Position numbers and translations under genes: made by a program. The notes beneath the pieces were generated by a model. That model was given only the letters and a program-made list of their open reading frames with translations, did no database searches and was not told where the DNA came from. From Styela clava (taxonomy: Eukaryota), in the NCBI RefSeq assembly GCF_964204865.1, contig NC_135260.1, forward strand, positions 15,770,478 through 15,834,477: a stretch of DNA of 64,000 nucleotides, read 5' to 3'. How positions within the stretch are numbered: the stretch's first letter is position 1; the number at the start of each line of letters is the position of its first letter. This document shows, in pieces, positions 1 through 64,000 of this stretch.

Positions 1-235
1 TTTCATTTCTAGTGTTCCGCGAGGCGACATTAAAAGTGCAAGTGTTCCGTGGCGAAAAAAGTTTGGGAAACGCTGGCTTGGGGTTGGCGTGTCGGGAGGA
101 AGCCGCCAGCAAACCTCTGGTACTAGATTATCCCCTACGGGATTTGAACCTGCGAATCTAAGCGGGGTAATCTTAGGTTAGAAATCAAGCGTACTCCTAA
201 CTAAGGATTAGCACGATGCGCCACTCAACGTGAAC
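1..235 (-). mobile_element. Second copy of the tRNA-derived SINE head and body in reverse orientation; it runs off the window start.
   Basis: The reverse complement, gtggcgcatcgtgctaatccttagttagg…gattcgcaggttcaaatcccgtaggggata, aligns with 13190–13290 at about 75% identity. Confidence 0.5.
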
Positions 236-3200
236 GTAGTCAGCTGCAGTGCACTGGCTGACATAGATACTAAATACATTGAAATACGTGTATACCCTTA
301 CCCTGGATGCTGAAATTTCAGAATTGTCCTTTACGGACGTACATACCTGTATCATGATCTTTCTTTACCACGAGGTCTAATCTAGAGACAGACTCAAAGT
401 GCTCCATACGGGCCTAAAGTCTCCACGATCTATTCGTTTACTCAAAATGACATTAATAAAATTTAAGAAGCAGCAAATACATCCGAGTTATTACATAGAG
501 TAATTTCAATTCACTCATTGATAATCGGTAAGGAACAATTTGTTTTTTGTTACGTTCTCCACGTTACGTTCTCTGTTACGTTGTCACGAGCTCCATAACA
601 CCAAATATTTGGATGGTCTCGAATAGTTGATCTATATATTATTATTTGTTGTCGTCGGTATGCTCTTGTCTTGAGCAGTTACTATACAGTAGGCTTCGGA
701 GCAACGTCACATTATGACCTCCCCTTTATCGACATCGCCGGCACGTCATTGTATGAAAACTTAAGATTATTCTTGGCTGCGCAAGTCAATGAGCTAATTT
801 GTACGCCAATGCAGAGAATGCATTGTACCCGCCGTTATTTTTTCATTGAGTTGTAGGAAGGTTACATTTTTGATGGCATTCACGTGCGCGTTTACTCTAC
901 AAATATAAACAGACAAATATAATGGAATTGCTGGATTCTTTGTACTAAGCTCCCGTCACTGATGCAAAAATGTGTGATCTGAGATAAACACCCCTGTCAC
1001 GTTTTAAAATAAAAAAATAAGTAAATATGCAGTAAGGTTTTGGGTTAGAAACGATTCAAAAATTTGAATTTCCGACTGAATCTGCATCCCTCACCTCAAC
1101 TGAATAATCACTATTTCTATTTAAATCGAGCGTTGGCGGAGTGTTGTTTTGGGGTGGGGCTTGGTACAAAAGATCCTGAGAATATTACTGTGAACTAGGT
1201 ATTATACGATGTATGAAGCCAAATACCAACCGTCATTTGCATTCTGCAACTTTGAGATCGCGCATCAGAAGCGTGATCGGCTCGTAACGACAACCTGGAG
1301 TAATTAAAGTAATCAGTTAAAAACATTTGATTACAAACAACAGTTAGCTTTTTTCGTCAAATATTTTTGCGCGGGAAGCCACAAGCGACGTCGCTTTCAG
1401 TCAGTCACAAATGTTCGTGTTAGGATGACGTTTGATTTTGTTTAGGATGTATGAATAGGGTTATGACAGTGAATTCGAAACAATATTCAGGTGAGCTGAA
1501 TGTTCCTCATACCTATTGTTTTCATTGCTATTATATTGCTTTCATTTTACTATTGTATAAGTTGTAAATTAAAGGTTTTCGGGCCTATGCGAATTGGAAT
1601 TATTAACCTAATATAGAAGTCTAGACTGATGAATGATTCTCTTTTGTATCGAACTCACTAACAGCGGGTTCTATCGTTTCCTCACAAATAGGCCAAACTT
1701 TAAAGCTATATGGCAATACATAAACTTATCATAATAGGAAACTTACCCGTAATTCACTGATCTACGTAACTACGTAAGCTGCGTTCAACATGGTACGCTT
1801 CACATGAATGTAATGCATAACTTTCAAAACTTTCGCAAATGTAGCGCAAAATCCATGGTTTAATAGAGATTCGCCGTAGCCTTTTTACTTTGATATATTA
1901 TTGTTTATAAATTGGATCTTTGTACAAAGACCCTACCACATTCAAAATAAGAGAATTAGTAATTATCCAGTTTAAGTTAGGAATGCAGATTGCGCTGGAA
2001 ATTCAAATTTTTAAATCATTCCTAACCCCAAATGGATAATTACTAATATGTCATTTGAAAACGTGGCGGGAGCTTTGTGCAAAAGATCCGATAGATTCAG
2101 TCCCGCTGTCCATTAAATTTGCTAGCTACAGTTCTGCGACAGTTTATTTATCAATATCTTAAAACCTTTTTTTAGATGCAGAAATATTAAAGGTTAAAGA
2201 TTCGAAGACACAAAGTAACGGACGAGGAATATTACAAGTAAATATTATTTGAACATTTTATTCGACTTTCGACGCCTATTGATTCCTGTATACCATTTGT
2301 TTTCGTTTAATTAAAATGCTAAACAATTCGATGCGAGCGCAACTCGTCTCCGTTCTTGCGATCAGAGTCGGCATTGTTATGTAACTTATTTGATCGTGTG
2401 TTTTCTCTCGAAATTGTAAGATTTATATTTGCACAAGTTTTAATAAGTGTCTTTCGATTCAAAAGTCTAAAAAAGTAAGACCCACGTTCACGTTTAAAAT
2501 GCTAAATAGTTCGATGCAAGCCAACATTGTTATGCCGCTTGTGTTTGATCCTGTGCATTCTATCGAAATTGTAAGATTTAGATTATGCACAAGTTTTGAT
2601 AATTGTGTTTCAAAGCAAAAGCAAAAGTCCAAAAAAAGTACTATAAATATAGTACCTTGTATCAAATTGGTGTACTCTTTGCGACCCCTAAAATTCGTTG
2701 CGCGCTTCCCTACTGGATAGCGATCCCCAGTTTGCGATCCCTATCGTGAACAATGCGATAATGCTACAAGTTGAGGTAATCAGAGGTAATTAGTCATATT
2801 ATACTCCATGAACAGTTAAACTTCATTGGGTATTTTATTGTTATTGTAATATTTGCAATTTGTGCAGTTTGAAAACTATACCTGATATGTTGTTATAAAA
2901 GTATATATTTGAAATTTAATTAATGGCAATCGCTGAATAAATTTTATTCGTCTAAAATCTAAATTGTCTAAGTTTTGGATTTTATGAAATGAAATGTCGA
3001 AATTTACCCGTTACGTATTCTATTGAAACTTACGTATAATTTTAGAAAAAAATGTTCAGAAAAGAGTCTCACCTTGAGAATGAGGTACAATATGATACAC
3101 TAACATATCATTTTAACTAAAGGATGTAATTTTGGTGTAAAATCAGCGACATGGTTGAAAATGAACTAAAATGAATTACATAGTTGGTTTTTTGTATCAT

Positions 3201-3544
3201 TTGCATAAGCATAGCTTTGCAGGGTCTCTGTCAAGTAACAGTTGTGTGAATTAACTACCTGAAAATGGCATAGTTGGCTCAACGAAATTTAGTTTAATTC
3301 AAATTGAGAATTGGCTTACACAAAATCACGACGTATATATTGAAATATATTATATATTGAGCAGCGTTTTGAAACACTGCTTGAAAGTCGGCAGGACAAT
3401 TTATCATTGCACCAAAAGAAATTCGTCAAGTGCCAGGTTTCCATCACTGAGTGAGATGGAGGCCTATCAAGTCTGGCGAACAAGTATGTAACCAAATCAT
3501 TTAAAATCTCTCAAGTTACATGTCTATAAATAAATGATATATTG

Positions 3545-3900
3545 TATTTTTTGGGGGGAAATCTACAGACAAATTATTACTTTTAATATATTGAGTATAA
3601 GCTCAGTTTTGTTTCGTCTGTTAAATGAAATTTTCTATAAATTACAACCTCAATTTCATAATAACATGATTCGCACAACTACTGTTTTATTCTGGCTATT
3701 GAGTCGGCCCAGTAAATAAGGCGGGGGTGATTTTTTAGTATTAAAAATTAAGCTTTTTTTGTTCCCGCCCAATAGTCGAGACACAAGAATGCATTACATT
3801 GGTCTTCTTTTTGTCAGTTTAGGCAACAATGCGCGCTCATAATTGGATATGGAAAAATCTGTTAAAATCATGCCATGTTCATTTCGTAGAATCGCGGAAT
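3545..3900 (+). repeat. Dispersed repeat of about 360–390 bp of unknown family. A second direct copy lies at 5447–5840 at about 75% identity.
   Basis: Shared blocks: gggaaatctacagacaaa…attgagtata…, …gcaccaatgcgcgctcataatt…tatgg.aaa.tct…ccatgttcatttc.tag.atcg.gg. Confidence 0.55.
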
Positions 3901-5446
3901 TAACTATTTTGTACTACAAATTACCTGCAGCAATATACGGTGAATAATGGCATAGTCAGTACAGCACTGCACGTTTAGGGGCTAACTGCTGTGTTGTCCC
4001 ATCTGCTGTCGTTTCGTTTAATCGTCCAAACCGAAAGACCAATTACTATCTTGTAATGTCAGTTTATAGGATCATTAGGCCATCATAAATAAAAGGCGTT
4101 TTATCGCAATAGGGCGCCACGTTATGATTACAGTGAATTTTTTTCAGAGTGATACTATTATAAGGTAATCCAGCAGTGTATATCTGCAGCGATACTGAAA
4201 TGATTTGAACTATGCCTCGTTAAGTGCAATTCGGTTAAAACCCAATCCAACTTAATAACCATGCTAATATTAAAACTTATTGTTCAACTTGTTGTTTATC
4301 ATAGAGTGCCTATATATGCCTAATTTGTCGAAATCGTAGTTCTGGCCTTTTTTATAAATTTGATGAGGGTTTTCGCCACAAATGGTAGTTCGCACTAACT
4401 ACCATACTATATAAAGTAATTAGGCCAATTTCTTAAATGTAACTGTAGCTCATCGTGATTTGCACGCTCTGGTAGGAAACAGTTGATAACCATGCAGCCA
4501 TCAATGTTCCCAACTAGTTCAAACTAGAATCGCCCCAAATTTTCAATAATGATATTATCAGAGTGATAATAGAAAATTTCCAAAAACGATACTGTATAAA
4601 TTATATTCAACCAAGTGTAAACTCTTTTTTGGTCCATATCCCCTTGGTAAAAGTCCTCAAAAGTTATCATACCATCCATGTTCATAACTATTCGAATTTA
4701 GAGACATGGAAATATGTGTCATATTTTCCCTATTGTTAGTGCGGGTCACCTCATGTTATGCCTAATCATGTGTATTAAGAAGAGCTTAAATATGAACTCT
4801 CCTATATAATCTCTACCGCTTGTTAGTTAGATTTTTCATACAGCACTCAAAACTCTAGAATTTTTAATTTTTCAATTAGATATTAGCAGAGTTGTCCATG
4901 GAAATGGGATGGGACAGCACACATTTGTATTTCCAATGGGGCACGAAAACCGTATGATTTTAGGGAAAATGATGGTAAAACATTTCGTTATGGATTTCGT
5001 GTCCATATATTTGAGCATAGCTCTCTTGTTAGGTATAAAGAGCGAAATATATTCAGCACTAACAATATATTTCGTGAAGGGGCTGATGGACACATGTATA
5101 ATAGTTATGAATATAAAGTTAACAAAGTCCGTAAATATTGTTGTTTCGCATGTCTCTTCTTACATGTAGTCCTTTTTCTTTGACGCTTAACCTAAATTTA
5201 ACAATATTTATTGATTTTTATTCCAATGGGAATCCCATGGGATGGGATGTGACAAGGATAATTGTTATGGGATGGGAAGGAGACAAAAAAATATGTCCCA
5301 TGGACAGGCCTGCTTATGTCTATATTTATTAGCATGTGTCGCATAGTCATATATTGTTATTTATTTTGTTGAATGCAATTTGAAACTGATTCGTTTTTTC
5401 CAATCGTGTAAATTACTTGTATATCTATCAATAAAGAATATTTGTA

Positions 5447-5840
5447 ATTTTTTCGGGAAATCTGCAGACAAAGTTATATTTTTATTATATTGAGTATACT
5501 CAGCTTTGGTTTATCTGTCAAATAAAATTTTTTATGGAGAATCCCCTAAATACGTTATAATATCATGATTCGGGCAACTATCGTTTTTTTTTCTGGCTAA
5601 TAAGCGAATAAGACAAGAATAAATTTTAGCAATGAAAAATCGTGTTTTTCTCATATTACCGCCCAATATTCGGGATAAAAATTGCATTACGTTGTTCCAA
5701 AGTTTGTCAGATTTTTGTCATTCTTGAGAAGGAACTCTTTCCCTTGTGTTTGCAATAATGCTGTTGGTTTGAGCACCAATGCGCGCTCATAATTTTATAT
5801 GGCAAAGTCTTCAGAACCGGACCCGTGTTCATTTCTTAGT
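5447..5840 (+). repeat. Second copy of the dispersed repeat at 3545–3900.
   Basis: See 3545–3900. Confidence 0.55.
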
Positions 5841-6736
5841 ATCGTCGGCATGAAATTGAATATTCTACCAAAAAAACTGTAAGTTAGCGTTAAAAATGTA
5901 TCAGCAAATATTCCCTGGGGCAATGGTTCTTAAAGGGTGGGGCGCACCTTGCAAAAGGGGCGTAGACAATTTTTGAGGGGGCATGTAGCTAATTAAATCT
6001 ATTTTTTGTTTGTTGGACTTAATCGCGCATTTTTTGGATATTCACATTCCATCCCCGTATTTTTGAATGAAACATACTACGTATTTGTTATTTGTACATT
6101 TTTGCATGCTAGCTAGTTATTTTTGAGGTGTGGCGAGCATTCTCATAACAAGAGTTACATTGTAATCTCCACAATTTGTAAAAATATTTTCATAGCTATA
6201 CTATACTTATGAAATTTTTTTTTCTACTTAGGATATAAGTACCAGTACTTCTTTATTGATTTCTCCTTGAACCCTCCCTCGAACACGTCTAGCTAACTGC
6301 TAGAACAGCATTGTATTAATAATAATATAGAGGGAAAATCATTACTTCTAAAACACGGCAACTCATTTCTATAATGAATTAAATTGAGTACACACTGAGT
6401 TTTGCGGATACAAGGGTGTCTATATATCCTGTGTCATATCTATACGTATATTGCCTTCTTCATTGATAGCATAGTCATTATTATCCTGCATAAAATTTAT
6501 TGATTATATTTTATGAGCCAATCTGGCTAATCTCATATATGTCATTTGAAATAATAATGGTCTATGACCATGGTAGTAACCAGTTAACCGTGCCATTCCT
6601 GTTCCAAGCTAGAATTACATTAGCTTTCCAATAACGATGTTATGTAAGTACGTCCAACTGAGTGTATCAACGTGAATTCTATACCATTTGGCACTGCTTA
6701 ACTACGCCATACAAGCCCCAAACTGAAAAATTGTTT

Positions 6737-7660
6737 CCAGTGGCGATACTGTAACAAAGTGGTTCTCAAACTTCTTCGTATTGTGACGCCCTCCGAAAAA
6801 ATATGTTCAAGTTGCGACTCCCCGTGAAACCCGTCTTAATACCTTTCAACAAAAGACCTTTTTTGCAATGAGTTTCATTTAAACGAACAAACAAAACTAA
6901 ACCAAGGTCGGGGAAATTGCATTCAATGGGATGGGAATACTTGCGTCTTTTTACAATTGTCACTGAACTTTGGTGAGAATTGTGAGAGCCGCACGCATTT
7001 CCCTCTCAACATTTACTCGAGATCGATATTTTGTGTGTATTACGACCATGGTCGAATAACCTGCTTTACATGGATACGAAGTCGCAAAAGGGATCAAAGT
7101 GCGCAACGCTTTTTTTACCAAGGAAGGATAATCACTATTGAGGGAAATCCAAAAACTCATTTTCAGAATTAAAATTTCTTTTTACGTCGATTTCGTTCAA
7201 AAAAGAGAGATCGATATTTTGTGTGTATTACGACCATGGTCGAATAACCTGCTTTACATGGATACGAAGTCGCAAAAGGGATCAAAGTGCGCAACGCTTT
7301 TTTTACCAAGGAAGGATAATCACTATTGAGGGAAATCCAAAAACTCATTTTCAGAATTAAAATTTCTTTTTACGTCGATTTCGTTCAAAAATGGCAAAAA
7401 AAAATCAGCAATGTATTGTTGAAGCAAGATTTTAGCCAGTTATCTAATAAGCCCAAACGGCATTTAGTAACATTGCATCCCCAGTTGCGACAAAAGTCGC
7501 GGAGTTTTTCTACTTGAACGATCCAAAGTCAATTTAGCCTACGTCATACTTGCGTTTTTTGACTTTTCTTGTTCAGTATCATTTTCACAAAGCAAAAGAG
7601 ATTCCGCAGAAAAAAAATTTGCGATGCCCACTTTGAGAACCACTGCTGTATCGTATCAAT
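6737..7660. mobile_element. Degenerate element bounded by inverted repeats containing GTGGTTCTCAAA, with an internal tandem duplication.
   Basis: 6738 ccagtggcgatactgtaacaaagtggttctcaaac, versus the reverse complement of 7625–7660, attgatacgatacagcagtggttctcaaagtgg. Related to the CAGTGGTTCT family. Confidence 0.45.
7019..7391 (+). repeat. Tandem duplication, 2 × about 188 bp (7019–7206 and 7207–7391).
   Basis: The two copies are near-identical. Track ORFs 7138..7329 and 7326..7517 share an identical N-terminus (MREIQKLIFRIKISFYVDFVQK) because of the duplication. Confidence 0.85.
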
Positions 7661-8374
7661 ATAGCGGTAAATCCTATTGGTATAGTCCGTTCATGTTCTA
7701 CTTGTCTGCCGGTACTAATATGTTAAGTTATTATGTGAATATCTCTATACAAATTATGAAATAGAATAAATACACGGGTTTTACGGATACAAGCATGTCT
7801 ATATTTCTTATGATTTATTTATACAGGTATTACGTTATTGATAAAATGGTCCTTATTATTCTGTGTAGAATTTACTTGTTTAATCTTATGAGCAAAACTC
7901 GTTTTTGCCACAAAATAGTATGATACTATAAAAAAAGAAACCGACTAAGCTCAGAAATGTAACTGTAAATTATCATGGTCTATACCAGGGGTTCACAAAC
8001 TTTTTAGTCGCAGTAATATATACTGTAATATTTTAGACTTCTAGTATAAGCTTAGCTTCCCTGTGTCCCTGTTAATTACAACTCCAAAGATTGATAATGA
8101 CATAGTATGAACAACTGTATCTCTTCTATGTATTTCTGTCAAATAGCACTTTTTGTGATTTAAATACCTTGATAGTGTCTATAGGGTCAACAAAATTTAG
8201 TTTCTCCTAAAGTTAGATAGACTCGGTATAACATGATCATGACATTAAATTAATTTTTTTTATATAAGCTCACCTTTGCTTTACCTCTGTCAAACAGCAT
8301 ATTTTGTGATTTATAAATCCAAAACTTGATAATAAAACTATATTTATTTTCAGTTTTTTAAAACACTGCGTGAA

Positions 8375-8660
8375 AGAGTTATTACATCAAACGGAATCAA
8401 CATTGTTAATAGTCTCGTGCATCACGGAGTGAGATGGCAGCCTATATAGTCGGAAGAGTAAAGAGCAAGTATGCAATCTTATAAATCTTTAAATTCATTT
8501 GAATTGGCTTCCATCACCATCAAGTCCATGCTTCCGAAAACAAATAACTAACTAATCCCACACTCGACATGGAATGGCAACCTGACGAGAGGCCGTAGTT
8601 CGCCATATGGTTAAGCCGTCTTATCGGCTTTCCTCTCCTCGGGATAAATATGTAAATCCT
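8375..8660 (+). mobile_element. Composite SINE-like repeat. The 3' 155 bp matches the SINE tail at 13352–13510 at about 80% identity. The 5' part matches a different repeat seen at 3361–3500.
   Basis: Direct alignment of the segments. This suggests SINE subfamilies that share a tail but carry different heads. Confidence 0.5.
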
Positions 8661-10386
8661 ATCCTTTCCACCACCTCACGGAACTAAAATCCACTCCATT
8701 TTCGATTTCTTTCAGAGTGGCCAAAATAAAATTGATTGATTCTCCATTATCGTATATTGCCCATTCTCGTCTCTGAAAATGCTTTTCATCCAGAATACAA
8801 CACAGAATAAACAACGCTCTCGGGCTATGCGGATCAAAGTACATGAGCAAAACGCATGGTAGGTTCTGTACGAAAACAATCAGTCGATTGTGAAATCACA
8901 CCACGACCCTGCTGTACCGGTAAAGGAACACGTGCACACAGCGAGGATGCCAAATCAATAGTACCAGTACCGGTAAGGAGATTTGTTTCGACTGTATAAT
9001 CAGCATAACGACGATACACAAATTCGGTAACAAAATGGAATGTTGAAGAGATGATTAAAAACGACCGAAATCAAACTAAATTTATATAATTTATAGATAT
9101 GTTCAAAATCGGAAGTGGACAGGCTGCGAGTGACCAAAAAAAACTGCAACTACTTTACTTTAATTAAACTCGTGCACCTGAAAACTGGTAACGCAAATGC
9201 CAATGGTCCGTGTTGAGTTGTGATGTTGTAACGGATCGAATAAGTCAACTGTTATAGAGGATAGAATGATACCGAAGAGTGAACGGATTGATGTTAGAGA
9301 GAGATTTATTGCCACTAAACAAACTCAACACTATTATAAACATAATACAATAACGAAAATATTTCAGCAGTAATGACAGTGATTGATTATTGCTTTGTGC
9401 GGGTCGGTGTGCAAGACCGATTAAAGTCATCTAGGCTCTCGACCCTTGTTTATATGCTGTATATAAGACTATCATGGCATAAAATAGTACAATAGGTGGA
9501 TGCAAACGAGAATAAACATAAAATATAAATAAGATAAAGAGATGAGTCGACAATTTAATGGTATTATGGAAGTTAATATTAATAAGGGCAATTTAGGATT
9601 TTGAGAGATCATGTATATATTGGTTGAACTCGGACATGTCCAATGGAAAGATTTTCGCAAAAAGCATTTTTTTTTATTGGGCAATGACCGGGTTAAAAAT
9701 GAAATATTAGGGACGAGAAATAATATCATCACAGATTCAGCATTACAGCGAGCGCATGAAGTAAAAGTATCATTTCCCACCTCAATTAGTTCACGAGAAG
9801 AATATAGGGAAATTTTTTTTAATAAGCACTGAATATTGTATAGTTGCTATCAACATTCATAAGTATCTATACATATTTGAAAAAGAACTGAAATATTATT
9901 ATATGATTCACAATTAAATACACAGTTCACTTGTTACATAGTGGGTTTTACAATATAAAGAGAACATTACTTGAAATAGACTGGAATATTAATGTATGAT
10001 TCACAAGTATGATCCATGAGTAAGATAGGTTATCAGTTATTTTGAAATGTATTAAAAAACTATAAATTGTCACAAATTTGGCCGCAAACACAACGTTTCA
10101 TCATTTCTGATCATTCAAATTAAATGACTTCATAGCGATACATCGACATGACGCTGTATAATGCATGCGCAACAATAGTGCAATACACTCTGGATTAGGG
10201 AAAGAGGCACTGTGAGTTTTCGACCGAAGCCTCACTAGGTTTGTCATATTCTGCATATGATTGAAAACTACATGTACTAGAATATTTTATATATATATGT
10301 ATATTTTTGGAATTTTTACTAACATCAGTTGTGCAAGAATTCTAACACTTATAAATTTTTAGCAGACGGGCCTTCTATAACGAAAA

Positions 10387-10497
10387 GTGGACCTCCTGAA
10401 GTATGCGCACCACGATGTCGCACAGCCTGAACATTGTATATGTACCAGGTTAGGATTAAGGTGTGCGACATCTTGGTGCGCATACTTCAGGAGCACC
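10387..10497. mobile_element. MITE family A, copy 1 (short form, about 110 bp).
   Basis: Inverted ends GTGGACCTCCTGAAGTATGCGCACCA…GGTGCGCATACTTCAGGAGCACC. A-rich flanks, gaaaag and aaaaag. Confidence 0.6.
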
Positions 10498-11098
10498 AAA
10501 AAAGTCAACTTGAATCAGTCACATCTGAGGAATCGCCTATATCAGGGGTGGCCGACCGCGTTCGACTAAAATCTTAAAAATAGATCGCGATCGACTGATC
10601 GTTAATAGGGTTCTACACAAAAACGAATGGGCACTGAATGTGCAGATAACTGTACACACGCATACAAAAAATTAGCAAAATCGACACTAAATTTGTATTT
10701 TTCATGTTCCATTCAAGTTGTTGATTTGGATATTTAATTGTACCCGGAGTAAACGTTTCATTATTTATTTAAGATTAATTGAAATCATACAATTCAGATA
10801 AAGGACCTGTCTAATTTTCAGTCGTAAGTGTTGAAAATTCTTCAAGAAACCTTGCCAAGTATTATCCAAACAGCGAAAAATAAATATTCTCAAACCATGA
10901 ATGTTACATGACTGCTCAAACTTTAGTATCTAATTTACAATTTTCTCCAAGCGCGATTCTTCGCTTGCTTACAATTAGAACAAACTGGGCATTTTGATGC
11001 CACTGCTACCATTGCGAATAAAATGTATCACACTACTCTTGGAGTGAGACAATAATTTCGTATAGCTTGAAGTTATTGTAGGATTGTTCGTCAGTCTA

Positions 11099-12945
11099 GA
11101 CCAGTGGTTCTTAAACTTTTTGAGCCGCGCCCCCCTTTGAAAATATTTACAAACTTCGCGCCTCCCCTATTTTTGCTTTGAAAAAATGCTTTTGTGATGG
11201 GCAGGTTGCTATTTAATAAGATGGCGCTATAAGAGTGTTGGTCTCATATCGTCATTGCTCAGATTGTTTAGGCATAAAACGCTTCGGAGTACAACTTTGC
11301 CATTCACTGTCGTATGTATAAAGCCAAATAATGGTTGGTCATCATACATTCTCGTTTTTCCCCTCAGTTTGTAATACCTGGTAAAGTAAAACTAATTTTT
11401 AAGTAAAACTAAACACGCAATGAACCTATGCTTTAATGTATTTTCTGCTTAAACGTTTACATAAGAACGTAAAATTTCAATCAATTGTTTACTTCATCAC
11501 TATTGAGCGATGCCAAAATTATTTACTGTGTGTTAAAAATAAGCACCAATTACTTGTTGGCTTGCCTAACGTTTCAAACAAAATGAAGAAGTACAAATGA
11601 GTTTATGTAAATTTAAAAGCAGTTCATTTTTTAATAGTTTTTATGAATGTGGACGTTTCCTCGGCCCTTGACCACTGAAAAATTGAGTCGCTAAGGCGTT
11701 TGCGATTGCATTTTGTTTAAATCTCGATTGTTTTCGTAAGCGTGGCCCGCTATGCCGTAAAAATCTTGATTTTGGTGATTTTTTTCCCTAAATCAGAAAT
11801 TTCCCTCGACATATTCTTGTGTCGCGAAGACGATTATAATTACTTTTTTTATTTTCGAATAGAACCATGACATCTCTGAGGAAAACGAGTTAGTTTTTAT
11901 TATATAATCATCAGCGACGAGATGCTAAAGATAGAATAAAGTAGTGAATCTGCAACCAAATATTTCTTTATTGTAAAAGCGAGATTATAAAATACTAAAA
12001 ATAAAACAGAAAACACCATGAGTTTTGTTTTGGGGTGGACCGCGACAGATTAAAAACACTTTCTTAGACATTGCAAATCTCATGAATTCCTTGTGCCTGC
12101 GGCACACCAGTAGTGTTCTAAAACTACAGACTTGAAATAAATTTTACTCCGTGGGATTTTATCGTAGACTAAGGAATTAATCGAGCATTGCGATAAAGCG
12201 GAGTAAGAGTTGCAGGGACAGCTCATAATGGTGAAATTGGCAAGAATACAAATCAAAACAAAATGTAATCGGGCACTTTGCCACACGTTTTTATGGTTGC
12301 GGATTACCGTGGTATTTTGGAGTAGTGGTGCTTTTATTTTATCGACGCAATCGCAGATTTAATTTATCACAATCAAATGAATAAAGCAACCATTTTAAAT
12401 GAATATTTTATTCAACACGAAAACCATTACATATCCGTTGACAAAGTGGGCTCTTATAAGGACTGGCGTAATGTCGAGGACAGACTCAGGATTCGTACCG
12501 CGGGGATTTCGAGTCGATGAATATGTATTTTAATTGTACTAAATTAAGTATACTTTCTGGGATATTATATCAGATTTTTCTAATGAAGTCAACGAATTCG
12601 CATCAGTGCAATATATATCAAATCGAAATATAATCGGGCAGTTATCACACTTTGATATGTCCGTGGATTGGCGTGGTATTTTAGATCGGTAATGAATTTA
12701 TTTTGACATGAGTCGCCGCAACCGCAAGTTACCTTACACAAATGAATTAAAATAGAGAGACATTTTGAATTTTTTTCAGTTATTACGAGACGGAAAAAAT
12801 TATTATACCATGAAAAAGCCGGTATTTTTAATGAACGCGGAGACCGTTTCAGGAGCCGTTACATCTAAATTTCCGATTCCATCTTGTGACCTCTTGCGCC
12901 CCCCCTGTGAGCATCTCGCGCCCCCCAGTTTAAGAACCACTGGTT
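11099..12945. mobile_element. Tc1/mariner-like TA-flanked element of about 1.85 kb, nested inside the hAT-like element.
   Basis: Inverted repeats GACCAGTGGTTCTTAAACTT… and …CAGTTTAAGAACCACTGGTT, with TA immediately outside both ends (11097–98 and 12946–47). Subterminal GCGCCCCCC runs are present. Confidence 0.6.
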
Positions 12946-13184
12946 TAAACAAAACTCGGTTAACAGGAAGGCACCTTTTCAATTCGTAATATTAACCGAA
13001 GAAGCGCTTTTTTGAGTATCTACTCTGTTTGAAAAGAATTTGAGCAGAAACTAGGGCACCTAACTTGCTGAAATCGGCAAAAGCACTTTCGCACTTTTTT
13101 AGAGTTAGAGTTAACACTGATGTGGGTATTTTACGAACTTTAAATAAAAATTTCACCTGTAGTTTTGATACCTGTAGTTGTGGC

Positions 13185-13510
13185 AGTGTGGCTCATGTTG
13201 CTAAGCGTTAGGAATATGCTTGCCACCGCACCTCTGATAACTCTGCATGGATTCGAAGGTTCGGATCCCATGAAGGGATAGTTATGTGTGAGAGGATTGC
13301 TAGATCTTTGCCGCCATAGGGTGGTACACGTAACCGGTGGTCGGTTACGACTTCCTCCACCATCAAGTCCATGCTTCTGAAAAAACAAATAACTTATCCC
13401 ATACCCGACATGGAATGGTATCCGGACGGGAGACCGTGGGTTCCGATAAGGTTATTAAGCTTCCTTATCGGCTTTCCTCTCCTCCGAGATAAAATGTCAA
13501 TCCTATCATA
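13185..13510 (+). mobile_element. tRNA-derived SINE.
   Basis: The head has a tRNA-like box A, gtggctcatgttgctaagcg, and box B, ggttcggatccc. The tail, ccatcaagtccatgcttctg…tatcggctttcctctcctc…aatcctatc, is shared with 8505–8660. Confidence 0.6.
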
Positions 13511-16464
13511 ATATGACCTAACGGTCAAAAATATCCTTACTAATGTATAATCAATACTTTGTAGAACCTAAGAACATACCCAAGTATATTGTCTTCGCCA
13601 GGTTTGTTTTTATTTGAAGGTGGAATAACTGGAATAAAAAAAAGAATGCTAATATATGCAAATTCAGGTTGGTAATAAAAGAGTTAATTCGTAAAGTTAG
13701 CAGATTTTATTTTAAACATAAGGCAATTTAATTTTTAGCCAAGTAGAATATAAAATCTAAAACTGGTTACAATATTTCTAGCATACTAAGAAGTGGAGAA
13801 AGTAGTAAGACACTAATATATCATCAAATCCAATGCAGCGGCAATTTCAAAACCCAGGGTATAGGAAATTGTGTAGGCAAGCAGTGAAGAGAATTTTTTT
13901 TTTTTTAAATAGTACCACCTTATCAGTGGATGCTTGTCTGGGGCCCTGTTCAGAGCAAAAAGAGTAAACACAGAATGAAAAAAATAATACACGATTTTGT
14001 AAGCATAGAGGGCTGATTTTAAACGTGCTTGCACAATACTTGTGAGTTGTTCCACTAGCAAAGTATTTTGCCTTGCTATCGAAAATACTTACTTTTTGAA
14101 TTAACCTGAGTTTTTTTGAAAAAGCTGGAGGATGGTGTAAGAGGAGTGAATCGATCTCTTTTCTTCACACAATACGAGTCGGAAGATCTTCTGGAATCTT
14201 CCGACTCGCTATGGAGGATGTCAACATCTGAATGAAATGCATAAATATTAGCATCAAATAATTGATATACATTCAAATTTTGGTACTGAATTGGGTGCAG
14301 GTGTCAAAGTCAAAAGTTTGAATCTTCCAAGAGTCTGGAGTTGCAATTCAAAACTCATATTTTTGATGAAAGAATCTCAAATAGCTTTACGTTGAACGAG
14401 CATTCTCAATAGTCAAATAAAAAGGCTTGTATATGCCAGAGTTTGTGTTTTTATAGACTGGAGTCAAAATATAGACTGCAGTCATTCAAATTCAAATTTT
14501 GATTAATAGGAGGTGAAAGTAGAGTCAATTTTCTCGTCCGACTAACTAACCTCTTAATCGTTTTAATTCCTCCAGCTTTTGTATTAATATTGATCTTGGT
14601 GACGGATACCTGTGGAGCAAAAGATAACAAGCAGAATGAAATACAAATCAATGTAAAATGGTAAAAAAGGGTGATTACTGCAAAGTAGTTTTAATTATCA
14701 TTAGATAATAACAAGGACCATATAATTTTCACCACCTAAGCGTTAAATATTTCTGCTTTCCTGAAACCTGCAATGTGTGTTCCTAAATTTTTAATCTGAA
14801 TACTTTTTCAATCATAAATTTTCCTTTAAACTCGAATAATCGAATTGAATAAATTTCTGTGCCAACATAAGCAAAATATTAAATGTTCCTTCCTCTCGGT
14901 ACCCATGAGTCACGTATTGTAAACATTTTTACAAACCATATTAGTTACGAATTTTTATGTAATAATGAAACATCTATCTTTTTTGGTGAATCAATAAAAT
15001 ATGCGAAATTGAACCATATTTGGGTTTTCGCTTGACATCGGTTTTGGTAAATTATTTAAAAATGATTTGATCCTGAAAGTTAAATATTCACATGTGGATC
15101 AGTGTTCACTATTAGCACACTTTTTTGCGAAAAGTGGGAAGCACTTTCGCAACTTTTTTTATTGCGAAATAGCGCTTTTTTTGCGATTGCGAAATAGCAC
15201 TTTTTTCCGATTTTAAAGGGCAAAAATTCAAAGTTGACAATTATTTTCGTGTGAGTGCAAATAAGTTGCGTACTAGTACTTTTGTAACCCAATTTTGCAT
15301 TACATAATGATATTTGCTGGAATTCTAATCTATGTGGTACATACATTTGAGATAAAGCTTTTGCATTAACGGAAAAATTCTTGTTTATAATATGATTATT
15401 ATACAAGCACACCGATTTCGCTTCTCCCACAAAAACAGCTGGTGCCCTCTTTGAAACCAGATGTCCGAATACAACGCAGTGCCTTTCTTCAAACGAGAGT
15501 GGTCATGTGACTGTCGATGACATCGATGAATTGCGACCAAAGTACTCGATTTTCTAGTGCAAATTTGACGGGATTCGGTCCTTCCGTAGTGAATTTATTT
15601 ATTGGAGCCATTCAGAAAGTTCTGATACCCAATACGGCATTGTTTTTTGTAACGAATGTAAACTTAGGCCAATATTTTTTGAATTAAGAAGAAACTTTTA
15701 GCAGCATCTCACAGATTTGCGAAATCACCAAATAGCACGTGCACATGCCATTTTGCGATATTTAATATTATCTATTCATTCTCGATAAATCGAACTTAGA
15801 CCAGAGTCAAAAATTAAATGCAACTATTTCTCACTGATATGCCAGGTTATGATATTATTGCCAAGAATATTTGTGAGTATATCACTGGACAGAAATATTT
15901 TGCACCCCTGCTGTTTGCAGAACAACAATTCGCTAAAGTTGATGATTCGAATACACGGGAAGCATTTATTTATCATCTCACTGGCCAACATGTGGCAGAA
16001 TTGTACGATCATGTTGTCCTCTCTAAATAATAACTTTTTTATTGAATGTTTATATTTTACATCTGTGTATTAATTATATGTTCTTGTTGGGTTTTCATTA
16101 CATTCATTCAACGTCGGTTTACAGACATCTAATGTATAACTCTCGCAACCAAATATTTTTTGTTTTGTATGCAACCACCTGGATGGTGCACCAAAAAACG
16201 AATTTGATTTTATTGAAATTGGAACACACAAATACAGAATTTTACATTTCATACACAACTAACAGATGCCACATGCAGGCGCTCAGCCAAGATTTTTCCA
16301 ACGGGGGTCTTATGGTAAAATTAAATACCGGTAAGTGCTTTAATCGTACAATTTACAACGACTTAAGACGTCTGTTAAATAAATTCCAGCAGAGTTTCGT
16401 GTAGCTCGCCTCCCTCTGTAGTCGTTTGGTGAATATTTGGTATGTGTATTTCAAGAATATACCC

Positions 16465-16755
16465 GCTTAATCTTTCTATTGCCATTCTATGAGTATTTAC
16501 CTACACATGATTAGAGACGGGCAAAATCGGATTTTTTCTAATGGAGAAATCATTTTAAGAGAAAAGTAAAACTCGCGAGCATCAATGGTGTTACAATTGT
16601 TTATATGCATAAAAACATTGATTGAATGTGCATGAAATGTGTGAAACTATTACTCGTGGTAATTCAATGTTAATCTCTTTATTGCCATTCTATGAGTATT
16701 TACCTACATGTGATTAGAGACGGACAAAATCAGATTTTTTCTAATGGAATAATTT
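16465..16755 (+). repeat. Two direct copies (16465–16555 and 16668–16755) of a repeat of about 90 bp, tctttctattgccattctatgagtatttacctaca.gtgattagagacgg.caaaatc.gattttttctaatgga.
   Basis: Direct sequence identity between the copies. Located inside the hAT-like element. Confidence 0.7.
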
Positions 16756-19700
16756 GAATATTTTTTTTTTAATAGAAACTTACTAAAGACTGAAAACTCT
16801 GTAACAAGGCGGAGTTTTAACTGTCTAATTTTGTCACAATCGCGGATTCTTTTTTGTCATCGTGACCGTTTCAGTGGCCGACATCTTAATTATTGTTGCA
16901 CTATATTTTAAAGCACTTTTATCCCAATAATTCTCACGCAGCGGCAGACATTGAATTTTTTTTAAATTTCAAGCCGAACTATGAGTTCACATCAGCGAGA
17001 ATATTAAAGACACTATTAAGTAGTGAATTCATAAACATTTTATTTTTATTTCAATCTCATCATCTGGTTCGATAACAGTTTGTAAATTACGGTCCGAGTT
17101 TTTAGCGAACAATAATATCATTACTGACCCTGTGATGAAAATATTTATAAAGCTAACAATAGCTGACTTTTTATGATTTTAATTTCTAGCGTTTGTGTGG
17201 TATTTTCCTATTAAATCATGAATAATGAATAAAACACTTTGCAAAATCGCCATTTCATGAATACTCAGTGTTGCTTTGAATCAAATATACTGATTAAATA
17301 AATCGGCAATGATAGCAATTCTACATGGTCAAAATAATATTCCCGCCTGAACTCTCTGGAAATTTCCATAGAATACATTATTCACCTGTCTTACTTTATC
17401 TGGTTTGACGTTTCTAAACGTAAAAACGGCTTTGAAGCGCTTGAATTGAACTGATATGCTAGGCGCAGAAAAAAAATCACCACAACTGAAAGATTTCTCA
17501 TATTTATCGTTTCCGTCTGTTAGCGACAGTCGTAGGTGAATTCTTCCTCGTAACTCTTACTTCGAAATTAATGTTAATAAATTTGATCTTGCTTTTTAAT
17601 GCGTCATAATTTGAATTAATGAAAATGATTGTGTAGGGAGTTTGAAGAAAAGGTCTTAAATTAGCTTATAACAGACCTTTTATATGACTATTATTGAATT
17701 ATAAAGTAGGTCAACCTATGGCTCAAAATAGCGGGATGCCGACTTTCATAGCGAATTCGTGTGATCTTTCAAAAAATGAAATAGGATGAATAAACATGAC
17801 ATCAATCCATATCGGTGACCGGGGATGTTATTTAGCACATGCTTTGTACAAATGACCACCTCTCTGACTATGGCCGGTTAAACTAATATCGATTGCTGTG
17901 TGTATTAATCGCTGTCTGTTGGATGGAAGGAGTAACGAAAATTTGCGAGGCATTGCTGTTCAGGGAAAGGAGTACCGTTCGCAACTGACACGGTTGGTTG
18001 ATTGCACAAAGTTTTGTTCACGACATGTGAGCTTAGCAGGTGTCCTTTGTTACCGATGAATTCGCTTGTTTTAAACAAAGGTTTACTCTAGACTTAGTCA
18101 AGAATAGAGTAGACCCTGGCCTAGAGTCTGGACACGCGATAATCGGCACATCATTTTAGTAGACATTGGCAGCGGAAAACTTGCATTTGTTACGTGATAA
18201 TATGCTTTATCGGGCTTGCCCAAACTCAAATACAGTATGTGGTATGTTGTATTTTGCGCATGTAAAGTACTGTATTCTCCCTGTTGCAAAATACACAACT
18301 GGTTCGAGACAATTTTGGGGGGCATTTCAATAAATTTCATATCAGACGCGATCGACTGCTGAGACGTGGCGATCGGCCGATCGATCGCGATCGACGTGTT
18401 GGCCACCCCTGGCCTATACAATACAAAAGATGATCATCACAAAACTAATTGCAAACACCAAACAGTCTTATTTTATCCATGTAATTAGTGTATGGTTGAT
18501 GCAATCATTTCAAAGAAAATGATACCACTGATAGTTTGAAACAATCGGGAAATGATTTCATTAAACGTGCTTTGGCAAACATTACAGAATATCAACGCGT
18601 TCGGCTAACATTCTCATTGAAAACGCGTCATTCAAATATTTTTTACCTATAATATTAGTGAAAATAGTTTGGTTGTTTCAATAGGTGTGATTAAACAATG
18701 TGCTTCATGACCACCCATACTCGGAGATCATTGATTCTCCTACAAAGTTAAAAAAAAAAATAGGTATTTTCATATTTGAAAGCAGTGAAAAAGACTTATG
18801 TTTAGAATATATTCCAAACTGAAAACAACTTTATCTGAAAAATCACAATATTCTGTATATATTATTTTTGCTCCAATCACATTTGAAATAGCGCAAATAT
18901 TAGGATCATTGGTTTTTACATTTTTGCATGCATTTGATGAACACATGCTTTGCTCTGCTTGGTTGATGCCAAATTTAGGTCCTAAAATCGACAATTTGCA
19001 AATTCAGATATTTCGAAAGTTTACTGAAAGCAAGAATTTACTATATCAAATAAAACGAACTTCCAGCTTATTTGAATATTCAATTGGTTTTGGATATCAT
19101 AATTTCTAGCTTTCATTTTCATCAAGTTCTTATAAGCTTACTCGACAGAAGCAGTATGCTCATTAGTGAGTGATTCCAAATTAGGGCGTGGTATATATTT
19201 TGGGATCACTGGGCAGAAGTAATGTTCGAGTGAAATTGTGGAGAACAGGTTTACTTGTCAAATAATGGTGGAAATTTCTGCCAAGCCAGGGTAAATATGC
19301 TTTAGTTTGTTTATGTACAGTCGAAAGCGGCCCAATGTGGATCTCGTGCTTAGAAAATGTCGTTGTTTGGACGATTACAGAATAGATATAAGTGTTTTTG
19401 ATTGATCTCAGAAAAGACACAATAACCTATACGGGAGAAATGTTCACAAAAGTTATAGTTTATACAAACAGAAATAAATTACACGCCACAAAAGAGTTGG
19501 TAGTCCATAGTCGAAACGAGAGAGCCTTCAACTGGCCCACAGAAATGAAAGAGAAGCTCACCCTTTACCTGGCATGGGCAAACTACGGCCCGCGGGCCAA
19601 ATCTGGCCCGCGCCATGCTGCCACAACCAAAGTAAAACCAAATTTTGATGTTTCAGCTAAAAAATAGCTTAAGGAATTTGATGAGATTGCGATTAAATTT

Positions 19701-20523
19701 AGTTTCTAGTTTAGTTTCCACTTTTGCTGTTGTAACACTGTAAATATTGTTCACAACATGTAACTGTTTACGTCACACTCACATGTCCCGCCAGTTGAGG
19801 TGGGCAAAATCTTTGCCCCGTGGTTCAAAAACCTTGCCCACCCCTGCTTTTTACCGTAGCCCTGTTGGGATCAGTTGTTCACCGCCGTTTTGGCATTTAT
19901 GCTTCCAAACTTCCTTCGTACTGCTCGTTATTTCGTCCTGTTTTTCGTGTATGTTTGTACTCAGTGCTCCGCATATGGATACCAAAAAGGATACAACGTG
20001 AAGGGCTGTCGGCCCTATTTTCTGCGGCTATGTAAGCATATCGTTTTCGGTGCAAACCAAAATTACTGAGTCGCATTCAATATTACTCCGTGTTGTTATT
20101 GTTGGGAACATATCCAGTTCTGGTGTCCTTATTAAGTAACTGTTCGGTCTCGTAAACGCCATAGTTTCCATAGTGAAAAAAAATGTTGTTATTTAGGAGC
20201 ATAGGTATCAGTTTGTCCAACCCAGTGTTGTAGTATTTGTCATTTGAGTGTTTTTAGTCTAAATTTTATTTGTGGATAGCTATGCGTCTGATGGATTTTT
20301 TTCAATCCCACACAAGGACATTTTATCCACTAATCAGAGATGTAATGTTTAAACAGTTGATTATCACAGGAGATATCAGAGCATCGAATATATATTTTTA
20401 AATGGAAGCAGAAAAAATAAATCAATCGTGCAGAAAACGGAGAATTACAGTTTATCTCAATTTTTGTTACTTCAGAGACATTCGGGTTATAATTGATTTC
20501 AAATATAAAACAATAAATAAAAG

Positions 20524-20621
20524 TTAAGTCTTTTTTGTAGCAGGAGTTTCGTGGTATTTTACTCCGGGCAACACGCAAAGTATCTCGAACAATATATTTG
20601 CTGCTGTTATCGCCGTTGTGC
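20524..20621 (-). CDS. AGMAT: Agmatinase exon 8 (last): (G)TTAITAANILFEILCVLPGVKYHETPATKKT, stop TAA at 20524–20526.
   Basis: Acceptor ttttgacag|GC. Matches human GNTALLAANLLFEMLCALPKVTTV. Total CDS is 909 nt (302 aa), with exon phases consistent throughout. Confidence 0.82.
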
Positions 20622-20913
20622 CTGTCAAAAATAAAAAGCCCCTAAAGTTCTATGCACAAAATTGAAAGATCGAGTTTAAACATTTAAAAACTCCTGGGTT
20701 CAAACGAATGATTTCAATTCGTTCAAAAATTCAGATAATTTGAATTAATCTAAACTAAAGGGCACGAAATTTCAAAAAGATAAATAAAGCTATATAGTAT
20801 TTACACCGCCAGTCCGAGGTCACCTTGGGAAAAGTTCATCACAATTTGTTATCATGGTGATGTATCATCAGCGGAATTGACATATATATTTGAAAAGGGG
20901 TTCTTATACTCAC

Positions 20914-21077
20914 CAGTGGTGTCGTAGGGAGGCGCAACTTCCACCATATCAGCACCAATTATATTCAGTCCACGACAACCTCGAATTATTTCTAGTGCCT
21001 GAGAAGTAGTTAATCCACCAATTTCAGGAAATCCAGTTCCCGGAGCAGCGCTGGGATCCAATGCGTCTATATCGAAA
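20914..21077 (-). CDS. AGMAT: Agmatinase exon 7: (C)[54 protein letters not shown] + 1 nt.
   Basis: Acceptor tttatttcgcag|T. Donor ACTG|GTGAGT. Roughly 80% identical to human [53 protein letters not shown]. Confidence 0.88.
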
Positions 21078-21419
21078 CTGCGAAATAAATTGAAATTATT
21101 GATGCTACACCTCACCGTTTATTTCGTGTCCCATGGTGCTATGTATTCAATGGAATTTAATTAATTAGAAAATAATAATTCGACAATCTTGCAGTATCTT
21201 ATTTATGAATTAAAAAAAACTTTTTATTATTTGTGTTTTATCAGTCTTGAACCTACCTTATTTATTTAAGCTATGATTACGTAACGAATAAATATATTTA
21301 AACGTATATATAATATATTTTGAGAGCGGTGCATTTTGAATTTCTGTAGAATCACAATATTAGATCCAATTCAATTTACAATATTTTATATATAAATTAA
21401 AAATAATATAATCCTCTAC

Positions 21420-21520
21420 CAAATATAAGTTGGTGTTTCTCCTATTACGTCTCTTACTTCTTTCATCAGCGGCGTCAACGATTTATACCACAAGTCCTTG
21501 GCATGGATCATTCTAAAGCC
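21420..21520 (-). CDS. AGMAT: Agmatinase exon 6: GFRMIHAKDLWYKSLTPLMKEVRDVIGETPTYI + 2 nt.
   Basis: Acceptor ttatttctcag|GGC. Donor TTTG|GTAGAG. Matches human GFRVVLAEDCWMKSLVPLMGEVRQQMGGKPIYI. Confidence 0.85.
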
Positions 21521-21646
21521 CTGAGAAATAAATAAACAATAGCTTTTGTTATTGGAACCTTGTAAGGCATATAAGTACTCCACTCTTTTTTGCACAATCA
21601 TAACAATATGTACTATGAAATTTATTTATAATCAATAGGATTATTT

Positions 21647-21884
21647 GGCGCTCCCGTAGTATGTGAACCAAGATGGCGGAAACCGCATCCTATAGTATAT
21701 GTACCAGGTTAGAGTTAGGTCCTAATTTTATTCCAATTTTCCTTATTTTAGTTCTATCACGTGTTCGGAGACTAGCTAAGCGACTCCCTTAATATTTGTA
21801 CCTGAAATTATGGACTGACCCTAACCTGGTACAAATACTACGTTCCGGTGTCAGCCATCTTGGTTCACATACTACGGGAGTACC
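21647..21884. mobile_element. MITE family A, copy 2 (long form, 238 bp), 5' of agmatinase exon 5.
   Basis: Inverted ends GGCGCTCCCGTAGTATGTGAACCAAGATGGCGG…CCATCTTGGTTCACATACTACGGGAGTACC. 8-bp TSD GATTATTT (21639–21646) and GAATATTT (21885–21892). Confidence 0.7.
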
Positions 21885-21983
21885 GAATATTTACTTAAAC
21901 AAAGAGTGCTTGTTAAAAATATACACACACGATAAAATTTTATTATCTTCTAGCAACCTTACAATTATAATCCAACTTAATAC

Positions 21984-22179
21984 CTTATCTAGCTGCCAAT
22001 CAAACGAGTCTAAACTTCCCACACTGCCTCGAAGTCCTATTTGGAAAACTTTTGTTGGTATTATCAAGTTTTCTTCTATTGCTAAACGAAATGCAGTCCC
22101 GTGAGTGATTTTTTCGCCATTAGCAAAACTATTGCAGTCCGAATGAGCGTCCACATGCACCATAGCTACTGGGCCATAT
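21984..22179 (-). CDS. AGMAT: Agmatinase exon 5: YGPVAMVHVDAHSDCNSFANGEKITHGTAFRLAIEENLIIPTKVFQIGLRGSVGSLDSFDWQLDK.
   Basis: Acceptor tttaatttag|A. Donor AAG|GTATTA. The HVDAHxD metal-binding motif is present. Collinear with human HGPVGLLHVDAHTDTTDKALGEKLYHGAPFRR...VVQIGIRGSS. Confidence 0.85.
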
Positions 22180-22663
22180 CTAAATTAAAAATAAAGTCAC
22201 TAGAAAAAGCTTGTTTCGACCAATATCTCAGTCAAAACTACGAAACTTGATATTGCAAGATTTTTTCCAGGTAGGAATTTTAAGGCTATTTAAGAGGAAG
22301 TATTTATTGGACAAGAAGTTTTGTTATTATGTTGTTGTTGTTAGTATTATTCTTGTAGTTGTTGTTGTTGAAAAAATTGCTTCGCTTTTCAACTACTGCC
22401 CTTTTTGCTTTGAAATTTTCAGTATTTAACATTCTTGTTGTCGCTAGAAGGCTATTAGGTTACTATTATTATGTCTATCACGCGGGGGGAATAAATTTTC
22501 CCAGAACCTCTTTCGATATACCATTCCTTACCATACCTACTATTCTTTTAAAAATGTACAGTATGGACTCCGGTTGAGAAACACTTGTATGTATGTAAAG
22601 CTATAAATAAATAAACCAATACTTCATAATACAATTTCAATATATATTAAATGTTATACTCAC

Positions 22664-22712
22664 TTTTCTGCCATGGCCTGTAAAATTGGATACGATATAG
22701 TGTGATCTCCAC
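22664..22712 (-). CDS. AGMAT: Agmatinase exon 4 (49 nt): GDHTISYPILQAMAE(K), containing the GGDH Mn-site motif.
   Basis: Acceptor acacacag|GT. Donor GAAAA|GTGAGT. Matches human GGDHTITYPILQAMAKK. Confidence 0.82.
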
Positions 22713-22829
22713 CTGTGTGTGTTTATAAAAAATATATTTAAATCAATACCCTATTATCAAAAAATTATTCGTTACAAAATTTAAACTACAACAGTCATAT
22801 TTTCAAAATACAAAATAGAACATTTTTAC

Positions 22830-22944
22830 CTATGGACAATGGACGACAACCATTTTTTATTATTTCCTCATATTGTTTTTTGATATCATCACAACATTTC
22901 TTCAAATTGTAAAGATTCACTCGGACATCACCGATATCAGCAAC
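22830..22944 (-). CDS. AGMAT: Agmatinase exon 3: VADIGDVRVNLYNLKKCCDDIKKQYEEIIKNGCRPLSI + 1 nt.
   Basis: Acceptor cacgaacag|GTT. A second in-frame acceptor at 22980 would add 12 codons. Donor ATAG|GTAAAA. Matches human VADLGDVNVNLYNLQDSCRRIQEAYEKIVAAGCIPLTL. Confidence 0.78.
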
Positions 22945-23131
22945 CTGTTCGTGAGTTATACTATTAGAAATGATCTGTACCTGAAAAAGTTTTTACGTTT
23001 CTACAGTCTTCCAGAATCTAATTTTCCCATCAAACAAACGGCAAATAGAATTCCGTTGGATGCCCAGATTTGATGGGTTTTTGATTAAATTCCAAAGAAG
23101 TAAAATAAAGCAATCTTTTACTACTAAATAC

Positions 23132-23219
23132 CTGAATTGACGAAAATGGATCAGCGCCGGCTTGTATATTGCACTTGCGAACAATAACCGATTCTGATCT
23201 GATTTGCCTCGGACCAAAT
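23132..23219 (-). CDS. AGMAT: Agmatinase exon 2: (R)FGPRQIRSESVIVRKCNIQAGADPFSSIQ.
   Basis: Acceptor ccgttctccag|A. Donor CAG|GTATTT. Matches human RFGPRRIREESVMLGTVNPSTGALPFQSLM. Phase is consistent with exon 1. Confidence 0.8.
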
Positions 23220-24067
23220 CTGGAGAACGGTGTTTGTTGGATGAATATTTGCAAGAGAAAAATTATTTTTAAAACACTCTCGTTGTACTCATCATTTACG
23301 TAAAAGTCAGTGATCAATTACGCACATTGGTATATTCACGCAACCCTAACGATTTAAAATAGTTGATATTCATACATGATATAGCTAATATAATGAAGGT
23401 GCGAAGACAAGTGCAAAGATGTATTTTAAATTCACAGCAAAATATTGCACAAATGGAAATGCATGGACGATGCTTAGTTAATAGAAAAATAGCTTAGTTA
23501 TTAGGAAAATATACAAACTATTCCGGTTATGTGTTCAAAATGCTTTTAATTTGCAATATCAACAAAGGCCGAAGGTGAGTAGAGATATTTAGTATGAGCA
23601 ATTTATAAGCCAGTTTTGGTTTGACCTATTTAGATAAATCAACAGGTATCTAATGGTAGTAACAAAATATGGTGGACTAATAATTCAATCATTGGATGAC
23701 ATTTGAGATAGTATTTATATCGGTGTCGATTTTTTCCTGTTAAGGCGTGACCCATACATATACACTCATACCCATACAATATTGGTATTCACCGGACGCA
23801 ATAAGCCACAGCGCACGAACATTCACGATTATGGATTCATTATTCCGCGTATTTGTTTGCAGTTATTAACACCAATGGCACTTACGCAAGCTTGCTCAAA
23901 ATAATTTTAAAACCTCTCAAAAAAATAGAGAAGAATTATGTTAGAACAACCACAAAATAGAACTGATGCACTCAGAGTATATAATGGTTATGCTTAAACA
24001 AACGTGCGTATTGATGACATTCCAGTCGAGTATATCGGAACAATTTTCAACAACAATGTACACTCGC

Positions 24068-24165
24068 CTTGCTCCAGATCTATTCGAAGTCCCGTGATCA
24101 ATTGGAACTCCTACGAAACAAGCATCGAGGCCATCCGTGTTACGTGCAATTGGTAGCCTCAGCAT
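24068..24165 (-). CDS. AGMAT: Agmatinase-like ureohydrolase, exon 1. ATG at 24165; encodes MLRLPIARNTDGLDACFVGVPIDHGTSNRSGA + 2 nt.
   Basis: Collinear with human AGMAT MMRLPVQTSPEGLDAAFIGVPLDTGTSNRPGAR. The exon ends AG|GCGAGT, a GC donor; joined to exon 2 it restores the GARFGPR motif. An in-frame stop lies 18 nt upstream of the ATG. Confidence 0.75.
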
Positions 24166-25502
24166 AGTTGCAATACCTGTTTACAGAAGAACGTTGTACC
24201 AATATTTGCATAAAATTTAAAGAAATCGCTTAAAATTACCTGCAGGGAACGCCAATTCGCTAGCACTTGTTGGTTCATTAAACTTCTTCTCCACTTTATT
24301 TTCACACAGAAGAATTTTTGATTTTGGGACGTGTTCAGGAGCTATAACAAATTCAATGTGTTATATTCTTGGTAATGTAAAATAATTTAAAAATATTTCA
24401 TTCCGCCATGAACTAGAACTCGGCAAATATTAACAAAATTCCATTTCCACTGACAAATTCAAAATATCTCCATTACAAATGTGCTATGATAAAGCTATAA
24501 GTTTTCTCACCGGTGTGGTGATGACACTTTCTTGTAGAATTGTGTGACATGTTCTTTGTACTTTGAAATGTAATATGGAATAAGAACTATGCTAAGAAAG
24601 CTAATCTTACTGTAATCAAAAAGTTCCAAAAAACACGTTTGAGACTATCTTATGAAAAATCTAGGTGTAGTGTGAAAAGCCTGCCGATAAATTTCTGAAT
24701 TGTTTAATGAATACATTTTTTTAACTTTTCCATTCTCTTTGAACAATTTGCTTATTACCTACCTAGTGCTATATTCCACCTAAACTGACACTAGAGTCTT
24801 CAATTTGCCATACGATGAAGCCGATATCAGATTTATTTTGCATTTGTTCAAATATTACTATTTTCTGCCCTTATTATTTTACAGAATATCACGCTGCATC
24901 CGCATACTTTTGCACCTGTGTACAATTGCATCCACGGGCATTTGCGCTAAGAGAAGTTTGCACTCTCATAAATTTGTACCAGTGTTGTATGAATGTCCGT
25001 GCGTGCGAAGGCTGGTGCGAATACCATGAATCAGAGCACAATAAAGCAAATGCTACGCCATTATTATGTCAGTGTAATAAGTAATTCATCGAATCTATAA
25101 GCGCAAATGAAGCTCCGCGAAAACTTCTCCACCTTGTTCAATTTTCAGCTGACCAAATTGATGAATTTTTATTCTGGTGAATGACAAAATCAGTGACTGA
25201 ATACGAAATCACATGGTATGTCAATATTAAACTTACACGCTACCATTCCTCCCAACTATAAATTACATTTTGAGGCTTTCGATTGGCTGTTTCAGTTCGA
25301 AGTGAGTGTTGGTAATGTTTGTTAGTAAATAGAATTACATTGATAATATTTTCGATACTACGGTACTGGAACAAAAGTCAATTATCTAACTAACATATAT
25401 CCTCGTGTAACGAGCCTAGATGGTCTTACTTCGAATCTCCGAAAAATCAAGATAACTGAAAACAAATTTTTGTTTGTCGACTACACTGAATTATAACTGA
25501 AT

Positions 25503-25519
25503 CCCCCCCCCCCCTCCCC
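25503..25519 (+). repeat. Homopolymer C12 T C4.
   Basis: atccccccccccccctccccggtg. Confidence 0.9.
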
Positions 25520-26112
25520 GGTGTCGCTTTACTCTTTGTATATTGTATCCAGAGTCGACTTGCTTGGCAAGTGCATGAGTACATCTATTGATCTATTATT
25601 CAATACTTCACCTAAAATATATCTTGTCGATGTATTCGATGGTGCTGATGCTGCTTCTTTCAATGATGAGCGAATGATCCCAACTTCCGTCTTAATGCTG
25701 TCGCCAGAATGACTGTGATTTCCTAGTTCATTCATTACATTTTCATCGATCGTAACAACAGTCGATTTAGGGCTTAGGCTACATCGAAATTTCTAAAACT
25801 GGCGGCAGCGCCCATCAAAAGCATTGATGAAACCCGATCATTTCGCTTAAAATATTCGGGGTCTTTGTAGATCAGTAAGTAGTTTTCTCTTGAGGTTTTA
25901 GAAAATGTAAGCGCCATGTTTCCTACTTCTTTTTGCAAAAGAACTTTTCATCTTCGCAGCGGCAACGGCTTCAAGAAACAGATTTGAAATTGTTTGTGAG
26001 GGAAAGGGCATTAATGCGAGAGAAAACTTTGCGCGGGATCGAACTAACACATCAATTGTGAAACATTTTGTCGGTTGTGTCGTGTGATATCGAAAATTGG
26101 GTTCCATTAAAT

Positions 26113-26175
26113 TTAAACCCATGTACATTTGAACCCACGACAATTGCACCTGCATACTATTGCACATATGGAATT
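26113..26175. repeat. Dispersed 60-bp repeat, catttgaacccacgac(a/g)attgca(c/t)ctgcatactattgca, that carries the minisatellite unit. A second copy is at 48313–48375; related inverted fragments are at 61520–61590 and 61900–62000.
   Basis: The two copies align at about 90% identity. The unit therefore belongs to a dispersed repeat family. Confidence 0.6.
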
Positions 26176-26419
26176 TTTTTGATTTACGGATATTTGAACC
26201 CATACTAACCCTAACCCATGGGTACATGCGGATATACACGTGGATTCAAATGTACGTGGGTTCAAAAGTACGGTCACCGAAAATTGCGACGACAATGACA
26301 GTCGAAGTATAATATGATTATATACGGTATGTATATCTATAAATGACCATAAAAAGTTGGTAAAAGAAATGGAAAGTTGAGGGTGTATAGGTACATACGC
26401 TAATATCCGTAAATGCAAA

Positions 26420-26900
26420 CGTCTACGGGTGAAAATGTACATGGGTGCAAATGTACGTGGGTGTAAATGTACGCGGGTGCAAAAGTATGTGGGTGCAAAA
26501 GTACATGGGTGTAAGTGTACGCGAGTGCAAAAGCACGTGGGAGCAAATGTACGCTGGTTCAAATGTGTGCGAGTGCATATGTCCAATGGTGCAAATGTCC
26601 GCGGGTTCAAATGTACCGGGTGCAAATGTACATGGGTTCAAATGTCCGTAAGTGCAAATGTTTTTGGGTACAAATATCCATGGGTGCAAATGTTCATGGG
26701 TGAAGCAAAAATCTGCAGGTGCAAATGTATGGGTGCAATTGTTTATGAGTTCAAATGTTCGTATGCAGTATGCAAGTGAAATTGTCCTGGGTGCAAATTA
26801 CAGGTTCAAATGTTCGGGTGCAAATGTAAGTATGCAGATGAAATTGTCCTGGGTGCAAATCATTTGTTCAAATGTACGGGTGCAAATATAAGTGGGTTCA
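26420..26900 (+). repeat. Minisatellite of about 28 degenerate tandem copies of a 17-bp unit, GTGCAAATGTACGTGGG. An inverted partial copy lies at 26113–26140 and direct copies at 26230–26275.
   Basis: Visible periodicity (gtgcaaatgtacgtgggtgtaaatgtacgcgggtgcaaaagtatgtgggtgcaaaagtacatgggtg…). The unit lacks stop codons in several frames on both strands. This produces track ORFs 26113..26625, 26423..26689, 26429..26779, 26445..26651, 26515..26703 and 26652..26891. Confidence 0.85.
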
Positions 26901-27779
26901 AAGATAATGGAACCAATACTTCTTATACATAATGTATTTTATCTAATGTACTACAATTCTGCAGTGTTTGCATACTAGACTACATAACTCCTACATGACT
27001 TATCATTGCTGCCCAGGTTCTTGTCGTCTCTACTAATTTGGACCAACTGACATCAGTAAAATTGGTTCCTTTCTCCTCTTCCTCACAAACGTGCATTACA
27101 AAAACGATCATTGTTTTCTGAATTAAATATTTTGTAGTCTAGCCTATACATTAGTATAAGCGTAAATATATACTACTACGGTATAAGTCTGCTGAATACT
27201 TGAGAATCGTGATTGGATTATTCATATTCATTATTCACGAGCATGAAAATCCCATATCGTTGTTTGTGGCATATCTTTCTAGGTCTAGCCTTTTTTAAAG
27301 TTACCGCACCGTTTCTATTTAACAACGTTATATGAGCTAGTGTTCAACTTAAATTGCTATCCATGGTAAGAATTTACAGGTGTTTATTAGCTTACTTATA
27401 CTTTTTAACACCGTCTTAGCATAACTTAACTGATAATAACTAAATAAGACGATGGAAAGGCTATTCAACACAAGAGCGAGCAGTTCAAACTGAGATTCAT
27501 CGGACCGCCACCAGCTCATAAAATTTTAATTGTTACGCCACGCAGAAGTCTGCGATCATTGACCAATGTTGCCGGAAACACGGAGAATACAGGACAGATG
27601 GTGGCAAATATTTCTTGTAGTAAAAGCGTCTTTTTCGTAAAACGGGCAACTTTTGGAAATTGGAACAAGGTATTATTTATTACTAAATTTCTACGAAACA
27701 TTTTAAAATTATTTCCAAGTAGTTCTTTTATGTGCGCTACGAAACGGAAAGTTAACGGCCTCGTCTCGCGGCCTAAGTC

Positions 27780-28290
27780 GTCGTAAACGCGATGCGAGTA
27801 CAAACGCACGCCGTACGCGCGTACAATGAGCGAGCCGTTGGCTGGACTATGTAGGTTGCGCTGAACGAGAGCCTGGCCCGAGCGCTAGTCGGCCTAGCCC
27901 TAGCAGAATTATGCCCCTCGCATAGTTATGCCCGGGTTTTAGGCACCACTGCAGGAGGTCGACAGGGCTCTTGTAGACGAAACGCATGGCGCTCTGCTCA
28001 GCATCGCCTGGCAAATGCGTGGATATTGCGGTCAGCGCAGGCGATGGGCTAGGCCGCATACGAAAGCCGCGTCGGCCGACCGCAGCTATCTGATTGATTC
28101 TGCCTAGAGTGATATGCTCGTCTCAATGATTAAGATAGGTAGATGTATAGCGACATCTAGGCCCGGGTCGCGTCGACCGTTGATAGGCCGAGTGGCGTGT
28201 TGACGCGTTTCGATTTTGGTACGTATTCCTGATTGATACTCGATACTTGATTGGTGTATATCTCGCGACACGCATCTCAACTGTAACAAA
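27780..28290. other. Anomalous GC- and CpG-rich island of about 510 bp in an AT-rich context.
   Basis: Dense CpG (cgtaaacgcgatgcgag, cgcacgccgtacgcgcgtac). An inverted pair, cggcctagccc (27886) and gggctaggccg (28043), is present. A palindromic 14-mer, gtcggccgaccgca, occurs at 28067 and again at 29627. No match to rRNA, snRNA or histone motifs that I can recall. Confidence 0.4.
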
Positions 28291-30122
28291 CTACTGCCTC
28301 AAACTGGGTTAAGTCATCTCACTGTTTCATCGCTATTTTTATATTGTTTTATAATTGCCGCTTTATTTGATGAATACAATGCACAGCCAAAATTTTACAC
28401 GTTTTAAATAGAGACTTGGAAGCTTACAGTCAAGGAACCGCAGTCTCGGCACGCGCCGAGTCATGAAAACACAATACCACGCCCCTACAGAGAGTTAGAG
28501 ATACCTACGTGATCAAGATCCACTTCAACTATTATTATACCTTAAGTGTCGAAGAAGCCGCAAATCAAGGTTCCTAAAGATTTTATTACTGACGAATGGC
28601 TGATTTTAGACTTTTATATTAGCAACAGTTTCCTAGGTTTCGACACATTCGAAATGTTACAACCGACTCCGATCAGAGAGATTTATTTTTTCGTCAACCA
28701 AAATAAAATAACAGCCATCGTTATAAAAAAAATAACAACAAGTATTAAATTAGTTTGGTATAGACAGGAGGTAAAGATACGACCAGACGGTCATCAAAGT
28801 CAGCTCCAGGCCAAGTTGTATGCCGCCAACCATGGTATTATCAACAAGCTCTAAATCTCGTATTAGATAACACTATCGAAAATTTCTGCAATTTCCATAT
28901 AGCACGTGTTCCTCAACCAATAATAGGAGCTGATTTTCGGTCAAAACATGATCTTTTGGTCAGCTTACGCAACTCACGCCTCTTCGACCCAAACTGCTAA
29001 TATCTACATATACGGCAAGAAGTTCATTGACAAATCAATCGCAGCCAACTTCTTTTCACTCAGGCATCAGGGCCACTAGGCACATAGGTTGAAATAATTC
29101 GAAGATTTGAAAATCCCTCGACATGCATCAGTTAGGGCGAAATTCGTGAATTCTTGGATCAGCGGAAGGTGAACTACTGCGAAGTGAAGGAGCTAGTGTC
29201 TAACCTTGGCCGAAAGGTCAGAGTAACCCGTTGAACCACATTCGTGATTGTTTAATTAATTCCCTTGAATGAGGAATTCTCAGTAAGCGGTAATCTGCGT
29301 CCCTGCTCTTTGTACACACACCGCCTGTTGCGGTACTACCGGTACCAAACTTTGCTGTAAACTTTTTGCTTCTTTTCATGATGTAATGTTTGACTTTTTA
29401 TCCTTTATGTATTAATTACTGTTGGACTTAATCATAGATGTCGCTGCTTGTAAACCAGTTTTGGTTTCTCGCGCCACCTTTTGCCCTGAAATGCCAAAAG
29501 TGTATTTTCTTTGCGTGCCGAGAATACGATAAAACTTAATTTGATTTTTAGAGGAAGTAAAATTTATAGCAAGGTTATTCCGCAAGTGAATCCGTGGAAC
29601 GATCATTATCGAATGTAGGCGCCGTCGGCCGACCGCACTTGTCTTTAGGTGCCTTCTGCTTCGTTTGTCGGTGTTTTTGTGTAGTTTTGTGGTGACGTCT
29701 GCGCTTCGATGCCGGGTGAAACGTAGATGATGACTCTCAAAACTGATAATGCAAAAATGAGACACTTGCGGCCGTTAATATACAAGCCTGTATAAAGTCA
29801 GGAACGCACCGTAAACCATTGTACCCACGGGGCTCATTCACCAAAAACAGAGAACGGTTGATAATTCTCAGCGACATAGATAAAAAGTCGGAAGTGGGGC
29901 TTGTCATTTTCAAATACCTCACCATTCATTCGAATATTTTCAAATACTGAAGTTATGCAATTGTATCATTTGTATGCGATTTCTTTTATTTCGATGGGAT
30001 CACTAACTTACCGAAAACGTACTCAGACAGTTCCCTGGGTGTTCAAACACAATAGGAAACACATTTCATCAATACCTCACGAGAAAGAGTCACCTGTCAG
30101 AAGTGGCTTCAATAAAAAAAAT

Positions 30123-30141
30123 GGGGGGGGGGGGGGGGGGG
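30123..30141 (+). repeat. Homopolymer (G)19.
   Basis: atgggggggggggggggggggttcatc. Confidence 0.9.
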
Positions 30142-30941
30142 TTCATCTAAAATTTAGATTCTATACCACTGACGGGCGACAAAAACTGGATAGCGCCAAT
30201 TCGAAATTTTTGTTCAAGTCGATTCGAAATGCCCATCCTCTTCAGGGGTATATGTTGGAATGTAGACATCAACCCGCATCGACCTTGCTTCATCATCTTA
30301 TGTTATCTGGCGATCAATCACATGATAATTGAATAGAAATGAACGTCCGACCTGCATCTCATTAAAGTTGCAATATAATAAGTTCACCTTCTGATAACAC
30401 TCTCTACAATCTGGACTAGACATTTTAATTTTTATCAGTATATGAAATAAAAATTCCAACAGATTTTCATCAGTTAAAAGTAACTCATGATGATACTATT
30501 GGTATTTCGAGCTATGTCACTTCCGAATTTTTTTCAGTGAGATAATTATGTTTAACTTTGGACAAGCACAATACAATAAACACACTTGAATATTTATTAT
30601 CTACAACATAACCTATATCGGTTGAGAATAAATGTGCTAAAGAGTAACTAGTATAATAGAACTTGTATACAAATTAAGTTGAAAACAGGTTCTAATCTAG
30701 ATGGGCACATTCAAGCTGTGCTTTGCCTGTCGTGTCGTGCATAGAAAATATACATTGTGGAAAGGGTTAAGATAGATAGGTCACCGTTACATGATCGAAA
30801 TAAGAAACTAAAAATGAACAAAGTAACATCTTATTTAATAGTGCACTGTTGATTAAAATTGTTGATACGTCATACATGGGAGAGATTATGTGTTTGAAGC
30901 TACAGTAATATTTGACAACTACTATTCAACTGTATTGGAAA

Positions 30942-33554
30942 TCACTCGTCATCATCTTCATCTTGTCGTGTTCTCACAACAGCAGAAGACTGAAAACCTT
31001 GACTGCCAATCAAACCATGAGCAGTGTTGAAAAGATTTATTGGAGAATTTCCATCGGTTATCAGAGTTGATGTTAAACCGAGGGCCTTCAGCATTTTCAC
31101 TTGCATATCTGGTCCGGCAGAAGCAATTTTGCAAATAGTATCCGGTCCGATGGTTTCAACCATATTTTTGAATTTTTCTGTCTCGATATCACCTAACTGC
31201 TTCTGTTTCTTTACTTCCAATTCGTCCTGCTCACGAGAATATTTCAGTTCTGCATCACGGGCTGCGGTCAAGCGCTCTAACTCAGATGTTGAATCGATTC
31301 GTGCTGCCTCTGCTTTGAGTTTTGCTTGGTCTACAGCAGCTTGACCTTCAATTCGAGCAGCTTCTGCTCTTGATTGTGCTTCTGCCTTAGCTTGCCCTGT
31401 GCTTTCAATTGCAGCACTCAATGATTGAAGTTCCAGAAGATCTCTTCTGGACCGTTCAGCCTCTGCTTCATCAGTAATCTTTTGACGTTCAAGTCTGCCT
31501 CTTGCTTCCTGCTCTGCCCTTTCTGCTTCATGACGTGCAGTCGCTTCCTGGGAGTTTGTTGTGATTTCAATAGCAAGTTGAACAGATTTCACCAGAGCAT
31601 CTCGGGTTCTTTGGTCCACAGGTTCAACGGACTGGATATCGATAGAAGTTATAGTCAGCCCATTTTGTGGGAAAACGAACTTGTCACGAACTTTTCCTTT
31701 TTCATCTACGCCAAATACAGAAGACCTAATGATACGAGATGAATTCTTATGAAAATCATCGAAAGTGACAGAAGCAACAGCCCCTCTTACACGAGATGCA
31801 ATTGCCTTGCAACAATCTCCCACAAAATCAGGTACACTGAATAATTTTGCAGCATCTTTCTGGTCTTTTCGGGCATTGTCTGTATCAAAATACCAATTAT
31901 ATGCAAGTTGCAATGAGAGACGTGCATGGTCAGCAGTTTCAATGGTAATGACATCAGTACAAAAATCTGGTCCAAGAAGCAACGCAAGCGACCTAATGAC
32001 ATTCGGACGTTTTGGTTTTCCACCCGAGAGCGACAATTGCGTGAATTGCTCATCAGGATTGAGCATCACAAGCTCAGGTCCGAATATCACTCGTGCTTTC
32101 TTTTCCTTGTAATCATAAATTTGTACACAAGCATTATGAGGAACTCTATAAGAAACTACTCTTGTTTTATCACGACGTAATTGAGAGGGGCCTTTGTTTC
32201 CTTTCTCCCACATCCCTCTGTCAGCCGAAGGATCGATAGCTGATGTCACTAGTGCCTCAACATTGGGAGGAAGCTCTTTCTCCCAAAGTTCTTCATCATG
32301 GGTCAACATGTAAGTGCGGCCACAAACAGCTCGAACTTTACCAGTTTTTAGGTCACGTATGTATATACCTTCATTTTCATCGAGAGAAATTGCACTTCTT
32401 TTAGCAAATACATTGACCTCAACGGATGGAACATATTCGGTGGGTCCTCGGATCATCCACTTGTCTCCTGGCTTGCGCTGTATTTCATTGCTATCATCAA
32501 AATGAGCTTCTTTTGCTTGTAATATAAGGCCCTGATCTTCTCCAAGCACATAAACATCCTGAATGCCTTTCTCTAATTTTTCACCAGGTTGAAGGAAAAA
32601 AGATGCTTCTCCTTTCACAAGTTTGCGCTTGCCAAGTTGGTTCTTTCCATCATCTTCTGAAACTGGGTCAACTATCACACAATATTGTCTACTGTTCAAA
32701 GTAGTTATATCAACAACACCTAAGACTTCTTCATGAACATCTGGAATATGAGATTCCGTGTCCGACATACGAATTAACCATTCTTCTCCATTCTTTCGTT
32801 TCACATTCAAAAAGTCTGTGAAGGTACGACTCGCTTTCATATGCAAAGCTTTCTTTTCAGTAAGAACATATGCCTCCACAAGTTCGACAACTTCTTCATA
32901 GGTTCCGGGTAAATATGCTCCAACTTTTTTAATTATCCACTCCTCCCCAGTCACACGCTCAGTGCCATCCCGATCAACTGTTTCTTTTCTCGCACGCAAT
33001 TTTATTGCTTGATTTTTGCGAATCACTGTGGCTCTGATAGTCTCCTCTACCAGAACCTCTTTGCGTGGAATGTAGGTACCTGGTCCTTCAAATAACCATT
33101 CGTCACCAGCCACTCTCTTAACATCACCGTCAGTAAAATCAAGTTCCGCTCTCATACGCAACGCAGAATTTGCAGGGACAATACGCAGTGCACAAACAGC
33201 AGATTTTAAAATTTCACCAGGATAAAGTGGGAAGGGATCCTGAGCCAAACGAATCTCTCTATCAGCATAGCTGAGCTTTGCCTGACCAGACTGGTCATAC
33301 TGAACTTCACCTTCTTTATTTCTTACAACAGGATTTTCTATGGTGCAATAATGACGAGGTGGAATCGTAATCATACGCTCCGGTCCATATATGACTCTTT
33401 CATTATCTTGCCGAATGTAGGTTTTAGGCCCAAGCTCCAACTTTGTTACATTGGTGTTCTGGTCCAAAACATGGATGTAGAAATAAGGCGGAATTCTGTA
33501 AAGTGCTTCATCCTGGCCGGACATGTTAGCAAATGAAGGTGCTTTCTTACTCAT
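30942..33554 (-). CDS. MVP: Major vault protein: a single uninterrupted ORF of 870 aa with no introns. The true start may be the second ATG at 33524 ([22 protein letters not shown]).
   Basis: Collinear with human MVP along the whole length: the [13 protein letters not shown]…[14 protein letters not shown]-terminal motifs, the vault repeats, the shoulder region, and the C-terminal coiled coil ([17 protein letters not shown]…AEAARIEGQ…LKAEA). ATTAAA lies about 110 nt after the stop. A TATA-like TATATATA sits about 40 bp upstream of the ATG. Confidence 0.93.
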
Positions 33555-36034
33555 TTTGAGTTTTACAAATACCTATACAGACTGTAAATATATATAAGGA
33601 TTAAAGATACAGTATTTTCAATTTTTGTTTGGTAAATTGGTACCAATCTTTTAATTTACTTAGCGAGACATCTATGACTAATTTTAACGTTTTCCTTTGC
33701 TATTTATTACATATATGAAAATATGTTGGAAACAGAAAACAATAATATAACATCAGAAAATCACTACGGCTGTACGGCGCTAAAAGCAAACAAAATACCA
33801 GATTCTCAGTACATGAATTCACTTTGATAGCATGAAAACTTATATTACTGTATTACTAAATTGGATAAGGGTGATACAATAAAATCGGGGTCTTTGGAAG
33901 TTTTTTTAGAATCATGACATGAAAATTAATGCAATTATTTGTGTTCTGCTTCACTGTGTTCTGAAGAAATTCCAGAACAAAAATTGCCTCATCTCAGCTA
34001 AGGTGGTGTGAACCTGATTTGCCAAAGTCAGATAGTTGCATGCTGATAAAGTACAAGTAGTATACAGATTTAAAAATTAAATGATATACATCTGTGTGAG
34101 ATAATGTGAATTGCATCAACATTGACTAATAAAGGTTTATTCTTTCCAAAAGCAAAGCACAATTAATACAGTAATTTCATTGAGAAAAAATCATCCTGTT
34201 ACTTGTCAAGGAGCATCTATATTTATTTTTGTTCTTTTTTTATGCACAAACATGTGTTTACGCAAAAACAAAACTATTTCCTAAAAAAGCCAATCAACAG
34301 ACAAACCAATGTTTTCTCATAAACCATTTCTCTTCATTCTCACATCTGAATTAACAGAAGTTTTGCAAATATTGTTTCCAGGTAACTAAACTCTTTTCAT
34401 TTAATTTTTAATTAAATGAAAACTACTGTTATTGCTGTATTGCTTGCAGTTTAACAACTGAACAACATGAATTGAACAGAATTATAATCATATCATTTTG
34501 ATTGATTGAAGTTGATTTCATTTTTTCAAGTATTCGCTTACAACATGAACACCGGCCACAGTTTGCCTCAAGTATTCTTTTTTAGGAAGCACTGTATCAC
34601 AATTCTGATGATTTGTTTCACCATTCTGGAATCAAGTTCTATTAAGTGGTCTAGTGACTAGTCCACATCTTCCTGCACCTAACTTCGATTTGACTTCATG
34701 TAACTACTGAACTATACCGGTAACCACAGAATCAGCTTTGATATCTTTTTTGATAAATATTTTTCTTTACCGTTCACAAAATCTATATTTACTGATTTAA
34801 TTTGGCAATGATTATAAAATTATTAATATGGTGTGACAAAGAACTTTTATCATTTAGTTTTTTATTAATTTACTACAGTACAGCAGTACCGGTACCACTG
34901 TACCATGTAATTTATTCAAGGTTTTTGTGTATTACTTCCTTATATCTCTCTGTTTGTGAGTGTGAATTAATTTAAGACTTTTCCGGTGAGTGAACACGTA
35001 CCGTTACGGTACGGTACCACTTCTTTTGGCAAAACCTTCCAACTTAAATCTGTACGCTAAAAACCTTACTCAAAGTATTGTTTGCCCCTCTGATTCTATA
35101 ATCCTGTAATCAGTTTTTACTTTTTTTTGGTAACCATTTTATCGTCTGTTATGCTGATTATGGATTCGAAATAAACTCGTATTTATTATTATACACAGCA
35201 TTATCAGAACAAATATAAAATTAATAATAATTAAGACTATAAAACGTTACACACACAATAACAAATGGCGAACGTTTGACAGCCATTTAACGTTGCGAAC
35301 CGTTACTGTTACAATAATAAGCTTCATGAGCAGAGAATAATAAAAGTCGAACGCGCAATTTATGCCAAGCGCACACTCAATGGAAATAGGATATTATTCA
35401 GGCGAAATTGCTACGTGTGTGCGCTTTCATAAAACGAGGTTATTCATTGCACCATTGTGATGCGACCCACGAAAGGGTATTACCGTTTCTTGCGCACACA
35501 GTAAACAAAAGAAACATCCAAACAAGTTCCTGTAGCAAATATCTATTTGTGATCAAGTATGAGAAGAGCTACGTTTGGTCATTTGAAAAGTTTTAACTCC
35601 AGTCAATGCAATCTACTTCAATTAAAAATTTGGACCATTCAATTGACAACTTCGCAGTTAGTAGCGGGATATAATATAACCACGTGAGGAACACCGTATT
35701 TACTTTATTCTTTGACGTTAACGTTAATATTTACGAATTCAATACGTTTTCCTTAGGTTTTATCGCAGAAACATCTGTCGCCCGTACTAAACAATCGATA
35801 AAACCATAATCGATAAACCCAACTTAACTAAAAACTCAACCAATCGACTATAATATGTGTTCTTTACATTATATCTCAACAAGGTGGCCCAGCACACTTT
35901 ACAGCTGTCGTAATGTTGGTAAATCTAAATTGAACGGAATTCGGAATTACGCATGAAGTTAGTTACATCCACCCACTGGAGTTTACCAAACACTTCGACA
36001 AGCAACGTCATATCCTTCCTTTGTATATTACGTG

Positions 36035-36140
36035 TGATCTCAGTCATTTTAGTATTAAGCCAACCCCATATACTGAAGTGGCACCATAGTTAGTGCCACT
36101 ATGGTATGCGATTGAGATCACGCAAAGCACGTGAGATCAC
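36035..36140. repeat. Palindromic hairpin, MITE-like, of about 100 bp.
   Basis: gtgtgatctcagtc…gtggcaccatagttagtgccactatggt…gattgagatcacgc. Both the outer arms (gtgatctca / tgagatcac) and the inner arms (ccatagt / actatgg) are inverted repeats. Confidence 0.6.
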
Positions 36141-38453
36141 ATACCAAAGTAGTTTTCGACGCTGGGATATCATAACAAAGTGGTACCCAAGACTGTTAGT
36201 TTACTAATCATGAATGTAAAAATTAGCCGTTTTATCCATTGTTATTTTTCCCTTCCAAATATCATTTCAGAAAATTAACTTATTCTCGTTTTAAATTACT
36301 AGATTCAATGCTTCCAGATGATATTGGAATTTTTCCTTTAGTGCAACAATATTCACAGCGAAATCAATTGCACTGTAGCGAGTGCACAGTGGTTACTACG
36401 GATTTTAATGATATTTAACCACTTTGTCTTATTTATATGTTAAAATGTGAAGAAATTATGCCGTTACACACTGTTTTCTTTTGGTGATTTACACGCTTTC
36501 AAGCAAGCATTCCTTGTATGACACCTGCGTGCTGCGATATTTTAGTAGGCTATTACAGTATATAGGCTGTATAGTAAAAGGGTGATTTTCTGTTACAAAT
36601 ATATATATATATATATATTTAAGCACTAACGATCAAGACTGGTTGTACAGCGAGGGTGTCATGGGGAGATTTATATTCAAGTCGATAGCACGTAGTGAAC
36701 TTGTATTGGATGCCATGGGTACTGGTGTTATTCACTACGAGATGAAAAACCAGTGCATCGTCGCGTATTCGCAATCATGAATCCCCACTTCCCCAGTGGT
36801 TTTATTTAGTTTTCCACAAAGCATGGAACCCCGTGTTGCCCATCAAGGTTTTGAGCCAATATGTCTCGTTTTTCTCAAAGTAGCATTCAGATGTCAAGAC
36901 CTACTGCTCCAAATATGTGAGTAGGCCTAACTGTTTCGACCCTGTCAATGTCTCGTTTCACACTTTTGGTTTTGTGTTTTTTAGGCCTAACCTGTACATT
37001 TCGTACCAATTTGTGCATTGGTGTCGTCGATTTCCCATCCTAAGTCGTTTCCAGGATTAGAGATATGTTTTCATCTCCTTCATTTACAGGATTTCAACCC
37101 CCCGTCATCATATAGACAAAGGTTTTCGGTCTCACCAAAAATACTTCCTAACCTGCTTCTTGCATATCAATGACTGCTAATAAGAGCCTTCTTGAAATGA
37201 AAGCTTCAATAAACAAAAAAACGGATTTTTGGCAAACTGAATACTTATAAGAGAGCATTTAAGCAATATGATGGAAAAATATTTACACGAATGAATTACA
37301 TATATATAGAATATATATATAGCTTTTTTATGATGCGTTAGAATATATTTATTTTTTCAATTTGATTATTATTAAATTATTAATTTATAGGATTAAATGC
37401 GAATAACAATTTTTCTAGCACAATCACAATCGGAGCTGTTTTACTGCTACAAAGCACAAAGCATTGATGTTTCACTTATGTCAATTTTAGTTTTAGTCAT
37501 TAGTTTCATTAAAACTTCTTCATGGATGATTGAATACCACTTTACAAATACAGTCGCTTAGTTGTAATACTTAAAATGAAATTTTTAAATATATATATAC
37601 CACTTTTTTAAATTTGCAAATCCTTCGTAGCGAGTAAATAAAGAAAGTTAGGCCTGCTGTGTATTTCAATACCTTTCATCATCTATTGTTAACAGTGCAT
37701 GTTATTTGCCTGAATCAAGGTCGTTTCCCCAATTCAATATCTTTATGATATATTTGTGCAACATTTTATGCGCAAAAGTTGATTACGTATTTTCCCTCGC
37801 TCGAGTGTTGCTTGTCTTTGTTTTATGGTTTTTAGTTAGTTACAAGTTTGGTTTCATCACATATACTTGCGTTAACGTTTCAAGCTTATTTTGTTATCTG
37901 TTATTTGGATTTATTCGATTGTCCAACCTTCTAGAATATACAATCTATTGTGTTTTTATTGATCTCTGAAAGAGTTCAGATATGATTTGCTCCGCTAAAG
38001 TACCTTAAATAGTAGCCTACTGGGGTAAGGACACTCAGATGGGAACATTTTTATATAGCATATATATTTTCATTATATTGGTGAATGAAAAATAAAGTTA
38101 ATGTATCATTGCAGTAATTGTATATGAAAGAATTCTAAATTTTGAATATATGTATATATATATTGAGAGTTAACCTTGAAATATTACCCTATAATTTCTT
38201 TTTAAATACAATACATATTACACTTTAAATTAGTTTTCACATATTTTGAATGTACGTCGTCTCGCACTGCATTCGTGACCTAAATCAATTTTAGCGGTCT
38301 GCCTAGCGTATGTCGAATGATGGAATAGTACTGATACGTTTTGAGTATAGGGCTAGATTGTATTTTTGTCACTGTATCTTATGTTTATTTTTTCCTTTAT
38401 TGATGGTCCCAAATTTTGAAGTAATTATCAGTAACTTCAATCTTTTATTTTAC

Positions 38454-38663
38454 TTAGTTATTACTGGGATCTATTTGATCGAATAGTGAATTAGTATGTC
38501 TTTTTATTACTTCCCAGCAATTCTTCACCGCATTCTCGTCACATGCTATAACTCCCACTGACACACGAAGAAAATAGATTCCTTCAACTTCCGACGATAT
38601 GAAATGAATTTCTCTGGAATCGTTTATCTGTCTCAAAAGACGATCGTTGATATCTCTGTTTTT
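38454..38663 (-). CDS. DDC: DDC-like exon 11 (last): KNRDINDRLLRQINDSREIHFISSEVEGIYFLRVSVGVIACDENAVKNCWEVIKRHTNSLFDQIDPSNN, then stop.
   Basis: Acceptor gattaacag|AAA, phase 0. Matches human [54 protein letters not shown]. The assembled CDS is 1521 nt (506 aa). Confidence 0.78.
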   Translation of the reverse strand, partial: KNRDINDRLLRQINDSREIHFISSEVEGIYFLRVSVGVIACDENAVKNCWEVIKRHTNSLFDQIDPSNN

Positions 38664-38986
38664 CTGTTAATCAAAAATATAGCAAAGTTTACTACTTTTT
38701 CAATTGTAAATATATTTACCTATAGCATCTGCGCAAGGTAAATCAAAACGCTATTACGCCTCATACAATTCAGAACAACGTATGGCCTCTTCCACACATA
38801 CAAACTTTATATTTGCTCTAGATTCATTACAAGCCAGAAACAAAGCATACATAACTCCACAAACATTTTCCAATGTGATTTGTACTATTCGAAATAATTA
38901 TTATCTCTTGTGAAAAATGGTATCAACAAATCACATTCTCACATACGACAATCTCCCTTCCTAATCATAATGAATTATCGAGATAC

Positions 38987-39208
38987 CTTTCTGTCATTTT
39001 TGTATAGTTTGAGTCGAAAACAAACCAGTCCAAGTTCAACGGAAAATACAATTTCAAATCTTTTGTCTTCTAACACATAAGATTCAAACATTTTCGCCAA
39101 CGCTACGTCTTCTCTGATTTTATGTCTCAGTCCTTCGATACCGATAAGTCGAAAAACAAACCAAAGTTTCAATGCACGAAATTTTCTGCCTAGAGGAATT
39201 TGACAATG
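38987..39208 (-). CDS. DDC: DDC-like exon 10: [74 protein letters not shown].
   Basis: Acceptor tttcttccag|CAT. Donor AAG|GTATCT. Matches human [67 protein letters not shown]. Coordinates are anchored to track ORF 38975..39334. Confidence 0.82.
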
Positions 39209-39291
39209 CTGGAAGAAACAAAACTTTGTGATAGTCATATCCGTGAATTTAACGCAAAAGTTTTTTTGCAACATTTGCCACGAATTTCGAA

Positions 39292-39393
39292 GCTCCCGCA
39301 GTATGTACACCAAGATGGCGCACAGCCTGAACATAGTATGTGTACCAGGTTAGGTAGGTTTCAGGTTGTCCGCCATCTTGGTGTACATACCAC
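39292..39393. mobile_element. MITE family A, copy 3 (short, right end partly deleted), in the intron between DDC exons 10 and 9.
   Basis: GCTCCCGCAGTATGTACACCAAGATGGCGCACAGCC…CCGCCATCTTGGTGTACATACCACC. Track ORFs 39200..39418 and 39249..39437 lie inside it. Confidence 0.6.
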
Positions 39394-39708
39394 CAAATTT
39401 GTACGTGAAAGCATATGAACCTGTACATGTGTTTCATCTGTAAACTAGGGGGTAATTTGAAAGAGTCAAGAACTTTTCGGTTGTGCTAAATAAGTTGGAT
39501 TTTTAGTATGATGTACATCTATATCTGATAAAAATTGCACAGTCAAGCCATTTATATACAGAAAAATTGATATATGTAAACAATACAAAAATGTGTTAGT
39601 ATATATATATATTCGACCCCGAGATAGATAAATGTATTCAATATTTCTTTGATTGGTTTACATTCATTGTGAAATTGATTTGTTAACAAATTAAGTTAAG
39701 CAGCTTAC

Positions 39709-39799
39709 CCTGTAGTCAATTGCAACGTTTTCCTCGTCGTGGCGTAAATATAATGGATTGAGTTTGAATGAATTGATTAAATCCAAACTATTTTTGACC
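39709..39799 (-). CDS. DDC: DDC-like exon 9: (W)VKNSLDLINSFKLNPLYLRHDEENVAIDYR.
   Basis: Acceptor gtatttcag|G. Donor AGG|GTAAGC. Matches human [32 protein letters not shown]. Confidence 0.8.
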
Positions 39800-40630
39800 C
39801 TGAAATACGTGTTAAACAGTTATTGAATTCATTGGAAAATAAACGTAAAACCTCTTTATTGTACGTTTTTTGAGTATCTCAAAAATGTTGAATCTCACTT
39901 TTTCCGCATGCCCCACCTGTTTGACGCTTGTCTCAGTCGTATCATTTGTCACTCGTTCCCCACGTGTCTCACATGCCCCCCTTGTATCATTTGTTCCACC
40001 AGTCAGTCATACACCACACACAAGTCACACAAAAAAGACAAGTGCGGGCCACGTAGGACAAGTTCAACACATGGAATTCGACATTTTGAGACAACATCGA
40101 TTTTAGGGAATATTTACCCTCGTTATACTCATATAGTTACCCTTGTGTGTTCAACAATAGCATAATATATAAGATTTTACATTGGCAGTTGGCACACGCA
40201 TTTGCTCATAGTCAACTACCATTTCGCAATAAATAAAATTATATTACTTGCTGACTTTGCTAATTATTACATCAAGTTAGAAAAATCTAAATCGCCCAAA
40301 CATTCCAACTATATATAAGACCAACAACTTGCTCAACATAGAAATTGTTGGTTCCCGAAACAAAAAAGATTTAGGATTTGTATATCCATTAGGCTTCTAA
40401 GGGACGAACTCATTATAGTCCTTCTATGGTTTTGCGCTAGTGGATTCGTATACAAGCAAAAGTAAAGACACCCGCTACCAATGATGATCCTCGTTGGGCT
40501 TGACGGAATTTATTTAAATTTATACAATATTACTGAAATTAAACAGCCTTATCGGCCTTAAAGAATAATTTTCCAGCACTATACAAATATAGAAACCGAT
40601 CGGCCACAGTTTTTCATAATATAAACTTAC

Positions 40631-40698
40631 CAAAGTGGTGAGAAGTCGAAATTCACCATCAGCCATTTGTGTGGATTGAAATTGTAAGAGGTAACCAT
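40631..40698 (-). CDS. DDC: DDC-like exon 8: [22 protein letters not shown] + 2 nt. The NPHK motif carries the PLP-binding lysine.
   Basis: Acceptor ttcggtcag|ATG. Donor TG|GTAAGT. Matches human [23 protein letters not shown]. Confidence 0.82.
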
Positions 40699-41113
40699 CT
40701 GACCGAAAGCAATTGGCATGTTATAGTATTGATTTCATAATAGAATGTTTTAGAAAGGGCAACATACGTAATTTAGAAATACGACGTACGAATCAAATAT
40801 GCCGTTTTTAAACATTCACTCGTCGCAATCGAAAGGGGAGGCGGAAGGAATGTAGGAGAAACGTAGTAGTGGAATGTTAAAAAATAAAGCCAATTTGAAG
40901 TTAAAATTTAGTGCTAAATTATGAGAAAATATGAAACGATGTAAAATGGCTTTTTAACGGACATTTCCATTTTTATCTATTGAAGGGGTGAAACAATTGC
41001 TCCAACAGTCAAAAAAATATTTTGATCTTGTTTATTGTCACTAATATTTTGAGTCCGAGTTAATAAATCTGGTTATTCATGCTAAGTAAATTCAGTGTAT
41101 TATGTATTCCCAC

Positions 41114-41208
41114 CTCAATTCCTTTCATTCGATGTCGAAATTCGGGACAAATGAAACTGCATCCGGCGTATGCTGCATCAACATGAAGCCATACATCCTC
41201 TTTGTTAC
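41114..41208 (-). CDS. DDC: DDC-like exon 7: (C)[31 protein letters not shown].
   Basis: Acceptor cttacattcag|GT. Donor GAG|GTGGGA. Nearly identical to human [32 protein letters not shown]. Confidence 0.85.
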
Positions 41209-41350
41209 CTGAATGTAAGAAATTGAAATCGGTTCCTCTGATCTTTTTCGTTAAAATTTTAGGTTGCTCACAAAAGTGCATAGCAATTATAAAAAAAGTG
41301 ATTCATTGACATTTTAAATTGTCATACTCAAATTACCGCCATCAACTTAC

Positions 41351-41417
41351 AAACTTCTCCGATTTCTTGAAGATTGTCAAATGAACAACAGGCCGTTGTA
41401 CCAAGGGTTGCACAAAC
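41351..41417 (-). CDS. DDC: DDC-like exon 6: VCATLGTTACCSFDNLQEIGEV + 1 nt.
   Basis: Acceptor ttaactcag|GTT. Donor T|GTAAGT. Matches human [21 protein letters not shown]. Confidence 0.8.
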
Positions 41418-41706
41418 CTGAGTTAAAAAGAAGACGGTTTTAAAACATATTTCATTCACTACAAATATAACCATGCGAATTGCGTATATTTCAGTTCGAG
41501 ATTCAATTTGCATTAATTTATTATGAGCGTACAACAGCATTTCTCACTCTTTGTCGCGGTCAATTTTACTGATTGTGAACGTATTTGTCCATAAATAATA
41601 GGTGTATTTTAGTCAATTTTCAGAATATATCTCTAGATTGTGATAAAGCATGTTCGACTGAAAAATTTATTCAATATTTCTGTGAGTAATAATATTTAAA
41701 ACTCAC

Positions 41707-41825
41707 ATAAAATGGTATTCTTCCATCATCTTTGTCTTTTTCCATTGCCTTTTTTAATGCTTCTCCTCTAACTGCAATATCCTTATCAACAGTCACTTTA
41801 TGTAAATGCACCATTGCTATGAGAC
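41707..41825 (-). CDS. DDC: DDC-like exon 5: (C)LIAMVHLHKVTVDKDIAVRGEALKKAMEKDKDDGRIPFY.
   Basis: Acceptor ttttcacag|GT. Donor TAT|GTGAGT. Matches human [39 protein letters not shown]. Confidence 0.8.
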
Positions 41826-42229
41826 CTGTGAAAACTTACAATTATTATTTTATTCATTTCGCCTTGAGATTTTTGGTTTTCAAAAAAAATGCGCTATGCT
41901 CCAAAGTGGGCAAGTTTGTCCACAATAAGCATTCTTGTAAGTCAGATGTAAATATTAAAATTATATCTTCGTGTTGAATATTTTGAAATCTACAGTGCAG
42001 TGCACTTTTGTAGATACTAGCACTTCAGATAAAGATATAAAAATATAATATTCATAAAAGAGCAAGTTCGTTACGTTAAACTTAATTTTGTATGCTTCAA
42101 AATTGTTCTGAACGCAGCCGTCTTGATTTTGAAGTAATTGGAAACTGGGCCATCTTATGTTATAAGTCTGTGTAAACTATCATAACGATATCTCGGGGAA
42201 ATATTCGTTGGTGTAAATGTTACAAAATT

Positions 42230-42464
42230 GGCCGCTTCCGTAGTATGTGAACCAAGATGGCGGACACCGGAACGTAGTATGTTTACCAGGTTAGGGTTAG
42301 GCCATAATTCTATTTCAATTTTCCTTATTTTAGTTCTATTACGAGTTCGGGAACTAGCCAAGTGACTCCCGTAGTATTTGTACCTGAAATTTGGCCTAAC
42401 CCTAACCTGAAAGGCATACTACGTTCCGGGTCCGCCATCTTGGTTCACATACCACGGGAGTACC
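42230..42464. mobile_element. MITE family A, copy 4 (long form), in the intron between DDC exons 5 and 4.
   Basis: GGCCGCTTCCGTAGTATGTGAACCAAGATGGCGGACACC…CCGCCATCTTGGTTCACATACCACGGGAGTACC. Flanks ACAAAATT and CAAAAATG. The internal sequence matches 21647–21884. Confidence 0.65.
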
Positions 42465-42708
42465 AAAAATGCAATATACTGATTTGCAATTAACTTTAAG
42501 CAATTCACTTTCGCTTACAGTCGAATGATGGAATGTGGCCTTGAATCGATTCATTTAAAAGTGGTAGTTTCATTCGAAGTCTTTGCTTTTAATAACTGGG
42601 GCCAAGTTCAGTTTCATATCATCATGTAAAGCACTTGTTTAATTCGGGAGATCGCATGCATTTGCCGCCACCTCGGAAACCACGCTATTGATTATGCATA
42701 AAACTCAC

Positions 42709-42867
42709 ATGCTCTTTCTACCGATGAATGACTATATTCTGATGTGTATGCAACAAGTTTTGAGGCAAGCTCATGTTGTGAAATGTTAGGATATATAGCT
42801 TCCAATTTTTTCAGTGTTTTTGTCCTTGCTGCCAGAATTGTCATAATGGTTGCTTCGCTAGCGGTAC
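42709..42867 (-). CDS. DDC: DDC-like exon 4: (G)TASEATIMTILAARTKTLKKLEAIYPNISQHELASKLVAYTSEYSHSSVERA + 1 nt.
   Basis: Acceptor tttttttcag|GT. Donor GCAT|GTGAGT. Matches human GSASEATLVALLAARTKV…KLVAYSSDQAHSSVERAG. Confidence 0.82.
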
Positions 42868-43174
42868 CTGAAAAAAAATTGACAGATATATTTTCATTGA
42901 GAGAATTTATTTCAAATAACCGGTAAAGGAAATATTAGATTGGTTTTAAAGAATCAAAAATCACTCAGCTAATTGGTCTCACTATTCAACAATGGAATAA
43001 ATGTGGTACAAAATAAATATTTCCAAGAAATCTTGAATAAAGCTTAGGTCTTCGTTTAAACCTGACTAATCTCGTAACGTGTCGTCATACAAATTGGTTG
43101 AATAATTGTTAACGTCACGTCGAAGCTTTTACAGTATTCCAAATATTTATAATTGCTGTCTAATCTGTCGTAAT

Positions 43175-43250
43175 CATATTTATTTATCCAACACACATAC
43201 TGTTTATATATATATACAATATAGTATGTGTGTTGGATGAATAAATATAT
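43175..43250. repeat. 25-bp inverted repeat or hairpin abutting the donor of DDC exon 3.
   Basis: atttatttatccaacacacatac…gtatgtgtgttggatgaataaatat, with a (TA)n spacer. The exon 3 donor GTATATATAT is at 43260. Confidence 0.7.
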
Positions 43251-43260
43251 ATATATATAC

Positions 43261-43381
43261 CTTGGACAACCCCCAGTCCTGGGCCAACACCTTTGTGTAT
43301 GAAACAGTCAGGCAAACCAATGGCTTTCCCCAGCCAATCGAGCACTACAGTTTCTAATTCGGTACACGATGGACTTGATGC
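43261..43381 (-). CDS. DDC: DDC-like exon 3: [40 protein letters not shown] + 1 nt.
   Basis: Acceptor caattttag|GCA. Donor CAAG|GTATAT. Matches human [28 protein letters not shown]. Confidence 0.82.
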
Positions 43382-43439
43382 CTAAAATTGAAAAGTAACG
43401 CAGGTGAGAACAGATGAAATGAAATCCCTGTCACAGTCT

Positions 43440-43610
43440 GGTGTTATGTTCACAGCAAAACCTGTCAGCATGTGATAGCGCCCCTATCCTGTTAGAGTAG
43501 GGGGTCGGAGCCTCCCCTTCTACTCCTCCCGTGGAATTCGGTGGAAGCCCTAACCGAACAGCTGGTACGTGAGCCACCATGCGGCGGTGGAGAATCCATG
43601 AAGTCTTTGT
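43440..43610 (-). other. GC-rich block of about 170 bp in the intron between DDC exons 3 and 2, with a 7SL/Alu-like GGTGGCTCACG motif. Possibly a SINE or small-RNA-derived element.
   Basis: The minus strand reads ccgccgcatggtggctcacgtaccagctgttcgg…cacgggaggagtagaaggggaggctccgaccccc. Its composition contrasts with the flanks. Track ORF 43431..43637 is probably spurious. Confidence 0.3.
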
Positions 43611-43910
43611 CATTTTATTATCTTTAACCGGATTCAACCCATAAATTCACACATTGTAATCATCGTTAAGGTGGCACCATGCACCAACCGTCAGACCAAC
43701 GCGCATCGTTAACTAGCGTTATTTAGATATGAAGTATTGCTAGGGCCAAATCAGTGTATTTTCTACAGCATGATAATTTTATCACGTCATCAAATGTTAT
43801 CAAGTTATTAATGTGTTATTATTCTTTTAGCCTCTATTTTTGCATGATTTCCACTTTTTTTGTAGGCCTATATTATTTTATCAAATATCTATATCAGGCG
43901 TCCATCTCAC

Positions 43911-44119
43911 CCACGTAAAGCCAATACATGCACAAGCATCAGACAAAATATCTCCGAGTATTGCTGGATAACTCGTTGCACATGGGAAGTAGGCAAAAAA
44001 TCTCGAAGATTGCCAATGAGTCATCCCTTCCATAACGACTTTGTCAAGGTCAGCAAACAAATCTTCCCACTTTTCTGGATGTTGTGGCGCATTCTCGGGA
44101 ATTAACTTTCTCATAAATC
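43911..44119 (-). CDS. DDC: DDC-like exon 2: (G)FMRKLIPENAPQHPEKWEDLFADLDKVVMEGMTHWQSSRFFAYFPCATSYPAILGDILSDACACIGFTW.
   Basis: Acceptor tgtatttaag|GA. Donor TGG|GTGAGA. Matches human [70 protein letters not shown]. Confidence 0.85.
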
Positions 44120-44583
44120 CTTAAATACAATAACATGAACGTTGAATACTAGAATATACAATAAACTCAGTTTGGTTGACATTCAAATAATGTGAAAAGT
44201 CATATAATAATATCTGAATGTGTAACGCATTCAACCCGATATTGCACCTATTAATATATCTCTCTTGGTAGTTCATGTTCGAATCGCAGCATGCTCTGTC
44301 GAAACTTAATTAAAGTTAGTAAGTAGGCCTACGTCAATCTGGTTAGCGACTTAACGGAACCTTATTTTTTCAATCAAAATACACGATTAGAGAACACAAA
44401 TTTATTTATATACAAATGATAATAAATTTTCAAATTGTTTGAAAACCGTGTGTGAATGTTGTAGTATATTTTAAATCTATTCCTCAAAACACCATGTATC
44501 ACACTTATAAAAATTGACTTATGAGTAGCAGTACAGTTAGAAATACCCAACTTTAATCAAACATATAGGTCATCATATTTTAC

Positions 44584-44743
44584 CTGGCTGTACAGATGGA
44601 AATGCTTGTCTTCCATCCAAACTTTTGTAATAGCCGATGACGTACTCTATCATGTCTTTCGCAGCTTTTGTGAAGGCTTCATCCGACATACCCATTCTGT
44701 AAAACTTTTCGCCATTTTCAGGAATAACCCTGTTTTCTGCCAT
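44584..44743 (-). CDS. DDC: DDC-like PLP decarboxylase exon 1: MAENRVIPENGEKFYRMGMSDEAFTKAAKDMIEYVIGYYKSLDGRQAFPSVQP + 1 nt.
   Basis: First ATG after an in-frame TAA. Donor CCAG|GTAAAA. Matches human DDC [36 protein letters not shown]. The start may instead be the internal ATG MGMSDEAF. Confidence 0.75.
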
Positions 44744-47700
44744 TTTTTATAAAAGTGTACTTGCTGAGGTTCTAAAATATTCCGCACTCTTTTGTAAGTA
44801 TCTTTAAGATATTCTCAACAAGGAGCTAGATAATAGATATTTAGAGATGTTTTACGACGTTTTAAAATCATTTAATAAGCAAATGCATCAAATAAATGCA
44901 ACTTCCATCATGTATTATGGCAGTTCAATGTTTCCATGGTAATATCGTGCTTACATTTAGAAAAAAGTTGCAGAGATAAAAGCATCCCAAAACTAGTGGT
45001 CTCACCTCTATGCGTGGACCAGTTTCTAGCTACTCAAACCTAACCAACTATTGCACACACCTACCGTGCACTGTAGATATACTTTATCAAAGTTGTGTGA
45101 TTAAATAAATATTGGTAATCTGATCAGAACAATCAATGACAAAATTAAATATTAAACTGCTAAGATTCTTACGGAATTGTCATATTTATCATAAATACTA
45201 TAAATATCATATTTATTTTTACCTGAAATGGTCCTCAATATTTTGAAAATGATGCTAACTGAAACCTTATTCCAGCAAAATGCTATCCTTGAATACTGCA
45301 AAAATTTGAATGTGTGTGGATTTTAGTATATGACCAACATTTGGTTAATGTGTACCAGAGGTAGATGCACAATTGATAATTATTGTCAAAACGAATGGCA
45401 TTTTGAAGTATGTTACTAAAATACTTGTTTGATTCCTGTGGAAAATTATGCCCCAATTGTTACTTGTAATGAATGTTTGCACCTTTTTTAATATCATAAG
45501 CAAAATTTATCGGGGAAAATACGTTTTGCTCGCTGTAATCGCGTCAGATTTTGATTTTCATGCCACCATATTCAGCCACTACATCGTTGGATCAAATCAG
45601 ACTTTGAATTGCTTAGTCAGCAAATATAGCCAGTAAGTCAAATAATACCCATACTTATTCAGTCTCATAACAACTGAACAACCGTGATGAGGTGATTTTA
45701 TGAGAGGTAATATCTTTGCTGAAATCGGAATTGCTCCATTGAAATTACAATTATTTATTTTAGTTTCACAATATCTGTTATATTTGTTTGATTTTTGTAT
45801 TTATAGTCTCGTCTTCAGAGTAAGTCGCAAAAAGTTGCCCTCATTTAGGAATAAACTTGCTTTACAGCTTTTTATAAATCTTATCAACTTACTTCACCTG
45901 ATTTCCTGAAATTTCCTATCCCTCGGGAAGTCTTTTCTAACATAAAACCTAGTAGTAATTTGATATGAATGCAAAAAATTCTTTTTCTATTTTAACCATC
46001 GAATTCTGGTATATCACAGCTAAAACAGACTCGCCATGATATCTTTAGAGTTAAATTGAACAACGTTTAAGCTTTTTAGACTGTAATACCAGCGTTATGG
46101 TATTCAAACAGGATAAAAAATGAAAATCAGTACAAATTTCTTATAAAGGACGTTTTAATACGATTTTTATTGATTTTAAAATTGTGTACATTGTTGTACT
46201 AATGCTCTTCATTGTTTGTTTCGGACATGTGATAGGCGAGGTGTCGTCAGCAATTTGTGAATTGTAAGTAACAACACCTGCTTATGACAACGTAGCCCTT
46301 TTTACCAAATATTTATAGGGCCTATCATGTGTGACACAATACACACTAGCTATACTGAAAGAAAAATCAATCAATATTTGATACCAATTCAGTCGATAAA
46401 ATTGAGTGGAAAATGCCGTATCATGCACTAAAAACAGAATAAATATAAATGTCATCTGTGCGACAGGAAATGTGATTTGTGAATCAAATTATATTCCTTT
46501 CCGATAAATTGCGTTCGCGACGAAGTAGCCTGCTTATTTTAAATGTTGAAGCCAAATTTATGGAACACCAATTCTAAAGAATTAATAATTGTTCATTAAA
46601 ATGATCTTTGTTTGATAAAATCGATAATGTTACCATCAAGTAATGTACTTTTTGCCAGTTCATAAATTAGTTGGACTAGGTCACCGGTTTTTAACCAGCG
46701 GACCATGGTTCGCTGCTGGGCCACAGAAATATTTCCAGGTGGGCCACAAATCTACCAAAAAATTGCTACTAGAGTTATTGATTGATGAATTAAATTAGTT
46801 AATTATGATGGCGGTAGCAGTAAATGATGCTGCTGTTGTTTGCTGCAGAGTGGAAATTTTCATTTTTAAGGTGAAAGTGTGTATATTGCGAGAAGAATTA
46901 TTTGTATTTGTTGTAGTTTTATCCTGACATGGGAAAAATATTGAATTGAATTTAATAAATAATTTGGTATAATAGTTTTATGTTATAAGCAATATCGATT
47001 TATTCTGAAATAAGTGCTTACATTTTGTTGTCAGATATGAAAATTTCAGTATAGACGAGATTAGGTACATCTACATTAGTGAGAAGCCACTGTAGGGTTG
47101 GAACGAGTCTGGCATCACAGAGATTTGACGAATCTGAGTAACAGGTCAAGGACTCGAATCGAATCTTCACAGTCCGTGACGTCACAATTGATGAGAAGAA
47201 AAACACGTTTTTGACAATGCTACAGCAACGTGCGCTCACAAACATACGTCATAGCTCATATTTTATGGCTAATAGTTCCGCAGATAGCTGTTGAATCATT
47301 TTATGAATCTATTTTCCCTCTTTTTGGCGGCCACAATACAAACGTGAACGTGGGTCAATATGCGCCTTGGTTGGGAACTGGATTTCCAGCCCATCACCGT
47401 TCGTTAATTCTGGGCAGCTATTTAGCAATTCATACATGTCAATATGAAAAATGAAAAGCTTTTGATTGCAATGCTTCCCCATATTTCCAGATACTTCTAG
47501 CTGTAAACTTATTATGTCGCGTGCGTATGGTAGAGAGATGCCACTCTTTAATACAATGAGGTACATCTGCTTGCAATTTAGTAGTTCATGTAAAAGTTCT
47601 AAAATTCTACATGCTTTCTATTTCTCCCTTTTTAGGGAAAAGATTGCACGTAATAAACTCGATTTAAAAAAATATATTGATGAAATTACCAGAGCATGTT

Positions 47701-50126
47701 TCATTTTTAGGAGAATCGAAAGCTCAAAAATATTGCGCTAACACATATTTTATTGTTCACATGTATACCAAAAAGGATAGATAGTTTGAAGACGACTGGC
47801 GCGACATCATTGTTATATAAGCAATCAATAGCTTTCAACATGCGTTATATTATCTGGATATCTGTCGTCGTTTTCATTAAGAGTGTTTATAATACATACG
47901 AGGAATATTGTTACAGATTTAACAACGAATTTTAACCAGTTAGGGTATGTACTATTTATAGAGGTAAAAGTCATAACATAGGCGCAAATTAGTAAAAACA
48001 GAATTGATTATAGACTCGGTAAAAATGACCTGGACTCGAAATCGAATCCGAGTCCAAAAAATGCCTTGATTCGACTCGAATCCGAGTCCGGATCCGAATC
48101 TCGGCCCATCCCTAGAAGCCAGTGCCTTCAAATTTTTCTGCGAAGGAATAAATTATTTAATGACAAATCATAATTAATTTTATCAGCAATTAGACTTCAT
48201 GGAATTATTTTTATAAAAAGATGCATTGATAAATAACTTAAAAGTGTCTATCCACTTCCATACGTCATCAATCAGACGTTGTCGGACAAGGAGATGCCTT
48301 CAAAATAGGTTCCATTACATTTGAACCCACGTACATTTGAACCCACGACGATTGCATCTGCATACTATTGCAAATTTAGCATACTATTGAATGAGCCAAT
48401 CAGATTTTGTTTTTTTGAATATGGGGCTTTCCAGAAGACCGTTTAATGAATATGTGGATCTCGTAGGCCAGCTGCTCAAATTGCGTCAGAAAGCTTGCTA
48501 CGCAAATTGTGTTGCTGATTTGATGTAAACACAAGAGAGCGGTGCTCAAATATATGAACTCAAAATGGTACGGGTATGCAATCTGCCACATTAGCCTACC
48601 GGTACCGTATCGCAGCCAAGCAGCAGATTTTACTTAAGCAAAACCGGAACCGCCACAAAAATCGCAATTTTGATGACGTCGTCGCTCACAAAAAAATCCA
48701 GGTCACAGCAATTTTCGAAATAAATAAAATTAATAGCCTTATAGCGAAAAATTTTTAATTGAAAACAATGCAGATTGTGTTTATATGTATGTTTGATATG
48801 AATTTATGCTGTTCCTCGTATTTTTCCATTCCGGGAGATATGTGTGCCAACGGTATTTATTCTTGGGATTCAATTGTCCCAGTGGGATTGAACAACAGAA
48901 ATACAGTGTGAAATTGGGGAACCATCTGGGAATCAAATTCGCTGAACTCGGTCAATGGAGATTCACAAATTGCCATGTTATTATGCTGCTTCTCCCACGG
49001 CCGACCATTTCTTCCTCAACACTCACGAAATACTGAGCGTATGGATTTTTTTTGTGATTGGTTTTACAAAATACATTATACGACTTGTATACAACCGTGC
49101 GAAGTAGGCGGAAAAATATTGTTGCCACCAAATAATTTTCGCCACCATTTGTTACTTTTTCGCTTTAAGTCGTCTATATATTTATTGTATAAGACGGTGG
49201 AGCATTGACAAGCAACATCTCGTTTTGAACCATTCTTTTGTTTTCTAGTTATTACTGTTTCTACTGATTCATGGCAGTTACGCATGAGCAACACGTCTTT
49301 GGTGTCTCTCCCTCCAATGAATACACAATAACCCCTTTTTACATACCGCCATTTCACTTTTTTGTCAAAACTTTGCGTTCAGCTACACGTTTTTACAGGA
49401 ATATTCAGGCTCGGTATTAAAAGCCAAGCAGCAACGTATATATATGTCCCGACGGGAATATAAAATTAGGTGAAATGGGATCTCGAGGCAAACTTTTTAT
49501 GTATCTTCCGTGGAATGGAAAAGCATGTAAAACAAGTGTATTACAAGTAATGTATTACAAGTTAATTTCATTCCAACTAATAATTTTTCGTCCTAAACTA
49601 AACGATTCAATTAAATTTTAATATTGCTGTATTTAGTTGCCGATGCGTTTTCCTGATTACGTCTTTCCAGACCCTTGATTTAACTTTGCATTAGGTATTT
49701 GTTACATTCTAGCTAAAATTCCTACAGCTGTTCTTGTGTTCCGTAACTTAATTGACACAATGATAACATAAAATGATTGGTACATGAGTGCTTTCTGATT
49801 ATGAAGGATCCTGACAGAAACATTGCAGTGCATTTACATTTCACAGGCTCTTATCATCTCAACATTTGAGAATCTAAACTTTAGACCAGGGGTCGCGACC
49901 CCAAATTGGGTCGGAGTGATAAATAAGTAGGATTACAAACAGGTCATGGGGTCGCTGATGTATGGCCACTGAACTGGAAATATATCTCTGTGGGTATGGC
50001 AGAGGATGGATGTACAAAACATCTAAGATTTTACAAACCATGTTACGTTTAGCAATTTGTACCATGGCTTACTGTAAAACAGGCCCATAGGCATTGTTCC
50101 GTGTTTATGGCTATAGATAGAGTATA

Positions 50127-50692
50127 GTACAGTGGTTCTCTAACTTTTAAAAAAAAAATCATTGACGACCCCTTTGCAATTTTTTTGATGATTCGCGGCC
50201 TTGTGCACTAAAATAAAACATTAAAATATCACAACAACAAAAATAAATGCGCCGTACGGTATAGTGAAAAACATCTCCTCATCTACGTTTATCGCGATGA
50301 ACCCTAACTTTACATACGATTCGTCATATCATAGTTTTAATTTTAGAAGGCATCTTGTAATTAATATTACCGAGATGAAAACCTAAAAATATAGGCCATC
50401 CCCACCGTTACTCTATGTCAAAAGCCAAATTTGATAGTTGAAAACTGAAACTTAGCACTATCTATCTTTCAATATAAAAGTGTAAAACAGCATTTAGAAG
50501 AATCAGTGTCCCCAGCAATGATTGTGAAGCAGCAAAAGACAACAAATTATTATTATACAATGTATTTGCAAATTTAAGCACTTAAGTTTTGTATTATCAA
50601 ACTATGAGCAATATAACAGATTTCTTTCGCGGACCCTCCGAAAGTGCTTCACGGACCCAAGATCTGCGGACCCTAGTTTGAGAACCACTGGA
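50127..50692. mobile_element. Tc1/mariner-like MITE of about 566 bp, same family as 11099–12945.
   Basis: Inverted repeats GTACAGTGGTTCTCTAAC… and …GTTTGAGAACCACTGGAC, with TA on both sides (50125–26 and 50693–94). Confidence 0.6.
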
Positions 50693-51637
50693 CTATAGTA
50701 GATTATAAAAATGTAGGTCATTATTGTGACGTCACTGTTTGGTTTTAGCCTATTTTACCTAATACCACCACATGACCAAACTCAAAAGTCCAGAGAAAGA
50801 AGCTCTAAAGTTCCATGAAAAATATATATATTGACCTGGGGTCGCACTGGACACTTTGAAGTTGTCTTTGGAGTCTTAAAAAAATCTTTGGAACCCCTGC
50901 TTTAGACCTTACTCGATGCAATCAACACTTTAATCGTCATAATGAGGTAGTATATATTTCATTGTTTGCGAACACAACGTCAAGAGTTCTTTGTCAAAAT
51001 TCAGTTAATGGACCTCACTGAAGGATTTTGATTATTTCTTTTCGTCGGAAAGTAGCGAAAACGTTCCCTCTGCTATTATATCCTTTTTGCTATGACTTTG
51101 TTTAGGAAATATACATAAAAATAAGTGTGGTAACGGCGTTACCGTATGATTGCATCTTTGGATTGTATCTCATCTAATATATCCTTCATGGGCAAACAAA
51201 CATTTGCGTTTTTTTTTCAACTTCATGAGCATTTTTAACTCCATTTCTGTAAGAGATAGTGCTATACGATAGACAATGGATCCAAATTGACGAATGATCT
51301 TCATCAGATAGCAGTAAAACTGTCACAATAGTCATGCTGAAATAATCCTAATGAAGTTTTTCTTAACTTTTCGTATATTTGCCTCTCAATATCCAACTGT
51401 ATGAACATCAGCATGCTCCAAAACATAAAAGCATAATAATACCAGAACTTAAATTGTTAAAGATAGTTGATTACTAAAAGTCTAGTAAATCGGGTGAAAA
51501 AATCATTTACCCAAATTAAACAGCAATTATATATCGATCCTTATTTAAGTAGAAGGGAAAAGAATAAATGTAATATTTGGTGTGTCCATTTGCACGCATT
51601 CCTGAAAAATCATTCAATGTCCAACAATACGTACCAT

Positions 51638-51643
51638 TTTATT
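51638..51643 (-). terminator. AATAAA polyadenylation signal overlapping the stop of the pentraxin exon.
   Basis: The minus strand reads GAT TAA ATAAAATGG immediately after the CDS. Confidence 0.55.
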
Positions 51644-52298
51644 TAATCAACACAGTCGGTATCGGGATCCACTGTAACAGATCCTTTCACGGTTACAACG
51701 TCTGGGATCAGATGGAAAAGTGCATCGCTGGGACAATCACAATCATTGTTTTCTAAGACTGAAATTTCAGCATTCGTAAGTTTCTTCGACCACATCATCA
51801 AATTTTCTATTGTTCCGCTGAACGTTTCAGTAGAGGCGGTCCATCCACCTCCCATTTCATCTTGATCTTGACCGATTACTATCGTTCCAAATCCCGCTGG
51901 CAACGACGTTATTCCTGCTAATGTACGCGTAACGTAATGAGTACCGTCGACAAAAAGCTGTACCTCTGTATCAGTAGTCGAGAGGACCCAACAAAAATGA
52001 AAAATATTAACAGTTCCGGCAGTTCTTAAAGAGATCGATGCTGTATTTGTTGTATCATCATTGTCATTTAAAAAAGCAAAGGTATGACTTTCAGGATCGT
52101 CAAAAATAATCTTGATAGCATTGTCGTATGTTTCTGTAGCGTAAGAAAACAGAGTTCCTGATCCGACCGCTGTTCCAGGTGTTACTTTAAACTTGCTGCA
52201 GATTGTAAACTCTGTGAGTTCAGGCATATCTATATCTACCAACAAATAGTTCTCAACTGCTGGTGTACCAGGAAATATGTAACGTGTTTGTGGGCAGG
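51643..52298 (-). CDS. Pentraxin-domain terminal exon: (T)CPQTRYIFPGTPAVENYLLVDIDMPELTEFTICSKF…HFCWVLSTTDTEVQLFVDGT…IVIGQDQDEMGGGWTASTETFSGTIENLMMWSKKLTNAEISVL…DCVD, then stop.
   Basis: Collinear with the CRP/SAP pentraxin fold: FVFPKES…FTVCLHF, the HxCxS/TWxS signature (here HFCWVLS), EFWVDG → QLFVDG, and ILGQEQDSFGG…VNMWDFVLSPDEI → VIGQDQDEMGGG…LMMWSKKLTNAEI. A phase-1 acceptor gaattttcag|CC lies inside the track ORF; the track's M is TTG. The stop TAA overlaps AATAAA. Confidence 0.82.
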
Positions 52299-53347
52299 CT
52301 GAAAATTCAATTTTATATCTTGTTATATTATCGTTCAAAACCAGATATACAATAACACAAAAACTTTAAAAGCTTCGTGAAATTTCCAAGTTTCAATTAC
52401 CAATTATTTCACAAACAACAAGTTGCAATATGAAGGTTTTGCTTCGCCTATGAGTCTGTTTACATTTCATAGAATTTCTACAACTTATTGAAATAGGAAA
52501 TTTTAACACTGATTGTAAAAAAATGCATTTTGCTGAGAATAATTGAAACAGCACATCACCGCGGAGGATCACACGATCTTAAGTGCTACAAAGGCGTAAC
52601 GGTTTATTTATAATTACAAATATTAATGTATTGACAACATTTATTACACCGTAAATCACGAACTTCACTCTCAACAAGGTGAATGTGAAACGCAATCGCT
52701 TCAATCTCGTGAGTTTTTTTTTATAATTATTCACATATATAGTGTCTATTAAAACTTTTCCATGGTCTGTGGGATACTACCGAATTTACTAGAGAGAGCG
52801 GAATTACCATGACGATAGTTTCTTTGTAGCAACTGAAGTTTGAATAGTTGATTTTCAATGAGTTTGTTTCAAATAGGAATGTCTGATCTCGATCTATTAA
52901 ATAAGTCAAAAATTTCTGAAGTGATAAATGTAAGGGCGAGAGAACTTGCATGTTCAGACATTTATGTTCACAGTAACTGCAGGCAGTTCAAACTAGGGAA
53001 CGCAATACAATGTGGAAAGTGGAATGAATTCAGAAATTTAATTCAAAAGTTGTCTTTATCGAACACGACTTTTTAGTTGGTAAAGCTTTGCGATCAGATC
53101 CGTGCTGACAGACAATTTTTTTCATGCTAAATACTGTTTGCCATGTTTGTAGTAACAATGAGTAGTGTTTTGAAATAGCTCTATTTAATAATTTTTGGAC
53201 TAATTGTTTCTGAATTGAATCCAGTTCAAAATTGTGATTCAGATTTGCGACGCATTTAACATCATAAAGTGAACCTCCTGCAACTATGATATTCATATTT
53301 TCTTCAGATTATTGCACCAGAATTTTTGGAACAATTTTAGGGCTTAC

Positions 53348-53476
53348 TTGAGCATATAGCAGCTACGGAGTAAAATCCATCTTCACATACACAACCTTGA
53401 GCTTGTGTCAGCACGTTCAAAATTCTACAAACTTGATTTGTTGTGCATGCTATATTGCCATTAGCACATTCATCAG
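53348..53476 (-). CDS. EGF-like exon A: DECANGNIACTTNQVCRILNVLTQAQGCVCEDGFYSVAAICS, 6 Cys, phase 1-1.
   Basis: Acceptor caattacag|CT. Donor TCAA|GTAAGC. Joined to the pentraxin exon, A+CC gives Thr with no frame break. Carries the CxC…GF/Y EGF signature. Confidence 0.7.
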
Positions 53477-54146
53477 CTGTAATTGACAGTAAAAATTTAA
53501 GCCTATTCGTTATTTCTGTACAAAGCATTGTCAGTTCAGTTCAAACCATATGCTGTTAGGTTTGCAGGACTATGAAAACAATATAACCAAAATATCGGTG
53601 TTTTTTACACTTCAGAATCACATGGCTCTCTCGATTCGTAGTGCACAATTTGTGTACTATTACTGAAATACAACCATTACTTAGGAGGCCATTAAAATGC
53701 CTATTAGTGTCATATATCCATTCCTATTCCCAATACAACTTCCTTTATCTATCATTCTATCTCATAAAAATATTCGGAGTTTACCCAAAGCTAATAAACT
53801 GTGGACAGGTATCGTTATGAGATTTGTGATTGTAATTAAAACACTAGTAAATATAAAATATTGTAGTACCATAAACCCAAGGGTATGAGCAATTCAAGAG
53901 TAGGGGGGTAGTCAGTGCCTTCAAATCTCTCTGGGAAGACTTTATATATTTGTTTGTTTGTCTAGGTTTTGCTGATTTATTGAGTGCATGCTTGTCGTTT
54001 CAAACATATTTTTTAAGTATATCCACATCTTTTTGACCAGTTGCCTTTTTTTTATCAATGTAATCAATAATCAGTAATTTATTTTTTCACCATGCTGAAA
54101 AATACGAATTCTACATACACATTTAAAAAATATATATAAAAAAATC

Positions 54147-54382
54147 GGGGCTCCCGAAGTATGCGAACCAAGATGGCGGACGTCGGAATGTAATATGTGT
54201 ACTAGGTTAGGGTTAGGCCATAATTTTAGGTATAAATACTACGGGAGGCTCTTGGCTAGTCTTCGAACTGATAATAGGACTAAAATAAGAAAAATTGGAA
54301 ACAAATTATCGCCTAACCCTAACCTGTTACCCATGTTACGTTCCGATGTCCGCCACCTTGGTTCGCATACTTCGGGAGCACC
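54147..54382. mobile_element. MITE family A, copy 5 (long form, internal core inverted relative to copies 2 and 4), in the intron between EGF exons B and A.
   Basis: GGGGCTCCCGAAGTATGCGAACCAAGATGGCGGAC…GTCCGCCACCTTGGTTCGCATACTTCGGGAGCACC. 8-bp TSD AAAAAATC on both sides (54139–46 and 54383–90). Confidence 0.7.
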
Positions 54383-54552
54383 AAAAAATCGCATATATAA
54401 AAAAAATTGCAAAGAAGAACAAATAATATATATTATTTAGTAATACGTAAAGTGATCTGAAGTCTTTCACAAACAAGTTTCTTGTGCTTAAAACAAGATC
54501 ATTTCAGACAAAAATATAATAAAATAATTATCAGTATAAAAATACAACTTAC

Positions 54553-54684
54553 CAACACATCCTGCACCAGGCACCACCGAAGGCATATGGTTGGTGTCGC
54601 AAATGCATCGAGCAACAGGACTTCCCGTTTCCTTGGAAATTATGCAGTGGGTGTTGGTTGGACACGTTATTCCCTTACACAAAT
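54553..54684 (-). CDS. EGF-like exon B: LCKGITCPTNTHCIISKETGSPVARCICDTNHMPSVVPGAGCV, phase 1-1.
   Basis: Acceptor ttttttgtag|AT. Donor GTTG|GTAAGT. Confidence 0.7.
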
Positions 54685-56066
54685 CTACAAAAAACGTTCC
54701 TGCTTAATTTAATGGGAACATAATAAGTACTCAGATCTATTTTCAATATTTACAAACAAATGCGCGTTAGGATTTTTCTCAACATATGGTACCAACCAGT
54801 GATGAATCTAACTTAGTGAGTCTTTTTTTTATTTTTTGTGTCATAGTGGGTTTGATACAGGTTTATTCTGTAGTTCTTAAATTCACTGCTGAAAGTGATG
54901 GACACATGCCAAATATTTTAAAATATTAGGCTTTTGAAACAAAATGCAAAAACAGCATGAACCCATCTGTGCCAGGTGTTTCCCATTGTTTAAGTTCACT
55001 TCTATCAAACTAAACATGAGTTAACATCGAATCCGACGAATTTCATCCATTTTTACTGCAATTCTGTCGTCAATTTATCTTTGTTTTTATAGCTTACATT
55101 TCTGAAGGAGTATTGCATTTATTACGATACTATTTGTAGCAAGCTATTCTATTTTTGTGTTCAGAATATTCATTGCAAACTGCCGTGGTGCAATATGGTA
55201 GCAATAAAAATTAACAAGATCACTGCAAACAACATTGAAAGGAATGGATTCGTTATTGGTTTTGATGCTCTGTTTTATATCTGTTAACATGGTTTCTCGA
55301 TAAATAACAAAACATGGACAATTTTAGGCATATGGGATTACGGGAATAGATCATGAAACTCAAACAACTGAATTTTGGATGTGAAATGAAACACGGTGAA
55401 TCACAGTGTGATGGACAAATTGGTGTTGACGGTCACTGATGATCACGTTCGGCTGCAGTATGAAACAGAACACTCACAAGGTGTAAAGAGAATGAAAAAA
55501 ATTAATGGAAAGGTATTGCGGATAATGTTTTTTTTCTAAAGAGATCAACACACAAACATTCAACGACCGTACAGGATATTCAGCTTATGCTGCTGCGAGA
55601 TGGGGCAAAATAAACATTTAATTAACAGAAAGTTGCTGGCATATACGGTACATATTAAATTGGTCATTATTACTGCAATAGCTTAGGTGTTTCAAAAGTA
55701 TGACAGCCCGGATGTTCCTATACATTCGAGTATCTTTTGTTTGGTCATTTCTGGCCCAAGCCTTGTTTAAACTAGGTTTGTGTTTTTTGTAATTTTTTTT
55801 TGTTTGTGTGCTGGTGGGCGGGCACATGATATTTCCCATGTTTTTTTAGGTTTTTTTTTAGGCTTTTTTAAAGATTTTGCTCGCCTTCCAGAATTCTTCA
55901 TTTTAAATCTATCTATCTAAGAATAATTTCAAATTTGGAAAAAAAAAAACTAAAAACTCTTGCACTGTTCGTTTAACTTGTTTGCGGAATACTTGCTCTA
56001 TCGCCAAGGTGCTGTATCCCAATAGCATTTTTTGTCATAACTATAAGGCAACACCACCCGACTTAC

Positions 56067-56207
56067 CTAGGCAGTTCAGGGTATCAGAAGGATCCTTGTA
56101 AAAACCCGTTAAACAGACACAACCTTGCAAATTGGTGGGTGGATCTACAAGGGCACAAACAGCGTTATCCTTGCACGTGGTAGTTCCGGCAGACGAGCAT
56201 TCATCCA
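56067..56207 (-). CDS. EGF-like exon C: VDECSSAGTTTCKDNAVCALVDPPTNLQGCVCLTGFYKDPSDTLNCL, phase 1-1.
   Basis: Acceptor tttgaacag|TG. Donor CTAG|GTAAGT. Paralogous to exons A and E (the QGCVC…GFY motif). Confidence 0.72.
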
Positions 56208-56502
56208 CTGTTCAAAAAATAAAACCAAAGGTTAAACCTGGCCTCATTTGGCGATATTATTATGACCATCCTATATGGTCGTAGATTCAATTTATATTTT
56301 GCCGAATAATACAGGGATAAAAATAAATATAGGAAAATATTGTTCAATTTTCATAAAGACTTCTCATGTATTTAAAATTCATACAGAAGTTAACTCTATA
56401 AATTAAAAATATATATTGAAGTAGTCAATTTGTTTTAGAAGTAACACATTATGTTGATTGTTGTATATTGAGAAGTTTCAACAATAATGCATTTGAATTG
56501 TG

Positions 56503-56571
56503 TGCTACCGAAGAATGTGCACCAAGATGGCGCACAACCTGAGCCCTAACCGATACTTCTGGAGCGCCTTG
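56503..56571. mobile_element. MITE family A, internally deleted derivative of about 70 bp, in the intron between EGF exons D and C.
   Basis: GTGCTACCGAAGAATGTGCACCAAGATGGCGCACAACCTGA…CTTCTGGAGCGCC. Confidence 0.45.
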
Positions 56572-56885
56572 AATTGTTGTCATCCCAATGAAAACTGTAG
56601 CTATGTTTCAAATAGCTCGTCTCCGCCTGAGTTTTCTATATTTTAAACGCTTGAATTTACATGCCAATGTCCATTAATGATAAAAAGGAGTATCCCAATT
56701 ATAAAATCCGAGTAAATCTTTAAATTGTGGAAAAAAAGAGGAAAAATTAAACCAATATATAATTAATGTTTGCCCTGTGATTTCACAAGTTATGAGATAG
56801 AAAGCCAAACTAATTCATTCCAAAGTTCAAGGAATACATTTTGCTACTTTAACTTCTCTATATCATTAGTAGTGTAGAGAAAAAA

Positions 56886-56992
56886 GGCGCTCCAGAAGTA
56901 TGTGCACCAAGATGGCGCACAACCTGATAACCCTGGCACACATACTATGTTCAGGTTATGCGCCATCTTGGTGCACATACTTCGGGAGCACC
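56886..56992. mobile_element. MITE family A, copy 7 (short form), whose end lies 15 bp from the splice donor of EGF exon D.
   Basis: GGCGCTCCAGAAGTATGTGCACCAAGATGGCGCACAACC…GCGCCATCTTGGTGCACATACTTCGGGAGCACC. TSD GAGAAAAA and AAAAAAAA. The exon donor GTGAGTA starts at 57007. Confidence 0.7.
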
Positions 56993-57007
56993 AAAAAAAA
57001 TACTCAC

Positions 57008-57142
57008 AAAAACAGTCAGTACTGGGAGCTGGTTCAGGCAGGTAATTGTCTTTACAGATACATTTTCCAGCTGGTGGCGTAGATAGGTGATTCAAAACTT
57101 TTATTAAATTGGTCCCACAAGATGCCAGTCCATCCAGTGGAT
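57008..57142 (-). CDS. EGF-like exon D: PLDGLASCGTNLIKVLNHLSTPPAGKCICKDNYLPEPAPSTDCF, phase 1-1.
   Basis: Acceptor ccgattgttag|AT. Donor TTTT|GTGAGTA. Track ORF 56844..57149 reads past this donor into an intronic MITE. Confidence 0.7.
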
Positions 57143-57537
57143 CTAACAATCGGAATTTTTGTTACTCTTTCATTGTACTAGAGTTAACTAGCGTTCATTA
57201 ATGCTCAAATTGAAAATGGCGCCGTTTTACTTCTAGAACACCTTTTGGACTTATTTGATATTATCCCTAAACTGTCAAGATTCAGTGGCATTAACCCAAA
57301 AAGATGTGTTGGAAGTACCAGGTTTAGTACTTATCTTTTGTTTTAGGTTTAGATCACGTGTCTGTTTGTAATACGGGATATGACAATTAATATCAGTGTT
57401 GTAGTCACCCGCCACAGTTCATGCAAATGAACTTCCGAACTATCGTTTTACCTACCTAACTTATTCAAAAATAAAAAATCGCCCTCTTATTTATATTATT
57501 TTTATGTATTCATATACAAGTACACAGCTTAACTTAC

Positions 57538-57669
57538 CAACACATACGCTATCAGACGGTTTGTAATAATATCCTTCATCACAAACGCATCCTTGAGCAC
57601 GGGTAGCACCATCGACGATACAGCATGTCGCTTTGGTACAAGTAATACCTGACGTTGCGCATTGATCGT
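57538..57669 (-). CDS. EGF-like exon E: DQCATSGITCTKATCCIVDGATRAQGCVCDEGYYYKPSDSVCV, phase 1-1.
   Basis: Acceptor caaaatttag|AC. Donor GTTG|GTAAGT. Confidence 0.72.
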
Positions 57670-58315
57670 CTAAATTTTGAATGTTGATATTGAAGACCAT
57701 TATGTTTGAGATTCAATAGTTGTGTCAGAAGTTAAATATATATATTAGTATATAACTTTTAAACAAATTGAACAAAATGAGATTTTCATTAGCTTCTATT
57801 TCGAGAAAGGCCTCGTTGGGTAAACACAGGTTTGTGAAGTCGTAGTTTGGAATGTTTCTATTGATGCTGATATTGGAATCGACATTTGACTCGGTGTCGC
57901 AAAAAGGAAATTAAGAAGGCGCTTGCATTGGCCAAAGTTTGTTGGTTTTTTTTTATAACTTGTGGATAAGACGGAGGGCTTTTTTCAGCTTGGAGTCGGG
58001 TAGCCAAAGTCGGCATTTCTGTCTGCCTGTATTCGGAATCCTTTTTTAAGTATCGATCCTAAATATTTGTACGATTTTTTTCCCCAACAGCACTAGATTA
58101 AAAATCTAGTTCATGTCGCATACCAGATTAAGCTAGCCAGTAATACCTACTTTTCGCGCTGCGTGGACGTGGCAGTCCCCCTACGAACTACGAACCAACA
58201 CGAAACCTGTGGATTTGACAGTACATTGAGAACAGTTTTAATTTACGTTTAATTTTTTGTATCAAGAATTCGCATCAGTCAGCAGTGATAGAGAAATTAG
58301 AAATGTAAAACAAAC

Positions 58316-58447
58316 CTATACATTCATGGTTTTCAGTAGCATGAGGCATGTAGTTGGCATCACATTCGCATTTTCCATTTGAAAGAACACCTCCTACTGG
58401 ATTTATTACACATTGTGCGTTTACGCATGATGGGTCGCATGCAGTCG
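58316..58447 (-). CDS. EGF-like exon F: TACDPSCVNAQCVINPVGGVLSNGKCECDANYMPHATENHECI, phase 1-1.
   Basis: Acceptor tttgacttgaag|CG. Donor ATAG|GTTTGT. No ORF in the six-frame track covers this exon; it was found by translating the minus strand. Confidence 0.65.
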
Positions 58448-58834
58448 CTTCAAGTCAAATAACGAGAAATAAAGAGGTTAGTTATTAAACACCAATACCC
58501 ATATGGTTCTATAAGCACCATGAACCACGCTGCAAAATAATCTTTAAAAACGCTTCTCTCAAAACCATTTAGGTTTAGAGCACTACCATAACAAGTAAAC
58601 ATTTAAAATCGACTGATGCGCTAGTTAAGAAGCAAATCAACCTTTGTCTCAACAACATCAACAATTTAGGATAACGTTCTATAAACCCATCTTCGTGTCT
58701 AGAAATATGTCATTCGTTAAGGATATAGGAGCGGTCAAAGACAACTATTAGTTATCAGAGTGTAAGATATAGGCAAAAAATTAATGAGAAAGGGAGTAGA
58801 TATAAAATATAATCAGGAAAAAAATAAAAATTAC

Positions 58835-58963
58835 AATAGCATCCAGCCCCGTCCGCTCCAGTTGGCAAGTATCCTTTATCGCATTTGCAACTTCTTTTCT
58901 CGGTAGCTTTGTCAAATACACAAACAGCGTTTGCTCCACAATCAAAACCAATACATGTATTTA
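58835..58963 (-). CDS. EGF-like exon G: NTCIGFDCGANAVCVFDKATEKRSCKCDKGYLPTGADGAGCY, phase 1-1.
   Basis: Acceptor tatttgtttag|TA. Donor TATT|GTAATT. Confidence 0.68.
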
Positions 58964-59388
58964 CTAAACAAATACAGATATTTATAATAAAATATAACGT
59001 ACAGCCTTATCGGGATACACAGGTTGTTCACAACGCCTTTCCAAAATTCAAAAATGTAACAATCAATCGATAATATTTTCAACTGTAAAGAACCCTTATG
59101 GTCACAATGTATGCATATATATAAAAAAAATGGAATTAATGCTACGTAATACAATATTACGGCATTGTACGAATTTGCTAAATTCAAATTAGCAATAACG
59201 TTGACAATTACAAAAAGGTTAGAATCTGAATAATTTAAAATGGGTAAAATTAGAGAATGCAAATGTTGGTTCGCGCGAAATAAATATATTTAGATGCACT
59301 AATAAAACCAATCGAAGTATATTTGCTTTGTAAAGTTAACAGGTGCTTATATCGATGTTACAAACAGTGAAGTTTTGAAGGAATTTAC

Positions 59389-59517
59389 CGCTGCATGTTT
59401 CTCCTTCATCAATAATAGTATTTTCCGTTGGACAATAACATTCTTCAAAGCAACTCCCCTCGTGAATCACACAAATTGAATCCTCGCTGCAAACTTTTCC
59501 ACTTTTACAAGTTTTTT
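59389..59517 (-). CDS. EGF-like exon H: KTCKSGKVCSEDSICVIHEGSCFEECYCPTENTIIDEGETCS, phase 1-1.
   Basis: Acceptor ttgcaattccag|AA. Donor AGCG|GTAAAT. Confidence 0.68.
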
Positions 59518-61090
59518 CTGGAATTGCAAATAAATATCACACCGAGCCTTCAAAATAAAATTGTATTGATAGTTTACGAGCATACATCTGTCATTAGTTC
59601 ATGTGAAATTACAAAATCGCACACTTTACAATTCCATTTCCCATTTTTTTTTAAGTCAGTACATGCTCTTGAAACAATATTTAGGAGCATGTAAAGAATC
59701 ACAAAGGAAATGAAAACGAAAACTAAGATAAATGCTTTCCGCTGTATTAAAAAATATGGCAATACACAAATAAATACATAATCGCGGAGGGTAGCGCTGA
59801 GGTAAACACGCGCTGTCATAAACAAGCCGAATCACATCCGCAGAAATATTGTGTGGTGCTGGCAAACCAGTAATAGAAAATATGTTACTCTAACTACGAT
59901 GACTTTTGTCTTAAAAGTAATCACATGAACACTCACATAAGTAAGAACAATTCCGTGAAGCATTAGTAAAACAAAGTCCACAATGTGATATATAAATAGC
60001 CTCATATATACGAACTTGGTGCGATTTTCAAACAATCGGTCTAGCATACAGTCACCTTTGCTGTTTCCTCCACGCCGGGACAAATATGAAAATCTCAATA
60101 ATATTCAACCAATGAATAGTTTTACTTCTAACAGATACTAAACATGTTGAGCAATAGATGTAATCAAAGTTCAATGATGTTGTTTATGAATTCTATTTTG
60201 CAAATTTACGAATGTGTGTGTCTGTTCATCCATTATATCGTAGATCGACCTAGCTCATGGAGTCCACTTTTATTTAAATAACTCAAGTAATTGCATTTGT
60301 GTCGACAGAGTTGTATAAGTTTGGAGACGAGCAATACTATTCGGTTCAGTTTAAAAAAACATATTTATTTGTCGCGTACCTTGGTACAAACCCGAAACAA
60401 CTTTATTGATTTTCGCATTTATAATCTTTGCAGTTAGTATGATCTAATCTAATAAATTAATGTCATTAAATGTTGTTTCGAGTAGATATCTGATTTCAAA
60501 CTCAAGCTCGAGTCCGAAGACATGATAAGCAACATCAGGCATAACATATATGCTCACAATACAAGATACCACAATTGGGAAATGCACAAACATATCATAC
60601 TGTGCACTCATGTATATCAGCATACAATTCCTTTAACAGGAAATATCTGGAATCTTCTTTGTCTCAAGCAACTATAAATTTCCTGTCAAAATAATCACAA
60701 ACCAATATTCGAACAACCGCAATCGCTTTTACGAAGAACAGATCAGTGAGTCATATTTGGAACTCATATTATTGTGCAAAGCTTCCGATTTCGATTCTTT
60801 GTAGAAAAATCACGTAAGGCAATAAGTTTATAGCACAAACTGTATATATTCCTTTCCTATTATTACCTGCTGCAGATGCTGTGCATATAAATTTCAAACC
60901 CAAATGCAAAATTGTCATTCAACTATTTTGCTTGTACAACAAAAAGGGATAACAGTAATTTGAAGCGGCACACATACTAATTTCTCATTACCAATCAATA
61001 AATCTTTGGAAAAATATTATAACTATCTCATTTTTGACAACCAGAGGGGGGAAATTTAGTAAAAATTTGATAGGCATATAGTATACTCAC

Positions 61091-61277
61091 GGTCAAGTGG
61101 AGGATCAACTGTACAAACTTCGCAAAGTCCATGAAAAATGTCATCACATGATTTATCATCAATCCATGCATGATCAAACCAGTCCGGATTTAACAATGAA
61201 ACTAGACAAGTGCTTGTGACGTCACTGGGACTACCCGGTTTCCAGTCCACTGCACTACTTCCGGTATTTAAAGCAGT
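61091..61277 (-). CDS. C-type-lectin-like domain, C-terminal half exon: TALNTGSSAVDWKPGSPSDVTSTCLVSLLNPDWFDHAWIDDKSCDDIFHGLCEVCTVDPPLD + 1 nt, phase 0-1.
   Basis: Follows the CTLD pattern W..G.P…C…..W.D..C…..LCE. The EPN/QPD and WND Ca/sugar positions are degenerate here (KPG, WID). Acceptor ttacacgaag|ACT. Donor GACC|GTGAGT. Joined to EGF exon H, C+AA gives Gln. Confidence 0.6.
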
Positions 61278-62677
61278 CTTCGTGTAAAAGAATGAAAAAA
61301 AAAATATTTTATTTGAAAATAATTTAGGCAGTGGGAGCTTTGGGGATACGCAGGCCAAACCTTCGTTCCTGTTGTGACTGAACTGCTTGCCGACTAATGG
61401 CAGATTTCGACTGCTTGTCTAAATTTTCATATGTCGAGCTCATAGCACCAAAACCTAATTCTCAAAGTGTTTTATATCGTCTATTACGGTAACAGTTGCA
61501 CTCACGATTTTTTGAATCCGTAAACTGTCCGCAGGATATTTGCACCTGCATACTTTTGCACTCATCGTCATTTGCACCCACAGATGTTAGCACCAGATTG
61601 GAAATCAAGACAGATTACTATTTGTAATTTGCTTGTATTCCTGGTTAGTGTTGCTACGTTTTTTGCAATCATTGCTGGTTACAATCCCATCCCACTTTTT
61701 CTTTTTGTTGGTCATTTTCTTTCAACGAAGTAACGCAAACGTAGTCGAATTTACGGTGATTTTCTAGTCAGTACACATAGGCAATCATATCGTACGAAAA
61801 CAGGCCACAAATAAATTTACAACGTCAGAGTTAATTAACTAATAATGCAAGACAAGAGAAACGTCAATAGCGAACAATGAAAAAAGAGAAAACTGAGAAC
61901 GTGGGTGCATATTTCCGCGGTTGCAACCGTGCGTTGATAAAACTGTGCCTGGGGGCAAACATTCATGGGCACAAAAGTATGTAGGTGCAAATACCCTGGA
62001 TGAAATTTTCTGGTGCGAACCGTCAATCATATTATAACGCGTGGATGGTTACTGAGATGAGAGCAAACAGTCTCTAATGAAAAGACCTATAAAATAAACC
62101 TAATTTTAGCTCAATTTCCATTTATATAACCTAAAACTAGTTAGGCCAGACGAGCACAACTTTTTATGTACGATGAGATTAAAAAATTTTCAGGTAAATC
62201 TATACTTTATTTTAAATCCTATAGCTTCCATTTTCGATTGAAGTTTTGCTCGTTATATTTTGATCAGGGATTCAAATAAGTTGTAGCAACTAACCCCATC
62301 ACCGGCAACAAACGAAGTTCCACTTTTTCGAAACCCTGTGTATGTAATGACATCACTATCAAGTGTATATCCATTCACTTTGAAGTAATAAAGAATTTTC
62401 CTGTAATAAAGTTCATTCTATTTAATATTATCCTATTACATTCTATTTAATAGACTTGTTGTGTTTATTACTTATGCATGTCTGAAAGTGTTAAAAATCC
62501 CTGTTGAGAATGAGTATTTTACTTTCCCACGAAAGAATAATAATCGTACTGGTGTTTATTCTGTTGTAACAAATTTATAAACATTCTCAAAAACATTTCA
62601 AGTTTTCGGTAAGAAGTTGAGCCGTTGATAAAACAAACTTTCTCGCAAATTCAAAATAAAAACTGTTACTTCAAAAC

Positions 62678-62820
62678 TGATCCTGTATTGACAGCCTGTA
62701 TAGCGAGTTTTCCACCGTGCTCTTGACAAATCCGATCGGTTACATGGTATGCACCTGGCGGAGTCAGAAAATATTCACACCCGTTTTTAGGATCAAATTT
62801 TGGAATAGCTGGAGGATATC
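62678..62820 (-). CDS. C-type-lectin-like domain, N-terminal half exon: (G)YPPAIPKFDPKNGCEYFLTPPGAYHVTDRICQEHGGKLAIQA(VNTGS). The 3' boundary is uncertain: a phase-0 donor at 62693 (GCT|GTCAAT) or 62678 (TCA|GTTTTG).
   Basis: The C.YF……C…GG.LA.I pattern matches the start of a CTLD. Acceptor tacattttacag|GA is phase 1 and matches the upstream CTLD-C exon. A middle WIGL segment is not confidently located. Confidence 0.45.
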
Positions 62821-63312
62821 CTGTAAAATGTACATAAATTATTGGCACTAACCAACGATTAAATAGGTGGTTTATATTATTACTACCACCACCCCGATCA
62901 TTGTTCCGAACAAGTCGTCACATGTACGTTCGGACTACTTATTGTTTGCAATAATCGAATCCTTATTGAATCACTATATTCTATAAAATTCATTCATCAT
63001 GTGGTAGGTAGGGAGTATGAAACCCGAGACCGAGATTTTAAAAAGCCGGCTTACTTGGCGCAAAATTCATTGAATCGGGTACTTTTAATTCGAAACATGT
63101 AAGTTCAGTTATTTTGGGTGGATACATCTGTGATATTTTAAACACCCGTTGTATACTAGAACTGTTATGCTGTCGTATATATCAATGTCCACATACGAGC
63201 ACTATTATTTTTTTCTTTTTCGGCGAAAGACAGGATAGTACGTTGTTTTTTCTCTTATTTTTATATAAAAGAAATTAAAATAAACCGTGAAACTACATGA
63301 TAAATACCATAC

Positions 63313-63472
63313 CAACGGGAACCTCACAAAGCCCGAACTCTGTTGCCCAGCATGGATTATCATATATTAATACAGAGCCACTGTCGTCTCTGAGATATCC
63401 GCAATCATAATCACTAGTTGTTGCCGAAGGTTGGTTTGGAGCCCAAGGAGTTTGTGTATGTTCAGAATTTAT
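63313..63472 (-). CDS. Second CTLD C-terminal half exon: INSEHTQTPWAPNQPSATTSDYDCGYLRDDSGSVLIYDNPCWATEFGLCEVPV + 1 nt, phase 0-1.
   Basis: Acceptor tgttatag|ATA, directly after an in-frame TAG. Donor GTTG|GTATGG. Has the same 0-1 phase class as the other CTLD-C exon. Its N-terminal half and the gene's 5' end must lie beyond 64000. Confidence 0.5.
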
Positions 63473-64000
63473 CTATAACAGTAATATAACAGTTTCTTAG
63501 TATTTCACCCAAGCATATGTAAATTCACACGGTCACACACTGGTTTAATTTAATAGTTTTGTAGTTAGGGCGTTGGGCTGAACCTAGTTAACGTCCTAGG
63601 TTAGAAAGTCCATCTACAGCAGTCAACTACAGAACCTCGCCGATGACTCTCAACCGAAGCAGTTATTCCTTCTACTAGGCTCCTATTAATTAATAGCATT
63701 ATTAATTGCTTCGAATTATTTCGATAACATACTATTTATTCATTTTTTGGGGGGCACGGAGGAGCATTATTTTTTGAAATTCTTGGGTACTTCTGAACTC
63801 ACCGGCAGTACACAAAGAGCTAAGTCGCAGTATAGCTGATATAAATTATACATAGCGTTATTATTTTTTTTAATCACATTTGTTTTCTACAATAATTTGG
63901 ATGGTGTAAACTAAGAGCAGCCCATGATAAAAATCGATTAAGCTACACGAAAGCCCAAAACTTCCCCTTCATGACGCAAAGACTCACCACGTCACCCCAC

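What the first reader, a model, noticed from the sequence alone, without database searches (positions are those of the whole stretch)
10535..18419. hAT-like element of 7.9 kb with an 8-bp TSD (GCCTATAT/GCCTATAC) and no recognisable transposase, carrying nested Tc1-like and SINE insertions
CAGGGGTGGCC… inverted ends about 7.87 kb apart are flanked by a 7/8-matching 8-bp direct repeat, the hallmark of a single hAT-superfamily insertion. CAGGG is the canonical Ac-type hAT terminus. Both ends also carry subterminal GATCGCGATCGA motifs. I could not find a convincing transposase reading frame inside. The interior is occupied by the TA-flanked element at 11099–12945, the tRNA-SINE at 13185–13510, and several local direct repeats. 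The element is therefore probably an old, non-autonomous carrier.
Basis: partly seen in the sequence, partly recalled or inferred. Interest (0 to 1): 0.55.

Follow-up and report, generated by a model that had tools for sequence, protein, structure and literature searches.

The report
Dead hAT transposon copy in Styela
This is one old, non-coding copy of a cut-and-paste (hAT-type) transposon in the sea squirt Styela clava; its two ends match a roughly 260-bp miniature transposon family that is abundant in another sea squirt, so it is ordinary genome 'junk', not a new kind of element.

Summary
CAGGGGTGGCC occurs exactly twice in the window (10543 +, 18411 -), inverted, 7,869 bp apart. The flanks are GCCTATAT/GCCTATAC (7/8). 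No such CAG-starting configuration arose in 200 simulated windows.

The window is Styela clava (MVP ORF 100% identical to the NCBI protein).

A scan of JGI metagenome contigs with the terminus pattern hit at least 120 contigs, all from an unidentified ascidian. They carry a hAT-type MITE family of about 259 bp with asymmetric L and R ends. It has five same-strand GATCGAC subterminal motifs and mostly perfect 8-bp TSDs. The target consensus is nTnTAnAn (TA at positions 4-5 in 93/100), the Buster-type hAT signature.

A profile of that family matches the window only at 10543-10626 (L end) and 18321-18411 (R end), collinear, with the same motif spacing. So the two ends belong to one insertion.

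No Pfam domain occurs in any frame of the interior.

Long copies in the other ascidian are MITEs carrying nested insertions. The same is likely here but unproven.

- The target site is Buster-like, not Ac-like.
- The nested "Tc1-like" element fits hAT better.
- The SINE's tRNA origin is unconfirmed.

This is an ordinary, low-interest finding.

The parts
10535..10542 (.). Left target-site duplication, GCCTATAT
   Evidence: It agrees at 7/8 with 18412-18419. TA at positions 4-5 and A at position 7 fit the family's target consensus.
10543..18411 (+). Whole element, 7,869 bp, written with the L end on the left
10543..10556 (+). Left terminal inverted repeat, CAGGGGTGGCCGAC
   Evidence: It matches the right TIR at 11/11 and then 13/14. 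The family TIR is CAGGGGTGGCCAAC.
10543..10626 (+). L-type subterminal region with two same-strand GATCGAC-type motifs (GTTCGAC at 10560, GATCGAC at 10589)
   Evidence: nhmmer with the MITE profile aligns positions 1-92 here, E 9e-5. With the TIR masked the window-wide E is 0.028. Identity to the consensus is 66%.
11094..11101 (.). Left flank of the nested element, GTCTAGAC (putative 8-bp TSD)
   Evidence: It agrees at 6/8 with 12943-12950 and has TA at positions 4-5.
11102..12942 (.). Nested non-coding TIR element, 1,841 bp, with a perfect 16-bp TIR CAGTGGTTCTTAAACT and GCGCCCCCC subterminal motifs
   Evidence: pair I3; 22-bp tandem repeat at 12885-12926; no domain. A related terminus lies at 50130.
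12943..12950 (.). Right flank of the nested element, GTTTAAAC
13180..13510 (+). SINE-like repeat with a box-B-like GGTTCGGATCC; boundaries approximate
   Evidence: sequence. Its 3' half, 13351-13507, is 80% identical to 8508-8663. No tRNA was found by ARAGORN or Rfam.
15161..15212 (.). Local 25-bp tandem repeat, 2.1 copies
   Evidence: also D8.
16467..16753 (.). Local direct duplication: two 84-bp copies at 90% identity, 203 bp apart
   Evidence: (D1).
18321..18411 (+). R-type subterminal region with GATCGAC-type motifs at 18350, 18371 and 18389. These lie 62, 41 and 23 bp from the end; the family consensus has 63, 41 and 23.
   Evidence: nhmmer aligns profile positions 167-259 here, E 4e-18, and E 9e-12 with the TIR masked. 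Identity to the consensus is 85% over 80 bp.
18398..18411 (-). Right terminal inverted repeat; reads CAGGGGTGGCCAAC on the minus strand
18412..18419 (.). Right target-site duplication, GCCTATAC

Best explanation
Positions 10543-18411 are one insertion of a non-autonomous hAT-superfamily element. It belongs to, or is a close relative of, an ascidian MITE-forming family with the 14-bp TIR CAGGGGTGGCCAAC. The family has asymmetric L and R subterminal regions carrying same-strand GATCGAC motifs (two at L, three at R) and prefers the target nnnTAnnn, as Buster-type hATs do.

Inferred mechanism: a hAT transposase encoded elsewhere bound the TIRs and the GATCGAC arrays. It excised a short, probably few-hundred-bp, copy and integrated it across an 8-bp staggered cut at GCCTATAY, which produced the duplication. 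After insertion the copy was most likely inflated to 7.9 kb by later insertions into its middle. At least one other hAT-like TIR element and one SINE-like repeat inserted, plus about 5.5 kb of unclassified AT-rich non-coding DNA and small local duplications. It now encodes nothing and is an inert relic lying at least 2.4 kb downstream of an arginase-family gene.

Shown here: the TIRs, the TSD, the motif arrays, homology of both ends to the L and R ends of a transposing family, and the absence of any coding capacity. Inferred: the identity of the transposase, that GATCGAC is its binding site, and that the length is secondary.
For: TIR, TSD and chance control.

The family exists and transposes. 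At least 120 metagenome contigs carry the terminus. Complete copies of 206-460 bp each have one L and one R end. TSDs are perfect in 14/31 and show at most 1 mismatch in 22/31. Of 100 distinct flanks, 93 have TA at positions 4-5, against a 6% background.

The contigs are ascidian DNA: an intronless dymeclin is 71% identical to Phallusia and 66% to Ciona.

The family profile hits the window only at the two claimed ends, on the same strand, with model 1-92 on the left and 167-259 on the right. The R end survives TIR masking at E 9e-12. The GATCGAC motif spacing is conserved: 62/41/23 bp from the right end here versus 63/41/23 in the consensus, and 29 versus 30 bp between the two L motifs.

Two independent insertion flanks agree at 7/8 or better in at most 1.3% of pairs.

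There are no inner termini and no Pfam domain in six frames.

Precedent for secondary growth. L114 is a 456-bp variant split by a 6.97-kb TIR element with a perfect 8-bp TSD. L050 and L006 (852 bp) are also longer than the MITE: L050 is split by an insert of about 1 kb, and L006 is more complex and was not resolved.

Nested elements inside the window copy.

Literature. Buster-family MITEs such as Mar have 11-bp CAG(G/A)GGTAGGC TIRs and nnnTAnnn TSDs (PMC3517528). hAT elements are 2.5-5 kb with 10-25-bp TIRs and 8-bp TSDs, and copies enlarged by nested insertions are known (PMC3942097).
Against: No other S. clava copy could be examined, so the S. clava consensus, its usual length and its copy number are unknown.

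The left end is only 66% identical to the other ascidian's consensus. Without the TIR it is only marginally significant window-wide (E 0.028).

The 74-bp middle of the MITE is not detectable anywhere in the window.

Only about 2.2 kb of the 7.7-kb interior is accounted for by recognisable nested repeats. A TIR+TSD scan found no clean boundaries for further insertions. Growth after insertion is therefore argued by analogy and is not demonstrated.

No autonomous partner was found in the window or in 839 kb of related loci. Assignment to hAT, and to Buster in particular, rests on structure and target site only.
Confidence: 0.62

Rival explanations
1. The element transposed as a long (about 5-8 kb) non-autonomous hAT element. 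That would be an internally rearranged derivative of an autonomous copy, or a copy with filler or captured DNA between the ends. Only the two recognisable repeats were added afterwards.
For: It has the same TIR, TSD and end homology as the best explanation. About 5.5 kb of the interior shows no boundaries of nested elements. It also shows no similarity to the MITE middle. MITEs are generally thought to derive from longer parents by internal deletion (PMC3517528).
Against: There is no trace of a transposase or any other domain in six frames at E<=5, although the TSD (7/8) and TIR (11/11) are well preserved. Decay deep enough to erase a 600-aa ORF should also have eroded them. At 7.9 kb it exceeds the usual 2.5-5 kb of hAT elements (PMC3942097). 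Of the three long relatives seen, both that were dissected are MITEs with nested insertions, not long parents. The interior has no DNA or protein similarity to any related locus.
Confidence: 0.3
2. The two ends come from two independent, truncated copies of the family that happen to face each other. The 7.9 kb between them is ordinary host DNA.
For: The family can be very abundant, with at least 100 distinct insertion sites in the sample from the other ascidian. Its target preference raises the chance that flanks agree.
Against: Flanks of independent insertions agree at 7/8 or better in at most 1.3% of pairs. This reading also requires one L and one R end in exactly the right orientation, each truncated on its inner side, with no inner termini left. 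No other copy of the family exists in the 64-kb window.
Confidence: 0.04
3. The configuration is a chance inverted repeat with chance flanking similarity and is not a transposon.
For: Any 11-bp inverted pair with 7/8 flanks arises 0.56 times per random window.
Against: Zero of 200 simulations gave a CAG-starting pair. Both ends are homologous to a real transposon family over 80-90 bp. The motif spacing is conserved.
Confidence: 0.01

Closest known systems
Mar, a Buster-family hAT MITE of the Drosophila willistoni subgroup (PMC3517528)
   Same: Both are short non-coding hAT derivatives with an 11-bp-class TIR starting CAGGGGT (Mar: CAG(G/A)GGTAGGC; here CAGGGGTGGCC). Both have 8-bp TSDs with consensus nnnTAnnn, many copies with intact TSDs, and rare long copies.
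   Different: The host phylum and the internal sequence differ. For Mar a putative full-length transposase copy places it in Buster by phylogeny. Here no transposase is known, so the Buster assignment rests on the target site alone. The window copy is 7.9 kb, not miniature.
Buster-family hAT transposons (e.g. TcBuster, AeBuster; Arensburger et al. 2011, as cited in PMC3517528 and PMC3942097)
   Same: They share the 8-bp TSD with a central TA, short CAG-initiated TIRs and cut-and-paste mobilisation.
   Different: Those are autonomous 2.5-5-kb elements encoding a BED / RNase-H-like / hATC transposase. This copy has no coding capacity.
Ac/Ds of maize (non-autonomous hAT elements mobilised in trans) — comparison from general knowledge
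   Same: A non-autonomous element keeps the TIRs and subterminal repeated motifs that the transposase binds, makes an 8-bp TSD, and has heterogeneous interiors.
   Different: Ac-family targets follow a different consensus from the one seen here. The motifs, the hosts and the TIR sequences also differ.
BuT2 copies and BuT2 MITEs in Drosophila (PMC3942097)
   Same: The same family contains short MITE-like copies that keep only the outermost roughly 100 bp at each end. It also contains oversized copies whose extra length is due to nested insertions of other transposons.
   Different: BuT2 belongs to the Tip group of hAT and has a known five-exon transposase gene.

Membership tests
hAT superfamily (as a non-autonomous member) | 8-bp target-site duplication | tested here: met
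   The flanks are GCCTATAT/GCCTATAC, 7/8. Related copies have perfect 8-bp TSDs in 14/31 and at most 1 mismatch in 22/31.
hAT superfamily (as a non-autonomous member) | Short TIRs (10-25 bp), typically starting with CAG or TAG | tested here: met
   The TIR is 11 bp perfect and 13/14 overall, CAGGGGTGGCC(A/G)AC. The range is quoted from PMC3942097.
hAT superfamily (as a non-autonomous member) | Encodes a hAT transposase (BED zinc finger, RNase-H-like catalytic domain, hATC dimerisation domain) | tested here: not met
   No Pfam domain was found in six frames of 10300-18701. This is expected for a non-autonomous copy, so it is filed as 'hAT-like by structure' and not as an autonomous hAT.
hAT superfamily (as a non-autonomous member) | Shares its ends with an autonomous hAT element or is mobilised by one | not testable with these tools
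   No autonomous copy was found in the window or in the 120 related loci. The S. clava genome could not be searched.
Buster family of hAT | Target-site consensus 5'-nnnTAnnn-3' | tested here: met
   93 of 100 distinct flanks of the related family have TA at positions 4-5. The window TSD GCCTATAT does too. The criterion is taken from PMC3517528.
Buster family of hAT | Transposase groups with Buster transposases in a phylogeny | not testable with these tools
   No transposase is available.
The CAGGGGTGGCCAAC MITE family seen in the JGI ascidian contigs | One L-type and one R-type end in a fixed mutual orientation, with GATCGAC motifs at about 29 and 59 from the left end and 63, 41 and 23 from the right end | tested here: met
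   The profile hits 10543-10626 (model 1-92) and 18321-18411 (model 167-259) on the same strand. Window motifs lie at 18 and 47 from the left end and at 62, 41 and 23 from the right end. Identity is 85% at the R end and 66% at the L end, so this is a diverged relative or subfamily, not a close copy.
MITE (miniature element) | Small size (under about 800 bp) and high copy number | tested here: not met
   This copy is 7,869 bp. Copy number in S. clava is unknown, and only this one lies in the 64-kb window. The relatives in the other ascidian do meet the criterion.
Tc1/mariner (for the nested element at 11102-12942) | TA dinucleotide TSD directly abutting the TIR, and a DD(E/D) transposase | tested here: inconclusive
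   The TA lies 3 bp outside the perfect 16-bp TIR. The alternative, an 8-bp TSD GTCTAGAC/GTTTAAAC (6/8) with a central TA and a CAG terminus, fits hAT. Related termini at 50130 and 7986 have the same nnnTAnnn flanks. No transposase domain was found.
tRNA-derived SINE (for about 13180-13510) | A tRNA-related 5' head with A and B boxes, and dispersed copies | tested here: inconclusive
   A second, 5'-truncated copy lies at 8508-8663 at 80% identity. A box-B-like GGTTCGGATCC is visible. ARAGORN found no tRNA and Rfam found none at E<=1.

The most novel reading that the evidence does not exclude
The same hAT MITE lineage is present in two distantly related ascidians: Styela clava and an unidentified ascidian whose dymeclin is closest to the phlebobranchs Phallusia and Ciona. 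The right-end 80 bp are 85% identical and the binding-motif spacing is identical. That is more conserved than neutral DNA should be between such lineages, which would point to horizontal transfer of a Buster-type hAT between ascidian lineages or to an unusually long-lived active family.
Probability: 0.3. Interest if true: 0.35.

Novelty: new member of a known kind. Interest (0 to 1): 0.15.

Why it matters
Its importance is small. It adds one annotated example, with a usable consensus and target-site logo, of a Buster-type hAT MITE family in ascidians. DNA transposons make up about 24% of the S. clava genome (PMC7540406), yet I found no description of this family in the searched literature.

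It also shows that several JGI 'metagenome' data sets are largely ascidian host DNA.

The cross-species conservation of the ends could serve as a marker for transposon exchange among tunicates. The copy itself is an inert relic with no sign of coding or regulatory function.

Tried and rejected
- Six-frame Pfam-A scan of 10300-18701 for BED, hATC, DDE, RT and other domains: nothing but one sub-threshold DUF3599 hit.
- Rfam on the whole window at gathering threshold and on the SINE region at E<=1, plus ARAGORN: nothing.
- Fetching the S. clava chromosome around the MVP gene to reach paralogues or other haplotypes: the protein is in the database (P0001), but no gene position is on record. S. clava paralogues and empty sites therefore could not be examined.
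- Search for the MITE's middle segment, or the 450-bp variant's internal segment, inside the window: only the two ends match.
- blastn and tblastn of the element's interior against 839 kb of related ascidian loci: only the right terminus matches.
- Systematic scan of 10400-18550 for further nested elements (12-bp TIR with at most 2 mismatches plus a 5-9-bp TSD): only AT-rich or motif-internal chance pairs.
- Search for an autonomous partner among the 120 loci. No ORF of 200 aa or more looked like a transposase, but these ORFs were not scanned against Pfam. Apparent 'solo' R ends turned out to be ordinary MITEs with diverged L ends.
- Pairing the left end with the third CAGGGGTGG terminus at 19846: rejected, because its flank CTTTTTAC does not match and it belongs to a separate element of about 278 bp.
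- The terminus pattern in prokaryotic genomes and viral contigs: zero hits.
- Literature look-ups of the JGI and ENA sample identifiers: nothing.
- I ran no further search on concatenated interior ORFs, since the Pfam result made a useful answer unlikely.


Full report
**What is in the sequence**

The window reads ...GAATC GCCTATAT CAGGGGTGGCCGACCGCGTTCGAC... at 10535 onward and ...GATCGCGATCGACGTGTTGGCCACCCCTG GCCTATAC AATAC... up to 18419. CAGGGGTGGCC occurs exactly twice in 64 kb, once on each strand, 7,869 bp apart. No terminus-like sequence lies between the two, even allowing 3 mismatches in 14.

I simulated 200 first-order Markov windows. An 11-bp inverted pair within 20 kb with 8-bp flanks agreeing at 7/8 or better is not rare in itself, at 0.56 per window. 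None started with CAG, and the only other real cases are AT-only strings.

The subterminal motif is real. GATCGCGATCGA lies at 10583-10594 and 18381-18394. Six of the window's ten CGATCG sites are within 65 bp of the two ends.

**Whose genome it is**

An intronless 870-aa ORF at 30942-33554 (-) is 100% identical to the NCBI protein 'major vault protein-like [Styela clava]'. The S. clava genome paper reports 46% repeats, with DNA transposons as the largest class at 23.8% (PMC7540406). A DNA transposon relic here is therefore expected background.

Exons of an arginase-family gene lie at 20855-22184 (-). A PLP-dependent decarboxylase gene lies at 38978-44120 (-), and a pentaxin-domain ORF at 51646-52365 (-). 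The element lies at least 2.4 kb beyond the last recognisable arginase-family exon and looks intergenic.

**No coding capacity**

The longest ORF between 10300 and 18700 is 120 aa. All six frames, with stops replaced by X, gave no Pfam-A family at E<=5 except one sub-threshold DUF3599 hit. Pfam-A includes zf-BED, the hAT dimerisation domain, DDE transposases, reverse transcriptases and integrases.

**Relatives elsewhere**

I scanned the JGI metagenome contigs for CAGGGGTGGCCNACN{0,30}GATCGCGATCGA, a pattern that both window ends satisfy. The scan hit its limit at 120 contigs. The same pattern has no hit in 185,579 prokaryotic genomes or in IMG/VR.

The contigs are eukaryotic, with 40% GC and LINE-like ORFs. 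They share nothing else significant with the window except one weak 69%-identity repeat match (5124-5312 to L035), so they are not S. clava.

One contig carries an intronless dymeclin gene. It is 71% identical to Phallusia mammillata and 66% to Ciona intestinalis, the best named hits. The host is therefore an ascidian, but I could not name it. The samples are IMG 3300001463 and ENA ERZ27241785, and no paper cites them.

**The family**

Complete copies are about 259 bp, with variants from 206 to 460 bp. Every one has two different ends:
- an L end, CAGGGGTGGCCAACTTGTCTTCGACTGGGATCGAC...;
- an R end, which read inward is CAGGGGTGGCCAACACGTCGATCGCGATCGACCGG....

The consensus carries GATCGAC five times on the same strand, at 29 and 59 from the left end and at 63, 41 and 23 from the right end.

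Of 31 complete copies, 14 have perfect 8-bp TSDs and 22 have at most one mismatch. Over 100 distinct insertion flanks the target logo is T2 64%, T4 94%, A5 98% and A7 68%. TA sits at positions 4-5 in 93 of 100, against a 6% background.

An 8-bp TSD and a short CAG-initiated TIR define hAT structurally (PMC3942097). The nnnTAnnn target is the signature used to assign MITEs such as Mar (TIR CAG(G/A)GGTAGGC) to the Buster family rather than Ac (PMC3517528).

**How the window copy relates to the family**

An nhmmer profile of 25 copies hits the window significantly at only two places, both on the plus strand. Model positions 1-92 align to 10543-10626 (E 9e-5). Model positions 167-259 align to 18321-18411 (E 4e-18).

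With the 14-bp TIRs masked, the right end remains at E 9e-12. The left end drops to E 0.028 window-wide, but it is still the second-best hit in the window and sits exactly where it should.

The GATCGAC-type motifs in the window lie 62, 41 and 23 bp from the right end, against 63, 41 and 23 in the consensus. The two left motifs are 29 bp apart, against 30. Identity to the consensus is 85% over the last 80 bp and 66% at the left end. Copies in the other ascidian average 94%.

The window thus holds one L end and one R end of this lineage, in the orientation they have inside a single element, flanked by a TSD that fits the target logo. Flanks of independent insertions agree at 7/8 or better in at most 1.3% of pairs. 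I consider the 'two solo ends' alternative excluded for practical purposes.

**Why it is 7.9 kb**

The MITE's 74-bp middle, and the internal segment of the 450-bp variant, are not detectable in the window. The interior shares no DNA or protein similarity with the related loci.

In the other ascidian the long copies are clearly secondary. L114 (7,426 bp, TSD CTGTGTAA/CTGTATAA) is a 456-bp variant split by a 6.97-kb element with TIR CATGGGCGCAATTT and a perfect 8-bp TSD ATTGCACG. L050 (1,461 bp) is split by an element of about 1 kb. L006 (852 bp) is more complex and was not resolved.

In the window I can account for two inserts:
- A 1,841-bp non-coding element at 11102-12942 with a perfect 16-bp TIR.
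- A SINE-like repeat at about 13180-13510, whose 3' half recurs at 8508-8663 at 80% identity.

A scan for further TIR+TSD boundaries found nothing convincing, so about 5.5 kb remains unclassified.

A decayed autonomous element is unlikely. Erasing a 600-aa transposase beyond Pfam detection is hard to reconcile with an 11/11 TIR and a 7/8 TSD, and 7.9 kb exceeds the usual 2.5-5 kb.

My estimates are:
- about 0.6 that a short copy inserted and then grew;
- about 0.3 that a long non-autonomous form transposed as such;
- a few percent for everything else.

The nested element was called Tc1-like because of flanking TA. Its perfect TIR starts with CAG at 11102 and 12942. The eight bases outside are GTCTAGAC and GTTTAAAC, which agree at 6/8 and both have TA at positions 4-5.

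Other hAT-like termini in the window have the same kind of flank:
- 6757: CTGTAACA
- 7986: GTCTATAC
- 49887: CTTTAGAC
- 50130: GTATAGTA

In all, 8 of 9 such flanks in the window have TA at positions 4-5. A hAT reading is therefore more economical than Tc1, though the palindromic flanks keep it formally ambiguous.

The 'tRNA-SINE' has a box-B-like GGTTCGGATCC, but ARAGORN and Rfam find no tRNA.

'Ac-type' should be replaced by 'Buster-like target preference'.

**Mechanism**

Shown here:
- the TIRs, the TSD and the conserved arrays of GATCGAC;
- the many related copies with perfect TSDs at different sites, which means transposition rather than duplication.

Inferred from established hAT biology:
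- a transposase supplied in trans binds the subterminal repeats and TIRs, excises the element, and inserts it across an 8-bp stagger;
- this copy, lacking any gene and probably disrupted in its middle, is now inert.

**Novelty and verdict**

This is a structure-defined, non-autonomous hAT element of a MITE-forming lineage. I did not find the lineage described in the searched literature. It is a new member of a known kind.

The only mildly unusual point is that the ends are 85% conserved between S. clava and a distantly related ascidian. That could reflect horizontal transfer, but I could not test it. Interest is low.

Noticed in passing
window 10382-10503, 21639-21892, 39292-39390, 42224-42470, 54139-54390, 56879-56998: A palindromic, foldback-like MITE family has six copies in the window at 73-92% identity. 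One copy ends only 40 bp left of the hAT element's TSD. It is unrelated to the hAT family.
   Followed up: partly
window 19569-19846: This is a separate hAT-like MITE of about 278 bp. Its right end is CAGGGGTGGGCAAGGTTTTTGAACC. Its left end is degenerate, CTGGCATGGGCAAACTACGGCCCGCGGGCC. The flanks CCCTTTAC/CTTTTTAC agree at 6/8. The terminus resembles but is distinct from the CAGGGGTGGCC family.
   Followed up: partly
window 6757, 7986, 49887, 50130 (all + strand): Four more CAG-initiated hAT-like termini are present: AAGTGGTTCTCAAAC, CAGGGGTTCACAAAC, CAGGGGTCGCGACCCC and CAGTGGTTCTCTAAC. Each is preceded by an 8-mer with TA at positions 4-5. Several hAT-like families with a Buster-type target preference therefore populate this region.
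   Followed up: partly
window 30942-33554 (-): An intronless 870-aa major vault protein gene is 100% identical to the NCBI Styela clava protein. Its position is nevertheless not retrievable from the gene-position index.
   Followed up: partly
window 20855-24180 (-), 38978-44120 (-), 51646-52365 (-): There are exons of an arginase-family gene, a pyridoxal-dependent decarboxylase gene and a pentaxin / ConA-like lectin ORF. EGF-like and C-type-lectin-like fragments at 58758-59006 and 61059-61418 gave no Pfam hit.
   Followed up: partly
window 7019-7203 and 7207-7391: A perfect (100%) 185-bp tandem duplication is separated by 3 bp. It is either very recent or an assembly artefact.
   Followed up: no
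window 26094-26917 (also 48302-48375 and 61538-61594): A degenerate minisatellite array with multiple periods generates a spurious 170-aa ORF with repeated HLHPRTFAP units. Related short blocks occur elsewhere in the window.
   Followed up: no
L114 2292-9260 (locus coordinates, approximate): In the other ascidian, a 6.97-kb element with TIR CATGGGCGCAATTT and a perfect 8-bp TSD ATTGCACG is nested in a MITE copy. It has no ORF over 136 aa. It may be a large non-autonomous hAT-like element in its own right.
   Followed up: partly
L001-L120 (JGI Ga0210059, JGI24158J21664, JGI24159J19872, JGI24021J15306, JGI24022J15233; IMG 3300001463; ENA ERZ27241785): Contigs filed as metagenome are ascidian host DNA. 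They include an intronless dymeclin 71% identical to Phallusia, LINE-like ORFs and abundant MITEs. The host species was not identified.
   Followed up: partly
window 12885-12926 and 11125-11170: The nested element carries GCGCCCCCC motifs near both ends, in the same strand orientation rather than inverted. This includes a 22-bp tandem repeat at its right end.
   Followed up: no

Follow-up and report, generated by a model that had tools for sequence, protein, structure and literature searches.

A single-exon major vault protein gene in the ascidian Styela clava, with probable early and RNA-mediated loss of all ancestral coding introns

The major vault protein (MVP) gene of the ascidian Styela clava is functional and apparently single-copy, its coding sequence occupies one uninterrupted exon, and it probably lost all of its ancestral introns early in the history of its clade, wholesale and by way of a spliced mRNA. 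We analyzed the window, that is, the whole stretch of 64,000 nucleotides in which the gene lies, together with MVP loci and sequences from other deuterostomes. The gene is located as follows:

30942–33554, minus strand: MVP coding sequence, a single exon of 870 codons plus stop, recognized by its open reading frame, Pfam matches, alignment to human MVP and identity to a RefSeq protein

An open reading frame (ORF) scan of the window reveals that the MVP frame runs from ATG to TGA over 2.6 kb on the minus strand without interruption and encodes 870 amino acids. Pfam recognizes an N-terminal repeat array (Vault, 3.8e-66, in four stretches; Vault_2, 1.5e-39; Vault_3, 2.7e-34; Vault_4, 5.4e-19; the vault repeat domain profiles being PF01505, PF17794, PF17795 and PF17796) and places the MVP_shoulder domain at residues 528–647 (1e-53). 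A search against solved structures returns one alignment, of residues 15–851 to residues 4–851 of human MVP (1244.7 bits), with the shoulder domain and, after it, the C-terminal cap-helix coiled coil collinear with solved MVP structures. The Styela protein is therefore full length and collinear with its human counterpart, and the match cannot be one of chance. The preliminary description of the locus, which had proposed one uninterrupted 2.6-kb frame collinear with vertebrate MVP, was right on both points. The protein is also 100% identical to XP_039272615.2 (“major vault protein-like”, Styela clava, NCBI RefSeq), from which it follows that the window comes from Styela clava, a stolidobranch ascidian, and that the public gene model predicts the same protein as the ORF in the window. 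In sum, the Styela clava protein is an ordinary MVP, and its roughly 70% identity to vault-forming MVPs predicts that it would assemble into vault particles.

Alignment shows that the N-terminus MSKK is common to Styela, Ciona, Clavelina and two of the relatives introduced below (L003 and L006). We note a second in-frame ATG at codon 11 of the ORF (window 33524–33522, minus strand), which sits where vertebrate MVP begins and at a position where the relatives have no methionine; it would be relevant only if the mRNA leader were very short.

Comparison of gene structures reveals that the single exon of Styela is a derived state. We examined the genomic MVP loci of Ciona intestinalis (L001), Clavelina lepadiformis (L002) and the hemichordate Saccoglossus (L007), each protein being mapped exactly onto its own locus with a splice-aware search. 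MVP is split into 18 coding exons in both Ciona (gene span 11.5 kb) and Clavelina (15.9 kb), and all 17 coding introns have the same position and phase in the two species, the first of them only 19 nt into the coding sequence. Saccoglossus MVP consists of 13 coding exons separated by 12 introns over 9.7 kb; projected onto one alignment, 10 of these 12 match tunicate introns in position and phase. Human MVP has 15 exons, of which exon 1 is non-coding. The overlap between Saccoglossus and the tunicates places at least ten introns in the deuterostome ancestor. The Styela coding sequence has none, compared to 17 in Ciona and Clavelina, and given that ten of those 17 are shared with Saccoglossus, the intronless state of Styela is derived from a multi-exon one. 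To judge from the introns of these three genes, the ancestral ascidian MVP would have had at least the ten shared introns and, most simply, all 17.

The two genes that flank MVP in the window are, by contrast, rich in introns:

38457–44746, minus strand: DDC-like (aromatic-L-amino-acid / DOPA decarboxylase-like) gene, the upstream neighbor, in 11 collinear coding pieces

20527–24180, minus strand: agmatinase/ureohydrolase-family gene, the downstream neighbor, in at least 8 collinear coding pieces

The 11 pieces of the DDC-like gene, which align to human AADC (9hrh/3rbf, E about 1e-104) and span its residues 4–469, imply at least 10 introns, and the stop of this gene lies 4.9 kb upstream of the MVP ATG. 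The agmatinase-like gene contains at least 7 introns; its pieces align to guanidinobutyrase (3nio, E 4.8e-68, residues 17–316) and also match the agmatinases 4dz4 and 7lol, and its N-terminal exon was not located by structure-based mapping in the window. The figures of 7 and 10 introns originally given for these neighbors thus stand as minimum values. All three genes lie on the minus strand. As neighboring genes keep their introns both in Styela and in the related genome L004 described below, the loss is specific to the MVP gene. According to the paper on the S. clava genome, which makes no mention of MVP, intron-less genes are fewer in this species than in Ciona robusta (PMC7540406).

Several other features of the window deserve a brief record. 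A dispersed element of ~250 bp matches itself in both orientations (palindromic, MITE-like), with copies that are 71–92% identical and sit inside introns of the agmatinase-like and DDC-like genes as well as elsewhere in the window:

42150–42500; 21643–21890; 54141–54387; 39292–39354; 56932–56997; 10383–10458: copies of the MITE-like element

Between MVP and the agmatinase-like gene, a minisatellite block (26426–26893) is built of a 16-nt unit (GGGTGCAAATGTACGT) repeated about 17 times and then a 62-nt unit repeated about twice, and gives rise, on either strand, to long ORFs that are spurious. On the minus strand, 51646–52365 holds an open frame of 240 aa in which Pfam recognizes a Pentaxin / Laminin_G_3 domain (2.4e-20), and short cysteine-rich, EGF-like-looking exon fragments occupy 53340–59536 on the same strand; frame and fragments may belong to a single large gene with several exons that encodes a secreted protein. 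At 28764–28997 on the plus strand, about 2 kb past the end of MVP, a motif …PIIGADFRSKHDLLVSLRNSRLFD… recalls retroelement aspartic proteases. This resemblance is an impression, and the motif an unconfirmed candidate only; the ORFs at 27.5–30.3 kb, suspected to be a retroelement remnant, gave no Pfam match. Scans of the window for tRNAs and Rfam families returned nothing.

To place the loss in time, we turned to relatives of Styela whose sequences (L003, L004, L005, L006 and L008) come from assemblies of public read runs (SRR3402057, SRR10746996/7, SRR32906212 and SRR25569784). Four read-run relatives are 82–88% identical to Styela at the MVP protein level, compared with 75–78% for Ciona, Clavelina and Phallusia. 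In a neighbor-joining tree of MVP, built from 786 gap-free columns with 200 bootstraps, all tunicates group together (100%) and fall into two sister clades, one made up of Styela, L003sp, L006sp with L008sp, and L004sp (100%), the other of Ciona, Clavelina and Phallusia (100%). L004sp is the first branch within the Styela clade, and the branch leading to that clade is long. Ascidians are divided into Stolidobranchia on one side and Phlebobranchia with Aplousobranchia on the other, and the MVP tree mirrors this accepted split, which argues that MVP was inherited vertically.

The earliest-branching relative is the most informative one. Its contig L004 carries an uninterrupted MVP ORF of 863 aa (L004:3507–6098) preceded by 3.5 kb of upstream flank, and the sequence from a second run (L005) is 99.8% identical to it. 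A further gene lies in the flank:

L004:995–1855, minus strand, opposite to MVP: CHMP1B orthologue in 5 pieces, head-to-head with MVP and ~1.6 kb from it

Comparison with solved structures recovers CHMP1B nearly at full length (E 6.5e-64, residues 9–197 of 199), while Pfam on the concatenated CHMP1B fragment found no match. The gene is split by four introns of 61–86 nt with normal acceptor ends, and as these introns are intact, L004 represents unspliced genomic DNA. An uninterrupted MVP gene on a genomic contig implies, in turn, that the intronless state is older than the split between Styela and L004sp. A second contig, L008, contains an uninterrupted MVP ORF of 885 aa with 1.86 kb of upstream flank and bears the contig number 1,080,770 in its run, as is typical of shotgun DNA. 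Judging from these contigs, the intron loss is ancestral to the whole Styela-type (stolidobranch-like) clade and not specific to S. clava, and it is ancient, with the Styela/L004sp divergence as the lower bound on its age. The lineage-specific loss that had been suggested for this gene is consequently correct relative to other ascidians, though not confined to S. clava, as the L004 relative shares it. We also observe that the short CHMP1B introns and the head-to-head layout in L004 suggest a compact genome, in which MVP and CHMP1B possibly share a bidirectional promoter region; CHMP1B is absent from the Styela window.

The gene has been maintained by selection throughout this time. No internal stops interrupt MVP in Styela, L003, L006 or L004, and across these four sequences pN amounts to 0.08–0.13 and pS to 0.77–0.90, values that we report in place of dN/dS as synonymous sites are saturated. 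Such a low pN next to saturated synonymous sites indicates strong and long purifying selection and, with it, a functional gene. A second S. clava MVP protein does not occur among the best 120 of 2773 matches, nor do relic MVP exons occur elsewhere in the 64-kb window (best E 1.9). Within these best matches and this window, the Styela gene is apparently the functional, single-copy orthologue. Saturated synonymous sites, together with a loss shared with the diverged genomic contig L004, also bear out the early suspicion that the event is ancient and the gene no recent retrocopy, to which the lack of a poly(A) remnant (see below) adds.

The manner in which the introns disappeared can be read from the former exon junctions. 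At the amino-acid level, 15 of the 17 are seamless, with no insertion or deletion; the remaining two, at introns 1 and 11, lie in segments whose length differs from species to species. All introns of one gene are gone, their removal was exact, the same state is found in the whole clade and the neighboring genes are untouched, a combination that favors an RNA intermediate. In the explanation we prefer, and consider probable, an early ancestor of the Styela-type clade would have lost all 17 coding introns, at least ten of them of deuterostome age, most probably because a fully spliced MVP mRNA was reverse-transcribed, so that the loss was wholesale. Both the RNA intermediate and the single event are what we infer from the pattern as a whole.

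This explanation may take two forms. A retrocopy could have taken over while the multi-exon parent was lost (retrogene replacement, leaving an orphan retrogene), or a full-length cDNA could have converted the resident MVP gene. We lean slightly toward replacement by a retrocopy, given that a conversion tract would have had hardly any 5′ homology ahead of intron 1, which interrupted the coding sequence after only 19 nt. The genes around MVP in the Styela window do not recur beside MVP in Ciona, Clavelina, Saccoglossus, L004 or L008. We note, as a control, that Ciona and Clavelina, whose MVP loci both contain introns, share no neighbors with one another either, and micro-synteny is therefore without power to separate retroposition from conversion in situ.

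The 3′ flank offers few traces of retroposition. The following features are found downstream of the MVP stop:

30834–30839, minus strand: ATTAAA, candidate polyadenylation signal, about 100 nt after the MVP stop

30593–30598, minus strand: AATAAA, alternative canonical polyadenylation signal, about 345 nt after the MVP stop

30534–30528, minus strand: A7 run, about 410 nt after the MVP stop

The ATTAAA mentioned in the preliminary description is thus present where expected, on the coding strand at 30839–30834, and in relatives the 3′ UTRs of transcript-like contigs extend for at least 250–520 nt. Within 1.5 kb after the stop, the A7 is the only run of seven or more A, which confirms that a poly(A) remnant is lacking, and no evident target-site duplication flanks MVP. 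With synonymous divergence saturated, however, both hallmarks are expected to have eroded, and their absence only weakly lowers the membership of Styela MVP among retrogenes. The two original alternatives, an ancient retroposed copy turned functional gene or intron loss, accordingly find support as a pair in the intron map, the seamless junctions and the purifying selection.

[quoted passage not shown] Three features lie just upstream of the MVP ATG:

33582–33600, minus strand: TCCTTATATATATTTACAG, a TATA-like motif followed by TTTACAG; candidate TATA box or, alternatively, candidate tract plus AG of a 3′ splice acceptor or spliced-leader (SL) trans-splice acceptor

33596–33589, minus strand: TATA-like motif TATATATA, 42 nt upstream of the MVP ATG

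33573–33575, minus strand: in-frame TAG stop between the candidate acceptor and the ATG, 21 nt before the latter

A TATA-like motif had been reported ~40 bp upstream of the ATG, and it is indeed present, at −42; its reading as a promoter is ambiguous. TTTACAG (33588–33582) directly adjoins TATATATA, its AG (33583–33582) being 28 nt before the ATG, and the context TTATATATATTTACAG|T fits the AT/pyrimidine tract and CAG of an acceptor equally well. It is quite possible, although we incline a little against it, that the mature mRNA is still spliced at TTTACAG, either by removal of an intron in the 5′ UTR or by SL trans-splicing, in which case TATATATA would not be a promoter element. The AT/pyrimidine-rich tract with its CAG close to the ATG points in this direction, as do YAG motifs 20–46 nt upstream of the ATG in L003, L004 and L008, but such motifs are common in AT-rich DNA, and in L003 the sequence continues past its own TTACAG. 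Two transcript-like contigs from relatives carry leaders of at least 48 and at least 59 nt, more than transcription from a TATA box at −42 could yield, which renders the promoter reading uncertain and speaks for splicing. The 5′ leaders of the five available sequences are, on the other hand, not alignable (48% column identity), and the motif is not conserved in the leaders of the relatives. Likewise, a transcript-against-genome comparison of L006, a transcript-like contig, and L008 for a splice or trans-splice junction found UTRs that could not be aligned, the two being different species with 86% nucleotide identity.

Ciona adds a 16-nt spliced leader, ATTCTATTTGAATAAG, to the transcripts of at least 58% of its expressed genes (PMC7986045), which makes trans-splicing of Styela MVP more plausible. 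The first ten nucleotides of L006 (L006:1–10, TTGTATTAAG) loosely resemble the 3′ end of the Ciona leader, TTTGAATAAG; taken as a published stolidobranch spliced leader, however, this decamer has no match in the searchable literature. At its other end, L006:2947–2968, this transcript-like contig terminates in a Nextera adapter (CTGTCTCTTATACACATCT).

Whichever way the 5′ end is formed, the coding region is unaffected. The stop-to-stop frame of MVP begins at 33572, and since the in-frame TAG separates the candidate acceptor (33583–33582) from the ATG, with no further AG in that interval, no upstream coding exon can join at the candidate acceptor. The MSKK N-terminus common to Styela, Ciona, Clavelina, L003 and L006 agrees with this. 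“Intronless” is established for the coding region only.

Among accounts of the loss itself, the main competitor to a wholesale, RNA-mediated event is a stepwise one, in which independent genomic deletions or several partial cDNA conversions would have taken out the 17 introns singly or in small groups, spread over much time. The long branch to the Styela clade, the fast evolution of tunicate genomes and a sampling without intermediate taxa, which leaves room for several events before the L004sp split, would all accommodate such a history. We nevertheless consider it unlikely. All 17 introns are gone in every clade member examined, the earliest-branching one included, while neighboring genes keep at least 4, 7 and 10 introns. 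Moreover, genomic deletions of introns commonly leave insertions or deletions behind, whereas 15 of the 17 junctions in MVP are exact to the codon.

A more specific and quite improbable proposal, which would connect the retrocopy version of our preferred explanation with the candidate acceptor, is that Styela-type MVP is an orphan retrogene whose expression at a new site was enabled by SL trans-splicing. The TTTACAG acceptor would then receive the leader on a transcript begun elsewhere, for example one that runs on from the DDC-like gene, 4.9 kb upstream on the same strand, and a promoter-less retrocopy could have been translated immediately. If true, trans-splicing might be a general facilitator of retrogene replacement in tunicates.

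An artefact or a non-functional copy, whether a processed pseudogene of recent origin or contaminating cDNA in the assembly, is effectively refuted: intronless copies of multi-exon genes are, generically, often processed pseudogenes, but the 870-codon frame of Styela MVP is intact with pN far below pS, it encodes the only S. clava MVP among the best 120 matches and equals the RefSeq model, it is embedded in contiguous non-coding flanks without poly(A), and the same structure recurs in independent genomic contigs of other species.

We therefore return to wholesale loss through a spliced mRNA and to what it contributes. In this chordate lineage a large housekeeping gene has lost its 17 conserved introns completely, and the loss is confined to that gene. 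With an exact ancestral intron map and a lower bound on the age of the loss, it provides a tidy test case for RNA-mediated loss or retrogene replacement in tunicates, and the intron loss may also mark the Styela-type (stolidobranch) clade as a rare genomic change. Knowledge of vault function and of the mechanisms of intron loss is unaffected by it; the case is a clean but ordinary instance that will not surprise a specialist.

Compared to canonical metazoan MVP genes, as represented by Ciona, Clavelina and Saccoglossus, the Styela gene encodes a protein of the same architecture and length, 72–78% identical to other invertebrate deuterostome MVPs. It differs in its structure, with no coding introns in 2.6 kb where these genes have 12–17 over 10–16 kb.

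Orphan retrogenes and retrogene replacement are known from human (PMC3548309) and from SYCP1 in amphioxus (PMC5803294). Similarly to these, Styela MVP is a functional single-exon gene where the outgroup gene is multi-exon, no parental MVP copy was detected among the best 120 matches or in the 64-kb window, and the gene is under purifying selection, the event being so ancient that poly(A) and target-site duplication would have eroded. In contrast to them, its relocation is without support from synteny, which is unconserved at this scale even among intron-containing ascidian loci.

In the reverse-transcription model of intron loss, a cDNA recombines with the resident gene (PMC3652778). Styela MVP resembles this model in the precise removal of its introns, with 15 of 17 junctions seamless, in that the lost introns are mutually adjacent, and in that only one gene was hit while its neighbors keep theirs. 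The classic pattern of the model, however, is the loss of a few adjacent introns with a 3′ bias, whereas in Styela MVP all 17 are gone, and with intron 1 at 19 nt the model needs a full-length cDNA and a crossover within a very short 5′ segment. A search of the literature found neither MVP nor ascidians reported as a case of such intron loss or retrogene replacement. By its structure, the MVP gene adds one more instance to a familiar phenomenon, the wholesale RNA-mediated loss of introns or the replacement of a gene by its retrocopy.

What the first reader, a model, noticed from the sequence alone, without database searches (positions are those of the whole stretch)
51643..63472. Mosaic gene encoding two C-type lectin domains, eight EGF modules and a C-terminal pentraxin domain, assembled from phase-1 exons
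On the minus strand, one CTLD C-half exon, a CTLD N-half and C-half pair, eight EGF-like exons and a terminal pentraxin exon can all be spliced with canonical AG and GT sites into one open reading frame. Every junction I reconstructed restores a sensible codon: G+GA, C+AA, G+TA, T+CG, G+AC, G+AT, T+TG, G+AT, G+CT and A+CC. None creates a stop. All EGF exons are symmetric phase 1-1, the class expected for shuffled extracellular modules. Two carbohydrate or pattern-recognition folds (CTLD and pentraxin) on one polypeptide separated by an EGF stalk suggests a secreted or membrane pattern-recognition receptor, but its function cannot be inferred from sequence. The CTLD Ca/sugar positions are degenerate (KPG, WID), so its ligand may not be a sugar. 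The gene's 5' end, signal peptide and first CTLD half lie beyond 64000.
Basis: partly seen in the sequence, partly recalled or inferred. Interest (0 to 1): 0.85.

Follow-up and report, generated by a model that had tools for sequence, protein, structure and literature searches.

The report
Sea-squirt lectin–EGF–pentraxin mosaic gene
The region holds most of a real sea-squirt (Styela clava) gene for a secreted protein with two lectin-like domains, a rod of EGF modules and a pentraxin head; the gene model is already in RefSeq as an uncharacterised protein, so it is a tidy case of exon shuffling rather than a surprise.

Summary
On the minus strand, 63472-51643 carries 13 GT-AG exons, not 12. They translate to 772 aa, identical to residues 133-904 of Styela clava RefSeq XP_039272614.2 ("uncharacterized protein LOC120346894", 904 aa). 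The full protein is signal peptide, EGF-like module, CTLD1, CTLD2, 8 EGF-like modules, pentraxin, with no transmembrane segment. The pentraxin domain is well supported: Pfam 70-74 bits, fold TM 0.8-0.88 to NP1, CRP and SAP, and the Ca-binding DN and DQD ligands kept. Both CTLDs are true CTLD folds but lack the EPN/QPD and WND sugar/Ca motifs (QPS and SPS instead). The EGF modules are recognisable only by cysteine pattern and weak profile hits, and EGF5 has lost one disulfide pair. Only two other S. clava loci share the architecture; none of the 150 best hits listed from 1.84 billion cluster representatives does. The most likely role is a soluble bridging or recognition protein, which is inferred, not shown. 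Novelty: a new variant of known mosaic lectin/pentraxin proteins. Interest is low to moderate.

The parts
63313..63472 (-). Exon (160 nt, phase 0 to 1): C-terminal third of CTLD1 (residues 133-185; long-loop region with QPS at 63436-63425 in place of EPN, and IYDNPC at 63367-63350 in place of WND..C).
   Evidence: In the alignment to the Mincle CRD, EPN aligns to QPS.
62670..62820 (-). Exon (151 nt, phase 1 to 2): N-terminal third of CTLD2 (residues 186-236; beta1, alpha1 with conserved Cys, GGxLA motif).
62295..62400 (-).
   Evidence: tblastn of XP_039272614; splice sites; needed to keep the frame.
61091..61277 (-). Exon (187 nt, phase 0 to 1): C-terminal third of CTLD2 (residues 272-333; GSPSD at 61235-61221, WIDDKSC at 61166-61146). 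The intron position and phase at its 5' edge match those of the CTLD1 exon at 63472.
   Evidence: CTLD2 model pLDDT 88.3; Foldseek to Langerin CRD E 5.8e-9.
59389..59517 (-). EGF-like exon 1 (129 nt, phase 1-1; residues 334-376; 7 Cys; most conserved EGF between paralogues, 57%).
58835..58963 (-). EGF-like exon 2 (129 nt, phase 1-1; residues 377-419; 6 Cys).
58316..58447 (-). EGF-like exon 3 (132 nt, phase 1-1; residues 420-463; 6 Cys).
57538..57669 (-). EGF-like exon 4 (132 nt, phase 1-1; residues 464-507; 7 Cys, CC doublet conserved in paralogues).
57008..57142 (-). EGF-like exon 5 (135 nt, phase 1-1; residues 508-552; only 4 Cys). Cys1 and Cys3, which pair with each other in EGF domains, are replaced by Leu and Lys; the paralogues keep both.
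56067..56207 (-). EGF-like exon 6 (141 nt, phase 1-1; residues 553-599; 6 Cys).
   Evidence: Best sub-threshold Pfam hits are EGF_3 (16.3 bits) and Pvs28 (16 bits).
54553..54684 (-). EGF-like exon 7 (132 nt, phase 1-1; residues 600-643; 6 Cys).
53348..53476 (-). EGF-like exon 8 (129 nt, phase 1-1; residues 644-686; 6 Cys).
51643..52298 (-). Terminal exon (656 nt, enters in phase 1): the whole pentraxin domain plus the stop codon (residues 687-904). Ca-ligand motifs are YDN at 52131-52117 and GQDQD at 51873-51859. The core disulfide cysteines lie in FTICS (52209-52195) and HFCWV (51999-51985). There are four extra Cys (CPQT..., DCDC, C-terminal C). ATTAAA/AATAAA overlap the TAA stop.
   Evidence: Pfam Pentaxin 74 bits; PDB phmmer hits to Limulus SAP, NP1 and CRP; the 21 best fold matches are all pentraxins; motif coordinates; poly-A signal.

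Best explanation
Shown: window 63472-51643 (minus strand) is the 3' 85% of one protein-coding gene of the ascidian Styela clava, LOC120346894. It encodes a 904-aa, very acidic protein with 72 cysteines in its mature part. The order is signal peptide, EGF-like module, CTLD1, CTLD2, eight EGF-like modules, C-terminal pentraxin domain. There is no membrane anchor, so it is secreted. Whole modules are bounded by phase-1 introns. The two CTLDs share an internal intron at the same position and phase, so the gene was built by tandem duplication of a three-exon CTLD unit, serial duplication of 1-1 EGF exons, and capture of a single-exon pentraxin module of the type found in S. clava and Halocynthia short pentraxins.

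Inferred mechanism: the protein works as a soluble two-headed bridging or recognition molecule. The pentraxin head keeps the Ca2+-ligand residues (D-N and D-Q-D) and is the likely Ca2+-dependent ligand-binding end. The CTLD pair has lost the canonical Ca2+/sugar site and probably binds a protein or a non-canonical ligand. The non-Ca-binding EGF array is a spacer rod tens of nanometres long (my estimate from the module count). The proposed function is opsonin-like or agglutinin-like cross-linking of a target to host cells or matrix in haemolymph or tunic. I put the anatomy at about 0.95 and this mechanism at about 0.4.
For: Anatomy.
- The 13 GT-AG exons give a translation identical to XP_039272614.2 residues 133-904.
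- Two further S. clava loci are collinear with it: P0002/P0005 at 41% identity over the full length, and P0156 with four EGFs.

Secretion.
- The only hydrophobic 19-mer is residues 1-25, and the C-terminus is acidic.

Pentraxin domain.
- Pfam Pentaxin scores 70-74 bits against a cut-off of 25.
- PDB phmmer gives Limulus SAP 6e-13, NP1 1.8e-11 and CRP 5.5e-10.
- In those alignments CRP D60/N61 align to D/N, E138-Q139-D140 to D-Q-D, Q150 to E, and Cys36/Cys97 are kept.
- The model has pLDDT about 85-95 over the domain, and its 21 best Foldseek hits are all pentraxins, TM 0.69-0.88 normalised to target chains of similar length.

CTLDs.
- CTLD1 scores Pfam Lectin_C 36.7 bits against a cut-off of 22.6, and matches the Mincle/MBP-A CRDs at 4e-9.
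- CTLD2 scores 38.5 bits against an HMM built from 27 unrelated CTLDs.
- The CTLD2 AF2 model has pLDDT 88.3 and matches Langerin, DCIR, CL-K1 and TC14 at E 6e-9 to 4e-7, TM about 0.7.
- The Ca-site-2 residues are degenerate in both CTLDs.

EGF modules.
- Seven of eight show the six-Cys pattern, and the module profile hits only EGF domains in the PDB (NELL2 0.003, CD93, MSP1, thrombomodulin).

Support for a recognition role.
- The closest pentraxin relatives are S. clava 'jeltraxin-like', 'CRP-like' and 'neuronal pentraxin-like' proteins.
- Another close relative is Halocynthia roretzi 'CRP c', which carries the same CPQT-type pentraxin module on a collagen-like stalk, a collectin-like design.
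- The family is lineage-restricted and diverging fast, as is typical of invertebrate immune lectins.
Against: No expression, localisation or binding data exist for this locus; no paper mentions it. The sugar-binding residues of both CTLDs are lost, which weakens the 'lectin' reading. The EGF modules fail every Pfam threshold, and their structure model is of low confidence (pLDDT 42-78). EGF5 has lost a disulfide. The acidic, EGF-rich, N-glycan-free make-up fits a matrix protein just as well, and the EGF profile resembles NELL, CD93 and thrombomodulin. CRP Phe66, a phosphocholine-pocket residue, aligns to Ile and Glu147 to Thr, so the ligand class cannot be read off. The CTLD2 model was built from an alignment made of CTLDs and therefore leans toward that fold.
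Confidence: 0.55

Rival explanations
1. It is a structural or adhesive extracellular-matrix or tunic protein in the manner of SVEP1/polydom, NELL or the thrombomodulin/CD93 group. On this reading the CTLD pair and the pentraxin (LamG-like) domain mediate protein-protein contacts with integrins, other matrix components or cellulose-tunic proteins, and immunity plays no part.
For: Canonical sugar/Ca sites are lost in both CTLDs. The EGF module profile is closest to NELL1/2, CD93 and thrombomodulin EGFs. Net charge is about -63, with 72 Cys and no N-glycan sequons. NCBI's automatic name for the paralogue is 'SVEP1-like'. A transcript annotated as SVEP1 is enriched in the anterior endostyle of S. 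clava (PMC9953650); its identity with this family is unknown.
Against: No vWA, CCP, HYR, TSP or other matrix-assembly domains, and no RGD/KGD. The pentraxin domain is closest to short humoral pentraxins rather than to the SVEP1 or adhesion-GPCR PTX domains; ADGRG4 ranks 21st. The family has diverged strongly between paralogues (41% identity overall; per-domain values), which I read as atypical of core matrix proteins (inference).
Confidence: 0.3
2. The locus yields two or more products: a CTLD-EGF protein and a stand-alone short pentraxin transcribed from its own first exon within intron 12. On this reading the 904-aa model is a read-through artefact of gene prediction.
For: In the newest RefSeq release the paralogue XP_039273934 was cut from a 705-aa mosaic to a 230-aa pentraxin-only model. 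S. clava has many stand-alone pentraxins starting with the same CPQT..FP module. Intron 12 contains an ATG-initiated, phase-1-compatible mini-ORF with a hydrophobic stretch (52470-52401, MKCKQTHRRSKTFILQLVVCEII|gtaatt).
Against: That mini-ORF is one of 11 chance-level candidates in 1 kb, and its conservation was not examined. The current RefSeq model for this locus (version .2) is still full length and exactly matches the window. Three loci keep the same collinear order with phase-compatible junctions. The truncated paralogue model starts at an internal Met inside an EGF exon and has no signal peptide, so it looks like a partial model.
Confidence: 0.08
3. It is a decaying duplicate (an unprocessed pseudogene, or a gene under relaxed constraint) with no function of its own.
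For: EGF5 has lost two cysteines. CTLD2 is too divergent for Pfam. The ligand motifs are degenerate. There are 10 amino-acid differences between the two RefSeq versions of this protein.
Against: 772 codons stay open across 13 exons with all 24 splice dinucleotides canonical. The two cysteines lost are the Cys1-Cys3 pair, so no unpaired Cys is created and the mature protein keeps an even 72 Cys. The Ca ligands and core disulfide of the pentraxin are intact. Both modelled domains fold with high confidence.
Confidence: 0.05

Closest known systems
RefSeq XP_039272614.2, 'uncharacterized protein LOC120346894' [Styela clava]
   Same: It is the same gene. The window translation equals residues 133-904 exactly. 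Version .1 differs at 10 residues.
   Different: Nothing differs structurally. The record is an automated, unnamed prediction with no experimental or literature annotation.
S. clava paralogues LOC120339170/LOC120339454 (XP_039263183, XP_039263518.2; another chromosome) and XP_039273934.1 (same 22-Mb chromosome)
   Same: Same order: EGF, CTLD, CTLD, EGFn, PTX. All EGF cysteines are aligned, GQDQD is invariant, and the extra Cys in EGF1 and EGF4 are conserved.
   Different: 41% identity. One paralogue keeps a QPD motif in CTLD1 and the full disulfide set in EGF5. XP_039273934.1 has only four EGFs and has lost the long-loop disulfide of CTLD2.
Short pentraxins (human CRP/SAP, neuronal pentraxins NP1/NP2, Limulus SAP-like pentraxin; S. 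clava 'jeltraxin-like' and 'CRP-like'; Halocynthia roretzi 'CRP c')
   Same: The pentraxin jelly-roll fold, the core disulfide and most Ca2+ ligands. The tunicate members share the CPQT..FP start and the C-terminal CxC...C cysteines.
   Different: Here the domain is the C-terminal module of a 904-aa mosaic, not a stand-alone protomer. The PROSITE-type HxCx[ST]Wx[ST] signature is not kept (HFCWVLST). Ring assembly is unknown.
Selectins and the group XIV CTLD proteins (thrombomodulin, CD93, CLEC14A, CD248)
   Same: A CTLD is followed directly by EGF modules that act as a stalk. CD93 and thrombomodulin EGFs are among the few PDB hits of the EGF profile.
   Different: No CCP/sushi repeats, mucin region, transmembrane helix or cytoplasmic tail. 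There are two CTLDs, a terminal pentraxin, and non-canonical CTLD sites.
[quoted passage not shown]
   Same: EGF arrays and a pentraxin domain are combined in a secreted mosaic. NCBI auto-named the paralogues 'SVEP1-like'.
   Different: No vWA, CCP, HYR or ephrin-receptor-like domains were detected, and the pentraxin is terminal rather than internal. The resemblance is a best-hit label, not orthology.
Branchiostoma lanceolatum CAH1255098 ('MRC1'; CTLD-PTX-CTLD-CTLD-CTLD)
   Same: It is the only protein outside S. clava, among the 150 best of 1.84 billion representatives, that also combines CTLD and pentraxin domains.
   Different: Different order, no EGF stalk, and the pentraxin is internal. 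It appears to be an independent shuffling event.
Collectins, ficolins and C1q (works like, not a member)
   Same: The design is a recognition head held on an extended stalk in a soluble protein. Halocynthia 'CRP c' puts the same pentraxin module on a collagen-like stalk.
   Different: The stalk here is an EGF array, not a collagen triple helix. No MASP-binding or oligomerisation motif is evident.

Membership tests
Pentraxin domain (Pfam PF00354) | Profile match above the curated threshold | tested here: met
   70.4-74 bits against a cut-off of 25, profile positions 16-167 of 194.
Pentraxin domain (Pfam PF00354) | Flattened beta-jelly-roll fold superposable on CRP, SAP and NP1 | tested here: met
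   AF2 model pLDDT about 85-95 over the domain. Foldseek: NP1 6ype E 2.8e-14 TMt 0.88, CRP 1gnh TMt 0.81, SAP 1sac TMt 0.83. The 21 best hits are all pentraxins.
Pentraxin domain (Pfam PF00354) | Conserved intrachain disulfide (CRP Cys36-Cys97) | tested here: met
   FTICS and HFCWV align to CRP ftvClhf and vhiCtsw. Both Cys are nearly invariant in the 51-sequence alignment.
Pentraxin domain (Pfam PF00354) | Double Ca2+ site ligands (CRP D60, N61, E138, Q139, D140, E147, Q150) | tested here: inconclusive
   By alignment the equivalents are D, N, D, Q, D, T and E, so five or six of seven are kept or conservatively replaced and E147 becomes T. Ca2+ binding itself was not tested.
Pentraxin domain (Pfam PF00354) | Pentraxin signature H-x-C-x-[ST]-W-x-[ST] (recalled from PROSITE PS00289) | tested here: not met
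   The sequence is H-F-C-W-V-L-S-T. The tunicate subfamily consensus also lacks the signature.
Pentraxin domain (Pfam PF00354) | Cyclic pentameric (or other ring) assembly | not testable with these tools
   No multimer prediction or experiment was available.
C-type lectin-like domain (Pfam PF00059) | Profile match above threshold | tested here: inconclusive
   CTLD1 scores 36.7 bits against 22.6 when scanned alone, but only its last 53 residues lie in the window. CTLD2 has no Pfam hit, and the paralogue's CTLD2 scores 13.5 bits. An HMM built from 27 unrelated CTLDs scores CTLD2 at 38.5 bits, and CTLD2 matches TC14 lectin 1byf at E 0.0026.
C-type lectin-like domain (Pfam PF00059) | CTLD fold (two helices, two antiparallel sheets, long-loop region) | tested here: met
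   The CTLD2 model has pLDDT 88.3 and pTM 0.85. It matches Langerin CRD at E 5.8e-9 with TM 0.69/0.76, and also lithostathine, DCIR, CL-K1, Mincle and TC14. Caveat: the MSA was composed of CTLDs.
C-type lectin-like domain (Pfam PF00059) | Four core cysteines (two disulfides) | tested here: met
   Both CTLDs align at the alpha1 Cys, the 'EDC' Cys, the 'WND..C' Cys and the 'LCE' Cys.
Ca2+-dependent carbohydrate-recognition CTLD (true C-type lectin) | EPN or QPD motif plus WND and the Glu of site 2 (MBP-A E185, N187, E193, N205, D206; numbering recalled) | tested here: not met
   CTLD1 has QPS, Tyr at the E193 position and Y-D for WND. CTLD2 has SPS, S/T at the E193 position and IDD.
EGF-like domain | Six cysteines with C1-C3, C2-C4, C5-C6 spacing and a C-x-C before the [FY]-containing hairpin | tested here: met
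   Seven of eight modules have all six aligned Cys; C2, C4, C5 and C6 are invariant. EGF5 lacks C1 and C3.
EGF-like domain | Curated profile match (any Pfam EGF family) above threshold | tested here: not met
   The best scores are hEGF 18.2, EGF_3 16.3, Pvs28 16 and EGF_MSP1_1 14.2 bits, all below their cut-offs. The module profile against the PDB gives NELL2 EGF E 0.003, and all 11 hits at E<=1 are proteins I recognise as EGF-type or EGF-like (alignments seen only for NELL1/2 and CD93).
Calcium-binding EGF (cbEGF) | [DN]-x-[DN]-[EQ]-C1 and the C3-x-[DN]-x4-[FY]-x-C4 consensus (recalled) | tested here: not met
   No module carries the consensus on inspection of A3. EGF_CA scores 9.8 bits.
Selectin / group XIV CTLD receptors | CCP repeats or mucin stalk, transmembrane helix and cytoplasmic tail | tested here: not met
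   No Pfam Sushi hit. No hydrophobic segment other than the signal peptide.
SVEP1/polydom | vWA, multiple CCP and HYR domains with an internal pentraxin | tested here: not met
   Pfam finds only Pentaxin/Laminin_G_3 (and Lectin_C in the paralogue).
Phase-1 exon-shuffled mosaic gene (Patthy class 1-1 modules) | Each module bounded by phase-1 introns, with symmetric 1-1 repeat exons | tested here: met
   CTLD1 ends in phase 1. CTLD2 spans phase 1 to 1, with internal phases 2 and 0. The eight EGF exons are 1-1, and the pentraxin exon enters in phase 1.
Single transcription unit | Transcript evidence joining all exons | not testable with these tools
   Only the RefSeq model is available. No RNA-seq access.

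The most novel reading that the evidence does not exclude
The three S. clava loci could be a stolidobranch-specific class of humoral pattern-recognition molecules. Such a molecule would physically fuse a pentraxin head to a C-type-lectin-fold head on an EGF rod, so that one polypeptide links two recognition arms that vertebrates keep on separate molecules (pentraxin to C1q, collectin to MASP). It could act as an opsonin or complement-recruiting bridge, with the number of EGF exons (4 versus 8) tuning its reach.
Probability: 0.15. Interest if true: 0.55.

Novelty: new variant of a known kind. Interest (0 to 1): 0.25.

Why it matters
If the inferred role holds, this small family would be another example of how invertebrate chordates build innate-recognition or matrix proteins by shuffling phase-1 modules. 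Here a pentraxin exon is mounted on an EGF stalk behind two CTLDs, next to a Halocynthia relative that mounts the same exon on a collagen-like stalk. That is useful for comparative immunology and for teaching exon shuffling: it shows a clean 1-1 exon array, an internal CTLD duplication with a conserved intron, and paired loss of a disulfide. It does not open a long-standing question. The sequence and gene model are already public, the domains are all known types, and no function has been demonstrated.

Tried and rejected
1. It was resolved by the missed exon.
2. A word-indexed homology search with CTLD2 alone found nothing. The family-profile search found only the two S. clava clusters plus one weak bacterial CTLD protein.
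3. phmmer of the whole EGF region against the PDB gave no hit; only the single-module profile gave weak EGF hits.
4. I tried to fetch the 5' exons and the paralogue loci with the look-up of encoding contigs for P0003, P0002 and P0005. None is on record, so the 5' end was taken from the RefSeq protein only.
5. tRNA and Rfam scans of the window gave no hits.
6. Literature searches for the locus, for Styela pentraxins and for CTLD+EGF+pentraxin architectures found nothing specific.
7. Selectin, thrombomodulin-group, SVEP1, cbEGF and true (sugar-binding) C-type-lectin membership were considered and rejected on missing defining features.
8. A membrane-receptor reading was rejected because there is no TM or GPI-type segment.
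9. No tandem paralogue lies in the rest of the window: tblastn hits of both paralogue proteins are confined to 51646-63472.
10. The EGF7-8 part of the second model has pLDDT 42-78 and was not used for fold inference.

Full report
**What is in the sequence.** The window is AT-rich (33-42% GC) and intron-rich, so it is eukaryotic DNA. On the minus strand between 63472 and 51643, stop-free segments carry recognisable CTLD, EGF-like and pentraxin peptide motifs.
- The eight EGF exons are 129-141 nt and symmetric phase 1-1.
- The pentraxin domain is a single 656-nt terminal exon entered in phase 1.
- One junction fails. The CTLD2 'N-half' exon (62820-62670) ends in phase 2 and the 'C-half' exon (61277-61091) begins in phase 0, so they cannot be joined in frame.

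**Identity of the gene.** The draft product hit a Styela clava protein at 99% identity over its whole length: XP_039272614, 'uncharacterized protein LOC120346894', 904 aa.
- Mapping that protein back with tblastn exposed a thirteenth exon at about 62402-62289. Its precise borders are 62400-62295: tttattacag|G ... GGG|gttagt, 106 nt, phase 2 to 0.
- With this exon the CDS in the window is 2319 nt, or 772 codons plus TAA. Every intron is GT-AG.
- The translation is identical to residues 133-904 of the current RefSeq version XP_039272614.2. It differs at 10 residues from version .1.
- Residues 1-132 are not in the window; there is no match in 63473-64000. They comprise the signal peptide MTPMPFLFIFVCGFLDVAVGA, an additional EGF-like module, and the first two-thirds of CTLD1.
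- ATTAAA/AATAAA overlap the stop codon.

**Domain tests: pentraxin.**
- Pfam Pentaxin scores 70-74 bits against a cut-off of 25.
- phmmer against PDB chains gives Limulus SAP-like pentraxin at 6e-13, NP1 at 1.8e-11 and CRP at 5.5e-10.
- In the CRP alignment, D60/N61 align to D/N, E138-Q139-D140 to D-Q-D, Q150 to E and E147 to T. Both core cysteines are kept.
- An AF2 model of EGF7-EGF8-PTX, built from a 51-sequence alignment, has pLDDT about 85-95 over the pentraxin part. Its 21 best Foldseek matches are all pentraxins: NP1 TMt 0.88, CRP 0.81, SAP 0.83, PTX3 and ADGRG4-PTX.
- The classical HxCx[ST]Wx[ST] signature is not kept (HFCWVLST).
- The domain belongs to a tunicate subfamily that starts with CPQT..FP and ends with CxC...C.

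**Domain tests: CTLDs.**
- CTLD1 passes Pfam Lectin_C when scanned alone (36.7 bits against 22.6). It matches the Mincle and MBP-A CRDs at 4e-9 to 1e-6.
- CTLD2 is not seen by Pfam, and the paralogue's copy scores only 13.5 bits.
- However, an HMM built from 27 unrelated CTLDs scores CTLD2 at 38.5 bits.
- CTLD2 also hits the tunicate lectin TC14 weakly.
- Its AF2 model (pLDDT 88.3, pTM 0.85) superposes on Langerin, lithostathine, DCIR, CL-K1, Mincle and TC14 CRDs at E 6e-9 to 4e-7 and TM about 0.7. The caveat is that the alignment fed to AF2 consisted of CTLDs.
- Neither CTLD keeps the Ca2+/sugar site. CTLD1 has QPS, Tyr and Y-D; CTLD2 has SPS, S/T and IDD.

**Domain tests: EGF modules.**
- No module reaches a Pfam threshold; the best scores are 14-18 bits to hEGF, EGF_3, Pvs28 and MSP1 EGF. 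The whole EGF region finds nothing in the PDB by phmmer.
- The 16 modules of this gene and a paralogue align with C2, C4, C5 and C6 invariant and C1 and C3 nearly so.
- The profile of that alignment hits only EGF domains in the PDB: NELL2 at 0.003, then NELL1, CD93, MSP1, thrombomodulin and betacellulin.
- None fits the cbEGF consensus.
- EGF5 has Leu and Lys in place of C1 and C3. These are the two partners of one disulfide, and the paralogues keep them.

**Whole-protein properties.**
- The only hydrophobic 19-mer is the signal peptide.
- The mature chain has 72 Cys (an even number), 117 D+E against 54 K+R, and no RGD.
- There is not one N-x-S/T sequon, where 6.7 are expected (P about 0.0005). 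The paralogues are similarly depleted.

**Gene-building logic.** Every module boundary is a phase-1 intron. The last exon of CTLD1 (GDV|INSE) and that of CTLD2 (GDG|TALN) begin at the same alignment column in phase 0, so the CTLD pair arose by duplication of a multi-exon unit. The pentraxin is a single exon of the same CPQT type as S. clava stand-alone pentraxins. The same type occurs in Halocynthia roretzi 'CRP c', where it follows a collagen-like Gly-X-Y stretch.

**Distribution.**
- An exhaustive phmmer search of 1.84 billion cluster representatives found only the protein itself and one paralogue cluster as full-length collinear matches. 572 proteins scored at E<=1e-3; among the 150 best that were listed, the others match either the pentraxin or a CTLD alone.
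- Among those 150, only an amphioxus protein (CAH1255098; CTLD-PTX-CTLD3) also combines the two folds.
- A family-profile search of 5.8 billion sequences added no member.
- Cluster look-ups show at least three S. clava loci. These are this one, LOC120339170/LOC120339454 on another chromosome (41% identity, eight EGFs), and XP_039273934 on the same 22-Mb chromosome.
- The older 705-aa model of XP_039273934 has four EGFs. Its current model is cut to the pentraxin alone.
- Identity to the paralogue is highest in EGF0, CTLD1, CTLD2 and EGF1 (45-58%). It is lowest in EGF3, EGF7 (29%) and the pentraxin (34%).
- Unannotated tunicate genomes could not be searched, so 'Styela-specific' is provisional.

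**Interpretation.**
- Shown: this is one secreted mosaic gene, already modelled in RefSeq, with verified pentraxin and CTLD folds and an EGF-like stalk.
- Inferred: it is a soluble two-headed bridging or recognition protein. The pentraxin is the probable Ca2+-dependent binding end and the CTLD pair is a non-canonical binder.
- I favour an opsonin/agglutinin-like role (about 0.4). The pentraxin's nearest relatives are humoral short pentraxins, a sister design on a collagen-like stalk exists in Halocynthia, and the family is lineage-restricted and fast-diverging.
- A matrix or adhesion role (about 0.3) fits the acidic, EGF-rich, sugar-site-less make-up equally well.
- Separate transcripts (about 0.08) and decay (about 0.05) are less likely. 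A scan of intron 12 for an alternative signal-peptide exon gave only chance-level candidates, the best at 52470-52401.
- No paper mentions the locus. Reviews note tunicate pentraxins only generically (PMC5465252).

**Verdict.** It is a lineage-specific recombination of well-known modules whose sequence is already public, so I rate it a new variant of a known kind with interest about 0.25.

Noticed in passing
window 30945-33572 (-): An uninterrupted 876-codon open frame encodes a complete major vault protein, with Pfam Vault, Vault_2/3/4 and MVP_shoulder domains. It appears to be a single-exon (intronless) MVP gene, lying in the most GC-rich part of the window (39-42%). This could reflect retroposition or intron loss.
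   Followed up: partly
window 20855-24180 (-): Several exons of an arginase/agmatinase-family gene (Pfam Arginase, 83 and 49 bits on two exon translations).
   Followed up: partly
window 38978-44120 (-): Exons of a pyridoxal-dependent (aromatic amino acid/histidine-type) decarboxylase (Pfam Pyridoxal_deC, 71 and 49 bits on two exon translations).
   Followed up: partly
window 54147-54382, 56886-56992, 56495-56542 (introns of the gene); also about 10401-10485, 21659-21872, 39301-39390, 42243-42452: Short foldback (MITE-like) elements with terminal inverted repeats containing GTATGTGCACCAAGATGGCGCAC. There are 12 arm matches in the window against 0 expected by chance. Three or four copies sit in introns 8, 9 and 10 of the mosaic gene.
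   Followed up: partly
window 26426-26893: A minisatellite of 16/48-nt units (GGGTGCAAATGTACGT, about 17 copies) followed by a 62-nt repeat. It stays open in several frames on both strands and gives misleading long ORFs (26116-26797).
   Followed up: partly
window 7019-7391: A perfect 188-nt tandem duplication (2.0 copies, 100% identical).
   Followed up: no
whole product of 63472-51643 (-) and its paralogues: N-glycosylation sequons are completely absent from the 904-aa secreted protein (0 observed, 6.7 expected, P about 0.0005). The three paralogue proteins are similarly depleted (3, 1 and 0 against 5-8 expected). No explanation found.
   Followed up: partly
window 57142-57008 (-), EGF5: Cys1 and Cys3 of this EGF module have been lost together (replaced by Leu and Lys) while both paralogues keep them. 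The exon is symmetric 1-1, so it could also be skipped without a frameshift.
   Followed up: partly
window 59461-59438 and 57634-57620 (-): EGF1 and EGF4 each carry a seventh cysteine (GSCFEEC and TCC), conserved in the paralogues. This suggests an inter-module disulfide or another pairing that was not resolved.
   Followed up: no
not in window: RefSeq XP_039273934 (same S. clava chromosome): The third paralogue was a 705-aa EGF-CTLD-CTLD-4xEGF-PTX model in version .1. In version .2 it is cut to a 230-aa pentraxin-only 'jeltraxin-like' protein that starts at a Met inside an EGF exon and lacks a signal peptide, so it is probably a truncated annotation.
   Followed up: partly

Follow-up and report, generated by a model that had tools for sequence, protein, structure and literature searches.

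Results

The window (64,000 nucleotides of Styela clava DNA) contains an array of EGF-like exons that is the central part of LOC120346894, a minus-strand gene uncharacterized in RefSeq, which extends upstream past the window end at 64000. Splicing 13 exons of the window gave an exact match to residues 133-904 of the 904 residues of XP_039272614.2, and the splice of the eight EGF exons (352 aa) is an exact substring of the same protein, residues 335-686. XP_039272614.2 begins with a signal peptide and one EGF, continues with two C-type-lectin-like domains and the eight EGF modules, and has a pentraxin domain at its C-terminus. LOC120346894 encodes a secreted lectin–EGF–pentraxin mosaic protein, already annotated and unstudied. 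Its features in the window are listed below in transcript direction.

63313..63472, minus strand: last exon of the first C-type-lectin-like domain; phase 0 to 1, from the 13-exon splice
62670..62820, minus strand: second C-type-lectin-like domain, exon 1 of 3; phase 1 to 2, assigned by motif and position
62295..62400, minus strand: second C-type-lectin-like domain, exon 2 of 3; phase 2 to 0, from the 13-exon splice
61091..61277, minus strand: second C-type-lectin-like domain, exon 3 of 3; phase 0 to 1, from the 13-exon splice
59389..59517, minus strand: EGF exon H, module 1; 129 nt, phase 1-1; a subtype of its own, seven cysteines
58835..58963, minus strand: EGF exon G, module 2; 129 nt, phase 1-1; type 2
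58316..58447, minus strand: EGF exon F, module 3; 132 nt, phase 1-1; type 2; donor gtttgt
57538..57669, minus strand: EGF exon E, module 4; 132 nt, phase 1-1; type 1; seven cysteines (TCC)
57008..57142, minus strand: EGF exon D, module 5; 135 nt, phase 1-1; type 2; lacks Cys1 and Cys3
56886..56992, no strand assigned: MITE in intron D/C, same family as that in intron B/A; 15 nt from the exon D donor
56067..56207, minus strand: EGF exon C, module 6; 141 nt, phase 1-1; type 1
54553..54684, minus strand: EGF exon B, module 7; 132 nt, phase 1-1; type 2
54147..54382, no strand assigned: intron B/A, MITE, a small inverted-repeat transposon; terminal inverted repeats of 80 nt
53348..53476, minus strand: EGF exon A, module 8; 129 nt, phase 1-1; type 1
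51643..52298, minus strand: terminal coding exon, pentraxin domain; phase-1 acceptor, Pfam match, splice confirmed

The pentraxin domain matches Pfam Pentaxin (PF00354) with an E-value of 2.1e-20 and 73.7 bits against a cut-off of 25, and an AATAAA signal overlaps its TAA stop codon (51643-51645). The PROSITE pentraxin signature, H-x-C-x-[ST]-W-x-[ST], was unmatched, the corresponding stretch reading HFCWVLST. Pfam Lectin_C (PF00059) is matched by the first lectin domain of a collinear paralogue (E-value of 2.5e-14), and none was reported in XP_039272614.2 at an E-value of 0.1 or better. The second domain, which has no significant Pfam match, appears to be lectin-like by its motif (W..G.P…C…W.D..C…GLCE) and its position. 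Introns within the lectin domain are of phase 2 and phase 0; every intron between domains, including those at the lectin/EGF and EGF/pentraxin boundaries, is of phase 1.

Exons H to A encode one EGF-like module each, and all eight have an AG acceptor and a GT donor. The earlier note had described eight EGF exons of 129–141 nt, all of phase 1-1, and the exact RefSeq match of the splice bears this out, down to the coordinates it gave for A (53476), C (56207), E (57669) and the span of the array (53348-59517). It was also right that any subset of the exons can be skipped in frame, since a stop codon arises at none of the upstream-to-downstream junctions among the eight. Extracellular modules lie mostly on 1-1 exons, which is a general rule for shuffled metazoan modules (PMC7259759), and each of the eight exons has this layout of one module per exon with phase-1 introns on both sides.

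The cysteine spacing C-x(3-8)-C-x(3-7)-C-x(6-14)-C-x-C-x(8-15)-C fits seven of the eight modules, exon D being the exception. No Pfam EGF profile reached its threshold with the modules, the best (EGF_MSP1_1, EGF_3 and EGF_CA) scoring 9-17 bits where 27-28.5 is the cut-off, and profile searches with the modules against the PDB gave nothing significant (E-values of 0.017 or worse). The sub-threshold Pfam and PDB matches were all of EGF type, which is suggestive only. Of the two elements of the EGF fold, a two-stranded beta hairpin and a mini-sheet C-terminal to it, the hairpin is present in the AlphaFold models of exons C and G (pLDDT 74.4 and 80.8, respectively). The top Foldseek matches of these two models in the PDB, with TM of 0.69 at most and a best E-value of only 0.3, are nearly all EGF domains and include NELL, Ripr, mouse and human EGF, Pvs25/Pfs25 and MSP1-19. 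The PROSITE EGF_2 pattern, C-x-C-x(2)-[GP]-[FYW]-x(4,8)-C, is matched by exons E and A only. Neither the pattern for calcium-binding EGF modules (cbEGF), [DEQN]-x-[DEQN](2)-C … C-x-[DN]-x(4)-[FY]-x-C, nor the Asx-hydroxylation site has a match in XP_039272614.2 or its paralogue. A, C and E start with D-E/Q-C, a feature not kept in the paralogue, where NPC, DKC and DAC stand instead. Together, the cysteine spacing, the sub-threshold matches and the modelled fold, with no match reaching significance, suggest that the eight modules belong to the EGF-like superfamily.

A division of the modules into an A/C/E and a B/D/F/G subtype had been proposed in the earlier note. When the pairwise alignment of the eight exon translations suggested there was run, the subtype structure was found: A, C and E (type 1) are 44-49% identical to one another (z = 6.4-9.9 against cysteine-fixed shuffles), and B, D, F and G (type 2) are more loosely alike (z = 3.2-5.7 by the same measure). 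The partition {E,C,A}|{G,F,D,B} ranks first among the 35 possible 3/4 partitions within LOC120346894, and first of 35 again in the off-diagonal comparison with a paralogue. Subtype profiles built from the paralogues alone and then scored on the window exons uphold it as well, with E, C and A at 38-47 bits on type 1 and 10-14 bits on type 2, and G, F, D and B at 20-38 bits on type 2 and 8-24 bits on type 1. Exon H matches neither profile and is a third kind of module. The subtypes differ in the Cys1-Cys2 loop (6-7 residues in type 1 versus 3-4 in type 2) and in the motif after Cys5 (G[FY]Y versus N[YH][ILM]P). In transcript direction the array reads H-2-2-1-2-1-2-1. The order 2-2-1-2-1-2-1 is one of 35 arrangements and, since 10 of these 35 have no adjacent type-1 pair, the alternation by itself is weak statistically. 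The two subtypes and the one-domain-per-exon layout are real, yet ordinary for animal extracellular proteins.

The paralogues LOC120339454 and LOC120339170 (another chromosome) are collinear with LOC120346894 and share the order H-2-2-1-2-1-2-1. In full-length alignment LOC120339454 is 39% identical; it has neither gained nor lost an EGF module, and all eight follow the same order. The best positional match of a module to the paralogue is that of H to p1 (score 125), and the lowest is that of exon D to its counterpart (score 44). Exon D has four cysteines and lacks Cys1 and Cys3, which are the partners of one EGF disulfide; module 5 of the paralogue retains six. The lost disulfide and the poor match could mean that constraint on this module is relaxed.

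Types 1 and 2 are homologous (hhalign E-value of 4.9e-6), and the closest pairs, in the window gene and in a paralogue alike, are E-C within type 1 and D-B among F, D and B. These pairs agree, weakly, with a single tandem duplication of two exons, a [type 1, type 2] unit, from E-D to C-B. Repeated duplication of a two-exon unit, as put forward in the earlier note, stands in outline as duplication, through the hhalign match and the closest pairs. The unit step itself is weak, its signal being a single topological congruence with a chance expectation of roughly 1 in 3. The DNA of the EGF exons has only one shared patch, of 30 nt and 77% identity. Alignment of the flanking introns, also suggested there and now run, found only transposon (MITE) ends in common. 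The MITEs account for the only intron-to-intron similarity in the array and have no part in gene function; a solo terminal repeat is also present, at 56502-56542.

Discussion

We consider it about 75% probable that LOC120346894 is a lectin–EGF–pentraxin gene with an ancient, constitutive stalk of eight EGF modules, its capacity for exon skipping being a by-product of module history and not evidence for a diversity mechanism. Since the collinear paralogues are only 39% identical and almost no similarity remains between the exons at the DNA level or between the introns, the array is taken to be ancient and fixed and not a recent expansion. It would have been assembled and multiplied through exon shuffling and tandem exon duplication, as in animal extracellular modules. 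Old duplications, probably including that of the pair E-D to C-B, would have set the order of the modules, and every module would have kept its place from a time preceding the split of the gene family. Most likely the eight modules make up a stalk, constitutive and stabilised by disulfides, that, judging from the architecture only, would set a fixed distance between the N-terminal lectin-like heads and the pentraxin domain.

The subtypes could instead reflect functional or structural convergence, at inter-module interfaces or ligand sites, of modules that arose one by one. The structural nature of the subtype differences (the Cys1-Cys2 loop and the motif after Cys5), the conservation of the order in the paralogues, and so its being under selection, and the single congruence behind the unit duplication would all agree with this. 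However, the type-1 identity spans the whole length of the modules, beyond the motif positions, which suggests common descent, and the combination of E-C with D-B as closest pairs recurs in two genes. We therefore regard convergence as unlikely.

The earlier note had seen in the exon structure a candidate for cassette-exon diversity. On this reading some or many of the eight EGF exons would be skipped in various combinations, to give lectin–pentraxin isoforms differing in stalk length or composition. Nothing specific was found to support this, and the claim is left unsupported, not refuted. All eight exons are of phase 1-1 and no skip junction yields a stop codon, but shuffled extracellular modules have phase 1-1 by default and phase 1 is common to the lectin and pentraxin boundaries as well, so it is not specific evidence for skipping. 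There is a precedent in aggrecan G3, where EGF exons are alternatively spliced (PMC4648834), exon D is degenerate with a MITE 15 nt from its donor, and the exon F donor gtttgt looks weak; against this, the EGF exons have canonical splice sites, which are not weak in comparison with those of the lectin exons. All RefSeq models covering the array that were retrieved, from LOC120346894 and its paralogues, contain eight EGF modules and bear no isoform label, and the 90% cluster holds only XP_039272614.1 and.2, two annotation versions of a single protein, both with 904 aa, eight modules and no isoform label; inclusion of all eight exons is judged from models for which short reads were the main source. 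That the eight modules are all kept collinearly across ~39% identity argues that each is needed. Nor do the introns hold duplicated alternative exons, since a six-frame profile scan found exactly eight EGF-like stretches (49-64 bits), the next best scoring 9 bits or less. Taken together, we find cassette usage of the array quite improbable.

A narrower proposal, that exon D alone is decaying or preferentially skipped in an otherwise constitutive array, draws on the loss of Cys1 and Cys3 where the paralogues have six cysteines, the lowest positional score (44), the MITE beside its donor and a pyrimidine-poor acceptor tract (0.47). The exon nevertheless keeps an intact frame, is present in the RefSeq model, scores 35 bits on the paralogue-only type-2 profile and has no amino-acid difference between XP_039272614.1 and.2. 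Furthermore, since both partners of one disulfide are gone, no cysteine is left unpaired, and the loss looks like a tolerated structural change rather than decay. Decay or skipping of exon D is accordingly very improbable in our estimation, and the constitutive stalk of eight modules remains the preferred reading.

Arrays of phase 1-1 EGF exons of the fibrillin/LTBP and Notch type, in Patthy's exon-shuffling class, resemble that of LOC120346894 in having one module per exon, phase-1 flanks and tandem exon duplication, and in forming the stalk of a secreted mosaic protein. Unlike the cbEGF arrays of fibrillin and Notch, however, the modules here are too divergent for any of the Pfam EGF thresholds and are without calcium-binding and Asx-hydroxylation signatures. 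Their Cys5-Cys6 loops have 10-15 residues and the linkers between modules only 3-4; the published values for hEGF are 8 and 6 residues, respectively (PMC2725086). The G3 region of the lecticans aggrecan and versican likewise has single-exon EGF modules beside a three-exon C-type lectin domain, and in human aggrecan both EGF exons are alternatively spliced (PMC4648834). Aggrecan G3 is the best precedent for the cassette-exon idea. In lecticans the order is EGF, lectin, CRP with one or two EGF modules, whereas in LOC120346894 lectin precedes eight EGF modules, and the protein has no Ig/link domains, glycosaminoglycan region or CRP and ends in a pentraxin domain. Lectican membership was rejected, as Pfam finds no link, Ig or CCP domains and the domain order is different.

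Selectins share an N-terminal C-type lectin domain followed by EGF-like modules, with one module per phase-1 exon, but LOC120346894 has two lectin-like domains and as many as eight EGF modules, and its protein carries a pentraxin domain at the C-terminus and is without CCP repeats or a transmembrane segment. The paralogue XP_039263183.1 was named "SVEP1-like" automatically by NCBI, and SVEP1/polydom too is an extracellular protein with EGF-like repeats and a pentraxin domain. At roughly 3,500 aa SVEP1 is far longer than the 904-aa protein of LOC120346894, and this assignment was rejected since Pfam finds no von Willebrand A, sushi/CCP or HYR domain in that protein or the paralogue; the resemblance reflects common domains, not orthology. 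The mutually exclusive Ig exons of arthropod Dscam have no more in common with this array than the broad notion that tandem paralogous exons can be a source of isoforms. Arrays of the Dscam type offer many near-identical alternatives for one domain position, whereas the exons here are distinct, positionally conserved modules with no intronic copies and no annotated isoforms.

As things stand the locus is of little significance, being a textbook mosaic extracellular gene of phase 1-1 modules whose model is already in RefSeq. What is new is modest: a small Styela gene family of unusual architecture, in which two lectin-like domains are joined to eight EGF modules and a pentraxin domain at the C-terminus, of which we found no mention in the literature searched, and an EGF stalk with a fixed, positionally conserved order of three kinds of module, including a probable two-module duplication unit. 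Tunicates are invertebrate chordates without antibody-type adaptive immunity, and it is conceivable, though we hold it to be extremely unlikely, that this lectin–EGF–pentraxin family uses its eight EGF exons combinatorially for a splicing-based diversification of innate recognition. Up to 255 in-frame skipped forms per gene would then be available, and skipping would alter how far, or in what geometry, the sugar-binding heads stand from the pentraxin domain. If regulated skipping were true, the gene would be of interest as a candidate for innate-immune recognition that can be tuned, and this in a chordate relative.

Gene identity and architecture

The window is AT-rich eukaryotic DNA with a G+C content of about 35%. 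Eight short cysteine-rich open stretches lie on its minus strand between 59517 and 53348, and in each a single AG…GT pair delimits an exon of 129-141 nt with phase 1 at both ends. In gene order these exons encode EGF-like modules 1 to 8:

59389-59517, minus strand, exon H, phase 1-1
58835-58963, minus strand, exon G, phase 1-1
58316-58447, minus strand, exon F, phase 1-1
57538-57669, minus strand, exon E, phase 1-1
57008-57142, minus strand, exon D, phase 1-1
56067-56207, minus strand, exon C, phase 1-1
54553-54684, minus strand, exon B, phase 1-1
53348-53476, minus strand, exon A, phase 1-1

The coordinates and lengths in the earlier note agree exactly with these calls. The gene was identified through its adjacent pentraxin exon: with these 217 aa as query, a full HMMER scan hit a protein of 904 aa (98% identity), XP_039272614.1, annotated as 'uncharacterized protein LOC120346894 [Styela clava]'. 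In the newer version, XP_039272614.2, residues 335-686 are an exact match to the spliced eight-exon translation, and 13 spliced window exons correspond to residues 133-904 with zero mismatches. Since the splice matches this independent gene model exactly, all of the exon boundaries are confirmed. Of the 904 residues, 10 are not the same in the two versions, and all but one of these lie in the C-terminal 570 residues comprising the EGF array and pentraxin; they are probably haplotype differences between assemblies.

XP_039272614.2 consists of a signal peptide, an N-terminal EGF that lies beyond the window, two C-type-lectin-like domains, the eight EGF-like modules and a pentraxin domain (Pfam PF00354, E 2e-20), after which the stop codon overlaps an AATAAA signal. 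Since the predicted product is without a membrane anchor, it is probably secreted. Scanning the window with Rfam and for tRNAs gave no matches, nor did NCBIfam, and a literature search on the locus names and on Styela pentraxin and lectin proteins found nothing relevant and no mention of LOC120346894.

EGF assignment of the modules

The best reading of the eight modules is that they are divergent EGF-like domains, although this is not established statistically. The six-cysteine spacing with C-x-C is present in seven of the eight, and two match the PROSITE EGF_2 pattern; none of the eight reaches the Pfam EGF thresholds. Profile searches against PDB sequences gave weak matches only, to the EGF regions of Eph receptors, Ripr, Pfs25, NELL and factor VII. 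AlphaFold models of exons C (pLDDT 74) and G (pLDDT 81) predict an EGF hairpin, and the top Foldseek matches of these models were almost all EGF domains, yet with E >= 0.3. Exons H (59389-59517; GSCFEEC) and E (57538-57669; TCC) each encode a seventh cysteine that the paralogues retain at matching positions and that could engage in an additional disulfide, between modules or between molecules.

Two module subtypes

The earlier note had proposed two subtypes within the array, and this was borne out by pairwise comparison, by partitioning and by paralogue-derived profiles. The modules of exons A, C and E (type 1) share pairwise identities of 44-49% with z = 6.4-9.9 against shuffles in which the cysteines were held fixed, and those of G, F, D and B (type 2) are more loosely related (z = 3.2-5.7, same shuffles); exon H is an outlier to both. 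The split {E,C,A}|{G,F,D,B} ranks first among the 35 possible 3/4 splits, both within the gene and when the window exons are compared with non-corresponding modules of one paralogue. Profiles made from the paralogue modules alone also sorted the window exons exactly as originally proposed. The two types are homologous to each other (hhalign E 4.9e-6) and differ in the Cys1-Cys2 loop, of 6-7 residues in type 1 versus 3-4 in type 2, and in the motif following Cys5.

Two familiar distinctions were considered as the basis of the subtypes and rejected. Neither calcium-binding EGF signature is matched by the modules, which are therefore not calcium-binding EGFs, so binding versus non-binding does not separate the types. 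Similarly, since the Cys5-Cys6 loop is long in all eight modules, the subtypes do not represent the hEGF/cEGF dichotomy (PMC2725086).

The subtypes had also been described as alternating. From the first module to the last, the order is H-2-2-1-2-1-2-1, and strict alternation is therefore limited to the last six modules and does not extend to the whole array. The alternating pattern is one of 35 arrangements.

Duplication history and paralogues

Two paralogues, LOC120339454 and LOC120339170, lie on another chromosome and share the architecture of the window gene. Aligned over its full length to the window protein, LOC120339454 is collinear at 39% identity, each EGF module pairing with its positional counterpart, which means that the array and its module order are older than the gene duplication and have been kept module for module. 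Among the 155 proteins retrieved, made up of the 150 top pentraxin relatives and the cluster members, these EGF subtypes are confined to those from Styela clava.

Repeated duplication of a two-exon unit was the origin first suggested for the array. A recent tandem duplication is rejected, since the introns have in common only the terminal repeats of one family of small inverted-repeat transposons (MITEs), and similarity in the exon DNA is limited to one 30-nt patch (77% identity), around the QGCVC codons of A, C and E. Duplication is partly supported, but as an ancient event. In both the window gene and the paralogue the closest type-1 pair is E-C and the closest among F, D and B is D-B, and this one congruence tentatively suggests that a [type 1, type 2] unit was duplicated once in tandem, E-D to C-B. 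Units of the form [type 2, type 1] do not fit these pairs.

Repeats and neighbouring genes

The MITE-like family has terminal inverted repeats of 40-80 nt around the core CCAAGATGGCG, of which the window contains nine occurrences (0.01 expected). The EGF-array introns hold two copies and one solo end.

54147-54382, MITE-like family
56886-56992, MITE-like family
56502-56542, MITE-like family, solo end
about 21668, MITE-like family
39310-39381, MITE-like family
42252-42443, MITE-like family

At 26426-26893 lies a minisatellite (about 17 copies of the 16-nt unit GGGTGCAAATGTACGT, also scored at a 48-nt period). Several of its reading frames are open on either strand, and the cysteine-rich ORFs that result are spurious; translated ORFs in the lectin-domain intron at about 61840-62050 are similar to these in composition. 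At 7019-7391 a 188-nt unit is present in two tandem copies, 100% identical, and is either a very recent duplication or an assembly artefact. The minus strand at 30942-33554 encodes a complete 870-aa major vault protein with the full set of Pfam vault repeat and shoulder domains in one uninterrupted ORF. The gene appears intronless, whereas its neighbours have many introns. Between it and the lectin–EGF–pentraxin gene lie the exons of a pyridoxal-dependent decarboxylase gene of the aromatic amino acid or histidine type (about 38975-44746, minus strand), one of which matches Pfam Pyridoxal_deC (E 7.6e-20).

Exon skipping

The array layout had further been put forward as a candidate for isoform diversity. 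The arithmetic is right, in that all eight exons are phase 1-1 and none of the possible skip junctions introduces a stop codon, so any subset can be skipped in frame. Human aggrecan provides a genuine precedent: its single-exon EGF modules adjoin a three-exon lectin domain, and the EGF exons are alternatively spliced (PMC4648834). However, phase symmetry is not diagnostic of skipping, since exon shuffling has left animal extracellular modules mainly on 1-1 exons (PMC7259759), and the lectin/EGF and EGF/pentraxin boundaries are also phase 1 (the lectin-internal introns being phase 2 and 0). Both RefSeq versions and every paralogue model spanning the array contain eight modules, and none of them carries an isoform label. 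Hidden alternative or pseudo-exons are rejected because translating the window in all six frames yields exactly eight EGF-like stretches, and the splice sites of the array are canonical and on par with those of the lectin exons. The layout lends no specific support to isoform diversity.

Exon D (57008-57142) is the sole exon with features hinting that its use might be relaxed. It has lost Cys1 and Cys3, while the paralogues retain six cysteines at module 5; its acceptor tract is pyrimidine-poor, and a MITE lies 15 nt from its donor. Since Cys1 and Cys3 are partners of one canonical EGF disulfide, their loss leaves no unpaired cysteine. Against relaxed use are its intact frame, its inclusion in the RefSeq model and its good score against the paralogue-derived type-2 profile. 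Exon skipping in LOC120346894 is unsupported, though it may occur, and the EGF array adds a new, uncharacterised example to a type of gene structure that is very well known.

Follow-up and report, generated by a model that had tools for sequence, protein, structure and literature searches.

Gene content of the window

The window analysed here, a 64-kb stretch of Styela clava DNA with a G+C content of 33–42%, harbors an agmatinase-like gene, a DDC gene and a gene for a Cys-rich protein with tandem EGF-like modules and a pentraxin domain. The agmatinase-like gene contains an exon of the arginase/agmatinase family (PF00491, E = 2.5e-32) with its donor at 21983, and a further exon with a DIDALDP motif is situated downstream. 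Using a human DDC sequence as tblastn query, 11 exons of DDC were mapped to the minus strand (44689 to 38502), of which exon 10 was confirmed as Pyridoxal_deC (Pfam). Between these two intron-rich genes, an intronless ORF of 870 residues (30942–33554, minus strand) matches XP_039272615.2 ('major vault protein-like [Styela clava]') at every residue, which identifies the window as nuclear DNA of this ascidian. This MVP ORF may be a retrocopy, although its flanks show neither a clear poly(A) remnant nor a clear duplication.

The Cys-rich gene runs on the minus strand and is built from seven modules, A to G, each encoded by a single exon. Modules A (58963–58835), B (58447–58316), C (57669–57538), F (54684–54553) and G (53476–53348) frame exon D (57008–57142, 135 nt) and exon E (56067–56207, 141 nt), both of phase 1-1. 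All seven exons are 129–141 nt long, have lengths that are multiples of three, are bounded by an AG acceptor and a GT donor and are in phase 1; joined in silico, they form one open frame of 309 residues. Exon D, which encodes the module DPLDGLASCGTN...STDCF, is preceded by the acceptor AG at 57143–57144 (ttgttag/AT, as read from the sequence) and followed by the donor GTGAGTA at 57001–57007 with G+1 at 57007. According to the exon mapping, the 800-nt intron between D and E spans 56208–57007. In all seven modules the exon ends one or two residues past the last cysteine, in exon D one residue past it, and thus GTGAGTA at 57007 is found just where module D should have its donor. The open frame of exon D by itself is modest evidence, since 8.4% of random 45-codon frames in the window are open. 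The exon-side context of the donor is weak (TTT/GT), giving a 6/9 match to the consensus, and the pyrimidine tract of the acceptor is poor; with such splice sites, exon D could be sensitive to nearby changes.

EGF-like domains are characterized by a pattern of six cysteines that includes C-x-C-x2-G-aromatic, and six aligned cysteines are present in six of the seven modules. Module D, with four, is the only one missing two, namely cysteines 1 and 3, and keeps the four invariant cysteines together with the C-x-C-x2-N-Y motif. It is on average 28% identical to the other modules, compared with 29–34% among those others. The preliminary description had referred to exon D as an EGF exon, which agrees with the cysteine pattern but not with the Pfam EGF models, the best of which (EGF_MSP1_1, E = 0.046) stays below significance. 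A PDB sequence search with the modules gave no match. The AlphaFold (AF2) model of module D, with a pLDDT of 69.8, displays a central β-hairpin, and its best Foldseek matches, follistatin/SPARC FS and MSP1-19 EGF modules, all have E > 1. The modules are EGF-like by their cysteine pattern only.

Downstream of the modules lies the pentraxin-domain exon (Pfam PF00354, E = 2e-20). In the intervening stretch (52338–53348, minus strand), module G ends in phase 1 and the pentraxin ORF cannot be joined in this phase at the nearest AG, an in-frame TAA being located just upstream; probably an unrecognised small exon or another acceptor is present between 53348 and 52338. Upstream of the Cys-rich modules, an ORF at 61056–61358 (minus strand) ends in WIDDKSCDDIFHGLCE, which resembles the C-terminal portion of a C-type lectin domain; Pfam gave no match for this fragment. 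Within a protein collection that covers some S. clava proteins (MVP is included, DDC is not), no S. clava protein matched the spliced modules plus pentraxin exon.

A family of palindromic MITEs

Repeat finding in combination with blastn revealed seven copies of one MITE family in the window, ranging from 68 to 238 nt. The TIR sequence of the family is GGYGCTCCNGAAGTATGYGMACCAAGATGGCG, and its core GTGCACCAAGATGGCGCA is found at 12 places in the window when up to three mismatches are allowed, compared with 0.02 occurrences expected. Copies 1 (10389–10497), 3 (39290–39394) and 7 (56886–56992) are short forms. Copies 2 (21647–21884), 4 (42230–42464) and 5 (54147–54382, 236 nt) are long forms of about 236 nt with extra palindromic sequence, which includes GGTTAGGGTTAGG. 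Copy 6 (56501–56568) is internally deleted to 68 nt and lies inverted with respect to copy 7. The TIR arms of the copies other than copy 7 measure 37–80 nt in the inverted-repeat search. GGTTAGGGTTAGG corresponds to two telomere-like TTAGGG units in each arm of the long forms (21701–21730, 42283–42300, 54200–54216 and the mirror arms), and the family therefore scatters interstitial telomere-like motifs.

For the analysis of the target sites, the ends of each copy were set by homology to GGYGCTCC...GGAGCRCC before the flanks were compared. The 8-bp flanks match perfectly in copy 5 (AAAAAATC) and in copy 6 (TTGAATTG, at 56493–56500 and 56569–56576), at seven of eight positions in copies 2 (GATTATTT/GAATATTT) and 7, and at 6/8, 5/8 and 4/8 positions in copies 1, 3 and 4, respectively. 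Random 8-mer pairs at equal spacing reach at least 7/8 in 0.09% of trials (0.0009). The target sites of the family are A/T-rich. With TIRs, a TSD of fixed length, small size, multiple dispersed copies and a lack of coding capacity, the family displays the characteristic features of MITEs.

Six of the seven copies are intronic. The preliminary description had placed the family in introns of two genes, and the intronic location is borne out; however, the number of genes rises to three (agmatinase-like, DDC and EGF-like/pentraxin) with copy 2, which is positioned 99 nt past the donor at 21983 in an intron of the agmatinase-like gene. The remaining assignments agree with the earlier ones: copy 3 lies in DDC intron 9 (39708–39209), 81 nt upstream of the acceptor of exon 10, copy 4 in DDC intron 4 (42708–41826), copy 5 in the intron between modules F and G, and copy 6, like copy 7, in the intron between D and E. 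Copies 6 and 7 have common asymmetric termini (GGCGCTCCAG versus GGTGCTMCCG) and are mutually inverted at a distance of 317 nt; the common termini and the shared intron suggest local transposition.

No transposase ORF is contained in the ORF list of the window. A scan of the whole window retrieved no Rfam family and the tRNA scan no tRNA, so that a reading of the elements as SINEs or as a known ncRNA is unsupported. The TIR pattern had 0 matches in metagenome and viral contigs. A search for element translations among predicted proteins, which would indicate exonisation, gave no match in a collection that includes few S. clava proteins.

Merlin elements are characterized by 8–9-bp TSDs and by TIRs of at least 24 bp starting with 5'-GG (Feschotte 2004, summarised in PMC8101967), and Merlin is present in the ascidian Ciona intestinalis (PMC8101967). 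The family described here has an 8-bp TSD, 12 of its 14 termini (seven copies, both ends) start with 5'-GG, and its host is an ascidian. In contrast to the Merlin superfamily, however, it has no DDE_Tnp_IS1595 transposase partner in the window, and the likeness is structural only. By TSD length and GG termini alone, the family is probably Merlin-type. For S. clava, this amounts to a candidate family of Merlin-type MITEs that comes in a short and a long form and duplicates 8 bp of an A/T-rich target.

MITEs of the hAT type are likewise short and palindromic with an 8-bp TSD. However, the TIRs of hAT elements typically open with YA(R)NG, whereas the termini found here, GGYGCTCC, are not of the YARNG type. 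The family thus agrees with hAT in TSD length but not in its termini.

Copy 7 and the donor of exon D

Copy 7 (56886–56992) is a palindromic element of 107 nt. Its two arms (56886–56927 and 56951–56992) were delineated by the inverted-repeat search; they comprise 42 nt each, are 93% complementary and enclose a centre of 23 nt, and the termini are 5'-GGCGCTCC and GGTGCTCC. On the plus strand the element reads GGCGCTCCAG...CGGGAGCACC, followed by A8 at 56993–57000 and TACTCAC at 57001–57007, so that the sequence across the insertion is ...GTAGAG AAAAAA / GGCGCTCCAGAAGTATGTGCACCAAGATGGCGCACAACCTGA ... TCAGGTTATGCGCCATCTTGGTGCACATACTTCGGGAGCACC / AAAAAAAA TACTCAC AAAAACAGTC...

The TSD that had been noted beside copy 7 is a real 8-bp duplication, albeit an imperfect one: the left copy AGAAAAAA (56878–56885) and the right copy AAAAAAAA (56993–57000, A8 on the plus strand) agree at 7/8 positions. 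Since the 8-bp flanks match across the family far above chance, the A-run beside copy 7 is a TSD and not a tail. An A-run belonging to the element, or a poly(A) tail, is moreover ruled out by the non-A duplications of copies 2 and 6. A TA or TTA duplication, as in Tc1/mariner or PIF elements, is ruled out as well, the 8-bp flanks matching far better. With its 8-bp TSD, copy 7 qualifies as a genuine MITE.

Re-mapping confirmed the right end of copy 7 at 56992, 15 bp from the GTGAGTA donor, and the coordinates of the preliminary description proved correct throughout. From this 15-nt offset (57007 − 56992) it follows that copy 7 starts at intron position +16, and it spans +16 to +122. The right TSD forms a U8 tract at positions +8 to +15 of the intron in the pre-mRNA. 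The empty site would contain ...GTGAGTATTTTTTTTCTCTACAC..., and on the coding strand it is expected to read GTGAGTA-TTTTTTTT-CTCTACAC.

The ORF list includes a mechanical ORF of 101 residues at 56844–57149 (minus strand), which continues from exon D across the donor and all of copy 7. As already proposed, this is an artefactual read-through and no gene. An artefact of the same type is the mechanical ORF at 38975–39334 (minus strand), which starts in copy 3, crosses the intron and enters DDC exon 10 (acceptor 39210–39209). ORF tracks that read through exon–intron–MITE junctions, at exon D and at DDC exon 10, represent a caveat for annotation. An exact look-up of the MVP ORF and of the read-through ORF among contig records, aimed at alleles or transcripts, yielded no match.

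To evaluate the proximity of copy 7 to the donor, each intronic copy was allowed to land uniformly in its own pre-insertion intron (387–832 nt). Under this model, at least one of the six intronic copies comes to lie 15 nt or less from an intron end with a probability of 0.27; the probability is 0.09 if splice signals are excluded and only positions +8 to +15 are allowed. The five other intronic copies are 81–293 nt away from splice junctions. The proximity of copy 7 to the donor is statistically ordinary, being met by chance in 9–27% of such windows. Given about one copy per 9 kb here, similar cases should be numerous genome-wide.

Predicted effect on splicing

Due to the duplication of the 8-bp target, the intron is unchanged by the insertion through position +15, and this stretch takes in the U8 tract as well as every one of the six intronic positions of the donor consensus. 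As an isolated RNA, copy 7 folds with −80.9 kcal/mol (z = −12.8), and the identical closed hairpin is formed in context. For comparison, an empty site was modeled by removing copy 7 and one copy of the TSD, and the ensembles of both sequences were compared. The energy for opening donor positions −3 to +6 is 4.57 kcal/mol with copy 7 and 4.89 kcal/mol without it, values from thermodynamic folding, which leaves out co-transcriptional kinetics and proteins. In both cases, and likewise when the whole intron is folded, only weak pairing links the donor to exon bases 57015–57022. The minimum-free-energy structure of the entire intron joins 55 nt of copy 7 to copy 6 rather than to the opposite arm of copy 7; here too, the pairing of the donor is unchanged.

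A scan for donor-like sites with at least 7/9 matches to MAG/GTRAGT, from exon D to the end of the intron, found only one, at 56660, which is located outside the elements. The best donor-like site within copy 7 is GAA/GTATGT at 56980. It matches at 6/9 positions, lies 27 nt downstream of the exon D donor and in frame, and is buried in the 42-bp stem. No donor-like site in copy 7 outscores the donor of exon D in this consensus scan.

These results bear on two suggestions of the preliminary description, that a hairpin this close to the donor can affect splicing and that it can create cryptic exons. The first is not supported by the predicted opening energies, the intact positions +1 to +15 and the ordinary proximity; as to the second, none of the donor-like sites of copy 7 beats the real donor, and the best of them are located inside the 42-bp stem. 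Folding of the exon–MITE region, which had been proposed as a check, yields a self-closed hairpin and an unchanged accessibility of the donor. What had been recognised as MITE, TSD, intronic family and ORF artefact thus stands, whereas the implied significance does not. The computations argue against occlusion of the donor; effects at the protein level or of kinetic nature could still act.

The following course of events appears plausible. A transposase supplied in trans would have inserted copy 7, a non-autonomous cut-and-paste element, into an A/T-rich 8-bp target, the U-run directly after the donor of exon D in the gene with tandem EGF-like modules and a pentraxin domain. With the target duplicated, positions +1 to +15 would read as before and a change would be felt only from +16 onward. 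In the pre-mRNA, copy 7 most likely closes into its own 42-bp hairpin or pairs in part with copy 6. In either fold the donor should be as accessible as before the insertion, and copy 7 would leave with the 800-nt intron, its effect on splicing being absent or negligible. Probably, copy 7 is a Merlin-type MITE that travels as a passenger of the intron with no or negligible influence on splicing; exon D would then be spliced normally and the insertion would be neutral. As an intronic MITE only, it would be of little importance, one more in a repeat-rich ascidian genome. For the genome of S. clava, 46.7% repeats and 1.72% heterozygosity have been reported (PMC7540406).

Alternative interpretations

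Splicing of exon D might be perturbed if the hairpin at +16 hindered the U1 snRNP or factors binding the U-run, or if the donor at 56980 were used. The outcome would be frame-preserving skipping of the 135-nt exon, an extension by nine residues or retention of the intron. Such a perturbation appears unlikely. The weak exon-side context of the donor (TTT, 6/9) and the symmetric 1-1 phase of exon D are in line with it, as is an in-frame cryptic donor of equal consensus score 27 nt downstream; however, that site lies within the stem, the insertion has touched neither the U8 tract nor any of the six intronic positions of the consensus, and the accessibility of the donor is predicted to be unchanged. 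The lack of cysteines 1 and 3, which concerns module D alone, likewise counts in its favour. In canonical EGF domains, however, these two cysteines are bonded to each other, and the loss of this pair with an intact frame suggests continued selection rather than decay. Moreover, the insertion is unlikely to be brand new, since its TSD has already acquired a mismatch.

It is very unlikely that copy 7, alone or together with copy 6, turns exon D into a cassette exon or adds nine residues via 56980. If it did, a transposon insertion would adjust how many Cys-rich modules a lectin/pentraxin-type protein contains, or what form they take, and might do so as a polymorphism of this highly heterozygous, invasive species; altered inclusion of exon D in carriers would provide a natural case in which a transposon modulates an extracellular protein of modular build.

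Exon D might instead be a decayed duplicate module or a pseudo-exon, with GTGAGTA non-functional and copy 7 residing in a 1330-nt intron between C and E. The failure of the Pfam EGF models to recognise the modules, the pLDDT of the module D model and its lack of a significant fold match, the share of random frames that are open, the poor pyrimidine tract of the acceptor and the frame being kept when D is skipped would all be compatible with this. Nevertheless, it is a decidedly unlikely reading: the four invariant cysteines of module D align with those of all six paralogues, the C-x-C-x2-N/G-Y motif is kept, exon boundaries and phase are identical to those of the other six modules, and the identity to the paralogues was counted as lying in the range of the family.

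Copies 7 and 6 might also pair in the pre-mRNA, loop out the intervening sequence and, by shortening the distance between donor and acceptor, modulate splicing. Arms of 41 nt that are 93% complementary, and the 55 nt paired in the minimum-free-energy fold of the whole intron, would permit this. However, copy 7 is transcribed first and can self-close at once with its −80.9 kcal/mol, and the pairing of the donor is the same in that fold, which renders the proposal highly improbable.

Intronic inverted-repeat pairs, for example Alu pairs, are known to drive exonisation or back-splicing in primates. Copies 5, 6 and 7 resemble them in being complementary copies in the same or neighbouring introns, but each S. 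clava copy is a palindrome and as such its own best partner. Stem-loops that sequester splice sites are known from tau exon 10, SMN2 exon 7 and artificial hairpins in yeast introns. Copy 7 shares with these the stable RNA stem near a 5' splice site; however, their stems include splice-site nucleotides, whereas the stem of copy 7 starts at +16 and all donor nucleotides are located outside it, so that by its predicted fold it is not a splice-site-occluding hairpin.

That copy 7 is an introner, which created the intron or supplies one of its splice sites, can practically be dismissed, even though S. clava is listed among the introner-containing taxa (PMC12130899) and the tunicate Fritillaria borealis is known to have MITE-derived introns (PMC11282704): the donor lies outside copy 7 and its TSD, 678 nt separate the far end of copy 7 from the acceptor, 0/7 copies are coextensive with an intron, and the intron position is common to all seven paralogous modules, all in phase 1. 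Like the introners and MITE-derived introns of Micromonas and Fritillaria borealis, copy 7 is a short TIR element with a TSD, here in a tunicate intron. In contrast to them, it does not span the whole intron together with its TSD, nor does it supply or co-opt a splice site via the TSD, the donor being 15 nt outside. Since its position is common to the paralogous modules, the D–E intron predates the insertion of copy 7.

Further repeats in the window

Apart from the MITE family, the window contains a 16-bp minisatellite, GGGTGCAAATGTACGT, with about 17 repeats at 26427–26702. Arrays related to GGGTGCAAATGTACGT, in direct and inverted orientation, are found at 24895–24976, 26094–26182, 48302–48390, 61539–61594 and 61902–62003, and point to a second dispersed repeat family, made up of short tandem units. 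Another dispersed repeat, about 125 nt long and without relation to the MITEs, occurs at 8539–8663 and 13380–13507 and also at 60047–60099, its copies being 77–81% identical. At 7019–7391, a 188-bp unit is present twice, head to tail and with 100% identity, which reflects either tandem duplication in the very recent past or an error of the assembly.
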